A stretch of 29,530 bases of DNA from Candidatus Hydrothermarchaeales archaeon (GTDB lineage Archaea; Hydrothermarchaeota; Hydrothermarchaeia; Hydrothermarchaeales; JAZGAD01). A model generated the notes under the pieces. It saw nothing but the letters and a program-made list of their open reading frames with translations. It did not search any database and was not told the origin of the DNA. A program made the translations under genes and the position numbers. The stretch covers positions 1 through 29,530 of the forward strand of contig JAZGAD010000060.1 in assembly GCA_036444275.1 (NCBI GenBank). Reading direction: 5' to 3'. Positions 1-29,530 of this stretch are shown here, one piece after another (positions within the stretch are counted from its first letter, which is position 1; the number at the start of each line of letters is the position of its first letter).

Positions 1-1080
1 TTCGAGGACATTGGTGCCCAGACCGTAGATGATCTACAGCAGAACGATGCCGAGTTCATGTTCGTGAAGGATTTGATTGTCTTTGATCACTGGAGGGAAG
101 AGGTCCTTTTAGTGTCGAATATACTCCTCCAAAACAGTGGAAATTTGCAGGAGGAATTAGGCAATGCCATGGAAAAGATCAGGGGGCTAGAGGCTCTGGT
201 AAAGGAATCAAAGCCGAGAAGTCCTAGATACGATGGAGGCACTATCGAGATTAAGAGCAACTTCACTAGAGAAACCTTTGAGGAAGTGGTGCGGAAAACC
301 AAGGAATATATCTATGCCGGTGATATCCTTCAGGGAGTGCTCTCCCAGAGGTTTGCATGCGATACAAAGGCTGACCCCTTCGACATATACCTCGCCCTTA
401 AGGAGATAAATCCCTCTCCATACATGTACTTCCTTGAATTCGGCGAGCTGAAGATAATAGGCTCCAGCCCAGAGATCCTGGTCAGAGTGGATAGAGGTAA
501 AGCAATAGTCCGCCCAATAGCGGGTACCAGACCCAGGGGTAATGATGTGGTAGAAGATGAGTCCCTCGCCAGGGAGATGATGAATGACCCGAAGGAGCGG
601 GCAGAGCACGTCATGCTCGTTGACCTCGGTAGGAATGATGTGGGGAAGGTATCTAGGTTCGGAACAGTAAATGTAAATGAGTTCATGGCTATTGAGAAAT
701 ACTCCCATGTGCAGCACATAGTGAGCAACGTGGAGGGAGAGCTACGTGACGATATGGATGCCTTCGATGTCTTAGAGGCTAGTTTTCCAGCTGGTACAGT
801 GAGCGGTGCCCCCAAGGTCAGGGCGATGCAGATAATAGAGGAGCTTGAGCCTCATCGTAGAGGTATATACGCCGGTGCAGTAGGCTATTTCTGTTTCAAC
901 CGGGACATGGATTTCGCCATAACCATACGCACGATAGTCATGCAAGGTGCGAAGGCATATGTTCAGGCTGGCGCTGGGATAGTAGCCGATTCAGATCCTG
1001 CGAGAGAATATCAGGAGACCGTGAACAAGGGCAAAGGTATGCTTAAGGCGATAGAGCTGGCGGGAGGGCAAGAGAGATGA
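1..1080 (+). CDS. trpE: Anthranilate synthase component I (5'-truncated by the window edge)
   Basis: Frame is open from base 1 (FEDIGAQ...). Motifs NPSPYMY, GSSPE, PIAGTRPRG, KERAEHVMLVDLGRND, PAGTVSGAPK, QAGAGIVADS. Adjacent to trpG/D/F. Confidence 0.95.
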   Translation, partial: FEDIGAQTVDDLQQNDAEFMFVKDLIVFDHWREEVLLVSNILLQNSGNLQEELGNAMEKIRGLEALVKESKPRSPRYDGGTIEIKSNFTRETFEEVVRKTKEYIYAGDILQGVLSQRFACDTKADPFDIYLALKEINPSPYMYFLEFGELKIIGSSPEILVRVDRGKAIVRPIAGTRPRGNDVVEDESLAREMMNDPKERAEHVMLVDLGRNDVGKVSRFGTVNVNEFMAIEKYSHVQHIVSNVEGELRDDMDAFDVLEASFPAGTVSGAPKVRAMQIIEELEPHRRGIYAGAVGYFCFNRDMDFAITIRTIVMQGAKAYVQAGAGIVADSDPAREYQETVNKGKGMLKAIELAGGQER

Positions 1081-1649
1081 GCGTTCTCATTATAGACAAT
1101 ATCGATTCATTCGTTTACAACTTGTACCAGTATGTCGGCGAGTTGAGGGAAGATGTCGTGGTGAAGAGAAATCATATTTCCGTAGATGAGGTAGAAGAGA
1201 TCAACCCAGACAAGATCATTCTAAGCCCTGGCCCAGGAATTCCGGAGAGAGCTGGGAATAGTATAGCGATAATAAAAAGGTTCTCAAGTGAGATCCCCAT
1301 CTTGGGAGTATGCTTGGGGCATCAAGCGATAGGCGCAGCCTTTGGTGCCAAAGTTGGGCGAGCAAAGAATTTGATGCATGGCAAGACAAGCGAAATAGAG
1401 CACGATGGCAGAAGCATTTATCGTGATGTAAGCAACCCACTGACTGCTACGCGCTACCATTCCCTTGCAATTGAGGACGAGGGCTTTCCCAGGGAGCTGG
1501 AGGTAACTTCTAGGAGCAAGGGCGATGACATCATCATGGGTGTGCGCCATAAGAAGTACGCGGTGGAAGGCATACAGTTCCACCCAGAATCTATTTTAAC
1601 CAGTGAAGGGAAGCATATTATGAGAAATTTCCTCGAGCTAGAGAGGTGA
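1077..1649 (+). CDS. trpG: Anthranilate synthase component II (glutamine amidotransferase)
   Basis: IDNIDSFVYNL, SPGPG, GVCLGHQ, RYHSL, QFHPES. ATGA overlap with trpE. Confidence 0.95.
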   Translation: MSVLIIDNIDSFVYNLYQYVGELREDVVVKRNHISVDEVEEINPDKIILSPGPGIPERAGNSIAIIKRFSSEIPILGVCLGHQAIGAAFGAKVGRAKNLMHGKTSEIEHDGRSIYRDVSNPLTATRYHSLAIEDEGFPRELEVTSRSKGDDIIMGVRHKKYAVEGIQFHPESILTSEGKHIMRNFLELER

Positions 1650-1653
1650 TGAG

Positions 1654-2682
1654 ATGAAGGAGTTCATAAACAAGGTAGTGGAGGGACAGGATTTAAGTGA
1701 GACTGAAGCTCAGGAAGCAATGAAGGCTATGATGTCTGGGGATGCGACCCAAGCACAGATGGGCGCCTTTCTCACAGCACTGCGGATGAAGGGCGAAACC
1801 ATAGGGGAGGTATCTGCCTTTGCAAAAGTCATGAGAGAGTTTGCATCTTCTATTCACCCTAAAGTAAAGGAAACCCTTGTGGATACATGCGGCACAGGCG
1901 GCGACAAGATAAAGACCTTCAACATCAGCACCCTAGCTGCCTTCGTTGTCGCTGGAGCAGGTGTACCGATAGCCAAACATGGTAATCGCTCGGTTACATC
2001 CAAGTCCGGGAGCGCCGATGTGCTTGAGGCTCTCGGTCTAAAGCTCGACGTAACCCCAGAGGAAGTGGAGAGGAGTATAGAAGATATAGGTATAGGATTC
2101 ATGTTTGCGCCTACGTTTCACAAGGCAATGAAGTACGCTATAGGCCCCAGGAAAGAGGTTGGTATAAGGACTGTTTTTAACATACTCGGTCCTCTTACGA
2201 ATCCTGCCAGCGCAAAGGCACAGATATTAGGGGTGTACGATCCAGGCCTAACAGAAAAGCTTGCGAGTGTGCTCGCCAATCTAGGTGTGGAACGCGCTAT
2301 GGTGGTGCATGGATTGGAGGGCATAGATGAGATATCCACTATGAGCAAGACACAGATATCCGAGTTGAAAGACTCTGAAGTGATAAACTATACAATTAAA
2401 CCAGAGGACCTGGGCTTTAAGCGTGCTTCCACTACGGACCTAGCTGGATGGGATATTGCATATAACGCCAAGGTAACAATGGATGTATTGAAGGACAAGG
2501 AGAAAGGCCCAAAGAGGGACATAGTTGTCCTCAACGCTGCAGCTGGAATATATGTTGGGGGCAAAGCTGAAACACTTGCGGAATGCATCGAGATAGCTAA
2601 TGTCTCCATAGACTCTGGAGAGGCATTCGGAAAGCTACAGGCACTGATCGAGAGTTCTGGTGGGGTTCTACAGCCTCCTTGA
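1654..2682 (+). CDS. trpD: Anthranilate phosphoribosyltransferase
   Basis: DTCGTGGD, FNIST, KHGNRSVTSKSGSADVLEALG, RTVFNILGPLTNP, GIDE. Confidence 0.97.
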   Translation: MKEFINKVVEGQDLSETEAQEAMKAMMSGDATQAQMGAFLTALRMKGETIGEVSAFAKVMREFASSIHPKVKETLVDTCGTGGDKIKTFNISTLAAFVVAGAGVPIAKHGNRSVTSKSGSADVLEALGLKLDVTPEEVERSIEDIGIGFMFAPTFHKAMKYAIGPRKEVGIRTVFNILGPLTNPASAKAQILGVYDPGLTEKLASVLANLGVERAMVVHGLEGIDEISTMSKTQISELKDSEVINYTIKPEDLGFKRASTTDLAGWDIAYNAKVTMDVLKDKEKGPKRDIVVLNAAAGIYVGGKAETLAECIEIANVSIDSGEAFGKLQALIESSGGVLQPP

Positions 2683-2690
2683 GGATTGAT

Positions 2691-3332
2691 ATGGCAAGGG
2701 TGAAGATCTGCGGCGTAACGAGCATAAAGGATGCCTTAATGTGCGCTGAGTTGGGGGCTGACGCTGTAGGCACCATAGTCGAGGTCCCGGTGGATACCCC
2801 AAGGAAGATCTCTACATCCAAAGCTAGTGAGATCGTAGCTTCTCTACCACTATTCGTGGACAGCGTCGCCGTCGTTATGCCTAAGAGTGTGGAAGAGGCT
2901 ATAGGCTTTTTCAGGGAGATAGAACCTACGGCACTCCAGCTTCATAGAAAAGAGAGCCCGGAATTCGTTAGAAAGCTCAAAGAATCCATCTCCTGCCGGA
3001 TTATCAAGAGCATTCCGATAAGGGATGAAAGCTCTTTGGAGGATGCCCGAGTATATTCAGAACTCTGCGATGCCATTTTGCTGGATAGTCCTTCGCCCAA
3101 GCTCGGTGGAAGTGGGGAGACACACAACTGGGAGTTATCCAGGGCAATAGTTCGTGAGCTTAAGGTACCGGTGATATTGGCAGGTGGTTTAACCCCTGAG
3201 AACGTTGCTGATGCAGTAGCGTTCGTTAGACCATATGCTGTCGATGTCTCTAGTGGAGTCGAGATAGAAGGAGAAAAGGGAAAGAAGGATTACACCAAGG
3301 TCAAGGAATTCATAGAGCGAGCCAGGGGGTAG
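2691..3332 (+). CDS. trpF: Phosphoribosylanthranilate isomerase
   Basis: VKICGVT, GGSGETHNW, LAGGLTPENV, VDVSSGVE. ATG 2691 follows a GAGG (alternative TTG start at 2679). Confidence 0.95.
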   Translation: MARVKICGVTSIKDALMCAELGADAVGTIVEVPVDTPRKISTSKASEIVASLPLFVDSVAVVMPKSVEEAIGFFREIEPTALQLHRKESPEFVRKLKESISCRIIKSIPIRDESSLEDARVYSELCDAILLDSPSPKLGGSGETHNWELSRAIVRELKVPVILAGGLTPENVADAVAFVRPYAVDVSSGVEIEGEKGKKDYTKVKEFIERARG

Positions 3333-3336
3333 CTAC

Positions 3337-4548
3337 TTGAGGATGGATTGCGACTTCCATATCCACAGCAGGTATTCCGCTGCTACCTCCAACAAGATGG
3401 ACCTTGAGACCATCTCTAGACAGGCGATCTTGAAAGGACTGAGTGTGGTAGGTACAGGTGATGCCCTGCATTCCAAGTGGCTAGACGAGATAAAATCCCT
3501 TAATCCTTATTCGGAGGGGGTCTACGAGTTAAACGATTGTAAATTCGTCATCACCGTGGAGGTAGAGGATAATAGACGGGTGCACCATGTTATCTTCATC
3601 CCGGATATCGCTTCAGCGGAATCCCTACGCGAATCCCTAGCTAAATTTTCAGTGGACATGGAGCAGGATGGCAGGCCCCACCTTAGGCTTGGTGGAGAGG
3701 AGATAGTGGAGCACGTCGAGGAGGTCGATGGATTAGTGGGCCCATCCCATGCCTTCGTCCCCTGGACCAGTATATACAAGGAATACAATAGCCTGAAGGA
3801 GTGCTATGGTAGTAAAGTTGACAAGATAAAGTTCTTGGAGCTTGGGTTGAGCGCAGATACATACCTCGCGGACCGCATCTCTGAACTTCAGGATATAACC
3901 TTACTCTCTAATTCAGATGCCCATTCACCCTGGCCCCACCGCCTGGGCAGGGAGTTCAACCGCCTAGAAATCAGCGAGGTGAGCTTCCCTGCTATAAGGA
4001 AGGCACTTGAGCGGAAGAACGGACACGGCGTAGTGCTTAATGTCGGCCTAGATCCAAGGTTAGGGAAATATCACCGCACTGCCTGCATAAAGTGCCTAAC
4101 CCACTACAATTTGGAAGAGGCAACACAACTACGCTGGAGGTGCTCTGAGTGCAGGGGCATTCTCAAGAAAGGGGTGACGGACAGAATAGAAGAGCTTGCC
4201 AGCTACACTGCTCCAAGGCATCCCGGCCATAGACCTAAGTACGTGAGGATAGCCCCTCTCGCGGAGATCCTTTCTTTAGCATTGAAGCATCAGATATATT
4301 CTAATAAAATCCAGGAAGCGTGGAAAAAATTGGTCACTACTTGCGGGAGTGAGATAGCTGTACTGATCGATGCCCCTCTAGAAGAGATCACAATAACATC
4401 CGGGGAGAAGGTAGCGGAACTGATTAAGGCTTTTAGGGAGGGGCAATTCGGCATTATAGAGGGCGGCGGTGGAAAGTATGGAAAGGTATTATTCGGGGAG
4501 AAAGCTGAGAAGCTCAAGAGGACACAGACAAAATTGGATGGATTCTAG
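3337..4548 (+). CDS. Endonuclease Q (PHP domain + Zn finger; TIGR00375-like) DNA repair endonuclease
   Basis: DFHIHSRYS, ELGLSAD, SNSDAHSP, RLGREFN, GKYH-CxxC...CxxC-KKGV, GGGGKYG, and a C-terminal PIP-box-like QTKLDGF. Confidence 0.88.
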   Translation: MRMDCDFHIHSRYSAATSNKMDLETISRQAILKGLSVVGTGDALHSKWLDEIKSLNPYSEGVYELNDCKFVITVEVEDNRRVHHVIFIPDIASAESLRESLAKFSVDMEQDGRPHLRLGGEEIVEHVEEVDGLVGPSHAFVPWTSIYKEYNSLKECYGSKVDKIKFLELGLSADTYLADRISELQDITLLSNSDAHSPWPHRLGREFNRLEISEVSFPAIRKALERKNGHGVVLNVGLDPRLGKYHRTACIKCLTHYNLEEATQLRWRCSECRGILKKGVTDRIEELASYTAPRHPGHRPKYVRIAPLAEILSLALKHQIYSNKIQEAWKKLVTTCGSEIAVLIDAPLEEITITSGEKVAELIKAFREGQFGIIEGGGGKYGKVLFGEKAEKLKRTQTKLDGF

Positions 4549-4601
4549 ATCCAAACTCGAAAGATTGGGATAGATAGATACGTCGGATCGCAGGCTAGAA
4601 C

Positions 4602-4877
4602 TCAGTATATCTCTTCCGCACATCTCTTGGCTATACCATCCAGCTTGTCAGCTATCCCCTTGGGCACGACGCCATGCTCTGCTAGAACACTTGCCACGCA
4701 CTTAGAGAGGATGAAGACCGCATAGCGATGCTCCACCTTGCGCTTGTGTATGTGATGGGGCGATATGTTTAGGTTCCGGTATTCATCGAAATATGACTTC
4801 GGAGCGCCATTATCCATTAAGAACTTGCTGAGATAGAGCAGTAATTGATGAAGATAGATCAACTCCTCCTTATACAA
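4602..4877 (-). CDS. UPF0058 family archaeal protein
   Basis: MYKEELIYLHQLL...FDEY..LNISPHHIHK.K.EHRYAVF matches the family pattern as recalled. Confidence 0.8.
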   Translation of the reverse strand: MYKEELIYLHQLLLYLSKFLMDNGAPKSYFDEYRNLNISPHHIHKRKVEHRYAVFILSKCVASVLAEHGVVPKGIADKLDGIAKRCAEEIY

Positions 4878-4995
4878 TCGAATCGCCCCGAGTGCTAATC
4901 CGTATAGATTCCTTCCTATAAAAAACTTCAGTTGAACCAGTGGAAAGAGGGGTGCTTATCTAACTCTTAATTCGCTTATCATTTCCCACTGGAAA

Positions 4996-5535
4996 TTAGA
5001 TCGTCAGGCTCTCCAAGACATCATCAGAGGGATGCTGAAATCTTTCTTCTTGCCTCATCAAGGCCTCATGTACGTAGATAGGTGTTCCATAGCTCAATGC
5101 TAGGATGACGCTGTCCGAAGGCCGGGCGTCTATATCCAAGGTTCTGCCGTTCTCAAGGACGAGCGTGGCATAGAAGACACCTTTGTCCAGCCTATCTACA
5201 GAGATATAAGACAGCTTTATGCCAACCTTATTCAGAACTTCCTCTAGGAGGTCATGCATTAGGGGGCGGTCTGGAGATACATTGTTCATTAGCATAATTA
5301 TAATCTGAGCTTGGCCCTCACCTATGAATATGGGCAAGACACTGTCCGAATCCTTCTCACGGAGGTACATCACCCCGCCAGTATGGCTGATTTCCACATC
5401 CGTTATCTCTACCTCTACGTATCCAGAAGGAATATTTCGGCTCAAAGGCGTTGGCTTAAGGTAGACATGGGAAAAAGCTAACGCACCAAGTCCTATGCCC
5501 ACGAGCGCTACAAATAGTAGTAGATACTTCTTCAT
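4996..5535 (-). CDS. Bifunctional nuclease / DUF151 family protein with an N-terminal hydrophobic anchor
   Basis: LPIFIG, RPLMHDL, FYATL, DARPSDSVILAL. N-terminus MKKYLLLFVALVGIGLGALAF. Confidence 0.85.
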   Translation of the reverse strand: MKKYLLLFVALVGIGLGALAFSHVYLKPTPLSRNIPSGYVEVEITDVEISHTGGVMYLREKDSDSVLPIFIGEGQAQIIIMLMNNVSPDRPLMHDLLEEVLNKVGIKLSYISVDRLDKGVFYATLVLENGRTLDIDARPSDSVILALSYGTPIYVHEALMRQEERFQHPSDDVLESLTI

Positions 5536-5703
5536 GTTTGCTCCCTAAGTTTTTAACATTAAAAACATCACTGCCAACTGTCTTTTTACTAGGTAGACGC
5601 TACGGCAACCTCAAAGAATCTAAGCAGACCCCATTTGATTGTTGCGCCGTCCTCAAGTATGCTAGGCTAAAAAATGCACCTATTTTTATCTGTCTGGAAT
5701 AGA

Positions 5704-6555
5704 TTATATCACTAGTGATTGGAGTCTTGCAACGCGCTCTGGTGTCGGGGGGTGTGTACTGAAAAGCTTCAGAAGTGACATCTTTCTGAGGGGGTTCACG
5801 ATGAAGAGATGCGCGGTAGCGGGATTGGCATCCATCGGGGCCCTTGAAACGCCGTATTCCAGCCTCTTCAGGGCACTGGCAAGGGCATAGGGCTTCTTCG
5901 TAATTCTTGCTCCGGTTTCATCTGCTAGGTACTCCCTTGAGCGGGATATAGCGAGCTGTATGAGGGTCGCTGCTATGGGTGCTAAGATAGCGAGGAACAG
6001 AAAGCCCATCAGCCCACCACCATCTCCATCTCTATCTCGTCCACCGAAGCCTCCAAAGATGGCTGCCCACCGTGCCCAAACGGCAAGCATGGTTATCACA
6101 CCTGCCATCGTTGCTGCTACTGACTGGATTAAGATATCGCGGTTCTTCACATGGGCCAATTCATGGGCTAACACGCCCTCCAGCTCTTCTCTACTCAGGA
6201 GCTGCAGGATACCAGTAGTCACAGCGACAGCTGCATGCTCCTTGTTTCTACCGGTGGCAAAGGCGTTTGGAGTGGCTGAATTCATTAGGTATACCTTGGG
6301 TTTTGGTAGCTTGGCCTGTAGTATAAGGTTATCCACGATGGAGTGAAGTTCAGGCGCTTCAGAGGGGGAAACCTCTTTAGCATGGTACATCTTTAGGACT
6401 ATCTTGTCGCTGTACCAGTAGCTCCCGAAATTTATTACTACAGCGAAGATGAATGCTACAATCATACCCCCCGGACCGCCTACGAATCTGCCAACCAGTA
6501 CGAGCAGTCCAGTTAGTGCTCCCAAGAGCAGCGTCATTCTGAATATGTTACTCAT
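5704..6555 (-). CDS. htpX: Zinc metalloprotease HtpX (peptidase M48)
   Basis: [14 protein letters not shown] (HExxH), [15 protein letters not shown], four hydrophobic segments. Confidence 0.95.
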
Positions 6556-6769
6556 CTCTCATGCACCTAAGTTTGGAATAGCTTTAATCGATAACTGCAA
6601 TGCTGTCCCTCAACATCAGCAAATATCTCGTTGCCCTTTATAGTTATAAGTTTAACTATGAAAACTCCAATCGGATTTTGCCTTCTAAGCGCTCATCCCA
6701 GTAGAGCACCACGATATTCTCACGTCCTTTTAGGCCCACATAGCTCAGCGTATTTCTCTTTGACGTATC

Positions 6770-7309
6770 CTACTGTTGATCTCTCTTATCTTCTTTATAG
6801 AAAAACTCCTCACTCCAGTCGATTCTGCCGGGCTCGAATTCCTCTCCTTTGCCTCCTAGGATCTTAACAATGTCCTTGGCTACGTCTTCACTTTTTTTCT
6901 TGGAAGTGTCTATCTCGAAGACTTTTTCGCTTCCATGTTCTTTGATGCTTTCTATCAGGCATACGTCGAGAGCTTCTGCCTCCAGGTTTTCATCTAGTTT
7001 TTTCTTCCTGAAATTTCTAAGGCGCTTCCTTAGGATATCTGGATGAGCTCGCAAGACTATAATTACATCGCCAAATGACAATAGGTGAGAAAGATGCCCC
7101 TCAATTATGACATCACCTTCCACATTTTTCAGTTGCTCTGAGACTTTGTCCATATCTAATATCTTCGATTCCCTCTCAGCGTCATAGCCTACGACAACGT
7201 CTCCCCCTAACTCGTTAATTCTTATTAATCGGTATCCCAGCTTACCAGCTAAATGCCGGGCGACCGTACTCTTACCAGTGCCCGGCGTACCGGTGATAAG
7301 GACAATCAT
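6770..7309 (-). CDS. Archaeal AK6/Fap7-type adenylate kinase / ATPase
   Basis: P-loop GTPGTGKS, EGHLSH, LRAHP..L..RL, ENLEAE, EIDTS, IDW. ATG at 7309 (alternative TTG 7315). Confidence 0.85.
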   Translation of the reverse strand: MIVLITGTPGTGKSTVARHLAGKLGYRLIRINELGGDVVVGYDAERESKILDMDKVSEQLKNVEGDVIIEGHLSHLLSFGDVIIVLRAHPDILRKRLRNFRKKKLDENLEAEALDVCLIESIKEHGSEKVFEIDTSKKKSEDVAKDIVKILGGKGEEFEPGRIDWSEEFFYKEDKRDQQ

Positions 7310-7316
7310 ATCCAAT

Positions 7317-7904
7317 TTAAACGGCCTTGATCCCCGCTACTCTCACTGTTCTTTTGTGCCCCAATGCCTCTAGGTCCTTGTATATCATGGTTCTGGAAAC
7401 GCCGAAGATCTCAGCGACACTAGCTATGTTTATGGCAGAGGGGTTATTATCCACCAACTGGAGAATCCTCTTTATGCGCTGCCTCCTTATAGTGGCGTCA
7501 TGCGCCTTCTCCAAGACATCCTCATTTATAGAGGCTATTATGGTGGTATAAACCCTTCCCGGCAAGGGCGTGACTATGGTCTTACTGAATATATCAGCAA
7601 TCTCTCCGTTTTTCGTAGCGAGTAATTGATTCAGCTTCTCTGTGGCCTTCCTCATGGCATGTTCCCTGCTCACCCCTCTCTCGTTTACACCGATCAGCTC
7701 CTTGTGGCGGGGGGAATTTCCATTTAGTACCACGGTGGTCGTTACCGTAACTGCCAGTGGGCCAAATGCAACCTCGCACTCAGTCTTGCTTATCAGCCCA
7801 TCTGCCCCCTTAAGCTCCTCGTTCATATCCTCAATAACACTCTGAAGGGCTGTTCCAACTTCAGGGCCGCTTTTGGATTTGCTGATAACCTTCATAGTTC
7901 TCAA
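7317..7904 (-). CDS. Uncharacterised protein with a C-terminal helix-turn-helix
   Basis: C-terminal NIASVAEIFGVSRTMIYKDL is a typical HTH. Tightly linked to the kinase gene. Start may be ATG 7895. Confidence 0.65.
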   Translation of the reverse strand: MRTMKVISKSKSGPEVGTALQSVIEDMNEELKGADGLISKTECEVAFGPLAVTVTTTVVLNGNSPRHKELIGVNERGVSREHAMRKATEKLNQLLATKNGEIADIFSKTIVTPLPGRVYTTIIASINEDVLEKAHDATIRRQRIKRILQLVDNNPSAINIASVAEIFGVSRTMIYKDLEALGHKRTVRVAGIKAV

Positions 7905-8018
7905 TCCAACATTGGCTTATTACTAGATAAATATTTCTCTAACTCTTAACCCTAACCTAAAATTAGATTAAATTCCGACTTCCATGGATACCAACTAAAT
8001 GGGGTCTACTACATTAAC

Positions 8019-8621
8019 CTACAATTCTTCGGTAATCCTAAAGTGGACCTTCGCTACTTCAGTTAGTATTTCCCTACCATGTTTCTCTATGAGCTTTCTT
8101 GCAGCTTCCTTTACATGGGCAGAGCCGCGAGGTAGTGGCATCTCCAGCCTCCTGGATAGGGCTTCGTGCTTCCTAAGAAACTCTGCTCTAGCCAAGATAG
8201 ATGCAGCTGCTACTGCCCTGTCGCTTTCACCGGAAGTTAAGAAAGAAATATCAACCCCCTCTATGTTTTTAAGTACATTTGCTTCATCCCCGAATTTATC
8301 TACTATTATCCGTTTTGGCGTGCATTGACCCAAAATTTCCTTTATAGCTTTAGCGTGCATCCATCCGAGGATCTGATTTAGATTATATACCCCTCCACTA
8401 TCCTTGTGGAGCTGGTTATACCTCTTAGGGGAAACACTCACTATGGAATAGATGCACCTCTTCTTTATCTCTTCCTCCAGCCTAGATATCTGGGTACTGC
8501 TCAGGCTTTTGGAATCCCTCACACCCATCTCTTTTAGAGTTTTTTCGTCGCATGCAACACAGGCAACCGCGATGTAACCAAAGTAGTCCCCTTTACCGGC
8601 TTCATCGCTTCCAGCTATCAT
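8019..8621 (-). CDS. rnhC: Ribonuclease HIII-type enzyme (catalytic domain only)
   Basis: GSDEAGKGDYFG, RDSK, YNQL..NLNQILGWMHAKAI, IVDKF, GES.AVAAASILAR, LPRGS, VAKVHF. This is a DEDE active site, typical of RNase HIII rather than DEDD RNase HII. Confidence 0.8.
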   Translation of the reverse strand: MIAGSDEAGKGDYFGYIAVACVACDEKTLKEMGVRDSKSLSSTQISRLEEEIKKRCIYSIVSVSPKRYNQLHKDSGGVYNLNQILGWMHAKAIKEILGQCTPKRIIVDKFGDEANVLKNIEGVDISFLTSGESDRAVAAASILARAEFLRKHEALSRRLEMPLPRGSAHVKEAARKLIEKHGREILTEVAKVHFRITEEL

Positions 8622-8705
8622 TGCCTGTCCTTCCTTCCTGTCTTAACAATACAAATAAAAATTAGAGACGGGTAGTATTTCCTTTAAGTGCTGCTATTAT
8701 AGGTG

Positions 8706-9605
8706 TTATGTTACAGCAACCTTGGAGATGTCTGCTATCCTGTTCAATACGTCGGTCCGGGTTATTATTCCCTTGGCTCTCCCCTCGTCGTCGACTATAA
8801 TGAGCCTGCTTATGTTGTGTTTCTCCATCTCTTCTATGGCTTTTGAGAGGAATGCGTTCTCTTCGATTACATAAAGCTCCTTAGTCATGATTTCTCGCAC
8901 TGTCAGGTCTTCCTTGCCCTCTGCTAGGGCTCTCGCCACATCCACTGTGGAGAGCATCCCTACTGGCTTCTCATTCTCCACAACCGGCGCCCCTCTGATC
9001 TTTTCTCTAGCGAATATCCCGGCTCCCTCCCTAATAGTCATGGTGGGGGATAGAGTTTTCAGCTTGATTGTCCCAACGTCTACTATCCGCTCCTTTGGGA
9101 TGCTGAACATACCTAAGGTCTCTATAAGCAGAACATTATCGATATCATCCCTACCAATGACATGCCCTGTTATCACCAGTTTGTTTACCGGTGTAGGACC
9201 AATTTTTAAGGTATCCCCTAGAGCTATACTCTTCAGGCTTCCTATGAGATGGATCGTCGCCCTGCATTTGTTGGGGTCGGCAATATCTATAAGACTTATA
9301 TCTCTAACTATGAGGTCCTCCAGCATTCGGCCGTCAATGGAGATGGGTATGATTACCTCCCGTTCTATCTTCTCAAAATTCAGGATCTTGTAGCCTTCAG
9401 TAGTCGGGGCATAGCCGCCTTTGGGTCCTGGTACTCCTTCCACAAGTCCCAAGGAGCGGAGGGCCTGCATCTGGTTCCGTATAGTGCCCGGATTCTTCTT
9501 AACTAAAGTAGCGATGTCCTCACCCTTTATGGTTACTCCCCCAATTTTGTGATACAGGTCTATCAGTGCGAGGAGAATCTCCCTCTGCACCGGGGTTAAG
9601 TTCAT
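8706..9605 (-). CDS. Predicted transcriptional regulator: N-terminal wHTH, C-terminal CBS pair (COG2524-like)
   Basis: LTPVQREILLALIDLY, NPGTIRNQMQALRSLGLVEGVPGPKGGY, GPTP, two CBS repeats. ATG 9605 is preferred over the ORF-track start. Confidence 0.88.
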   Translation of the reverse strand: MNLTPVQREILLALIDLYHKIGGVTIKGEDIATLVKKNPGTIRNQMQALRSLGLVEGVPGPKGGYAPTTEGYKILNFEKIEREVIIPISIDGRMLEDLIVRDISLIDIADPNKCRATIHLIGSLKSIALGDTLKIGPTPVNKLVITGHVIGRDDIDNVLLIETLGMFSIPKERIVDVGTIKLKTLSPTMTIREGAGIFAREKIRGAPVVENEKPVGMLSTVDVARALAEGKEDLTVREIMTKELYVIEENAFLSKAIEEMEKHNISRLIIVDDEGRAKGIITRTDVLNRIADISKVAVT

Positions 9606-9612
9606 GGTGTGG

Positions 9613-9636
9613 TATATATACACTGCTGTATTTAAA
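9613..9636. promoter_or_regulatory. Two interleaved divergent TATA boxes
   Basis: TATATATA (9613-9620, + strand) lies ~25 nt before the NOG1 ATG. TTTAAATA (9636-9629, - strand) lies ~24 nt before ATG 9605. Confidence 0.55.
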
Positions 9637-9645
9637 TGATTTTAT

Positions 9646-10632
9646 ATGTTAAATTTCAAGCGTGTGCCTCCAATTCTGACTCCAGACGAGCTATTGGATA
9701 TTGCGTTCAGGAGGGCTGCGAAGGCAGGTAAGGAAGCCAGAAGTAAGGAGGTGCGACGCCCATTTAAAGTGAAGAAAGGGGAAGACGCAAAGGTCAAGGT
9801 AGCTTCCCAAGAGGTTATGGGGAATTTCAAGCGGATAGTGAATAGGACATCCGAGATATATGAGCTCTCCCCATTCTACCGCGAGCTCATTGCCGCTATA
9901 GTAGATATTGAAGAATTCAAGAGGTCCCTCAGTGCTTTGAAGTGGGTGATGAAGACAAGCGAGGAGCTGGAGAAGAAATATCGGTACAAGATCCGCACCT
10001 CCCGGAAGAAGGAAGATTTCTATCGTCATACCAAGACGTTCTATGGACAGTTGTCATCCATATTAAGGAAAATCAAGGGAGAATTAAGGTTTTTAGCAGA
10101 GTCTAGGGAAAAACTCAAGAACCTGCCTACAGTCGAGGATACCTTCACTGCGGTTATAGCTGGAGCTCCAAACGTAGGTAAATCCACCTTACTAAAGGCA
10201 ATGACATCTGCCGAACCGAGGGTAGAGAGCTATCCCTTCACTACGCAGAAGTTGCTCTTGGGATACTTCGAGAGGCATTATTATCGCTATCAAGTCATTG
10301 ATACCCCGGGGCTATTGGATAGGCCCCTTAAGGACCGCAGTCCCATTGAACTACAAGGAATTCTAGCCCTTAAGTATCTCGCCGATATGGTGCTATTCGT
10401 ATTCGATCCCTCAGAGACCTGTGGTTTCCTCATTGATAGCCAAATAAATCTCTACAGAGACATAAAGGAGAGATTTGAGGTAAAAGTCGTGCCGGTGCTG
10501 AATAAGGCAGACCACTCATCAGGAAAAAAAGTTTCGAAATTATTAGATGAATCGATCTCGTGTTCTGCTCTAAGCGGAGAAGGCGTAGGGGATGTTATAG
10601 ATGAGATAGTCAGTTCTAGGGCAGAGGGATGA
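9646..10632 (+). CDS. NOG1 family GTP-binding protein
   Basis: Helical N-terminal domain (ELLDIAFRRA, PFYREL), GAPNVGKS, YPFTT, DTPGLLDRP, NKAD. Confidence 0.92.
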   Translation: MLNFKRVPPILTPDELLDIAFRRAAKAGKEARSKEVRRPFKVKKGEDAKVKVASQEVMGNFKRIVNRTSEIYELSPFYRELIAAIVDIEEFKRSLSALKWVMKTSEELEKKYRYKIRTSRKKEDFYRHTKTFYGQLSSILRKIKGELRFLAESREKLKNLPTVEDTFTAVIAGAPNVGKSTLLKAMTSAEPRVESYPFTTQKLLLGYFERHYYRYQVIDTPGLLDRPLKDRSPIELQGILALKYLADMVLFVFDPSETCGFLIDSQINLYRDIKERFEVKVVPVLNKADHSSGKKVSKLLDESISCSALSGEGVGDVIDEIVSSRAEG

Positions 10633-10656
10633 GGATGAAGCCTTCTTCGGAGTTAC

Positions 10657-10746
10657 CTACAATGCAACATCGTCGTCCAGTATCGCTATAGCTGACGATC
10701 TACTAGGTTGCATCCTCCATGCTAAGTCGATGCCTAGAAAGTGCAT
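10657..10746 (-). pseudogene. Truncated remnant of a DUF429 / RNase H-fold nuclease gene
   Basis: Own translation gives MHFLGIDLAWRMQPSRSSAIAILDDDVAL*. GIDLAW is the N-terminal motif of DUF429-type proteins. The ORF starts 7 nt after the upstream stop and ends after 29 codons. Confidence 0.6.
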
Positions 10747-10753
10747 CTCAGAG

Positions 10754-11101
10754 CTACTTCCCCCCGGCAACTATCCTCCTCGCCGAGGCTATATCCGCGC
10801 TACTGATATCCTCTATTCTCTTACCGCTTTTTCTCAACACCGTCAACATCTTCTTAGCTGTTTCTCCCTCGTGAACAACAGTGCATGAAGAGCAGTCCCA
10901 TATCCTCCGCCCTGTGCCTGAGATTATATATCCACCGTTTTTGTCGTATAGACATGGATAAAGGGGGCAATAGCACCATGTGCAGTCCTGCCCCTCGAAG
11001 TGACAAGAGTAATTCAAACAGTTCTGATTGCTTCCCGTTAGTTTTCTAGACCCTAAAACATCGTTGATGTGCTTCTTGGCTAGGGCGTTGATGTTTCGCA
11101 T
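10754..11101 (-). CDS. Cysteine-rich small domain (zf-like) protein
   Basis: NxxCxxYxCH..GQDCTWCYCPLYPC...GG...IWDCSSC..H pattern. Confidence 0.8.
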   Translation of the reverse strand: MRNINALAKKHINDVLGSRKLTGSNQNCLNYSCHFEGQDCTWCYCPLYPCLYDKNGGYIISGTGRRIWDCSSCTVVHEGETAKKMLTVLRKSGKRIEDISSADIASARRIVAGGK

Positions 11102-11249
11102 TCATTAATAATTATTTGTTAACAAGTGAAGCCCTAGATTGGAACATGACTCACCGCCACGATAAAGCAAATGCTACAAGGAAATACCCAAAAATATTTA
11201 TATCTCGGGGACCACAAAATAATTATAGCCTAAAATGGGGGTATAAATT

Positions 11250-12431
11250 ATGTTATCTCGGACCGCACTTTCTGTTGAAGATGAGCAGCTTCCATTGTAT
11301 AGCGATATCAGGGAACTGGAGAGTATACGGCTCATATACCAATACAATGCCAGTGTTTGGGATGACTGGGCAAAACACCTTAGGAAGGGGGGAAAGGTAG
11401 TTGGGACCCTTCCTAATTCTCCTGCAGAACTCCTTAGAGCCGCGGGTGTCTTTTCCATTATATATAAGAGGAGGGAGGACCTCAACAGGACGATAATCAA
11501 GGGGGACCATGAGCTCAGCAAGTGGATATACCACTTTGGTATTGGCGAGTGTGTCTGCAGGTATGTAAGTGGAAGCGCTGGCTCACCTATTCTCGGTGCA
11601 TGCCCTGGCTATGACATGGTTATCACTGACTTCCTGCCTAAGTTGCCTGAATGGAATTCTCTTCTAAAGACCATTGGTAAGGAATGGGACTTTGAATTCA
11701 TAGAGCTTGAACCCGGTATGGATAGACGTGATAGGGAGAAGGCGATCTACGAGAGGCTTCTCCACCTTAAAGAGAGACTTGAAGGACTTGTGGAGAGAGA
11801 GATAACTAAGGAGGACATCGCTAAATCCATTGAAGCCACTAATGAGGTTACCCGCGTATTCCAGCGCATAGACGAATTGATAAAGAAGGAGCCACATCCA
11901 CTGAAGAGCTTCGACATCTACAACCTGAAGGTTATCTGCACTGACTACATTGGTGGTGACGTTGACCGGCTCCTGGGTGCATGCCATCTTCTCGCTGATG
12001 AATTGGAAGATAGAGTAAGGGATGGAGTTGGCTATCCAGGAAAAAAGGTGCTTCTCGCAGGTGGCTTCAGGAATGAGTTTTTACATGCAATAGACGGCAA
12101 CGGCGGCATAGTTACAGCTGGCTGGCCGTACCAGCGTTTCACAGCTCACCGCAAGCTCATAGACGGCTCAAACCTAGAGGCTCTCGCAAGGTGGTACTCT
12201 GGGCACTCGGGCCTTGGCAGCGCTGCTGAGAATGCTAGAGATTTCGCTGACCTTGTGAGGCGCTACGATGTAGACGCCGTTGTATACAACAGGCAATGCC
12301 CATTCGGCTCTCTAGAGGTCTACGATTCCCACGACGCGATAAAGGAAGCGGTGGACGTACCATTCTTGACGCTCGATGCCACCGAGGAAAAGGCTGACGA
12401 GAAGATCGGTGAGTTCCTCAGGAAAATCTAG
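11250..12431 (+). CDS. 2-hydroxyacyl-CoA dehydratase / benzoyl-CoA reductase subunit family (HGD-D fold), divergent
   Basis: KVVG..P.ELLRAAG, LEGLVEREITKEDIAKSIE..N, KKVLLAG, YDVDAVVY..QC, VPFLTLD. Several Cys could ligate an Fe-S cluster. Confidence 0.7.
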   Translation: MLSRTALSVEDEQLPLYSDIRELESIRLIYQYNASVWDDWAKHLRKGGKVVGTLPNSPAELLRAAGVFSIIYKRREDLNRTIIKGDHELSKWIYHFGIGECVCRYVSGSAGSPILGACPGYDMVITDFLPKLPEWNSLLKTIGKEWDFEFIELEPGMDRRDREKAIYERLLHLKERLEGLVEREITKEDIAKSIEATNEVTRVFQRIDELIKKEPHPLKSFDIYNLKVICTDYIGGDVDRLLGACHLLADELEDRVRDGVGYPGKKVLLAGGFRNEFLHAIDGNGGIVTAGWPYQRFTAHRKLIDGSNLEALARWYSGHSGLGSAAENARDFADLVRRYDVDAVVYNRQCPFGSLEVYDSHDAIKEAVDVPFLTLDATEEKADEKIGEFLRKI

Positions 12432-13433
12432 ATGCATGAGGCTTGGTGTTACACCAGTGATGGCGATTCTCTCAAGTGCGAACTCTGTATAATCAACTGC
12501 AAGATCAGGGAGGGGGACGTTGGCTTCTGCAAGACTAGAAAGAACATTGGTGGAAAGCTCTACAACACCATCTATGGGAAGCTCTCCAGTTTCAGTATCG
12601 ACTATGTAGAGAAGACGCCCCTCTATCACTTCCACCCTAATAGTAGATTCCTCACCCTGGGCAGTATCTCCTGCAATATGAAGTGCAAGTTCTGCCTTGC
12701 TTGGAGTATAACTCAGGTGCCGCCTGAAGAGGTCGATGTTACGGAGGTCAAGGTAAGCGGACTGATAAATGCTGCTAGAGCTCTGGAATGCAAGGGGATG
12801 GTCTACACTCATTCTGAGCCTGCCCTGAACCTGGAGTACTACGCAGAGATAATGAGGGAAGGGAAGAAGAAGGGTCTAACTAATGTCTTAGCCACCAATG
12901 GACTTGTATCTATAGAGGCATTCAAGAAGATAGCAGGAGACCTCGATGCAGTTGCCTTAACGATAAAGGGGGACGAGGATTTCTATCGCCAGGTGTGCGA
13001 CTTGAAGGTTAACGGCGTGCTGGAGCACCTAACAAGACTGATGAATGAGATAAAAGAGCAGGGTATCCATCTGGAGGTTGTGAGCCTCGTCATCCCGGGA
13101 TACGAGGGCCAAGCATCTGTAGCAGTAAACTTCGCCAAGAAGGCTGGTGTTCCCCTAATATTTCTCAGGTTCTTCCCCTGTTATGCCATGGATGATTTGC
13201 AGTCACCATCTGAGGAAATCTTGGAAACGGTCCTTAACAATGCCTATCGCAGTGGTGTGAAGTATGCCTACGTGGAGAACATCTTCTCGCATCCTGGAAA
13301 GAATACGTACTGCGAGGTCTGTAAGGCACCTCTGGTGAAGAGAGAGGGATACGGAGTCGTAGAATGGTCTTTGGTAGGTGGCAAGTGCATTCACTGCGGA
13401 GCTAGCATACCCATGGTTGGGGAAAGAGCTTAG
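12432..13433 (+). CDS. Radical SAM protein, AmmeMemoRadiSam / PflA-like
   Basis: N-terminal CxLCxxxC...GFCKTR, EKTPLYHFHP, CNMKCKFC (CxxxCxxC), SEP, TNG, C-terminal CxxC...CxxC. Confidence 0.85.
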   Translation: MHEAWCYTSDGDSLKCELCIINCKIREGDVGFCKTRKNIGGKLYNTIYGKLSSFSIDYVEKTPLYHFHPNSRFLTLGSISCNMKCKFCLAWSITQVPPEEVDVTEVKVSGLINAARALECKGMVYTHSEPALNLEYYAEIMREGKKKGLTNVLATNGLVSIEAFKKIAGDLDAVALTIKGDEDFYRQVCDLKVNGVLEHLTRLMNEIKEQGIHLEVVSLVIPGYEGQASVAVNFAKKAGVPLIFLRFFPCYAMDDLQSPSEEILETVLNNAYRSGVKYAYVENIFSHPGKNTYCEVCKAPLVKREGYGVVEWSLVGGKCIHCGASIPMVGERA

Positions 13434-13456
13434 GGCGTAAGATAATTTATCACTCG

Positions 13457-14554
13457 TCAGAGTTTTTTGAGCACCTCGATTAACTTATGAATATCGCCCT
13501 CGTCGTTGTATATATGCGGGGAGAACCTTATGTAGTCCACGACCGTTGCGACGACCTTGTTCTTCAACAATTCTTCCTTTGTTGCCTCTTTCTTGATGCT
13601 GACTATACCTGACCTATTCTCCTTGGGGTCTGAGAGCAGCTCCTCCCCTAAATCTGCTAGCTCTTCGGATAGTATAGATGAAAGCTGGAGGACCCTTTTC
13701 TCAACTTTTTTCAAGCCTATTTTTGCCAGGAGCTCTAAAGCTGCCCGCATGCCTAGGAAAGCTGCTATATCCAGGCTACCGAGCTCGAATCTCCTGGCGC
13801 TGTCTGCTACCTCATACTCTGTGGCATTGAATGCTAGTGGTTCCTTAACAGAACGCCATCCCAGCACAGGCGAGCCGTCTAGTAACTCTTCCCTTACGAA
13901 GAAGAAGCCTGATCCGAGGGGCGAGAGAAGCCATTTGTAGCCAGCTGCCGAAAGGAAATCAATCTTTGCTTTCTCCACGTTTAATTCTAACGCTCCCAGT
14001 GATTGAGTGGCATTCACATGGAAGTAGACATCTTGCTCCCTACAAATCCTGCCTATCTCTTCCACATTCAGGCGGAAGCCGTCCCTATACATTACGTGGC
14101 TCAAGGTCACAAGCCGCGTATGCCTGTCGATGTGCTCCTCGACATCTCTAGGGGTGATGCCTTTTTCGCCAGGGATGAACTTCACCTCTACACCCTTGTT
14201 CCTGAGGTTGAGGAAGGGATAGACGTTGGCCGGGAAGTCCACATTGGTTGCCACGACATTGTCTCCTTTCTTCCAATCCAGGAGCAGTGCCACTAGGTTA
14301 ACGCCCTCAGACGTATTTTTGGTGAGTGCTATCTCGCTTTGTTTTGCTCCAACTAACTCTGCTATTCGCCTCCTGCAGTCCTCAACTTCCTCCCCCCACT
14401 TATCGAAGTATGCCGAACCATAGTCCCTTTGCTGTGCGTCGAACCTATTTAGAGCTTCTAGAACCGGCTTCGAGTATGGAGCTAAAGAAGAGGCGTCAAA
14501 GTAGAGGTATTCCCGTGTTATTGGGAAGAGAGCCCTTACCTCTTGAAAGTCCAT
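13457..14554 (-). CDS. Class V PLP-dependent enzyme (cysteine desulfurase / C-S lyase-like fold)
   Basis: YFDASS, NTSEG, DFPAN, SAAGYKWLLSPLGSG (PLP lysine), RFELG, IRFSPHIYN. Confidence 0.85.
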   Translation of the reverse strand: MDFQEVRALFPITREYLYFDASSLAPYSKPVLEALNRFDAQQRDYGSAYFDKWGEEVEDCRRRIAELVGAKQSEIALTKNTSEGVNLVALLLDWKKGDNVVATNVDFPANVYPFLNLRNKGVEVKFIPGEKGITPRDVEEHIDRHTRLVTLSHVMYRDGFRLNVEEIGRICREQDVYFHVNATQSLGALELNVEKAKIDFLSAAGYKWLLSPLGSGFFFVREELLDGSPVLGWRSVKEPLAFNATEYEVADSARRFELGSLDIAAFLGMRAALELLAKIGLKKVEKRVLQLSSILSEELADLGEELLSDPKENRSGIVSIKKEATKEELLKNKVVATVVDYIRFSPHIYNDEGDIHKLIEVLKKL

Positions 14555-15297
14555 TATACTTCCTCCCTAAGTATCCCCCATATCCTTTCTCTGATCTCAA
14601 CAAAAGTCTTGGAGGACCTGCTTCCTTCCCTCGGCCTTGGTAGATCTATATTTACTACCTCTGTTATCCTCGCTGGACGGGAGCTCATCACTGCGACGCG
14701 GTCAGAGAGATAGACAGCCTCGTCTATGCTGTGGGTGACGAAAAGTATAGTCTTCCTCATTTCACCCCATATCCGCAGAAGCTCGTTCTGCAGCTTCTCC
14801 CTCGTCAGAGCGTCCACAGAAGCGAAGGGCTCGTCCATCAGCAGTATCTCCGGGTCGTACGCCAGGACCCTTGCCAGGGCAACCCTCTGCGCCATACCGC
14901 CTGAGAGCTCATAGGGATAGCTGTCCTCGAAGCCCTTTAATCCGACTAGGTCGATGTACTTTTGAGTTATCTTCTTCCTTTCATCCCCGTTGACACCCTT
15001 TATCTCCAAGCCGAATGCGACGTTCTCTTCTACAGTGCGCCAGGGCAGTAGAGCACCTTCCTGGAAGATCATGCCCCTGTCGAAACCTGGCTTAAGCACT
15101 TCCTCCCCGTCTATCATTATAGAACCTTTGCTCGGTCTTTCCAGGCCAGCGACCAAGTTCAGTAGGGTGGTCTTGCCGCACCCCGTGGGACCTACTAGAC
15201 CTAGGAATTCCCCTTCGTCCACCTCTATGGCTAGGTTATCAATTGCTACTAGGTCGTCGAAGCTTTTCCCGATGCCGGAGATGGTGATCTTGGCCAT
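14554..15297 (-). CDS. ABC transporter ATP-binding subunit, TauB/SsuB/NrtD-like
   Basis: GPTGCGKT, FQE.ALLPW.TV, LSGGMAQR, LLMDEPF, VTH, DEAVYLSDR, LPRPR. TAATG overlap with the PLP gene. Confidence 0.92.
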   Translation of the reverse strand: MAKITISGIGKSFDDLVAIDNLAIEVDEGEFLGLVGPTGCGKTTLLNLVAGLERPSKGSIMIDGEEVLKPGFDRGMIFQEGALLPWRTVEENVAFGLEIKGVNGDERKKITQKYIDLVGLKGFEDSYPYELSGGMAQRVALARVLAYDPEILLMDEPFASVDALTREKLQNELLRIWGEMRKTILFVTHSIDEAVYLSDRVAVMSSRPARITEVVNIDLPRPREGSRSSKTFVEIRERIWGILREEV

Positions 15298-15436
15298 ATA
15301 TAATCTAAAGGTCGGCGGGAGGCTTATTAAATTTGCTGGAGAGATTGGAGATTGGAAGATGAGAATGAAATAAGAATGAGTAAATTTATTTGGTGGAGAT
15401 ATCTAGCGAGATACCCTACAGCTTCTTAAACGCTGT

Positions 15437-15556
15437 CTACAGGGTTAGGTCTAGTTCTTTTTTCAATTCATGGAAGAATTCCATCATGAAACGGTACCTT
15501 TGTTCTGGTATCTCAGCTCTGGATCCGGTTAGAAACTCTAGGACCTGCGAGTACAT
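15437..15556 (-). CDS. Candidate 39-aa small protein (absent from the ORF track)
   Basis: MYSQVLEFLTGSRAEIPEQRYRFMMEFFHELKKELDLTL*. TTATATAA (15589-15582, - strand) lies 25 nt upstream. An in-frame upstream ATG at 15598 would give 53 aa. Confidence 0.45.
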   Translation of the reverse strand: MYSQVLEFLTGSRAEIPEQRYRFMMEFFHELKKELDLTL

Positions 15557-15589
15557 ATTTTGATTTCCGACCAGCGTGCTCTTATATAA

Positions 15590-15620
15590 CTTATCCATCG
15601 AGTTCGAGTTCTAGAATCAG
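15590..15620 (+). repeat. Left copy of the direct repeat flanking the biosynthetic block
   Basis: cttatccatcga-gttcga-gttctagaatcag matches 26548-26572 except for a 6-nt insertion and 1 mismatch. Confidence 0.75.
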
Positions 15621-15700
15621 TCAGAATTAAGACAGCACTCCAACAGCTACTCTGGCAACACTAGACAAGTTTATTTACGTGGTGTATACAAGCTTTGGAT

Positions 15701-16465
15701 ATGAACATAGAGGAGACCCTCAAGAATAGCTTTAAGCTAAGCCTCTATGAAGTTAGGGTATACCTTGCGCTCCTCAGGGGAAGTATGGCTCCCAAGGAGG
15801 CTGCGACAGCATCAAAAGTGCCCTTATCAAGGGTTTATGATACGCTAAAGAGTCTTGAATCAAAGGGCTTCGTGGGGTATAACAATGATAAGTATGAGGC
15901 AGTTTCCCCCGAGATTGCACTGGATGGGAGAATTGCGCAGTTTGAAGCCGAATTTGAGGTAAGTGCGAAAGAACGAAAGGGGAATAAAAAACTGGTTTTA
16001 GAACACCTCAACTCTATGTACTTAAGAGAGTCACCGGCGCAGGAGTTGGTGACGCTGAAAGGCATCTATAGTATTACAAACAAATTCTTAGAGATATTAA
16101 ACGAATCAGAAGAGGTATATATAACCATAAGAAAGGCTTTAGAAGCAAAGGATCTGCTGAAAAAATACTTGGTGAACTCTCAAGCGAATAACAGAAAAAT
16201 CAGGATTCTGATCCCTGGCGGAGCAGAGATTAATGATACAGACAGGGAATTTGCCTCTAGGATAGGACTGAAGATGCGCTATTACGATAACCTCCTCTTT
16301 GACTTGATGGTAGCAGATGGCAGAGATGTCATTATAGGCGTGCCTGACCCTACGAGCAACGAGCTCTACCACTCCATTGCGATATGGATACGGAATCCCT
16401 CGTTTGCCAAAGGGATTCAGGAGTCCCTTGAAAATGTCTGGGAGAATGAAAGCTATACAGGATGA
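15701..16465 (+). CDS. TrmB family transcriptional regulator
   Basis: LSLYEVRVYLALL, VPLSRVYDTLKSLESKGFV (TrmB wHTH), coiled region, C-terminal PLD-like effector domain. TTTATTTA at 15670-15677. Confidence 0.88.
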   Translation: MNIEETLKNSFKLSLYEVRVYLALLRGSMAPKEAATASKVPLSRVYDTLKSLESKGFVGYNNDKYEAVSPEIALDGRIAQFEAEFEVSAKERKGNKKLVLEHLNSMYLRESPAQELVTLKGIYSITNKFLEILNESEEVYITIRKALEAKDLLKKYLVNSQANNRKIRILIPGGAEINDTDREFASRIGLKMRYYDNLLFDLMVADGRDVIIGVPDPTSNELYHSIAIWIRNPSFAKGIQESLENVWENESYTG

Positions 16466-16502
16466 GCATGCGGCCTGCTATTTAACCGACTGTGAGAAAT
16501 CC

Positions 16503-16528
16503 TTAAATACTACCACTTGGTAGTGGTA
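16503..16528 (+). promoter_or_regulatory. TATA box with an adjacent palindromic operator
   Basis: TTAAATA (16503-16509), then a perfect inverted repeat TACCACT-tggt-AGTGGTA (16511-16528) before TTG 16542. Confidence 0.6.
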
Positions 16529-16541
16529 ACAGGGTGGGATA

Positions 16542-17627
16542 TTGAGGCTTAATGTACCTACCAACTGGGATAATGCACTCATAGAAAACATAAGTTCTTT
16601 TCCAGTAGAGTGCATCTATGGGAAACTAGATGAAGATATAATCGGAGGGGGAAGGCCGACCTCTGCTCTTCCAAAGGTCACGAAAGAACATGCAGAAGAG
16701 CACATCAAGTTAGCGCATGCCAATGGTATTGTTTTTAACTATCTCTTGAATTCAGCCTGCTTGGGCAACCTGGAATACTCCGATGAATATAATCAGAAAA
16801 TATTGGAGCATCTGACCTGGATAGAGGGTATAGGTGCGGATTACGTCACTGTTTCTATACCATATCTCATTGAGGTAGTAAAAAAGAGATTCCCAAGCCT
16901 AAAGGTTGTGGCCTCTGTATTCTCCCACATAGAGTCTATACAGCAAGCGCAATTTTATCAGTCCCTAGGTGCAGATGAAATCGTTGTGGTGCAAAGCCAG
17001 AACAGAAACTTTGATTATCTAAGCAAGCTCTCGAAGGTAATAAAAAACTTACAAGTTATTGTCAACAACTGTTGTCTGCTGGGATGCCCATACCGCCGCT
17101 ATCACGCGAACATCAACTCACATGCATCACAGTCTCAACGCCAAGTTAAATCCATTCCAGTTGACTATCCTGTTTCAAGCTGCTGGAGGGCGAGACTCCA
17201 AGATCCTAGTGAGATCATCAAATCCCCATGGATTAGACCCGAGGATTTACACGTCTACGAAGAAATAGGCATCGACAAGTTCAAGCTATCAGGAAGGACA
17301 AAGACCACTGCGTGGATAACCACTGCTGTTAAGGCCTATGCTGAGAGGAGATATGAGGGGAATTTATTCGACATCCTAAGCCTGCCTCATGGAAAGGGGT
17401 CTATCAGCAGGCCAAAGAATATGCCCTTGGTGGATGTTGAGGTTGATAATAACATGCTAAACGATTTCCTGCCGTTCTTTATGCATCAGGATTGCAGCTC
17501 TACAGTATGCAGTCAATGCGGTTACTGCCCCGGCATAGCTGAGAAGGCAGTCAAGGTCAACCCTGAAGAGGTAAAACTAGCTATCGAGAGATACAACGAT
17601 GCATTGGAAGGCCTCATTAGGAGGTAG
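16542..17627 (+). CDS. U32 family Fe-S protein (putative O2-independent hydroxylase), subfamily distinct from UbiU/V
   Basis: FNYLLNSAC, NRN, NNCCLLGCPYR.YH, SSC, WIRPEDL..Y, FKLSGR (U32 KxxGR), C-terminal CxxxxCxxCxxC. Confidence 0.8.
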   Translation: MRLNVPTNWDNALIENISSFPVECIYGKLDEDIIGGGRPTSALPKVTKEHAEEHIKLAHANGIVFNYLLNSACLGNLEYSDEYNQKILEHLTWIEGIGADYVTVSIPYLIEVVKKRFPSLKVVASVFSHIESIQQAQFYQSLGADEIVVVQSQNRNFDYLSKLSKVIKNLQVIVNNCCLLGCPYRRYHANINSHASQSQRQVKSIPVDYPVSSCWRARLQDPSEIIKSPWIRPEDLHVYEEIGIDKFKLSGRTKTTAWITTAVKAYAERRYEGNLFDILSLPHGKGSISRPKNMPLVDVEVDNNMLNDFLPFFMHQDCSSTVCSQCGYCPGIAEKAVKVNPEEVKLAIERYNDALEGLIRR

Positions 17628-17631
17628 AATA

Positions 17632-18435
17632 TTGAGGCTTGGTTTTTTTACTAATGCATTCAGATTTTTTCCTCGGGATTATGCCCTTAAAAGCATAAGC
17701 GATCTCGGCTATGAGGGGATCAATCTCTGGGCAAAGGGGGATCATGTAACGCCATTTGATGGAGAGAAAAAGTGGCTGGCCATAAAGGAGGAAATAGAGT
17801 CATATGGCCTAGAGCTATATGCTGTTAGCGCACACCTCGACTTTGTCTCTCCAGATGCTGAGAAGAGGGAGAGGGAATACAAGAAATTCATGGGTGTCTT
17901 AGACCTTGCCCACACCCTTGGGATAGACCAGGTTCAAACAGCTTCAGGAGGCCTATATGAAGACTTCTCTTTCGAGAAACAAGGCGAGTACTTTGTCTCT
18001 ATGATGAATGAATTCGGCAAGGTAGCTGAAGATAAGGGGATCATCATAGGGCTTGAGCCAGAGCCTGAGAAGTGGATGAGCACGCCTGAGCAGACAATCG
18101 ATTTAATTAAGACTCTGCGCTATCCGGTGTTCAAGGCTGTCGTAGATCTGGGGCATGCCTTTGGGGTAAATGAAACACCCAAGAGTTATATCCACAAGTT
18201 CAAGGACTACCTGCTCAATGTCCATGTTGACGATGTAAACAAAGATGATTTCCCACACAGGCACCTTATACCTGGAGATGGGGACGTGGACTTTGTAGAT
18301 GTCTTTAAGACGCTGCGAGAAGTGGGATACAAGGATTGGCTTACCGTCGAGTTGAACAAACACAACGAGGACCCTGATACTGCAGCTCGTCTTGCAATGG
18401 AGTATATGAGTAGGTTTGAAGAACACTGGAAGTGA
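17632..18435 (+). CDS. Sugar-phosphate isomerase/epimerase (xylose isomerase-like / AP2 TIM barrel)
   Basis: GLEPEP, DLGH, HVDD, H.HLIPGDGDVDF, LTVEL metal motifs. TTG 17632 follows GGAGGT. Confidence 0.85.
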   Translation: MRLGFFTNAFRFFPRDYALKSISDLGYEGINLWAKGDHVTPFDGEKKWLAIKEEIESYGLELYAVSAHLDFVSPDAEKREREYKKFMGVLDLAHTLGIDQVQTASGGLYEDFSFEKQGEYFVSMMNEFGKVAEDKGIIIGLEPEPEKWMSTPEQTIDLIKTLRYPVFKAVVDLGHAFGVNETPKSYIHKFKDYLLNVHVDDVNKDDFPHRHLIPGDGDVDFVDVFKTLREVGYKDWLTVELNKHNEDPDTAARLAMEYMSRFEEHWK

Positions 18436-20057
18436 AGGGTATATTCACACTACTAGGTGGAGAGATGGTTGATCAGAAGAAACCAAGGAGTATCTATCTA
18501 AGAGCTGCATGGTATGGTGAAACCCCTGATTTTAATCCATATAACGAGATTTCAAGGAACTTAAAACAAGCTGTTTCCATGGGGAAGATGTCGCATCCAG
18601 ACAATCTGGAATCCCTTATGAAATTACTATATGAAACCAACCGTAGATATGGTGTCTTAACGCAGGAAGTAAAAGAGAAGATTGACTCCATAGCAAGTGG
18701 TGTAGCGATAACAGCCCACCAGCCTATTTATCTCGGCGGCCCGTCTTTAATCTTGAATAAGATGGCGCTTGCTTCGGAGGTCTCTAAGATCTCAGAGCTA
18801 TCTCCTTTATTCTTCCTCGCCGACTTTGATGGGGTTCACAAAGAGATTACTCATACACACCTCCCCAGTTTAAGTCCAGCAGGCATTGCACTCTTACTTC
18901 CAAGGGATATCATAAAGGATTATGAAGGCTGTCCAGTCTATACTCTGCCTTTACCTAGTGAGGCACATTTAACGGATACATTGGAAAGAATCAGACAGAA
19001 CTATGGAGAGACAATCAAAAAGGCATTTTCATCTCCAGCTGAGAAGAGGTTGTATATCGAACGCTTGGAAGAAGCTTTGACCGTGGTTAGGACACAATAT
19101 TATGCTTCTAAAAACTTCAGCGAATGGACCATGCGTATCCTAGCTAATATCGCGAACATTACTGGTGAACTCAACATCATGTTTCTTGAATCGTCTTCTA
19201 GGGAATTCAGGAGACTCCTCCAAGGAGGTTTCGAGTATCTAATGGGGGATAAAAACCTTGATACCTTTATTAAAACCATAAACAGGGTCCACGATCAGCT
19301 TAAGGAAAACAATATCACTCCAACTCTGAGAAAGCGGGACAAGAAATATGTTCCGTTCTTTTATGAGTGCCAGAGCCAGGGATGTAACCGGAGGAGGGTC
19401 TTACTGGAGCGTGAGAATACCATATTAAAGGGAAGATGCAAGAAATGTGGTACTGCATATGGGTTTTCAAAGAATGAACTCTCAGATATAGTGGAGGATA
19501 TAAGCCCCCGTATCGACTCAAGACTGCTCGTTTCCTCCTTTGCTATCCCCCTGTCTGTGCAGATCACAGGTGGTGGCGAGACCGACTACATGGCGCAGGT
19601 GCTTCCTGCTATGCGTTCCATAAAGGTTGATCCCCCCACCACCTTGCTCTATAGTAGGATATACTATAACAATGTAATAAGAGCCCATCTAGAGGTAAAA
19701 ATAAAGCAGTTACTTGAAAAATATGGGTTGCCAGAGTCAGAGATATATACTTGCTTAGGGAGGTACATGAATAATGCAACAAGGGAGGAGGCTATGATTC
19801 CCCTAACCCTAGCTATAGAACAGGAATACAGAACACTTAAAAAACTGGAGGAGATCGCTAAAGAACGCGACGTATCCCTATACATCTCATCTGCCCATGG
19901 AAGCTATTCCAAAGAGAAGGTAGGGCAGGAGATATCATGGAATTGGATTGATCTAGCGGTATCCTCAGGCGTATCCGATCTCATAAACATATATACACGG
20001 TTTTATAATGCAGAGACAATACCGGGTGCATGCTTCTTTGCAAACACGTGCAGGTGA
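18432..20057 (+). CDS. bshC: BshC-like (bacillithiol cysteine-adding enzyme family) ligase
   Basis: TAHQPIYLGGP...NK (cf. BshC GQQ.G..GP...K), PLFFLADFD..HKEI (cf. PVFW...DHD..EI), ISPR...R, GGGETDYMAQV (cf. GGPGE.AY.AQ). About 540 aa and clustered with bshB1. Confidence 0.65.
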   Translation: MKGIFTLLGGEMVDQKKPRSIYLRAAWYGETPDFNPYNEISRNLKQAVSMGKMSHPDNLESLMKLLYETNRRYGVLTQEVKEKIDSIASGVAITAHQPIYLGGPSLILNKMALASEVSKISELSPLFFLADFDGVHKEITHTHLPSLSPAGIALLLPRDIIKDYEGCPVYTLPLPSEAHLTDTLERIRQNYGETIKKAFSSPAEKRLYIERLEEALTVVRTQYYASKNFSEWTMRILANIANITGELNIMFLESSSREFRRLLQGGFEYLMGDKNLDTFIKTINRVHDQLKENNITPTLRKRDKKYVPFFYECQSQGCNRRRVLLERENTILKGRCKKCGTAYGFSKNELSDIVEDISPRIDSRLLVSSFAIPLSVQITGGGETDYMAQVLPAMRSIKVDPPTTLLYSRIYYNNVIRAHLEVKIKQLLEKYGLPESEIYTCLGRYMNNATREEAMIPLTLAIEQEYRTLKKLEEIAKERDVSLYISSAHGSYSKEKVGQEISWNWIDLAVSSGVSDLINIYTRFYNAETIPGACFFANTCR

Positions 20058-20061
20058 TGAG

Positions 20062-20907
20062 ATGAATACGCTCTTGGTTATTCCTGTTTACCAGGAAGAA
20101 GAGAATATCTCGAAAGTCCTCTATGATATTGAAGAATCGAGAGCGAATGGCATACCTTTTGATATACTAATCATCGATGATGGATCAACAGATTCTACTC
20201 CAGTTATACTTGATAGGCTCCAGAAGGACATTACATTTGATATCCTCATGCACAGAGAGAATGCTGGATATGGAAATGCCCTAAAATCAGGGTTCGATTC
20301 AGCGATTCAAGGGGGCTACGATACTATTATCACAATGGATGCTGATGAACAGCATGATCCAGATTTCCTGAAATCTTTTTTTGCAACAAAAGGCGCGGAT
20401 ATCCTCAGCGGCTCTAGGTATCAAGACATAGTCTTAGGGACAAATAGCATGCCCCCTGACCGTTTTTTGATTAACATGATAATGACGACTATAGTTAATC
20501 ACTTGACTGCCTATGATCTAACAGATTCCTTCTGCGGTATGAAGGCCTATAACGTGGATGCCTTAAAGAAATTAGATCTTACGGGGCTTGCAGAAGGATA
20601 TGAAATGCCTCTCCAGCTTCTTTTTCAAGCTCGCTTTAATAACCTCTCCATCATGGAGATACCGGTACCCTTAATATACAAGACACATGAGGTACTGGCA
20701 CCAGCTCCAAAACGCTTGGAGGCATACATTAACACAGTAAGAGATGAGGTTGTAAGAAGTAAGAAACAGCATATAGTAGAACTATTAGAGAAGGCACTTG
20801 AAAGAAGGGACGGCTTGGTGAATATCGCAGTAGAAACACATGCAATGCTAGAGGACATAATAGGTGCTCAACTGCCGTGTCCTCGATACCTTAGAGGTGG
20901 ACTATGA
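20062..20907 (+). CDS. Glycosyltransferase family 2 (DPM1/ArnC-like)
   Basis: IPVYQEEENI, IDDGSTDST, HRENAGYG.A...GF, TMDADEQH, GSRY, TDSFCGMKAY, EIPV. ATG 20062 follows GGTGA. Confidence 0.9.
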   Translation: MNTLLVIPVYQEEENISKVLYDIEESRANGIPFDILIIDDGSTDSTPVILDRLQKDITFDILMHRENAGYGNALKSGFDSAIQGGYDTIITMDADEQHDPDFLKSFFATKGADILSGSRYQDIVLGTNSMPPDRFLINMIMTTIVNHLTAYDLTDSFCGMKAYNVDALKKLDLTGLAEGYEMPLQLLFQARFNNLSIMEIPVPLIYKTHEVLAPAPKRLEAYINTVRDEVVRSKKQHIVELLEKALERRDGLVNIAVETHAMLEDIIGAQLPCPRYLRGGL

Positions 20908-21590
20908 AATTGGATGTCTTGGTTGTGGGAGCGCATCCAGATGATGCAGAACTAGGGGCTGGGGGTACGATTGCAAAGCTGGAAAAACAAGGACGGAGGG
21001 TAGGAATCCTTGACCTATCTGATGGTGAACCGACGCCTCATGGAACGCCTGAGATAAGGAGGAAGGAAGCAGAAGAAGCAGCAAAAATCTTAGGGGTTGA
21101 TGTCAGGGAGATACTTGGATTAGAGAATAGGAAGATCATCGATAGCATTGAGGCAAGAAAAGAGATAGCAAATATCATAAGGAAGTATAAGCCTGAGGTG
21201 ATTATCACACATCCAAAGGATGAGAGCCACCCAGATCATATTGTAGCCTACAACCTGGTATTTGCATCCAGTTTCTATGCCAGATTAACGAAGTGGCCGC
21301 AGGCAAGGAAACCATGGGAGGTTAAAAGGATATTCCACTTCCCGGGGGGGCACCAAAGGGTAAACAGGAAGGTCTCGTTTATAGTTGATATCAGTGATTT
21401 CATCGAACAGAAGATAAAGGCACTAGAATGCTATAAATCGCAGCTCATAGAGAACGTGAAGAACCGTGAGCTTCTGGAGATAATCCCGGCTGCGGCAAAG
21501 TATTATGGTTCAATGATAGGCAGGAGCTATGGAGAAGCGTTCATCTGCGAGGAAGAGATAGGGGTAGAAGACCTACTGGATATCATATAG
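20904..21590 (+). CDS. bshB1: N-acetylglucosaminyl deacetylase BshB1 (PIG-L family)
   Basis: GAHPDDAELG.GGTIAK, ILDLSDGEPTPHGT.E.R..EA..AA.ILGV, HPDH, VDISDF..K..AL.CYKSQ, YGEAF. Confidence 0.85.
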   Translation: MKLDVLVVGAHPDDAELGAGGTIAKLEKQGRRVGILDLSDGEPTPHGTPEIRRKEAEEAAKILGVDVREILGLENRKIIDSIEARKEIANIIRKYKPEVIITHPKDESHPDHIVAYNLVFASSFYARLTKWPQARKPWEVKRIFHFPGGHQRVNRKVSFIVDISDFIEQKIKALECYKSQLIENVKNRELLEIIPAAAKYYGSMIGRSYGEAFICEEEIGVEDLLDII

Positions 21591-21599
21591 GGAATTACC

Positions 21600-22619
21600 A
21601 TGGTCGAGTTAGTTGTTCCCACTCCGAATCTAGAGGTATTAAAAGCTGCATTGGATAGTGGGGCAGATTCGGTATATGTGCCGATAACAAAGAAAGTATC
21701 GATACGCTTTGGATCCAGTTTTTTCTCACTTGGTGAGATGGAGAAGGCAGTAGGATATGCCCATGATCTAGGAAAAAAAGCCTATGTGGTTGTCAATGCC
21801 CATGTAAGGGATAGGGGTCTTGAAGATTTTCAGAGGACTGTAGAGTCTATCTATAGTGCAGAAGCAGACGGCGTAGTGGTGAGCAGCTTCGGTGTTATAG
21901 ACTGGATAAACAAGCATTATCCAATAAAGATCATCGCCTCAGGTGTTGCATCTGCTATCTCCCCAGAGGATGCATTGTTCTTAAAATCCCTCGGTGTTAC
22001 GAGGGTGATAATCCCTCGCCTTCGATCCCTGCAGTCGATAAAAGAATACAAGGAGAAAACCAACATGGAGGTTGAAGTATACGTAAGTGGCTTCATCTGC
22101 AGTGCATGGGATGGAAAACGCTGTTTCCTGCCTTCTCTGCTCTATGATGTGGGCACAGAATCTGGTTTGTGCATCCCGAAGGATGTTAAGCGTGTTTCAG
22201 GACTTTATTTAGCTGGTGATCATCCAATACGTTCTGTTAGGCTTGGAACAGATAGCTTTTCTACCAGGCACGGAAGCGTAGGCATAGAGGGCCAGGGTTT
22301 AATCACCCCATGTATCGGCGATTATATAGTAAAATGCGGTGATGATTCCATTAAAGCACATCTCATGGAATTCGAAGTACAGTGTGACCTAGCTGCGATT
22401 CCTTATCTGATCAAAAACAACGTGGACAGCCTGAAGGTTGTCGCAGAGGTAAAATCCCTGGATTATATTAAGAAGATGGTTGAGGTTTGGAGGAAGGCTA
22501 TAGATGCATACGAGGCTTCTCCTGAGTCATGGAAAGTGGAAGAAGGGTGGATAAGGGCGCTGCAGGCCGCATATAACCTGCCGATTAGGCTTGATTCATA
22601 TTTCAAGGGGGGATGCTGA
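21600..22619 (+). CDS. ubiU: U32 family Fe-S protein, UbiU-like
   Basis: ELVVP..NL..LKAALDSGADSVY, GVTRVIIPR, EVEVYV.G. Cys spacing C-X7-C-X15-C-X46-C, with the last Cys in TPCIGDY (cf. E. coli UbiU C-X6-C-X16-C-X38-C, PTLCKGRY). Confidence 0.72.
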   Translation: MVELVVPTPNLEVLKAALDSGADSVYVPITKKVSIRFGSSFFSLGEMEKAVGYAHDLGKKAYVVVNAHVRDRGLEDFQRTVESIYSAEADGVVVSSFGVIDWINKHYPIKIIASGVASAISPEDALFLKSLGVTRVIIPRLRSLQSIKEYKEKTNMEVEVYVSGFICSAWDGKRCFLPSLLYDVGTESGLCIPKDVKRVSGLYLAGDHPIRSVRLGTDSFSTRHGSVGIEGQGLITPCIGDYIVKCGDDSIKAHLMEFEVQCDLAAIPYLIKNNVDSLKVVAEVKSLDYIKKMVEVWRKAIDAYEASPESWKVEEGWIRALQAAYNLPIRLDSYFKGGC

Positions 22620-23485
22620 TGGAGATAACAGTAACCGCATATACTTATCCAGAAGTTGAAAAATGGGTTAAAAGTGGAGCAGACAGCATAAGGTTTGGTG
22701 AGCCTCACTGCTACCTAAAAGCACTGCGAGACTGGGATGAAAAAAAAATTAGAAAGGCATGTGCACTAATAGAATCGTCGGGTAAAAAAGCCCAGTTGCA
22801 GTTGCTGGTTGCACCATCTTCAAGGGAGGAAATCGAGTATACGAGAAACCTATGCAATCTTGCCTCATCTAATGGTATCGACCTAGTGCTAGGCTCCCTA
22901 GGCATGCTTAAGATAACTAATAGCTGTGTGGCTGGTAGCTATATCAAGGCTTATAACCGCCTCGACCTAGAGGTTCTGAGTAGACATGGAGTTAGGATAG
23001 TATCCATATCACCTGACCTGGCAAAGGAGGAGATAGAGGGGTTGATAAGAAATGCACCCTCAATGTTGTTTGAGTACCAGATTCATGGTCCAGTAAGCCT
23101 CATGACGAGTTGGAAGTGCTTCCTAAGGCAGATGTGCCCTGCTGAAGGGAAAGGGAACTGCAGCTATGTGTGCACAGGTTATATACGCATGCACAGCCTT
23201 AGTGGAGAAGAACTCTTTGATGTAAATGGCAACTCGCTTGCAACTTCTAGGGATCTATGCATGCTTCCTCATCTAGGGGAGCTTTTTGATATGGGGGTCT
23301 CTATCGGACTGATAGAAACGAGGAATAGGGAATACGATAATTGCATTATAGATGTCTACAAAGAAGCAGTTCAAGACCCTGGTAATTTTGAATACCTCAA
23401 GAGACTGCGTGGAAATTTCTTGGACGGTTGGTACCATGGGAAAGAGGGGAATAGCTTTTGCTTAGGGAGGAAAGTAGACGAATAG
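22613..23485 (+). CDS. ubiV: U32 family Fe-S protein, UbiV-like
   Basis: N-terminal FGEPHC (cf. UbiV LGEAVC), HG.V.L..S..C-X13-C-X3-C, F.VNG, C-terminal DGWYHG (cf. NGYW). Overlaps the UbiU-like gene. Confidence 0.75.
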   Translation: MLMEITVTAYTYPEVEKWVKSGADSIRFGEPHCYLKALRDWDEKKIRKACALIESSGKKAQLQLLVAPSSREEIEYTRNLCNLASSNGIDLVLGSLGMLKITNSCVAGSYIKAYNRLDLEVLSRHGVRIVSISPDLAKEEIEGLIRNAPSMLFEYQIHGPVSLMTSWKCFLRQMCPAEGKGNCSYVCTGYIRMHSLSGEELFDVNGNSLATSRDLCMLPHLGELFDMGVSIGLIETRNREYDNCIIDVYKEAVQDPGNFEYLKRLRGNFLDGWYHGKEGNSFCLGRKVDE

Positions 23486-24064
23486 TATATCCCAACATAG
23501 ATGCGTCGCTATTGCTGGAAGTAAGCCTGCCTCTGAGTATATCAAGCCCCATGCCAATGCTAATATGAAATCGATGAAACCAGGCATCAGGCCTACCCCT
23601 GATCCCCTTATAGCGCTCAGCAATGAAGTGACGAGGATGGCATGCCTTACATTGAAATACTTGCAAAGAGTCTCCTGAACATAGCCCCGGTAGAACAACT
23701 CCATAGATACTACGACTAATATCAAAGCTGGAAAAGATATTAATAGCGAAATCCTCTGCCAAGGTTCAACGAAGTAACTCCACTTGTCAGTGCCTATAGG
23801 GATTTGACTCCCTGCAACAAAAGAGAACCCTAGTCTCATAGCAAGATAGAATAAACACATCGAGAAAATCCCTACGCCCAGCCACTTCCAATGGCCATGC
23901 TTTACCCAATGATACTCTCTAATGCTTGCTATCCCTAATACAGCTAACCCTGCGAAGTATATTATATTAGAATATGGACGGGGACTAAGAGGTGTATATA
24001 AAAGATAGAAGAAGAATATCACAGGGAGGTTTATGATTACAATCCTAGCTAATTTATTATCCAT
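23462..24064 (-). CDS. CPBP/Abi (type II CAAX protease) family membrane protein with degenerate motifs
   Basis: Many TM segments; ELFYRGYVQ and GLLPAIATHLCWD are present, but the EE and FxxxH motifs are altered. Confidence 0.7.
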   Translation of the reverse strand: MDNKLARIVIINLPVIFFFYLLYTPLSPRPYSNIIYFAGLAVLGIASIREYHWVKHGHWKWLGVGIFSMCLFYLAMRLGFSFVAGSQIPIGTDKWSYFVEPWQRISLLISFPALILVVVSMELFYRGYVQETLCKYFNVRHAILVTSLLSAIRGSGVGLMPGFIDFILALAWGLIYSEAGLLPAIATHLCWDILFVYFPP

Positions 24065-24073
24065 TTTTGGTCC

Positions 24074-24931
24074 TTAAGTGTATAGATCTATAAAGGTAAA
24101 GAGGAATACCAAGGAGCTTATGGCAACATTTACACTGAAGGTCTTCCTCCAGACATCTGTAAACTCTGATAGTATATGATATTGATAAATCTGAAGTACC
24201 CCCATAATGAGGATACCTGATAGGTAAGCTGTACCTAATTCTAGGATATAGTACAATGAGAGGAATAAGAGCAAGGAAGCGACAGCAAATCCCTTAGCTA
24301 TCCAGAAACTTTTGTCTGGACCAAGCCAGGCAGGGATCGAATGTAGTTTCTGAGTACGATAAAACTCCATGTCGCGTATATCCTGGATGATATCAAAACC
24401 TGTCATCCAAAATGCAACTGCTAGGGATAGCACAATGGCTGGAAATTCTATTCTGCCGCTCACAGCTATCCATCCTCCAAATGGGGAAAGACCCAAGATT
24501 ACACCTAACAAGATGTGCAACCCCGAAGTAAAGCGCTTGGTATAGGGGTAAATGCATATGAGTAGGATTACGAAGGGGGATAGCTTGAAGCATAACGGAT
24601 TTAATTTGTATGCAGCGAATGCTAGCAGAGCAAAGGATATTAAAGCAAAAACAAGTACTTCGAGAGGGTCGAGTACCCCCGTAGGAATGAACCGATCTTT
24701 TGTCCTTAGATTTAGCGCATCTATCTCACGGTCAATAAACCTATTTATCGCCATTCCTCCGCTTCTAGCACTTGCCAATGCCAGAAGTATGAACATAACC
24801 TGGTGTTTTGTTGGTAATCCCCCTGCGGCCAATACTGCACCCATTAGAGCAAAGGGAAGCACCAGTAGAATACGCTCGAATTTGGTCATCTCAAAGAGCG
24901 TCTTGATCTTCACATGTTGTATTCTTTCCAT
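24074..24931 (-). CDS. ubiA: UbiA family aromatic polyprenyltransferase (MqnP / 4-HB prenyltransferase-like)
   Basis: LPFA, ARS..MA.NRFIDREIDA.N.RT..R.IP.G, YPYTKRFT, GGWIAV, W..GFDII, multiple TM helices. Confidence 0.88.
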   Translation of the reverse strand: MERIQHVKIKTLFEMTKFERILLVLPFALMGAVLAAGGLPTKHQVMFILLALASARSGGMAINRFIDREIDALNLRTKDRFIPTGVLDPLEVLVFALISFALLAFAAYKLNPLCFKLSPFVILLICIYPYTKRFTSGLHILLGVILGLSPFGGWIAVSGRIEFPAIVLSLAVAFWMTGFDIIQDIRDMEFYRTQKLHSIPAWLGPDKSFWIAKGFAVASLLLFLSLYYILELGTAYLSGILIMGVLQIYQYHILSEFTDVWRKTFSVNVAISSLVFLFTFIDLYT

Positions 24932-26358
24932 CTCCTATCCACTAGATCGACAACATCCGGGCTCATATTTAATGCCTCTGGCCATTCTCTTTCATGTCCC
25001 TCGTCCCTTCCCTTCATAGTTGCATCTATACCTATCTTTGATCCTAGATTCGGCAGTGGAGCCGCGTGATCAAGGGTATCAACAGGCGCTCTGTCTATCA
25101 CAATAATATCCCTTTTGGGGTCTATCCTGGTTGAAACAGCCCACGTTACCTCACCTAAGTCCTGGATGTTTACATCTTCATCCACAACAACTATGCACTT
25201 GGTAGAGGAAAGCTGCCCCAAGCCCCATAATGCAAACATAACCTTTTTTGCCTGCCCAGGATACCTCTTCTTAATGGATACTATGCAGAGGTTGTGGACA
25301 GCGCTCTCTATTGGCAGATTTATATCTCTTATCTCTGGAAGCTGGAACCTTATTAGAGGGAGGAACATCCTTTCTATCGCTTTTCCCATGTATGAATCTT
25401 CCTTAGGGGGTCTACCAGTCAGCGTTGCAGGATATATCGGCTTCTCCCTGTGAGTTATACACGTTACATGGAAGACCGGAAAGAGGTCTGGTAGGGAATA
25501 ATAACCGGTGTGGTCTCCGAAAGGACCTTCACTTCTCCGTTCATTTGGATCAATATAACCCTCTAAAACGATTTCGGCATTGGCAGGCACCTCTAGATCG
25601 ACGGTCTCGCACTTCACTAACTCTACAGGTTTCTTCCTCAAAATGCCTGCGAATACCATCTCATCAAAACCGTCTGGCAGTGGAGCCGGTGCAGATAGCA
25701 TGGTTGCAGGGTCACCGCCTAATGCTACTGCAACCTCCAAGGGCCTTCCCAGTTCCTCAGCCTTACGATAGTGCGTCGCCCCATGCTTTTGAATATGCCA
25801 GTGCATACCAGTGGTTTTTGCATCGAATACCTGCATGCGGTACATCCCAACGTTTCTCTCTCCAGTCTCTGGATCCTTAGTGAAGACTAGAGGGAGTGTT
25901 ATGAACCGCCCACCATCCTTAGGCCAGAACTTTGGTATTGGAAATTTACTAAGGTCTACCTCATCACCTTTAAGAATAATATCCTTGCAGGGCCCACTCT
26001 TCACAACCTTTGGAAAAATAGACAAGACATCCCTTAGTTTAGAGACACCCTTTATCTTACCCACTAAACCGGATGGTATCTCTGGTTTAATCAACTCGAC
26101 AATGCCTTTGCCTATGTTCTCTAAATCTTCTACGTCTAATGCTACTTTTATTCGTTGTATTGAGCCAAAGATGTTCGCTAGGATAGGTATATCAAAACCT
26201 TTTACATTTTCAAAGAGCACTGCCGGTCCATTACTTTTAACCAACCTATCCAAGATCTCTGTAACCTCAAGTTCTGGATTAACCTCTGTTTTGATCCTCC
26301 GTAACTCTCCCTTATTCTCAAGGAATTTAATAAAATCCCTTAAGTCACGATATGCCAC
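24910..26358 (-). CDS. ubiD: UbiD family prFMN-dependent (de)carboxylase (MqnL / menaquinone decarboxylase-like)
   Basis: DLRDFI..LE..GEL, WPKDGGRFITLP, RNVGMYRMQ, GMHW..QK.G, EGPFGDHTGYYS, KRYPGQAKKVM, GSKIGIDAT. GTG start with GGAGG. Confidence 0.93.
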   Translation of the reverse strand: MAYRDLRDFIKFLENKGELRRIKTEVNPELEVTEILDRLVKSNGPAVLFENVKGFDIPILANIFGSIQRIKVALDVEDLENIGKGIVELIKPEIPSGLVGKIKGVSKLRDVLSIFPKVVKSGPCKDIILKGDEVDLSKFPIPKFWPKDGGRFITLPLVFTKDPETGERNVGMYRMQVFDAKTTGMHWHIQKHGATHYRKAEELGRPLEVAVALGGDPATMLSAPAPLPDGFDEMVFAGILRKKPVELVKCETVDLEVPANAEIVLEGYIDPNERRSEGPFGDHTGYYSLPDLFPVFHVTCITHREKPIYPATLTGRPPKEDSYMGKAIERMFLPLIRFQLPEIRDINLPIESAVHNLCIVSIKKRYPGQAKKVMFALWGLGQLSSTKCIVVVDEDVNIQDLGEVTWAVSTRIDPKRDIIVIDRAPVDTLDHAAPLPNLGSKIGIDATMKGRDEGHEREWPEALNMSPDVVDLVDRRWKEYNM

Positions 26359-26421
26359 TATAAGACCTCCATATTTGGTGTGTTACCGATATAAGCAACA
26401 CTCCATAGTATGAAGATTCTA

Positions 26422-26452
26422 ATACTACTATTTGAAAGTTATGTAGTAGTAT
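26422..26452. promoter_or_regulatory. Palindromic operator upstream of the ubiD operon
   Basis: Perfect 9-bp inverted repeat ATACTACTA-N13-TAGTAGTAT. Shares AATACTAC with the site at 16506-16513. Confidence 0.6.
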
Positions 26453-26547
26453 CATGTCCTAGAAAAAGATCCTAGCCAAGTTTATCAGCATCCACCACGG
26501 CGGCCTCCTTCAACCTGTTCCTAATCCCCGGCATAGCCAATGTGACC

Positions 26548-26572
26548 CTTATCCATCGAATTCTAGAATCAG
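26548..26572 (+). repeat. Right copy of the direct repeat flanking the biosynthetic block
   Basis: cttatccatcga-attctagaatcag; see 15590-15620. Confidence 0.75.
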
Positions 26573-26653
26573 CCATTCATCTCGCTTAGGTTTGTGTAAG
26601 CACCTTGTTAAAGAAAAATGACTATTATGGGAAAATGATAAGGGGGACAACCT

Positions 26654-26736
26654 CGCACAATAGCGGGTATATGACTTTACTACGTTCACCCAAATTGTGC
26701 CTTCATCACTTCAGAAAACACGCAAAACGTTATAAG
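26654..26736 (+). repeat. Decayed attC-like / imperfect palindromic element
   Basis: cgcacaatagcgg...cccaaat...acttc...cgcaaaacGTTATAAG. About 83 bp with weak end-to-end dyad symmetry and a GTT core just before an ORF. Confidence 0.35.
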
Positions 26737-26762
26737 AAACCCGCCGATGGGATGATAAATTG

Positions 26763-27302
26763 ATGGAAATAGATTTTGAGTCCACCCGGCAAAAGTATAG
26801 ACCGGAGAGAATCAAATTCCTTCTTATTGCAGAAGCACCACCCAAGGTTGAATCCAAGCGGTTTTTCTACTTTGAAGATGTCCAAAGGGGCGATAGTTTG
26901 TTCTGGGAGACCATGAAAGTATTATATCCCGACGATTGTTCGAATATAAAAACCGTTCGCCAGCGAAAGCGCGAATTCTTGGAGAGATTTCAAAAAGACG
27001 GATTCTACTTGATAGATGCCACAGATGCACCAATAGAAGATACTCGCCCAGGAAAAAAGGAGAAGCAAATTAAAAAATCCCTTCCGTCCCTCATAGAAAA
27101 AGTTAGAAGTCTTGCCTCGGAAGATACAAATATCATTCTTATTTCATCGACAGTCTATAATGTTGTTGCTACTAGCTTGAAATCAAAAGGCTTCAACGTT
27201 ATAAACGAAGATATGATACCTTTCCCGGGGTCGGGTGGACAGGCAAAGTTTAGAAAAAAAATGTCTGCATTACTCAAAAAGTATGGGCGCCGAAACAAAT
27301 AA
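26763..27302 (+). CDS. Uracil-DNA glycosylase-fold protein (atypical)
   Basis: YRPERIKFLLIAEAPP...FFYF, F...GFYLIDA...P, IPFPGSG. Resembles UDG-superfamily motifs A/B but lacks HPS. Confidence 0.6.
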   Translation: MEIDFESTRQKYRPERIKFLLIAEAPPKVESKRFFYFEDVQRGDSLFWETMKVLYPDDCSNIKTVRQRKREFLERFQKDGFYLIDATDAPIEDTRPGKKEKQIKKSLPSLIEKVRSLASEDTNIILISSTVYNVVATSLKSKGFNVINEDMIPFPGSGGQAKFRKKMSALLKKYGRRNK

Positions 27303-27348
27303 ATGTAAAACATATTAAATACAAAATTAGGGGAGGTGAAAAAGAACT

Positions 27349-29259
27349 ATGGACGAGAAAAAATTTTATCCCATAAAAAGGTACCTCGAATTTCAAAGCA
27401 AAGCAATTTCAGACTTAGAGAGTTTTTGGGAGAAAGAAGCAGAAGGAATTCCTTGGTTTAAACGCTGGGACAAAGTCCTCGTTTGGAAGGAGCCTTTTGC
27501 AAAGTGGTTTGTCGGTGGTATGCTCAATGCTTCCTATGCCTGTATAGATGCCCATTTGCAGTCCTGGCGTAAGAATAAAGTGGCAATATACTGGGAGGAT
27601 GAAAATGGGAATACAAAATCCTTTAGTTATACCCAACTCCATAGGGAAGTTAATAGGTTCGCGTCCGTCCTCAGAAATATTGGCGTGAAGAAAGGCGATA
27701 AAGTAGTTTTATATTTACCGATGATCCCAGAGCTTGTAATTTCAATGCTTGCAACTGGGAGGATAGGTGCCATCCATACGGTTGTATTCTCAGGATTTAG
27801 CAGCCAGGCATTGGCAGACAGAATAAACGATATTGACGCAAAGATTTTGATAACTGCAGACTTCGGCGTGAGAAGAGGAAAATTTATCCCGCTTAAAGAA
27901 ATCGTTGATGATGCGTTAAAGTCCACTCCAACCGTTAAAAAAGTGGTTTTGGTAAAAAGAACTGAAGAAGAAGTAGAAATAAAGGAAGGGCGAGATTTAC
28001 TTTATCATGAAGTGATGAAGGATGCCGAAAAATATGTGGAACCCGAACCTGTAGAATCTACTCATCCGTTGTATATACTTTACACGTCAGGTACCACTGG
28101 CCGGCCTAAAGGGATTGTCCACTCCACAGGGGGATATTTGGTTTACAACTATGCCACCTACAAGTGGGTTTTTGATATATCCGATGAATCCATTTATTGG
28201 TGTACTGCAGATGTAGGCTGGGTCACAGGGCACTCGTCAATAGTCTATGCACCATTACTCCATGGGGCAACCATTGTCATATATGAGGGGTCACCGGACT
28301 ACCCGCACATGGGCAGATGGTGGGAAATTATAGAAAAATATGGGGTTACAATCTTTTATACTTCCCCAACTGCGCTCAGGATGTTTATGCGTTACGGTGA
28401 GGATGAGATAAAGAAGCATGATTTAAGCAGCTTAAAGACCCTAGGAACCGTCGGTGAAGTTATCAATCCGAAGGTATGGGAATGGTATTACAAGCATATC
28501 GGGAATGAAAGGTGTCCAATAATTGATACTTGGTGGCAGACAGAAACTGGGGGAATAATGATATCTCCTGCTCCCGGCGTAGAGCTGGTTCCCCTTAAGC
28601 CGGGTTCTGCAACTTTGCCTTTACCCGGGATTGACGCAGAAGTAGTAGATGAGTCGGGCAATCCCGTGGCCGCTGGAACAAAAGGTTATTTGGTAATAAG
28701 AAAGCCTTGGCCCGGCATGTTGATGGAAGTTTACAAAGATCCGGCTAGATACAAGGAGGCATATTGGTCGAAGTTTAAAGGGGTGTATTATACGGGAGAT
28801 TATGCAATGAAGGATGAAGAGGGGTATTTTTGGTTGCTTGGAAGAGCTGATGAGATTTTAAAGGTGGCAGGGCACAGGATAGGCACAGCAGAGATAGAGA
28901 GCGCGGTTATTGCAACGCCCTTTGTCGCAGAAGCGGCGGTGGTTGGGGTGCCTGATCCAATAAAGGGAGAGTCCATTGCGCTCTTTGCGATACTAAAAGA
29001 AGGATATAAACCAGAAGATGAGCTCAAAAAGAAGATAATCGATAGCGTTCGCAAGCAGATAGGCCCCATAGCCACACTTCGAGAGATCCACTTTGTAGCG
29101 AAGCTTCCAAAGACGAGATCCGGTAAGATTATGAGGCGGATATTAAAAGCCATCATACAGGATGAGCCCATCGGAGATGTTACAACTTTAGAGGACGAAG
29201 CCTCAGTAGAAGAAATAAAAACGACCTACGAAGAATTCAAATCCCTGTTAAAGGGATAA
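27349..29259 (+). CDS. acs: Acetyl-CoA synthetase (AMP-forming acetate--CoA ligase)
   Basis: YTSGTTGRPKG, WCTADVGWVTGHS, DTWWQTETG, YYTGD, GHRIGTAEIES, PKTRSGKIMRR. RBS GGAGGTG. Confidence 0.96.
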   Translation: MDEKKFYPIKRYLEFQSKAISDLESFWEKEAEGIPWFKRWDKVLVWKEPFAKWFVGGMLNASYACIDAHLQSWRKNKVAIYWEDENGNTKSFSYTQLHREVNRFASVLRNIGVKKGDKVVLYLPMIPELVISMLATGRIGAIHTVVFSGFSSQALADRINDIDAKILITADFGVRRGKFIPLKEIVDDALKSTPTVKKVVLVKRTEEEVEIKEGRDLLYHEVMKDAEKYVEPEPVESTHPLYILYTSGTTGRPKGIVHSTGGYLVYNYATYKWVFDISDESIYWCTADVGWVTGHSSIVYAPLLHGATIVIYEGSPDYPHMGRWWEIIEKYGVTIFYTSPTALRMFMRYGEDEIKKHDLSSLKTLGTVGEVINPKVWEWYYKHIGNERCPIIDTWWQTETGGIMISPAPGVELVPLKPGSATLPLPGIDAEVVDESGNPVAAGTKGYLVIRKPWPGMLMEVYKDPARYKEAYWSKFKGVYYTGDYAMKDEEGYFWLLGRADEILKVAGHRIGTAEIESAVIATPFVAEAAVVGVPDPIKGESIALFAILKEGYKPEDELKKKIIDSVRKQIGPIATLREIHFVAKLPKTRSGKIMRRILKAIIQDEPIGDVTTLEDEASVEEIKTTYEEFKSLLKG

Positions 29260-29363
29260 GTTGGTATCTGAAAAACAACTTCGAAGCCGCCCACTTAAAC
29301 AACCGAGAAAAGAAATAGAAACTTGTTTATAATTTCTAACAGCTCCATAGTTAATGGCGAACC

Positions 29364-29530
29364 ATGAAAAACCAGTACTTCGGTGACACTAGGGATTTAT
29401 TCAAATACGACTTAGTTGAAACGATCATTCGAGAGATCAACTCGATTACTAGATTTGTATTTATACCGATGCTCACAAGAAATGACAATAGGGGAGATGG
29501 AAACAAGCTTGATTATAGTCGTGCCAAGGC
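29364..29530 (+). CDS. Hypothetical protein, 3'-truncated by the window edge
   Basis: Own translation MKNQYFGDTRDLFKYDLVETIIRE...PMLTRND.RGDG is open to the end of the window. TTTATAA lies upstream. Confidence 0.6.
   Translation, partial: MKNQYFGDTRDLFKYDLVETIIREINSITRFVFIPMLTRNDNRGDGNKLDYSRAK

Follow-up and report, generated by a model that had tools for sequence, protein, structure and literature searches.

The locus and its surroundings

The window, that is, the whole stretch of DNA analysed (29,530 nt, contig JAZGAD010000060.1 of GCA_036444275.1), comes from a Candidatus Hydrothermarchaeales archaeon and carries two convergent operons and a gene for a TrmB-family regulator. Families were called with Pfam and NCBIfam profiles, with the equivalog cut-offs of NCBIfam applied, and all eleven genes were confirmed at their positions (Table 1), so that the gene content and family assignments of the first-pass annotation are borne out. 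The plus operon comprises seven genes in the order U32a, TIM barrel, BshC-like, GT2, BshB1, UbiU-like and UbiV-like, and the minus operon consists of UbiD, UbiA and, as the last gene, CPBP. Adjacent genes in the block overlap or are at most 9 nt apart, the tight coupling first described for the plus operon, and the 3' ends of the convergent UbiV-like and CPBP genes overlap by 24 nt. The 18-nt initiation region at the TTG start of the TIM barrel resembles that of U32a (repeat D17).

Table 1. Genes and sequence features of the block (bit scores are given with the profile cut-off where one was applied).
Feature	Position	Strand	Evidence or remark
Left direct-repeat copy	15590-15623	.	holds TTCTAGAA palindrome
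TrmB-family regulator	15695-16465	+	PF01978 52 bits; TrmBL2 59 bits vs cut-off 530
Plus-operon promoter	16503-16524	+	TATA-like TTAAATA, then palindrome TACTAC-N5-GTAGT
U32a	16542-17627	+	U32 family; Pfam match residues 86-149 only
AP_endonuc_2 xylose-isomerase-like TIM barrel	17599-18435, likely TTG start 17632	+	PF01261 145 bits
BshC-like ligase	18432-20057	+	PF10079 50 bits vs cut-off 27; TIGR03998 55 vs 266
GT2	20008-20907, likely ATG start 20062	+	PF00535 83 bits
BshB1-type GlcNAc-adduct deacetylase (PIG-L)	20904-21590	+	TIGR04001 209.4 vs 182.5; PF02585 107 bits
UbiU-like U32 Fe-S protein	21600-22619	+	E. coli UbiU 27% identity
UbiV-like U32 Fe-S protein	22613-23485	+	E. coli UbiV 22% identity
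CPBP/Rce1-like membrane protein	23462-24064	-	PF02517 35.5 bits
UbiA-family aromatic prenyltransferase	24074-24931	-	TIGR01475 243.8 bits vs cut-off 180.8
UbiD-family decarboxylase, MqnL equivalog by profile score	24910-26358	-	TIGR03701 634.1 vs cut-off 495.9
UbiD promoter-region palindrome	26423-26451	.	ATACTACTA-N13-TAGTAGTAT
27-codon 3' remnant, paralog of 418-aa C10 gene	26460-26555	-	96 nt, 89.6% identical to C10:14175-14270
Right direct-repeat copy	26548-26575	.	pairs with 15590-15623

The assembly is sound, and the genes are functional and under purifying selection (dN/dS 0.07–0.15). Contigs from four runs of four studies cover both operons at 82–99% identity; one of them connects the U32a promoter with the ABC flank, and another spans the UbiV/CPBP junction. 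Between the window and the variant contig C25, which is 88% identical to it, dN/dS is 0.09 for U32a, 0.07 for the TIM barrel and 0.15 for the BshC-like gene.

The block is bracketed, as had been noticed before, by a direct repeat of 28 nt, the copies of which differ by two mismatches and by 6 nt inserted into the left one; this left copy sits about 70–105 nt upstream of the TrmB start. A 19-nt pattern from this repeat, picked post hoc when the repeat had already been seen, matches these two sites only, with 0.07 expected. The gene remnant ends at the right copy, and the 418-aa paralog of this remnant belongs to no Pfam family. Related palindromes do lie at both promoters, as first reported. 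The pattern TACTAC..GTAGT occurs right after the TATA-like box upstream of U32a (16508–16524) and again upstream of UbiD, with no third site in the window. Since the second site can be read on either strand, the two give three matches, against 0.11 expected for a pattern likewise defined post hoc. Across the genome there is no enrichment (7 found, 9.3 in shuffles), and palindromes of this type are absent from the 250 nt upstream of UbiD in the loci of 16 relatives. The TrmB gene varies between strains: it is absent from a near-identical variant in run X1, the contig of which departs from the window sequence at 15603, within the left repeat, and joins this position to 16497, with 34 other letters replacing the 893 nt that hold the gene.

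Late menaquinone genes on the minus strand

The UbiD protein, at first assigned only to its family, classifies more exactly as an equivalog of MqnL, the menaquinone decarboxylase of the futalosine pathway. Among 37 further genomes from this small phylum, 23 encode an ortholog (52–73% identity); the gene is vertically inherited. Of 16 loci retrieved from relatives, 5 have UbiA near UbiD, and in the relative G005 the pair is found inside a full mqn cluster with MqnC (502, cut-off 428), MqnE (470, cut-off 435), MenG (252, cut-off 158) and two PF02621 genes. The UbiA of the window, the sole such gene in the host genome, scores 182–233 bits with the MqnP models, under their cut-offs, and is 37–43% identical to the UbiA proteins of relatives, which are 46–83% identical among themselves. 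It is an ortholog of their MqnP-like gene that has diverged further. UbiD and UbiA together are inherited late menaquinone genes (MqnL, MqnP-like) with orthologs across the phylum. The late futalosine steps MqnP, MqnL, MqnM and MenG are predictions by Ravcheev and Thiele 2016 (PMC4746308), and the sections of that paper drawn on here place mqnP/L/M in genomes that have the Mqn pathway and in no others. CPBP has four to five hydrophobic segments, and no CPBP gene was found by blastp beside UbiA/UbiD in nine relatives' loci.

Searches of the host genome, which is 81% complete, turned up no MqnA, C, D, E or MenG, so the missing genes could sit in its unassembled part. The same genome contains no PF02621 protein, its only MqnC/E-like radical-SAM pair is CofG/CofH, and the protein closest to MenG reaches 90.7, with the cut-off at 158; a UbiE/UbiG-type methyltransferase is absent from the block, as previously stated. 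PF02621 is present in 21 of the 23 relatives with MqnL, and relative G007 (97% complete) keeps MqnL and UbiA without PF02621 and without the U32 operon. The host can supply both the cofactor and the oxygen donor, as it encodes UbiX (246.6, cut-off 108.9) at another place in the genome and also has a chorismate mutase.

The lineage-specific plus operon

Most U32 subfamilies lack characterisation, according to the portions of PMC10990095 used here. Over its full length, U32a is 46–53% identical to 26 U32 proteins found (P0024–P0049) and 91% identical to P0023. It has eight invariant cysteines (C73, C178, C182, C214 and a C-terminal CX4CX2CX2C), and its best NCBIfam match, TrhP, reaches 25.5 against a cut-off of 534. 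The best match of the UbiU-like protein is the UbiU type, followed by TrhP (114.6 against the same cut-off). The U32 labels hold at family level, but the UbiU/V-like proteins fall far under the equivalog cut-offs, with 146 against 440 for UbiU-like and 71 against 275 for UbiV-like. The alignment with E. coli UbiU extends over 325 aa (E 9e-39), and that with UbiV has an E-value of 2e-6. All eight Fe-S ligand cysteines, at the E. coli positions given in passages of bioRxiv 10.1101/587956, are kept: C167, C175, C191 and C238 of UbiU-like align with UbiU C169, C176, C193 and C232, and C33, C169, C183 and C187 of UbiV-like align with UbiV C39, C180, C193 and C197. In the same passages, true UbiT/U/V are reported solely from ubiquinone-making proteobacteria, and no UbiT/SCP2 was found here. 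The pair is predicted to form a heterodimer; its complex model scores 0.90, compared with 0.00 for the best control. Of the solved complexes, 51 of 78 attained this mark, and of the mismatched pairs, 2 of 108. At least 83% of contacts are common to the runs, and the partner has a pLDDT of 84 or more. The likeness to UbiU/V is specific, as it comprises cysteines, gene order, sizes and complex model. The nearest relative of UbiU-like among 1.84 billion representatives is 39% identical. No ortholog is found in the other 37 phylum genomes, just two of which contain any match, both weak, and the U32 genes of the host genome are confined to this cluster, the C25 copy aside.

Among solved structures, the TIM barrel is closest to MJ1311 (3wqo, E 1e-13); IolI and IolE come next. 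The AF2 model of the BshC-like protein (pLDDT 71) has BshC 4wbd as its top PDB fold (E 5.9e-15, TM 0.53). The protein is 32–38% identical to its nearest relatives and belongs to an archaeal subfamily with a 4-Cys insert, the four cysteines of which are invariant in 19 of 19 sequences. GT2 occupies the place expected for BshA. Its nearest NCBIfam models and PDB chains (PpgS, Dol-P hexose transferase, DPMS 5mlz at E 1e-12, ArnC and GtrB) are polyprenyl-phosphate sugar synthases, all under cut-off, and it has no predicted membrane helix. The best GT4 of the host genome lies in a glycan cluster and reaches 204.5, short of the BshA cut-off (273.7), and no DinB-type thiol transferase was found in this 81%-complete genome. 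BshB1 passes its equivalog cut-off, which makes a small, soluble GlcNAc-acid a more fitting substrate than a lipid.

Orthologs of the plus operon are missing from the 37 other genomes of the phylum, and there are no real matches to BshC-like in 40 relatives. Co-occurrence of the Bsh-like and quinone modules in other genomes, on which the first-pass annotation had let its proposal depend, was not seen in the data reached. None of 80 archaeal BshC-like loci has U32, UbiA, UbiD, TIM or GT2 genes within 10 kb; instead, GT4 occurs in 59, PIG-L in 48 and DinB in 20, and one representative of these GT4 proteins qualifies as a BshA equivalog (390, cut-off 273.7). Similarly, none of 34 U32a-like metagenome loci has TIM, Bsh, UbiA or UbiD genes; B12 radical-SAM occurs in 24, PMT_2 GT-C in 13 and GT2 in 4. 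Comparative genomics thus lends no independent support to a link between the modules. The plus operon is lineage-specific and the combination is so far unique, in keeping with the earlier statement that no pathway with this gene set has been described: none was found in the literature searched.

One pathway or joined cassettes

The explanation preferred here, tentatively and at slightly less than an even chance, is a composite locus in which a native menaquinone module on the minus strand and a lineage-specific plus operon are co-regulated and act on one substrate class. The minus operon is the lineage's own late menaquinone module, with the MqnL decarboxylase and the MqnP-like prenyltransferase, and UbiX, the supplier of the cofactor, is encoded elsewhere in the genome. 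The plus operon may be divided into three sub-modules: U32a with the TIM barrel, the BshC-like/GT2/BshB1 trio, and the UbiU/UbiV-like heterodimeric [4Fe-4S] protein. A common TACTAC..GTAGT operator is the candidate means of co-regulation. UbiA would prenylate and MqnL decarboxylate an aromatic acid, which may differ from the usual product of the futalosine route, given that no MqnA, C, D, E or MenG was detected in this genome. Modelled on anaerobic ubiquinone synthesis, the UbiU/V-like pair, and perhaps U32a too, could then hydroxylate the prenylated ring without O2, with prephenate as the oxygen donor. The trio would build Cys-GlcN, of a 'bacillithiol-type', which may be a free, soluble thiol or may be linked to a ring hydroxyl. 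With an inverting GT2 in place of the retaining GT4 BshA, the acceptor or linkage should differ from that of bacillithiol. There may accordingly be one product or two, and any name for the product is a guess. A single prenyl-polyhydroxy-aromatic product capped with GlcN-Cys is possible, if unproven; the idea stays alive because of the presumed co-transcription of U32 and Bsh-like genes, the common promoter motif and the apparent lack of menaquinone head-group genes. Several observations speak against this explanation. Each sub-module is contiguous, as expected from a simple joining of independent cassettes, the palindrome was defined post hoc and is not enriched genome-wide, the UbiU/V-like proteins are far from equivalog scores with no UbiT/SCP2 found, and the relatives of U32a adjoin B12 radical-SAM, PMT_2 and GT2 rather than quinone genes.

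The adjacency may also be incidental, a less likely but serious alternative. The plus operon would then work by itself and yield a soluble, bacillithiol-like thiol (Cys-GlcN-X), the aglycone of which is made or modified by the TIM barrel and U32 proteins, while the MqnL/UbiA operon serves menaquinone synthesis or the salvage of a precursor. In other genomes, archaeal BshC-like genes are found in thiol-type clusters, BshB1 passes its equivalog threshold, the inositol enzymes IolI and IolE among the TIM barrel's relatives recall the inositol aglycone of mycothiol, the modules are found together nowhere else, and G007 shows that MqnL and UbiA can be kept without PF02621 and the U32 operon. However, the eight cysteine ligands and the paired architecture of UbiU/V, the only known substrates of which are prenylphenols, are kept, the palindrome is common to both promoters and absent from the UbiD promoters of relatives, and a DinB-type transferase was not found in the incomplete host genome.

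An Arn-like, lipid-linked sugar is improbable. GT2 would put GlcNAc on polyprenyl (dolichyl) phosphate, BshB1 would deacetylate it and the BshC-like protein add cysteine, so as to yield either a thiol anchored in the membrane or a donor with which the envelope is modified, with the U32 proteins and TIM barrel modifying the sugar or lipid. The polyprenyl-phosphate enzymes nearest to GT2, and the GT2, PMT_2 GT-C and B12 radical-SAM neighbours of U32a relatives, agree with this. Every such GT2 match is far under cut-off, though, GT2 has no membrane helix, neither a GT-C transferase nor a flippase is present in the block (Pfam, NCBIfam), and BshB1 is the equivalog of a soluble-substrate enzyme.

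The 'self-contained island' of the first-pass annotation does not stand, and a mobile 11-kb block, integrated site-specifically with the 28-nt repeats as att sites, is very improbable. The bracketing repeat, the remnant abutting its right copy, the variant break within the left copy and the absence of the plus operon from relatives would suit it. However, UbiD and UbiA are vertically inherited, no integrase, transposase or tRNA target is present in the block (Pfam, NCBIfam), G+C is not deviant (0.42–0.47, against 0.45–0.51 upstream and 0.39–0.46 downstream), and the X1 variant lacks the TrmB segment only and retains the block. An empty site, in which a single repeat joins the ABC gene to orf180, was not found; the sole contig of same-family G001 with the flanking gene ends there. 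Scarcely probable, too, is that the three U32 proteins are TrhP/RlhA-type RNA hydroxylases or serve some other housekeeping function and just share a transcript with thiol genes: TrhP is the best match of U32a and the second-best of UbiU-like in a largely uncharacterised family, but its scores are far too low, the best match and cysteine pattern of the pair are those of UbiU and UbiV, and a restriction of matches to two of the 37 other phylum genomes, both weak, would be odd for housekeeping RNA modification.

Among known systems, BshA and BshC homologs occur in archaea, mostly Asgard, and bacillithiol has never been detected there, as far as the consulted parts of PMC7278568 go. The window resembles the Bacillus bacillithiol system (BshA, BshB1, BshC) and the BshA/PIG-L/BshC-like clusters of Bathyarchaeia and Asgard in having a BshB1 equivalog, a BshC-fold protein and a glycosyltransferase side by side, and its BshC-like protein belongs to the same 4-Cys-insert subfamily. 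It differs in its GT2 in place of the GT4 BshA, in having none of the DinB-type transferase and Thioredoxin_9 neighbours of other archaeal clusters, and in the U32 genes that flank the trio, which flank 0 of the 80 other loci.

In the Arn logic, ArnC, a GT2 acting on undecaprenyl phosphate, is followed by the deformylase ArnD and the GT-C ArnT; in the GPI-type pathway, GlcNAc-PI is de-N-acetylated. The window shares a GT2 of polyprenyl-phosphate sugar synthase type followed directly by a de-N-acylase, but this is a BshB1 equivalog, a BshC-like ligase is present, and a GT-C transferase is not. With the late futalosine pathway it shares the MqnL equivalog, the UbiA ortholog of the relatives' mqn clusters and a UbiX elsewhere in the genome. 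MqnA, C, D, E and MenG, however, were not found in the 81%-complete host, UbiA is unusually diverged, and the neighbours are U32 and Bsh-like genes rather than mqn genes.

From E. coli UbiU-UbiV, the O2-independent, prephenate-dependent hydroxylase, the window pair departs in its identity (27% and 22%, under the equivalog cut-offs), its nearest relatives of at most 39% identity, its archaeal host, the UbiT/SCP2 not found, and a prenyltransferase and decarboxylase of menaquinone rather than ubiquinone type. The likeness lies in adjacent U32 genes in the same order, similar sizes (339 and 290 aa, against 331 and 292 aa), the alignment of all eight [4Fe-4S] cysteines, the predicted heterodimer and a position beside a UbiA/UbiD pair.

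Gene map and continuity of the locus

The host genome is a metagenome-assembled genome of 1.49 Mb in 61 contigs and is 81% complete. Every gene that the first-pass annotation had named in the block was verified with Pfam and NCBIfam models. From U32a onward, the plus-strand genes overlap their neighbours or lie at most 9 nt from them, and the likely starts of the TIM-barrel and GT2 genes each follow the stop of the previous gene by 4 nt. The minus operon is convergent with this set and overlaps the UbiV-like gene by 24 nt. The translation-start regions of U32a (16533-16550) and the TIM-barrel gene (17623-17640) are identical at 16 of 18 positions, including the TTG start and the first two codons.

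Features of the block and of its borders in the window
Feature	Coordinates	Strand	Basis or remark
Direct repeat, left copy	15590-15623		6-nt insertion
TrmB-family regulator	15695-16465	+	Pfam/NCBIfam
Promoter palindrome, U32a	16508-16524		TACTAC..GTAGT
U32a, U32 protein	16542-17627	+	Pfam/NCBIfam
TIM barrel, AP_endonuc_2	17599-18435	+	Pfam/NCBIfam; likely true start 17632
BshC-like	18432-20057	+	Pfam/NCBIfam
GT2	20008-20907	+	Pfam/NCBIfam; likely true start 20062
BshB1 deacetylase	20904-21590	+	TIGR04001 equivalog, 209.4 bits over residues 2-220 (cut-off 182.5)
UbiU-like U32 protein	21600-22619	+	Pfam/NCBIfam
UbiV-like U32 protein	22613-23485	+	Pfam/NCBIfam
CPBP membrane protein	23462-24064	-	Pfam/NCBIfam
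UbiA	24074-24931	-	Pfam/NCBIfam
UbiD	24910-26358	-	Pfam/NCBIfam
Promoter palindrome, UbiD	26423-26451		longer version
Gene remnant	26460-26555	-	3' end of a C10 paralog
Direct repeat, right copy	26548-26575		

The direct repeat bracketing the block was confirmed as a 28-nt sequence with 2 mismatches between its copies, which carry TTCTAGAA. The related palindromes described in both promoters are likewise present, the first after a TATA-like box upstream of U32a. Within the 29.5 kb, TACTAC..GTAGT occurs at these two places only, against 0.11 matches expected for a search pattern that, like that of the repeat, was defined after the sites had been seen. The palindrome is not enriched genome-wide (7 found, 9.3 expected), and the region upstream of UbiD lacks it at the 16 relatives' loci.

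Misassembly or contamination was rejected, since both operons are covered at 82-99% identity by contigs from four runs of four studies; one contig joins the U32a promoter to the native ABC flank, and another spans the UbiV/CPBP junction. In addition, a second contig of the host bin, C25 (3188 bp), matches window positions 16541-19726 with an 88% identical U32a, TIM-barrel and 5' BshC-like stretch in the same order. The C25 copy probably derives from a co-occurring strain binned into the same genome rather than from a paralog. Between the two copies, dN/dS is 0.09 for U32a, 0.07 for the TIM barrel and 0.15 for the BshC-like gene. A 91% identical U32a protein (P0023) occurs in another public assembly, and an identical UbiU-like protein is encoded on a separate 54.8-kb contig. 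Judged from these sequences, the genes appear functional and correctly assembled. A joint of 25041 to 16402 in run X3 was set aside, as only about 30 letters of low likeness underlie it and the main table of joints does not list it.

On the contig with the ABC flank (run X1, 98% identical), 34 other letters stand in place of 893 nt of the stretch 15603-16497, with the TrmB gene, and the left direct repeat contains the break point. The block can therefore lack the regulator. A 418-aa gene on another host contig (C10:13002-14258) belongs to no Pfam family; of a paralog of this gene, the remnant upstream of UbiD keeps the final 27 codons with the stop. Its end falls exactly on the right direct repeat, a sign that this place was once rearranged.

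The description of the block as a self-contained island of about 11 kb did not hold: native late-menaquinone genes stand beside a lineage-specific chimeric operon, the regulator varies between strains, and mobility genes are missing. Flanking repeats are present, and UbiD and UbiA are common to the relatives; no integrase, transposase or other mobility gene was found in the block with Pfam, and its G+C content does not shift. In the only genome of the same family (G001), the ortholog of the flanking aminotransferase (65% identity) lies at the very start of a contig, and the junction is unreadable. No homolog of orf180 was matched in five relatives. Elsewhere in the window, a 403-aa ORF without a Pfam family at E 0.001 (3337-4548) directly follows the TrpE/G/D/F genes.

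The minus operon and late menaquinone synthesis

The minus operon is inherited menaquinone machinery. Its UbiD is an equivalog of MqnL, the futalosine-pathway decarboxylase (TIGR03701, 634.1 bits, cut-off 495.9), with orthologs of 52-73% identity in 23 of the 37 other genomes of a phylum set of 38 species genomes including the host. A UbiA gene lies near UbiD at 5 of the 16 relatives' loci fetched, tblastn matches covering less than 40% of the query being left out. In one relative (G005), the pair sits amid MqnC, MqnE, two PF02621 (MqnA/D) genes and a MenG/UbiE methyltransferase; the PF02621 genes exceed the Pfam cut-off and the other three their NCBIfam cut-offs. PF02621 occurs in 23 of the 37 other genomes, among them 21 of the 23 with the MqnL ortholog. 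This cluster and this co-occurrence agree with the published prediction that MqnP, MqnL and MqnM perform late steps of the futalosine pathway (PMC4746308).

The window UbiA is the sole gene of its kind in the host genome and the counterpart of the relatives' UbiA, to which it is 37-43% identical, against 46-83% among the relatives themselves. It reaches 182-233 bits with the MqnP models NF041584/5/6 (cut-offs 375-430), and the UbiA of the G005 cluster likewise stays below them (237-286 bits). The window protein passes TIGR01475 ubiA_other (243.8 bits, cut-off 180.8).

Searches of the 81%-complete host genome found neither PF02621 nor a chorismate lyase, the MqnC and MqnE queries matched only CofG/CofH of F420 synthesis, and the best MenG candidate scored 90.7 against a cut-off of 158.35. 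At this completeness, the absence of the futalosine head-group genes and MenG is suggestive but not proof. The UbiX/MqnM flavin prenyltransferase is present (C13:3055-3573, 246.6 bits, cut-off 108.9), and chorismate mutase is retained. A 97%-complete relative (G007) likewise has MqnL and UbiA, and PF02621 was not found in it. At its locus L152 (G007 contig C10:1-18000), the genes of an ABC transporter, including an NMT1/THI5-like binding protein, stand between MqnL and UbiA. This transporter may import a precursor, and its ATPase shares 46% identity with the solitary ABC ATPase encoded at window 14554-15297.

The host region C13:968-3579 holds, next to UbiX, a second UbiD paralog of 417 aa. 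It was dropped as a part of this system, as such paralogs occur in most relatives, with 31-41% identity to the window UbiD; it may resemble the decarboxylase of UbiD type in the mevalonate pathway of archaea.

The plus operon and its counterparts elsewhere

The UbiU-like and UbiV-like proteins are 27% (E 9e-39) and 22% identical to E. coli UbiU and UbiV, and both fall below the equivalog models (146.4 bits for NF047963, cut-off 440; 70.7 bits for NF047965, cut-off 275). In pairwise BLASTP, cysteines of the window pair match all eight [4Fe-4S] ligand positions, namely UbiU C169, C176, C193 and C232 and UbiV C39, C180, C193 and C197 (bioRxiv 10.1101/587956). A heterodimer is predicted by structure modelling, with a complex score of 0.90 (best control 0.00), contact agreement of at least 83% and partner pLDDT of at least 84; of 78 solved complexes, 51 attained the mark for this score, as did 2 of the 108 mismatched pairs. 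The likeness to UbiU/UbiV described here is specific. The known substrates of that pair, as given in PMC10990095, are prenylphenols only, with prephenate as oxygen donor. The CX7CX15C spacing of the UbiU-like protein recurs beyond the four ligand cysteines (C238, C246, C262), which hints at a second metal site. UbiT/SCP2 (PF02036) had no match in the 81%-complete host genome.

Relatives of the UbiU-like protein are rare. The 37 other phylum genomes hold no ortholog, only two partial matches of 26-34% identity. Among 1.84 billion representative proteins, 20 reach E 1e-30, and the nearest (P0154-P0161) are 31-39% identical. A UbiU-like gene was found in none of the genomes behind five BshC-like loci and in none of 301 Asgard genomes at E 1e-25. 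The U32 genes of the host are confined to this cluster and the C25 copy. U32 proteins have been divided into 12 groups (Kimura et al., as used in 10.1101/587956). The U32a family is large, with more than 1500 relatives, the closest 46-53% identical. Protein-atlas names are merely generic (U32 peptidase; sugar phosphate isomerase/epimerase). A role of the TIM barrel as 3-dehydroshikimate dehydratase, supplying protocatechuate, is unsupported, as only MJ1311, IolI and IolE matched at E 1e-5. MJ1311 is the best of these matches of solved structure, and the literature searched gives it a passing mention.

The BshC-like, GT2 and BshB1 genes form a Bsh-like trio. The BshC-like sequence scores 55.4 bits with TIGR03998 (cut-off 265.8) and 50 with PF10079 (cut-off 27), and phmmer found no match in the PDB. 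Its structural model (pLDDT 71) has B. subtilis BshC (4wbd) as top Foldseek match (E 5.9e-15, TM 0.53), so the protein is modelled with a BshC fold; it also carries the archaeal 4-Cys insert. No real match was found in 40 relatives, and the nearest relatives in very large protein collections are 32-38% identical. The GT2 is predicted to be soluble. Among named families it comes closest to polyprenyl-phosphate sugar synthases, with every score far under its cut-off. No BshA equivalent was found in the 81%-complete host: the best GT4 scores 204.5 bits against the TIGR03999 cut-off of 273.7 and sits in a glycan cluster with an O-antigen polymerase. From this kind of GT2 and the missing BshA equivalent, the product should differ from bacillithiol, which is Cys-GlcN-malate, in acceptor or linkage.

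The survey of archaeal BshC-like genes covered 80 loci (L004-L083) of Bathyarchaeia, Asgard archaea and a small number of bacteria; at 53 of them, tblastn places a PIG-L deacetylase no farther than about 1.5 kb away. Clustering of neighbours, limited here and below to non-overlapping ORFs picked greedily with a minimum length of 90 or 80 aa, gave GT4 (59 loci), PIG-L (48), aminotransferase (41), Amidohydro_2 (26), DinB/mycothiol-S-transferase-like (20) and Thioredoxin_9 (14) proteins; one of the GT4 representatives reaches equivalog level for BshA (390 bits, cut-off 273.7). The context of these genes is of the thiol type, in line with PMC7278568, which gives bacillithiol as not detected in any archaeon and notes BshA and BshC homologs there, mainly in Asgard. 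Within the set, a conserved archaeal cluster of BshA equivalog, PIG-L, BshC-like protein with invariant 4-Cys insert, Amidohydro_2, DinB-like protein and Thioredoxin_9 looks like a full bacillithiol-type system.

U32a-like genes (33-42% identical) were followed at 34 metagenome loci (L084-L117). Their neighbours are B12-binding radical-SAM proteins (61 ORFs at 24 loci), PMT_2-type GT-C transferases (13 loci), small GT2s (4 loci) and GDSL hydrolases. The U32a-like genes often form tandem paralog pairs interleaved with the radical-SAM genes, flanked by the transferases and hydrolases in a large cluster type.

The first-pass annotation had proposed co-occurrence of all modules as a check on its joint pathway. 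Relatives of the window U32, UbiA, UbiD, TIM or GT2 proteins were found at 0 of the 80 BshC-like loci (tblastn matches covering less than 40% of the query left out, with a recount made without that filter), and relatives of TIM, Bsh, UbiA or UbiD at 0 of the 34 U32a-like loci; many of these loci are short contigs, so that the 10-kb range often reduces to the contig itself. By that annotation's own measure, this counts against a conserved joint pathway. The plus operon appears specific to the host lineage, and the literature searched gave no description of this gene set.

Joint or separate pathways

A link between the two operons is still plausible, because the head-group genes were not found, the UbiU/V likeness is specific, and the promoter palindrome is common to both. 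On the reading that we favour, at slightly less than even odds, a prenylated aromatic would be the substrate of two co-regulated operons, with O2-independent hydroxylation by the U32 proteins and a Cys-GlcN unit built by the trio. The main rival is that the plus operon is a stand-alone thiol pathway and merely a neighbour of the quinone genes. The thiol context of archaeal BshC-like genes and the 0 of 80 count are as this rival would have it, and the features that keep the operon link plausible speak for the joint reading; we regard the rival as rather unlikely. A single conjugate instead of two products is improbable.

The fullest form of the joint reading concerns a redox lipid. The lineage would have lost MenG together with the head-group genes of the futalosine route and remodelled its membrane redox lipid, and the MqnP-like prenyltransferase and MqnL that it kept would take another aromatic acid as substrate. 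Hydroxylation of the prenylated ring without O2 would fall to a recruited archaeal heterodimer of the UbiU/V type and to the third U32 protein, and the GT2/BshB1/BshC-like trio would cap a ring hydroxyl with Cys-GlcN, yielding a membrane-anchored thiol-quinol. As a whole, this reading is unlikely. If true, the product would be a lipid class not yet described, and its U32 proteins the first ring hydroxylases of their kind in a quinone-type pathway outside Proteobacteria.

If the operons cooperate at all, U32 Fe-S hydroxylases, so far tied to ubiquinone in Proteobacteria only, would also serve archaeal anaerobic prenyl-aromatic lipid synthesis, late menaquinone enzymes would be reusable once the futalosine head-group route is lost, and a GT2 could build a bacillithiol-type Cys-GlcN unit on a new acceptor. 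Any one of these three outcomes would extend archaeal anaerobic quinone and low-molecular-weight thiol chemistry. Even on a sober reading, seven genes predicted to be co-transcribed and under purifying selection offer a compact set for the study of uncharacterised U32 subfamilies and of the BshC reaction, which to our knowledge has never been reconstituted.

Two of the known systems that resemble parts of the locus differ from it as follows. In the bacillithiol pathway, BshA is a GT4 N-acetylglucosaminyl-malate synthase, whereas the window cluster has a GT2 instead. The UbiU/UbiV system of E. coli belongs to the ubiquinone pathway, whereas the prenyltransferase and decarboxylase of the window are of the menaquinone type.

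Follow-up and report, generated by a model that had tools for sequence, protein, structure and literature searches.

A seven-gene archaeal operon couples a BshC-like ligase and a BshB1-type deacetylase to a family-2 glycosyltransferase (GT2) in place of BshA, the GT4 that opens the bacillithiol pathway. The window, meaning the whole 29,530-nucleotide stretch analysed, is contig JAZGAD010000060.1, positions 1-29,530 of the forward strand, from the 81% complete assembly GCA_036444275.1 of a Candidatus Hydrothermarchaeales archaeon (JAZGAD01). Gene identities and folds, tight coupling, the failure to detect a bshA, and the repeated occurrence elsewhere of the GT2 with a BshC-fold protein (and sometimes BshB1) are direct observations. 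A GT2-based bacillithiol-like route appears to recur across organisms, the window's product being most likely a soluble Cys-GlcN glycoside or possibly a lipid-linked one. The pairing of BshC-fold and BshB1 proteins with this GT2 clade is widespread among little-studied microbes, and its product is probably an undescribed cysteine-sugar compound.

The operon spans 16542-23485, and its genes, with the regulator gene before them, are as follows.

15695..16465, + strand: TrmB-family transcriptional regulator (PF01978, 52.1 bits; TrmBL2 model 59.1 bits, far under its cut-off)
16542..17627, + strand: U32a, peptidase-U32-family protein, first gene of the operon (PF01136, 49.9 bits)
17632..18435, + strand: TIM barrel, xylose-isomerase-like (AP_endonuc_2; PF01261, 145.1 bits)
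18465..20057, + strand: BshC-like ligase (PF10079, 50 bits)
20062..20907, + strand: family-2 glycosyltransferase GT2 (PF00535, 83.4 bits)
20904..21590, + strand: BshB1-type PIG-L/LmbE zinc deacetylase (TIGR04001, 209.4 bits)
21600..22619, + strand: U32b, UbiU-like (PF01136, 122.7 bits; UbiU model 146.4 bits, below the cut-off of 440)
22613..23485, + strand: U32c, the operon's final gene, UbiV-like and overlapping U32b (PF01136, 54.7 bits; UbiV model 70.7 bits, below the cut-off of 275)

All seven genes are connected by overlaps or by gaps of at most 29 nt, and the TrmB-family gene directly 5' of them is a possible regulator of the operon. The U32a stop is followed 4 nt later by the TIM-barrel start, with GGAGG upstream. 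An earlier sequence-only reading proposed that bshC-like, GT2 and bshB1 are translationally coupled. The full + strand open reading frames run from 18432-20057 (541 aa, GTG start), 20008-20907 (299 aa) and 20904-21590 (228 aa), with likelier starts at ATG 18465 for the BshC-like gene and at ATG 20062 for the GT2, whose frame opens at ATG 20008; an RBS-like GGTGGAG/AGGTGA motif precedes each. With these starts, 4 nt separate the BshC-like stop (TGA, 20055-20057) from the GT2 start, and the BshB1 start overlaps the GT2 stop as ATGA. Coupling is thus borne out, in a unit wider than the three genes proposed.

The TIM-BshC pair is present twice in the genome, on contig C60 and as a diverged copy on C25, and the low dN/dS between copies (0.06 for TIM, 0.15 for BshC) implies that both genes are under purifying selection. 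The exact gene combination is seen only here and in one copy of 87-92% identity, and in none of 60 relatives. The three U32 genes adjoin a UbiA/UbiD pair, an arrangement unique to this operon. U32 matches are absent from both sets of 80 comparison loci, and U32, UbiA and UbiD alike are found in 0 of the 160, so any link between them and the module is specific to this genome; U32b orthologs were not found among 40 relatives.

The family assignments of the sequence-only reading hold up against profile models: the ligase and the deacetylase exceed their cut-offs (27 for PF10079, 182.5 for the BshB1 equivalog model TIGR04001), and the GT2 is recognized by PF00535. The top PDB sequence matches of the deacetylase are TT1542, B. 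subtilis BshB1 (6p2t) and 2ixd. Its zinc-site motifs are AHPDD, close to the N-terminus, and HPDH, around residue 110; both align with those of TT1542, the His/Asp/His ligand identities being those given in PMC5790435. BshB1 enzymes act on GlcNAc-α-L-malate. Against MshB the protein scores 46.3 bits, and among BshBs it groups with GT2-associated rather than archaeal BshA-associated proteins.

The ligase is more divergent. Its score against the BshC equivalog model TIGR03998 is 55.4 bits, where the cut-off is 265.8, which makes it a PF10079 family member and only a candidate BshC equivalog. The structure model (pTM 0.71, with the C-terminal third of low confidence) nevertheless finds BshC (4wbd) as its top structural match (Foldseek E 5.9e-15, TM 0.53; Z 29.7, rmsd 3.4 over 328 aligned residues), upholding the BshC fold anticipated for the 541-aa protein. 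Its nearest clade consists of archaeal BshA-linked BshCs at ~35% identity. Four invariant cysteines (C302, C307, C325, C328) are common to the window's ligase and this clade, and 77 columns, among them those of the motif regions found in B. subtilis BshC too, are invariant across the two.

In 58 of 80 loci of this archaeal clade a true BshA (420.6 and 366.5 bits) lies nearby, so the window's gene content represents an exchange rather than the default. The absence of bshA, a matter on which the sequence-only reading had made its proposal depend, extends to the whole assembled 81% of the genome: no protein exceeds the BshA (TIGR03999) cut-off of 273.7 bits, the best reaching 204.5. That GT4 covers model positions 82-373 only, adjoins cofD and a polymerase-like membrane protein, and is of a type that 29 of the 40 relatives searched also carry, BshC being absent from every one of these; these features indicate a housekeeping GT4 and no true bshA, although a bshA may lie in the missing part of the genome. 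BshC is absent from 60 sampled relatives and over-cut-off BshA from 40, and no bacilliredoxin (Brx), YpdA or YtxJ equivalog turned up in the assembled genome. Across 10 related archaeal genomes the GT2 and BshA profiles are complementary. Five Asgard BshC genomes that lack an adjacent bshA have no BshA (0/5), and the same four of the five carry a GT2 of the clade as well as a BshB1-like gene, whereas in five BshA-linked genomes, which do not carry this clade, all GT2 matches are weaker and shorter. Archaeal BshA/B/C homologs have been noted before, and bacillithiol is described as never detected in archaea in section 13 of a review (PMC7278568).

The GT2 clade has a consistent partner elsewhere. 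A ~540-aa unannotated protein, here called X, lies 3' of the closest GT2 relatives in 53 of 80 metagenome loci; of the 54 loci where 900 nt or more follow the GT2, 47 satisfy the X criterion, and another 3 show strong, overlapping matches. A natural GT2-X fusion exists once (P0274), and 7 of the 80 loci have a BshB1-like gene over cut-off after the GT2. The X model (pLDDT 90.7) matches 4wbd (Foldseek E 2.6e-13) and has the full BshC fold (Z 24.5, 457/540 residues aligned). The relation is one of fold and not of significant sequence similarity (hhalign probability 5.7%), and the family, comprising >3,000 clusters, is detected by neither Pfam nor NCBIfam. MshC is among the distant fold matches (Z 8.7-9.8). 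In a quick version of the GT2 tree, the window falls with 28 X/BshB-associated and 6 Asgard rows in one clade of about 36 rows (SH-aLRT 95); it carries all five residues of the clade signature C158/K161/Y163/Y180/P183, the full set of which occurs in 0 of 15 generic rows. Adjacency, fusion and clade together indicate that the GT2 is no chance neighbour of the BshC-like gene. The window is a hybrid member, combining a GT2 of the X-partner clade with a PF10079-detectable BshC-like ligase of the BshA-linked clade. The proposal that a GT2 replaces the GT4 accordingly gains ground: the same clade is paired with a BshC-fold protein, once fused and sometimes with a BshB1-like gene, and is distributed in complement to BshA in ten archaeal genomes. 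A literature search returned no paper describing GT2 + (BshB1-like) + X cassettes. PF01261 family members also lie beside GT2-X at two loci (L128, 128.9 bits; L169, 88.1 bits), and the coupled TIM-barrel enzyme might, speculatively, produce the aglycone or alter it.

These observations suggest a bacillithiol-type pathway with its first enzyme exchanged, in which donor, acceptor, linkage, added amino acid and product solubility are inferred. A soluble inverting GT2 would use UDP-GlcNAc to place GlcNAc on an anionic acceptor, some small molecule with a phosphate or carboxylate group, and so form a β-glycoside as opposed to the α-GlcNAc-malate of BshA; BshB1 would strip the acetyl group; and the BshC-like ligase would acylate the freed amine, most likely with cysteine, to yield a soluble Cys-GlcN glycoside as a new low-molecular-weight thiol. 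The explanation as a whole stands at about an even chance. Several points count against it beside the character of the GT2 itself: a bshA may lie in the missing 19% of the genome, the BshB1 scores as an ordinary BshB1 equivalog and fits ordinary bacillithiol too, the ligase belongs to a clade that normally accompanies BshA and not to X, the exact gene combination recurs only in one copy of 87-92% identity, and the search for Brx, YpdA and YtxJ equivalogs found none. The link between X and BshC, moreover, is one of fold, the profile comparison covers 10 related genomes, and the GT2 tree is a quick version.

The nature of the acceptor divides the preferred explanation from an unlikely lipid-linked alternative, in which the GT2 would build polyprenyl-phosphate-GlcNAc at the membrane face, BshB1 would remove the acetyl group and the BshC-like protein would aminoacylate the lipid-linked GlcN, which then modifies an envelope glycan or lipid. 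The sequence-only reading called the GT2 DPM1/ArnC-like, and rightly: by sequence, PfDPMS (5mlz) and ArnC are the closest solved structures. Every one of its top relatives in NCBIfam and the PDB (PpgS, Dol-P hexose transferase, ArnC, AglJ, PfDPMS) is a polyprenyl-phosphate glycosyltransferase, and because its nearest characterised relatives all use polyprenyl phosphates, a lipid acceptor is favoured on that count. The models of these enzymes, however, all score far under their cut-offs (PpgS, the best NCBIfam match, 59.6 bits vs 370; ArnC 42.5 vs 529), and the clade has invariant residues of its own. When PfDPMS residues are mapped by hand from the alignment, the donor motif DADEQH aligns with 89-DADLQH-94 (GT-A fold, DxD-Q-H), and R119 and R134 correspond to Arg117 and Arg131, which hold the Dol-P phosphate in PfDPMS, where Lys178 contacts the phosphoester oxygen (PMC5526996). 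Both arginines are invariant in the family, a point that suits a lipid phosphate and, equally, suggests the anionic acceptor of the preferred explanation. The Lys178 equivalent, in contrast, is not conserved (Glu181 in the window), and Ser135 is replaced by Asn138, an Asn also found in many generic GT2s. Although hydrophobicity in the window's GT2 peaks in the stretch corresponding to interface helix 1, the protein has no hydrophobic span (maximum 19-residue hydropathy, KD19, 1.07), and no such span or transmembrane segment occurs in BshB1, the BshC-like protein or X; nor does a flippase or GT-C type neighbour recur among the 80 GT2-X loci. These two absences suggest a soluble product. Some true polyprenyl-phosphate GT2 members, such as Ppm1-type enzymes, also have no TM helices. 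The PIG-L family, moreover, is named after a lipid-linked GlcNAc deacetylase, and the logic of ArnC/ArnD, PpgS and PIG-L fits the lipid-linked alternative.

The final step and the missing bshA give rise to two further alternatives. The BshC reaction, in which cysteine is joined to GlcN-malate, is described in PMC5790435 as never reconstituted in vitro, even for the B. subtilis enzyme, so cysteine addition by the BshC-like protein is assigned by analogy. The same three steps might then end in a thiol-free aminoacyl-glucosaminide (a compatible solute, cofactor precursor or signal), possibly tied to U32 and UbiA/UbiD. The ligase's distance from its nearest clade and from the equivalog cut-off, the lack of bacillithiol-dependent redox enzymes in the genome and the unique presence of three U32 genes beside a UbiA/UbiD pair point this way, but the 77 columns shared with the BshA-linked clade and the absence of U32, UbiA and UbiD from the comparison loci make such an outcome quite unlikely. 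Ordinary bacillithiol synthesis, with a canonical bshA in the unassembled 19%, BshB1 and the BshC-like protein in their usual roles and the GT2 unrelated or decorating, is hardly likely either. Besides the incomplete genome, the over-cut-off BshB1 and the usual association of the ligase's closest clade with BshA, it can draw on the dispersal of bsh genes in Bacillus (PMC5790435). The lack of BshC in 60 sampled relatives and of over-cut-off BshA in 40, however, means that the pathway would have been acquired, and acquisition of an operon without its first enzyme yet with a coupled GT2 is less economical. The ties of the GT2 clade to BshC-fold proteins and the grouping of the window's BshB with GT2-associated BshBs also speak for the exchanged first enzyme.

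Low-molecular-weight thiols govern cell redox chemistry, and none is known or predicted across large microbial groups; for Planctomycetes, Verrucomicrobia and Spirochaetes this is stated in Hiras et al. 2018 (PMC6282198). Recurrence of a bacillithiol-like route that opens with another enzyme implies that the aglycone or the linkage differs and that the thiol family is therefore new. It is possible, though doubtful, that GT2 + BshC-fold (+ BshB1) cassettes, including those of the X family, make undescribed β-linked Cys-GlcN thiols that are the missing redox buffers of thiol-less lineages (Planctomycetota, Atribacterota, many archaea), with the TIM barrel and perhaps the U32 hydroxylase-like pair building a lineage-specific aglycone here. 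Since GT2 and ligase are sometimes fused, the same tentative proposal adds that attempts to reconstitute BshC-type ligases may have lacked a partner or substrate in the form of the GT2 or of what it makes, and the fusions offer a new entry to the unsolved BshC reaction. GT2, BshB1-type deacetylase and BshC-fold ligase form a concrete gene set for locating the thiol in cultured carriers, and the X family would gain a functional context.

Among known systems, mycothiol synthesis by MshA/MshB/MshC follows the same logic of GlcNAc transfer, deacetylation (MshB is a PIG-L relative) and cysteine ligation, but its first enzyme, MshA, is a GT4 with inositol phosphate as acceptor, and its ligase MshC, a class I synthetase-like protein and CysRS paralogue, is not of the BshC fold; no mycothiol-pathway model exceeds its cut-off in the window. 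ArnC/ArnD and PpgS share a GT-A fold GT2 near DPMS/ArnC/PpgS followed by N-acyl removal from the transferred amino sugar, whereas the window's proteins lack membrane segments, neither a flippase nor a GT-C transferase accompanies them, and the third step falls to a BshC-type ligase. HpnI/HpnK (hopanoid glucosamine) and PIG-A/PIG-L (GPI) are further parallels of a glycosyltransferase followed by a deacetylase; ArnD is not known to be a PIG-L enzyme. The bacillithiol system (BshA/BshB1/BshC of Bacillus, Staphylococcus and Thermus/Deinococcus; 4wbd) shares an over-cut-off BshB1 and a BshC-fold ligase, coupled in the window's operon, and the same order of GlcNAc addition, deacetylation and amine acylation is proposed here. 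It differs in its retaining GT4 BshA, replaced in the window by an inverting DPM1-like GT2, in the ligase score (55 bits in the window vs the 265.8 cut-off), in the Brx, YpdA and YtxJ equivalogs, and in the TIM-barrel gene coupled upstream in the window. Archaeal bshA-bshB-bshC clusters (Bathyarchaeia, Thorarchaeota) have the ligases most similar to the window's, at the ~35% identity given above, alongside true BshA, divergent BshB (88-99 bits) and often an Amidohydro_2 gene; the window instead combines a GT2 with a BshB1 of bacterial type and a TIM barrel of the AP_endonuc_2 family. The bacterial GT2 + (BshB1-like) + X cassettes, for example of Atribacterota and Planctomycetota, share the GT2 clade and signature, the order GT2 then BshB, and over-cut-off BshBs 38-45% identical to the window's; their ligase belongs to the Pfam-invisible X family, linked to BshC by fold only, whereas the window's is a PF10079-detectable BshC-like protein.

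A BshC-fold ligase, a family 2 glycosyltransferase (GT2) from a BshC-linked clade and a BshB1-type zinc deacetylase are co-translated in a genome where BshA, the GT4 that opens the bacillithiol pathway, is undetectable. The sequence-only reading had proposed these three ORFs and their translational coupling, and both are upheld: the genes have BshC-type, GT2 and BshB1 family matches, 4 nt separate the end of the BshC-like gene from the start of the GT2 gene, whose stop codon overlaps the BshB start (ATGA). Likely starts are the ATGs at 18465 (BshC-like) and 20062 (GT2), each preceded by an RBS-like motif. The proposed limits of the unit are too narrow, as the three genes belong to a seven-gene operon (16542-23485) whose members overlap or are separated by at most 29 nt.

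Features of the operon and its flanks, with profile scores
15695-16465, TrmB-family regulator, upstream of the operon
16542-17627, U32a
17632-18435, AP_endonuc_2 TIM-barrel gene (TIM)
18465-20057, + strand, BshC-like ligase; PF10079 (Rossmann-like_BshC) 50 bits against a cut-off of 27, TIGR-type BshC equivalog 55.4 against 265.8
20062-20907, + strand, GT2; PF00535 83.4 bits, best curated model PpgS 59.6 against a cut-off of 370
20904-21590, + strand, BshB1 deacetylase; PIG-L 107.1 bits, BshB1 equivalog TIGR04001 209.4 against a cut-off of 182.5
21600-22619, U32b
22613-23485, U32c
24074-26358, - strand, UbiA (MqnP-like) and UbiD; UbiD exceeds the menaquinone decarboxylase cut-off (TIGR03701, 634 against 496 bits)

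The genome bin comprises 1.49 Mb in 61 contigs and is 81% complete and 0.11% contaminated. A TrmB-family protein of Haloferax is reported to act as a thiol-based oxidative-stress regulator (PMC9426492). Downstream of the operon lies a CPBP-UbiA-UbiD set in convergent orientation. U32b is UbiU-like (146 bits) and U32c is UbiV-like (71 bits); all three U32 genes are co-transcribed with the module and face UbiA/UbiD. The U32 genes and UbiA/UbiD may form an archaeal oxygen-independent set for prenyl-aromatic or quinone hydroxylation. The U32 genes and UbiA/UbiD have counterparts in none of 160 comparison loci, and U32b has no ortholog among 40 relatives searched, just partial matches (34-35% identity) in two of them. 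Genes of the tryptophan branch at 58-3332 (anthranilate synthase components, anthranilate phosphoribosyltransferase and PRA isomerase) are an ordinary set.

The BshC fold that the sequence-only reading requires of the 541-aa protein is borne out by a predicted structure. Built with 19 relatives, the model has a confident core and a poor C-terminal third (pTM 0.71), and its top match is B. subtilis BshC, 4wbd (Foldseek E 5.9e-15; Z 29.7, rmsd 3.4 Å over 328 residues), followed by class I LysRS (Z 20.2) and other class I synthetases (Z at most 10.3). The 530-aa ligase shares four invariant cysteines, C302, C307, C325 and C328, with 18 archaeal relatives; sited in a beta-rich insert of the model, they look like a zinc ribbon. 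A predicted complex of the BshC-like protein with the GT2 (score 0.00, mark 0.32) counts neither for nor against binding.

The suggested absence of bshA agrees with a scan of the 81%-complete genome, in which the BshA model (TIGR03999) matches six GT4 genes, none of them over the cut-off. The best, on another contig beside cofD and a gene for a polymerase-like membrane protein, reaches 204.5 bits against 273.7 and matches only model positions 82-373. GT4s of its type occur in 29 of 40 relatives searched (140-212 bits, mostly over the same model range), and a BshC-like gene occurs in none of 60. Because the type is common in relatives that lack a BshC-like gene, this GT4 is lineage-typical and not BshA; its score and its unmatched N-terminal acceptor domain also led to its rejection as a hidden BshA. 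It is possible that a bshA is located in the unassembled 19% of the genome. Among bacilliredoxin, YpdA and YtxJ equivalogs, PF06491 and TIGR04019 have no match in the genome, and TIGR04018 reaches 99.5 bits at best against a cut-off of 339.9.

All the best curated-model matches of the GT2 are to polyprenyl-phosphate sugar synthases, and each stays well short of its cut-off. Beyond the window's GT2 and its copy, the nearest relatives are bacterial proteins of about 240 aa with 42-49% identity. Scanning metagenome contigs with an alignment of 31 of these gave 596 pattern matches, of which 547 were confirmed and the best 80 kept (L120-L199). Seven of these best 80 have, after the GT2 and on the same strand, a BshB-like gene whose product has 38-45% identity to the window's BshB; the two that were scored (205.6 and 191.3 bits) exceed the BshB1 cut-off. 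In 53 of the best 80 the GT2 is followed by X, a protein that is soluble, unannotated and about 520-570 aa long (for example, L122 3231-4901). When only loci with 900 nt or more of downstream sequence are counted (54), 47 carry a gene scored as X, three have strong overlapping matches and four have none.

X has no match in Pfam or NCBIfam, and Pfam stays empty even up to E = 10. The family comprises 3,290 representative clusters (50% identity) at E <= 0.001 and 2,493 at E <= 1e-10; Atribacterota are among its named sources, and the nearest atlas clusters are mostly from Planctomycetota. One protein, P0274, is a natural fusion of a GT2 domain (residues 18-177) with X (252-764). At the level of sequence the link between X and BshC is weak (hhalign probability 4%, then 5.7%; local HMM cross-searches at most 6.5 bits), although the two profiles align the same motif region. 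A profile search finds nothing relevant among PDB sequences, and atlas feature scores between X and PF10079 clusters (0.87 and 0.82) are leads only. The confidently predicted structure of X (pLDDT 90.7, pTM 0.87) matches 4wbd best and end to end (Foldseek E 2.6e-13; Z 24.5, rmsd 5.3 Å, 457 of 540 residues), ahead of class I LysRS (Z 19.5) and the remainder (at most 10.1). X is a BshC-fold protein, its link to BshC resting on fold. In the X model, strands occupy the region equivalent to the ligase's cysteine insert, but the four cysteines do not occur there. The X family could merit a family definition of its own.

The GT2 was placed in a quick tree of 51 rows, consisting of the window's protein, its copy, the fusion, 27 metagenome rows (20 chosen for a full-length X and seven for BshB, out of the 80), 11 from relatives and ten from Asgard genomes. 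A 36-row clade (SH-aLRT 95) takes in the window's GT2, every one of the 28 X- or BshB-associated rows and six Asgard rows; 15 generic archaeal GT2s lie outside. With few exceptions the clade shares the signature C158, K161, Y163, Y180 and P183, which is complete in none of the 15 generic rows. Asn138, at the position of DPMS Ser135, was rejected as a clade-specific change, since Asn also occurs in many generic GT2s. In a BshB tree sampled without canonical bacterial BshB1 sequences, the window's BshB joins six GT2-associated BshBs, and the split from ten BshA-associated archaeal sequences has 100/100 support.

A small phylogenetic profile, drawn from ten genomes that are kin to each other and not independent samples, agrees with the GT2 clade placement. 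Five Asgard genomes with a stand-alone BshC (two of the records titled "chromosome") all lack BshA, and the same four of the five carry a BshB1-like gene (142-161 bits) together with a clade GT2 that matches the whole model (165-178 bits). Five genomes with a BshA-linked BshC have weaker and shorter GT2 matches (91-149 bits, ending near model position 204). The co-occurrence is at genome level only: in the five Asgard genomes searched, neither BshB nor X nor BshC lies closer than 1.5 kb to the clade GT2s.

In the proposed chemistry, the GT2 would perform the first step. A family 2 glycosyltransferase is expected to invert and yield a beta-glycoside, whereas BshA, as a GT4, gives an alpha linkage. 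Residues that hold the Dol-P phosphate in PfDPMS, as described in one structural source (PMC5526996), were mapped through the printed alignment: R119 and R134, both invariant, take the places of Arg117 and Arg131, and the window has Glu181 where PfDPMS has Lys178. On this mapping the acceptor is probably anionic, though its site differs from the one in a true DPMS. Polyprenyl phosphate is an unlikely acceptor here: neither the module proteins nor X contain a hydrophobic span, and no flippase or GT-C enzyme recurs beside the GT2 in the best 80 neighbourhoods. For the same reasons a soluble acceptor is favoured, at roughly even chances. The ligase would then add cysteine, by analogy only, since the BshC reaction has never been reconstituted (PMC5790435).

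Several observations weigh against a GT2-initiated pathway. Outside this genome and its near copy, no pairing of a PF10079-type ligase with a clade GT2 was found. The BshB1 resembles ordinary BshB1, the genome is incomplete, no bacilliredoxin, YpdA or YtxJ equivalog was found in it, and the characterised relatives of the GT2 act on lipid acceptors.

A second TIM-BshC-like pair is cut short by the end of a 3,188-nt contig in the same genome (C25; locus L008 72-2166), with 92% (TIM) and 87% (BshC-like) amino-acid identity to the window. The dN/dS values between the copies, 0.06 for TIM and 0.15 for the BshC-like gene, show that both are under purifying selection. A GT2 copy, P0024, 87% identical, lies on a separate public contig of 2,070 nt. 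Either the genes are truly duplicated, or the bin contains a second population. Both copies show TIM coupled to the ligase; L128 and L169 also have a member of its Pfam family next to GT2-X, and L183 has a weak match. Nine of 40 relatives carry TIM in a trio with a UbiE-like methyltransferase and a Gfo/Idh/MocA oxidoreductase (L106 4500-6851; L107 6128-8533, with UbiA nearby), a context that the window's TIM has left. A possible role for this enzyme is to act on the aglycone.

No published description of a GT2-based bacillithiol variant was found in the openly available papers searched. BshA and BshC homologs carried by archaea are already on record (PMC7278568), and a 2025 survey of RefSeq detected no complete BSH pathway in archaea (PMC12719100).

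Among 5.8 billion proteins, the only relatives above 36% identity are the ligase's own two copies; the next clade, at about 35%, is spread across Bathyarchaeia and Asgard archaea. Of 116 genome loci found for this clade, 80 were kept. A GT4 lies near bshC in 58 of the 80 (33 of the 43 that have 3 kb or more of sequence on each side) and a PIG-L gene in 56, and the two GT4s scored are true BshA (420.6 and 366.5 bits). The window's GT2, U32, TIM, UbiA and UbiD each occur in none of the 80. The clade therefore normally resides in a canonical bshA/bshB/bshC cluster. Four loci with Bathyarchaeia-type gene order come from bins labelled bacterial (L013, L024, L030 and L047; Krumholzibacteriaceae, Desulfaltia and Patescibacteria), and the matching order makes mis-binning likely. 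That order places Amidohydro_2 between bshB and bshC, with bshA convergent downstream; Amidohydro_2 (144 bits; L013 6822-7775) directly precedes bshC in 33 of the 80 kept loci. Compared with these archaeal bshA/bshB/bshC clusters, the window is the exception, and where the Bathyarchaeia clusters set Amidohydro_2 beside bshC, the window has a different metal-dependent TIM-barrel enzyme, AP_endonuc_2.

Follow-up and report, generated by a model that had tools for sequence, protein, structure and literature searches.

The closest described relatives of the genes analysed here are UbiU and UbiV, which together with UbiT are presented in PMC6747719 as the O2-independent ubiquinone hydroxylases of Pseudomonadota, and which are also reported from the Desulfobacterota class GWC2-55-46 (PMC13386864). 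Prephenate-dependent hydroxylation has been proposed for the U32 family as a whole (PMC10990095). In Nitrospirota, a methyl-plastoquinone pathway makes a benzoquinone using homologs of UbiA, UbiD/X and UbiE (PMC11874023).

The window, by which is meant the whole stretch of 29,530 nucleotides that was analysed, resembles the UbiU-UbiV system in that it encodes two adjacent short U32 proteins in U-then-V order with the identical four cysteine ligands per protein, a predicted heterodimer, and a link to UbiA, UbiD and a methyltransferase of the UbiE type. It differs in that the pair lies outside the UbiU clade proper, in that UbiT was not found in the genome and no UbiG-type gene is present in the associated gene module, and in that this module adds a third U32 protein, a TIM barrel, a GFO/IDH/MocA (GFO) oxidoreductase and a CPBP membrane protein; it occurs in an archaeon and in unclassified, uncultured bacteria. 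On balance, the pair is probably an O2-independent ring hydroxylase in a nine-part pathway to a prenylated quinone or quinol other than menaquinone. The relevant features of the window are as follows.

16542..17627, + strand: third U32 protein, 361 aa, which opens the + strand operon
17599..18435, + strand: xylose-isomerase-like TIM-barrel enzyme, module part, 278 aa (PF01261, 145 bits)
18432..20057, + strand: BshC-like protein, insert, 541 aa (PF10079, 50 bits)
20008..20907, + strand: GT2 glycosyltransferase, insert, 299 aa (PF00535, 83 bits)
20904..21590, + strand: PIG-L / BshB1-type deacetylase, insert, 228 aa (TIGR04001, 209.4 bits)
21600..22619, + strand: UbiU-like U32 Fe-S protein (P0001), 339 aa
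22613..23485, + strand: UbiV-like U32 Fe-S protein (P0002), predicted partner of P0001, 290 aa
23462..24064, - strand: CPBP / Rce1-like membrane protein, module part, 200 aa (PF02517, 35.5 bits)
24074..24931, - strand: UbiA-family prenyltransferase, module type, 285 aa (TIGR01475, 243.8 bits)
24910..26358, - strand: UbiD-family decarboxylase of the phylum's own MqnL type, 482 aa (TIGR03701, 634.1 bits)

The U32 pair

The P0001 and P0002 reading frames, both on the + strand, have 7 nt in common, and both proteins exceed the Pfam Peptidase_U32 cut-off. Their top NCBIfam models are UbiU (146.4 bits) and UbiV (70.7 bits) respectively, each matched over the full length at a score far below its equivalog cut-off (440 and 275). 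The four cysteines of P0001 (167, 175, 191 and 238; CX7CX15CX46C, with the motif ITPCIGDY) align with C169, C176, C193 and C232 of E. coli UbiU in all eight aligned sequences. P0002 has C33 within FGEPHC, C169, C183-X3-C187, and LDGWYHG close to its C-terminus; its four cysteines and C39, C180, C193 and C197 of E. coli UbiV are invariant in a four-sequence alignment (the ligand residues of both reference proteins are as given in PMC6747719). An automatic scan of eight V-type rows found two ligand columns at 8/8 and one at 7/8 (missing in G043), and left the C183 column unflagged because spacing differs, a cysteine being visible there by eye in the bacterial V-like proteins. Reading frames, profiles and alignments therefore confirm the overlapping short U32 genes, the U-then-V order and the UbiU and UbiV four-cysteine sets described in an earlier note on this DNA. 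The note had also treated a long spacer before the fourth cysteine as a family feature, which it is not: the spacer is long in P0001, and the bacterial members, whose U-like and V-like proteins are just 25-35% identical to those of the window, have 9-11 residues there.

Modelling of the complex, put forward in that note as a check, favours the pairing of P0001 with P0002. The ipSAE is 0.89 in 3/3 runs, the best of three controls reaching 0.00, and the runs share at least 92% of contacts with a partner pLDDT of at least 84. The ipSAE mark is attained by 58/80 solved complexes and 2/110 mismatched pairs, counts which hold just roughly here because the complex model used its own alignments. A sequence search of the PDB gave 5d88 (21.6 bits, to P0001) as its sole match, with none for P0002, and no similar solved complex was found. 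The model supports a predicted P0001-P0002 heterodimer.

In a careful tree of 51 U32 rows, the U-like family (15 rows) has support of 100/99, and the split which separates this family, P0017 and UbiU (19 rows) from all TrhP-like and RlhA-like rows has support of 99/97. This tree is unrooted as long as it lacks V-type rows; when these are added, with the long-branch warnings that they carry, the 16 rows of the U-side group form a clade (SH-aLRT 95), and E. coli UbiV is joined by the V-like proteins. The nearest named clade to the pair is UbiU-UbiV, and the likeness proposed earlier is thus borne out by tree position as well as by cysteine ligands, gene order and the predicted heterodimer. A grouping with TrhP or RlhA was looked for with reference sequences and rejected, the U-like protein lying outside both groups and the V-like protein lying with UbiV.

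The tree bears on a different explanation, according to which the two proteins would hydroxylate RNA as TrhP and RlhA do, or serve as some other housekeeping U32 enzyme, with UbiA and UbiD as chance neighbours. E. coli TrhP (tRNA ho5U) and RlhA (rRNA ho5C) belong, like the pair, to the U32 fold family and, again like it, probably carry a 4Fe-4S cluster; the TrhP model gives the N-terminal half of P0001 114.6 bits; U32 pairs of 309 aa plus ~400-430 aa, presumably the tRNA hydroxylation pairs of Firmicutes, were seen in L029, L030, L033 and L034; and in the bacterial genome G041 the pair has housekeeping genes around it (hpf, ptsN, HPr kinase, rapZ) and no other module part. However, TrhP and RlhA are longer proteins in separate tree groups, their fourth cysteine follows CX3/4 rather than lying further downstream, and their gene context is free of lipid genes. 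In addition, the 99/97 split excludes the family from both groups, the pair lies within a same-strand module in three genomes, G041 has module-type UbiA, UbiD, TIM-GFO and CPBP-methyltransferase genes elsewhere, and within the archaeal phylum the family was found in only 1/38 genomes, a distribution out of keeping with a housekeeping RNA modifier. An RNA-modifying role is therefore very unlikely.

A nine-gene module and its archaeal parts

The key new result is a nine-gene module of uncultured bacteria, which an open literature search did not find described. At three bacterial loci it lies on one strand in the fixed order UbiD, UbiA, TIM barrel, GFO, U-like, V-like, third U32 protein (U32x361), UbiE methyltransferase and CPBP.

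Locus L232, 5323-15074
Locus L222, 5732-14208
Locus L220, 304-8318, where the contig stops at the methyltransferase

Sub-clusters of the module (U-V; TIM-GFO; U32x361-methyltransferase-CPBP; CPBP-methyltransferase-UbiA) occur in G041, G043 and G045, the U-V pair of G041 and G043 being located apart from the remaining parts, and U-V order is preserved in 5/5 other loci with downstream DNA. The earlier proposal that the pair is tied functionally to UbiA and UbiD gains support from the presence of all of them in one same-strand bacterial module.

The archaeon carries all nine parts, seven in the window and two on contig C2, which is tied to the window by binning only.

Contig C2, 1710-2654: GFO
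Contig C2, 2645-2932: TIM fragment of 95 aa
Contig C2, 2948-3544: UbiE-like methyltransferase

This methyltransferase has 198 aa, compared to 252-263 in the bacteria, and is just 27-31% identical to theirs. The earlier note had seen no methyltransferase or UbiX gene in the window; both a UbiE-like methyltransferase and UbiX (contig C13) are found elsewhere in the genome.

The third U32 protein and the TIM barrel, upstream of the pair, had been overlooked. The former matches Pfam U32 at 49.9 bits over residues 86-149 only, is assigned to U32 clusters by the Atlas, and shares 51-54% identity with the bacterial module gene just 3' of the V-like one; its eight invariant cysteines (C73, C178, C182, C214 and a C-terminal CX4CX2CX2C at C318/323/326/329) occupy columns conserved 8/8. 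The TIM barrel shares 49-59% identity with its bacterial module counterparts, which always lie immediately 5' of the GFO gene, and its top solved relatives, all weak, are MJ1311, IolI, IolE, tagatose 3-epimerase and AsbF. The same two folds, as adjacent genes, are known from IolG/IolE, DgpA-type and AsbF proteins, which serve inositol catabolism, C-glycoside oxidation and dehydroshikimate dehydration; the matches to these proteins are weak, none exceeding 64 bits. The window CPBP protein is 37-42% identical to the final gene of the bacterial modules. Adjacency of the pair to UbiA and UbiD stands as first described, with the arrangement corrected: the pair and CPBP-UbiA-UbiD are not divergent but convergent, tail to tail, with 3' ends that overlap by 24 nt. 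A contig from another public run spans this junction (X4 record 31, 23417-23803), and the neighbourhood is therefore no artefact of a single assembly.

The BshC-like, GT2 and BshB genes are a separate insert which interrupts the module parts and is unrelated to them, a status that had escaped the earlier note. The deacetylase exceeds its TIGR04001 cut-off (182.5), the BshC-like protein falls below that of TIGR03998 (55.4 bits; cut-off 265.8), and GT2 matches polyprenyl-phosphate sugar transferases weakly. Since the seven same-strand genes are separated by gaps of only -29, -4, -50, -4, +9 and -7 nt, the pair might be supposed to join these co-transcribed genes in the making of a thiol or glycolipid. 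This is extremely improbable: homologs of the BshC-like protein (28-37% identity) occur in Bathyarchaeia and Asgard MAGs, a PIG-L gene adjoins in 58/80 archaeal and bacterial loci, and U32, TIM, UbiA, UbiD and the other module genes are absent from 80/80; no bacterial module contains the three genes, and they occupy the exact GFO position of the bacterial order, as insertion predicts.

The host is archaeal, as indicated by ribosomal protein L19e, a family which matched only the 4 archaeal controls among 14. In the phylum, the same 1/38 count was found for the U-like family, the module-type genes and the BshC-like gene; the pair looks horizontally acquired, one of the two origins that the earlier note had suggested.

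UbiD, UbiA and the menaquinone route

The window UbiD exceeds the TIGR03701 cut-off (495.9), is 52-73% identical to orthologs in 23/37 relatives, and has its place inside the MqnL clade of the phylum, as sister to G024 (SH-aLRT 96); in relatives this MqnL sits within complete futalosine clusters. In one of them, G005, all mqn genes form one locus (MqnC-PF02621-MqnE-PF02621-UbiA-UbiD-MenG), whose UbiD is 67% identical to that of the window and whose UbiA-UbiD overlap the window shares (22 nt). Unlike G005, the window has a module-type UbiA and three U32 genes nearby, and MqnA/C/D/E and MenG were not found in the archaeal genome, which is just 81% complete. Because the mqn genes of G005 all lie together, a single assembly gap could hide such a cluster, and ordinary menaquinone synthesis would then stay possible. 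The earlier note had named as a refuting outcome that ubiD and ubiA are simply the mqnL and mqnP of a full futalosine pathway; of this, the MqnL identity holds, whereas UbiA groups with the module type and the remaining futalosine genes were not found at this completeness.

The window UbiA exceeds the TIGR01475 cut-off (180.8) and falls below that of all three MqnP models. It joins the bacterial module UbiAs, which form their own clade, and 3/3 signature columns are in the module state; an AU test rejected its union with MqnP of the phylum in one clade (p 0.004, for a group chosen after a quick tree had been seen). Support for this assignment is moderate (UFBoot 94 / SH-aLRT 98), and sequence identity hardly separates the two groups (42-43% with the UbiAs of the module, 37-43% with MqnP of the phylum).

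A clearly less probable reading is that the module leads to menaquinone, either by a route of its own or by completing another. The three U32 proteins, the TIM barrel and GFO would then stand in for missing early futalosine steps, or act on ribose-bearing futalosine intermediates, and UbiA, UbiD and UbiE would serve as MqnP, MqnL and MenG. This reading agrees with the MqnL identity of the window UbiD, with the position of the bacterial module UbiDs as sister to those of bacterial futalosine clusters, with the GFO-plus-TIM pairs known in oxidative sugar removal (DgpA, IolE and IolI matches), and with G000 and G043, which carry the module and in neither of which early mqn genes were found. Bacterial futalosine clusters also have one PF02621 gene, versus usually two in the archaeon's relatives, and the module could alternatively supply the remaining steps of a modified menaquinone pathway. 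However, menaquinone needs no ring hydroxylation beyond 1,4-dihydroxy-6-naphthoate, naphthalene-ring building is not known for any of the module's enzyme families, and the module UbiAs are separate from archaeal and bacterial MqnP alike. Three bacterial carriers (G042, G044 and G061) retain an additional, separate cluster, UbiD(605-611 aa)-UbiA-MqnE-PF02621, next to which MqnC lies in both G042 and G044 (for G061, the sequence covered stops short of this position). This second UbiD-UbiA pair beside futalosine genes argues for two products, with the module as a second pathway.

The proposed pathway

For the ring-hydroxylase reading, we infer the chemical steps and product from the observed gene content, synteny, phylogeny and cysteine ligands and from the modelled heterodimer. 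An aromatic acid would first be supplied or trimmed, possibly by the TIM-barrel and GFO enzymes through oxidation of a sugar-like or cyclitol-like precursor followed by elimination or dehydration. Module-type UbiA would then prenylate the acid, and UbiD, using prFMN supplied by UbiX, would decarboxylate it. Ring hydroxylation would fall to the U/V heterodimer, with one 4Fe-4S cluster per subunit and, by analogy with E. coli, prephenate as oxygen donor; the third U32 protein, given its additional C-terminal four-cysteine motif, may be a further hydroxylase or an electron relay. C-methylation by the UbiE-type enzyme would be the fifth step, yielding a prenylated, hydroxylated, C-methylated aromatic lipid (quinone or quinol).

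The label "ubiquinone-type" used in the earlier note has been dropped: UbiT/SCP2 was not found in the archaeal genome at 81% completeness, no UbiG-type O-methyltransferase is among the nine module genes in 3/3 complete copies, and nothing points to ubiquinone itself as the product. The methyl-plastoquinone pathway is similar in its UbiA, UbiD/X and UbiE homologs and has a gap of the same type at the C1 hydroxylase, but it comes from aerobes, a U32 protein is unreported in the accessible portions of PMC11874023, and none of the MpqC, MpqQ and MpqB described there was seen in the module.

In the archaeon, module parts from outside the phylum would have been placed next to the native mqnL, and the resulting gene set probably builds a candidate membrane quinone without oxygen.

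The UbiU/UbiV-like pair among U32 proteins

The best full-length NCBIfam models of the two adjacent U32 proteins, P0001 (21600-22619, + strand, 339 aa) and P0002 (22613-23485, + strand, 290 aa), are UbiU (NF047963) and UbiV (NF047965), respectively, at scores which do not reach the equivalog cut-offs (146.4 vs 440 and 70.7 vs 275); the TrhP model scores 114.6 on P0001 against a cut-off of 534 and covers its N-terminal half only. The ligands published for the E. coli proteins (PMC6747719) are C169, C176, C193 and C232 in UbiU and C39, C180, C193 and C197 in UbiV. Cysteines 167, 175, 191 and 238 of P0001 align to the four UbiU ligands, each column being conserved in 8 of 8 sequences, and C33, C169, C183 and C187 of P0002 align to the UbiV ligands and are invariant in all four sequences compared. 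The V-like gene directly follows the U-like gene, with a 7-nt overlap in the window, and the order is the same at the five other loci for which downstream DNA is present. The two Cys sets and the ubiU-ubiV order that the earlier note had read from the DNA are thus borne out, but the extended gap ahead of the fourth Cys, which it had listed among the traits of proteobacterial UbiU, is not general across the U-like family (P0001 and its relatives). The heterodimer modelling that the same note had called for returned a predicted complex with an ipSAE of 0.89 in three runs, where none of the three controls exceeded 0.00; contact agreement between runs is 92% or higher, and partner pLDDT is at least 84. 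The ipSAE mark applied is reached by 58 of 80 solved complexes and by 2 of 110 mismatched pairs, the complex here having been run on alignments built for this analysis, and measured against it P0001 and P0002 are predicted to form a heterodimer. No solved complex similar to them by sequence was found.

The position of the family within U32 was evaluated with an unrooted tree of 51 rows, from which the row Arch_G027_301 and five long proteins were left out and to which five module copies were added. The 15-row U-like family has support 100/99 and forms a group of its own next to the three UbiU rows, which make up a separate clade. A split supported at 99/97 separates this family, the protein P0017 and the three UbiU rows from the TrhP-like and RlhA-like rows, the Firmicute pairs and every remaining archaeal U32 row, so that the U-like member of the pair lies outside both the TrhP and the RlhA groups and a grouping with the RNA hydroxylases is not obtained. 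In a second tree, from which nine further rows were dropped for speed and to which six V-type proteins were added, the U-like family, P0017 and UbiU form a clade (SH-aLRT 95). Five V-like proteins group together (98) and are joined to E. coli UbiV (92); long-branch warnings were raised for the V-type rows.

Close relatives of the family are scarce. Exhaustive searching against 1.84 billion representatives returned 7870 hits, of which few were near; these are short proteins, none above 39% identity. Scans for close relatives of P0001 and P0012 either came back empty or yielded just U32 pairs of Firmicutes (22-26% identity); a metagenome scan with generic patterns yielded 80 loci at up to 36% identity, none with a U-like family member; and word-index searches found no more than one relative at 31% for P0001 and one strain copy at 90% for P0002. 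On a public 2.3-kb contig there is a copy (P0160) 90% identical to P0002. Among the 38 genomes of the archaeon's phylum the U-like family was found in this archaeon only, the two other hits being frames of 418 and 813 aa, one of which was placed in the tree and falls among the RlhA-like rows.

Gene order in the archaeon and in a bacterial module

Seven tightly packed genes run along the + strand from 16542 to 23485, with intergenic gaps of -29, -4, -50, -4, +9 and -7 nt, and three - strand genes converge on them:

16542-17627 (+): 361-aa U32-like protein (the third U32)
17599-18435 (+): xylose-isomerase-like TIM barrel
18432-21590 (+): three-gene insert, namely BshC-like protein, GT2 glycosyltransferase and PIG-L/BshB1 deacetylase
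21600-22619 (+): P0001, UbiU-like
22613-23485 (+): P0002, UbiV-like
23462-24064 (-): CPBP/Rce1-like protein, its 3' end overlapping that of P0002 by 24 nt
24074-24931 (-): UbiA
24910-26358 (-): UbiD

The host genome is a 1.49-Mb MAG of 61 contigs, estimated to be 81% complete, which encodes ribosomal protein L19e, a family detected only in the four archaeal members of 14 controls. Relatives of a 9.8-kb stretch were found in four runs of four studies, with a likeness of at least 85% and 29-30 of 30 bins covered, and the convergent junction is bridged by one contig from another public run (X4); no RNA data set was listed with this stretch. A 3.2-kb contig of the same genome (C25, 2-3186) carries the third U32, TIM barrel and BshC-like genes again, their products being 86-92% identical to those of window 16542-20057, and probably derives from a sister strain binned together with the archaeon, a true duplication being less likely. 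Elsewhere in the window there is a 200-aa RNase H (8019-8621, -), scoring 159.4 bits with the RNase HIII model in a match confined to the C-terminal catalytic part, just below the cut-off of 161.2, a type unusual for an archaeon; a double-cubane-cluster-like protein followed by an AmmeMemoRadiSam-type radical SAM enzyme (11250-13433; 218.7 bits, just below the cut-off of 220); and a 180-aa ORF (26760-27302) upstream of the acetyl-CoA synthetase gene, without a Pfam or NCBIfam match.

A genome scan with an alignment of six U-like family members led to four bacterial MAG loci, and a search of the bacterial phylum (20 genomes) added a fifth genome. At three of the bacterial loci the same nine genes stand on one strand.

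Genes of the bacterial module, in order, with protein identity to the window
UbiD: 55-56%
UbiA: 42-43%
TIM barrel: 49-59%
GFO/IDH/MocA oxidoreductase: archaeal counterpart on contig C2
U-like: 28-35%
V-like: 25-29%
361-aa U32: 51-54%
UbiE/COQ5 methyltransferase: archaeal counterpart on contig C2
CPBP: 37-42%

Three bacterial genomes (G041, G043, G045) hold module parts as sub-clusters. The first impression from the data of the archaeon's own phylum, that the UbiU/V-like pair stands beside UbiA and UbiD by accident, was overturned by these same-strand modules. The two parts that lie outside the window in the archaeon, a UbiE-like methyltransferase and the GFO oxidoreductase, are found together on C2 (24-3544), with a 95-aa TIM fragment which is 45% identical to residues 146-219 of the window TIM protein and looks like a decayed second copy; two multihaem cytochrome c genes adjoin them. 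In two bacteria the genes ahead of the module (L222, 1825-5159; L232, 1268-4647) encode a PAS sensor kinase and a sigma-54-dependent response regulator, conserved at 69% and 78% identity, respectively, which hints at regulated expression. Two further genomes (G048, G049) have relatives of the third U32 at 35-40%, with no other module genes found nearby, and the TIM protein at E <= 1e-50 was found in 0 of 401 genomes of one Bathyarchaeia MAG's phylum, 0 of 400 of a Heimdall MAG's phylum and 0 of 5 further genome handles, in a search with no positive control alongside.

The insert occupies the position of the GFO gene in the bacterial order. Its deacetylase exceeds the BshB1 cut-off (209.4 vs 182.5), its BshC-like protein falls below that of BshC (55.4 vs 265.8), and its glycosyltransferase is of the GT2 and not the GT4 (BshA) type. 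Within the phylum's 38 genomes the BshC-like gene was found in this archaeon only. Bathyarchaeia and Asgard MAGs often have homologs of it (28-37%), and their BshC-like/PIG-L pairs are usually separated by a gene of ~1.1 kb. Of 91 loci with BshC-like homologs 80 were kept, with a BshC-like ORF in 72 (by blast) and a PIG-L gene in 58, and module genes were found in 0 of the 80. The insert is read as a putative separate thiol-type unit inserted into the module, and together with these pairs it suggests an archaeal bacillithiol-like thiol pathway.

Relation to the futalosine pathway

The main rival explanation is that the module is a variant menaquinone route. The window UbiD scores 634.1 with TIGR03701, against a cut-off of 495.9, and is nested in the MqnL clade of the phylum; its MqnL-type orthologs occur in 23 of 37 relatives (52-73% identity), as does PF02621 (MqnA/MqnD), and in one relative, G005, the ortholog sits in a full cluster, MqnC-PF02621-MqnE-PF02621-UbiA-UbiD-MenG, in which MqnC, MqnE, MqnL and MenG are above their cut-offs. 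In three of the bacterial genomes (G042, G044, G061) a futalosine cluster stands apart from the module and includes a UbiA and a longer UbiD of its own, and in them the module is therefore a second pathway. We regard the variant menaquinone route as unlikely. In the bacterial futalosine clusters at L236, L237 and L238, of the order UbiD-UbiA-MqnE-PF02621(-MqnC), only one gene of the MqnA/MqnD family is present, and UbiD, at 605-611 aa, is unusually long.

The window UbiA is below all three MqnP cut-offs (233.1/430, 183/420 and 181.8/375) and groups in the UbiA tree with the module UbiAs and that of G041 (94/98). An AU test rejects its grouping with the MqnP proteins of the phylum (p 0.004), for a group that was named after a quick tree had been seen. 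All three signature columns are of the module type, and overall identities to module and MqnP proteins barely differ. A chimeric UbiA was rejected, as sliding-window identity has no switch.

In the 81% complete archaeal genome no PF02621 match was found, nor a MenG ortholog by family search or by tblastn with G005 proteins. The MqnC-like hits are CofH and CofG, the only ones returned by tblastn with the G005 proteins; the hit on contig C14 was rejected as MqnC, being CofH beside CofG and Mtd. The earlier note had named as its refuting case that ubiD and ubiA are simply the only mqnL and mqnP of a complete futalosine pathway; this holds for UbiD as an MqnL type, fails for UbiA as MqnP, and MqnA, MqnC, MqnD, MqnE and MenG were not found in the incomplete genome. 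Two relatives, G007 and G020, have an MqnL-type UbiD, no PF02621 match and no U32 pair, G007 (97% complete) also having an MqnP-type UbiA; MqnL/MqnP without MqnA/MqnD thus occurs elsewhere in the phylum. A second UbiD of the archaeon (417 aa, not MqnL-type) lies near UbiX on contig C13 (968-3579), with a small ORF in between, and may form, with UbiX, the archaeal mevalonate-pathway decarboxylase pair.

A candidate O2-independent quinone pathway

The conserved set, comprising a prenyltransferase, a prFMN-type decarboxylase, a C-methyltransferase, the UbiU/V-like pair and a third Fe-S U32, follows the logic of anaerobic benzoquinone synthesis (PMC6747719, PMC10990095). It differs from that synthesis in lacking UbiT and the O-methyltransferases and in adding a sugar-type oxidoreductase/TIM pair. 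We therefore favour the reading of the module as an O2-independent pathway to a putative prenylated quinone, which is probably correct. What the earlier note had proposed, a ubiquinone-type ring pathway, survives in its O2-independent ring logic and not in its ubiquinone type: UbiT (SCP2, PF02036) was not found in the 81% complete archaeal genome, and no UbiG-type gene was found in the bacterial modules.

A wider and more tentative reading is that of a new O2-independent membrane-quinone pathway around three U32 iron-sulfur proteins, which the archaeon shares with a few uncultured bacteria and which in the archaeon replaces menaquinone synthesis. Under it, and at the same tentative level, a prenyltransferase of the module type would have taken the place of the native one next to a retained MqnL, and MenG and the early futalosine genes would have disappeared. 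In the archaeal lineage, gain of the module seems to have gone along with loss of the usual menaquinone genes.

O2-independent hydroxylation of aromatic rings from an organic oxygen donor is, to our knowledge, confined to U32 proteins. In the papers examined, lipid ring hydroxylation by U32 proteins is described for ubiquinone only, in Pseudomonadota (PMC6747719) and one Desulfobacterota class (PMC13386864). Archaeal quinone biosynthesis is poorly mapped. A 2026 survey describes the overviews of archaea as more than a decade old (PMC13386864). No published description of the nine-gene module was found in searches of article text. Another module of different build, which combines three U32 proteins with a UbiA clade of its own and a sugar-type oxidoreductase/TIM pair, would widen U32 chemistry, and it points to an undescribed quinone in anoxic subsurface and marine microbes, while the nine-gene set is concrete and clonable. 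If the wider reading is true, this would be the first archaeon in which anaerobic ring hydroxylation by U32 proteins serves lipid synthesis, and a present-day instance of cross-domain gene transfer altering the quinone type of a lineage.
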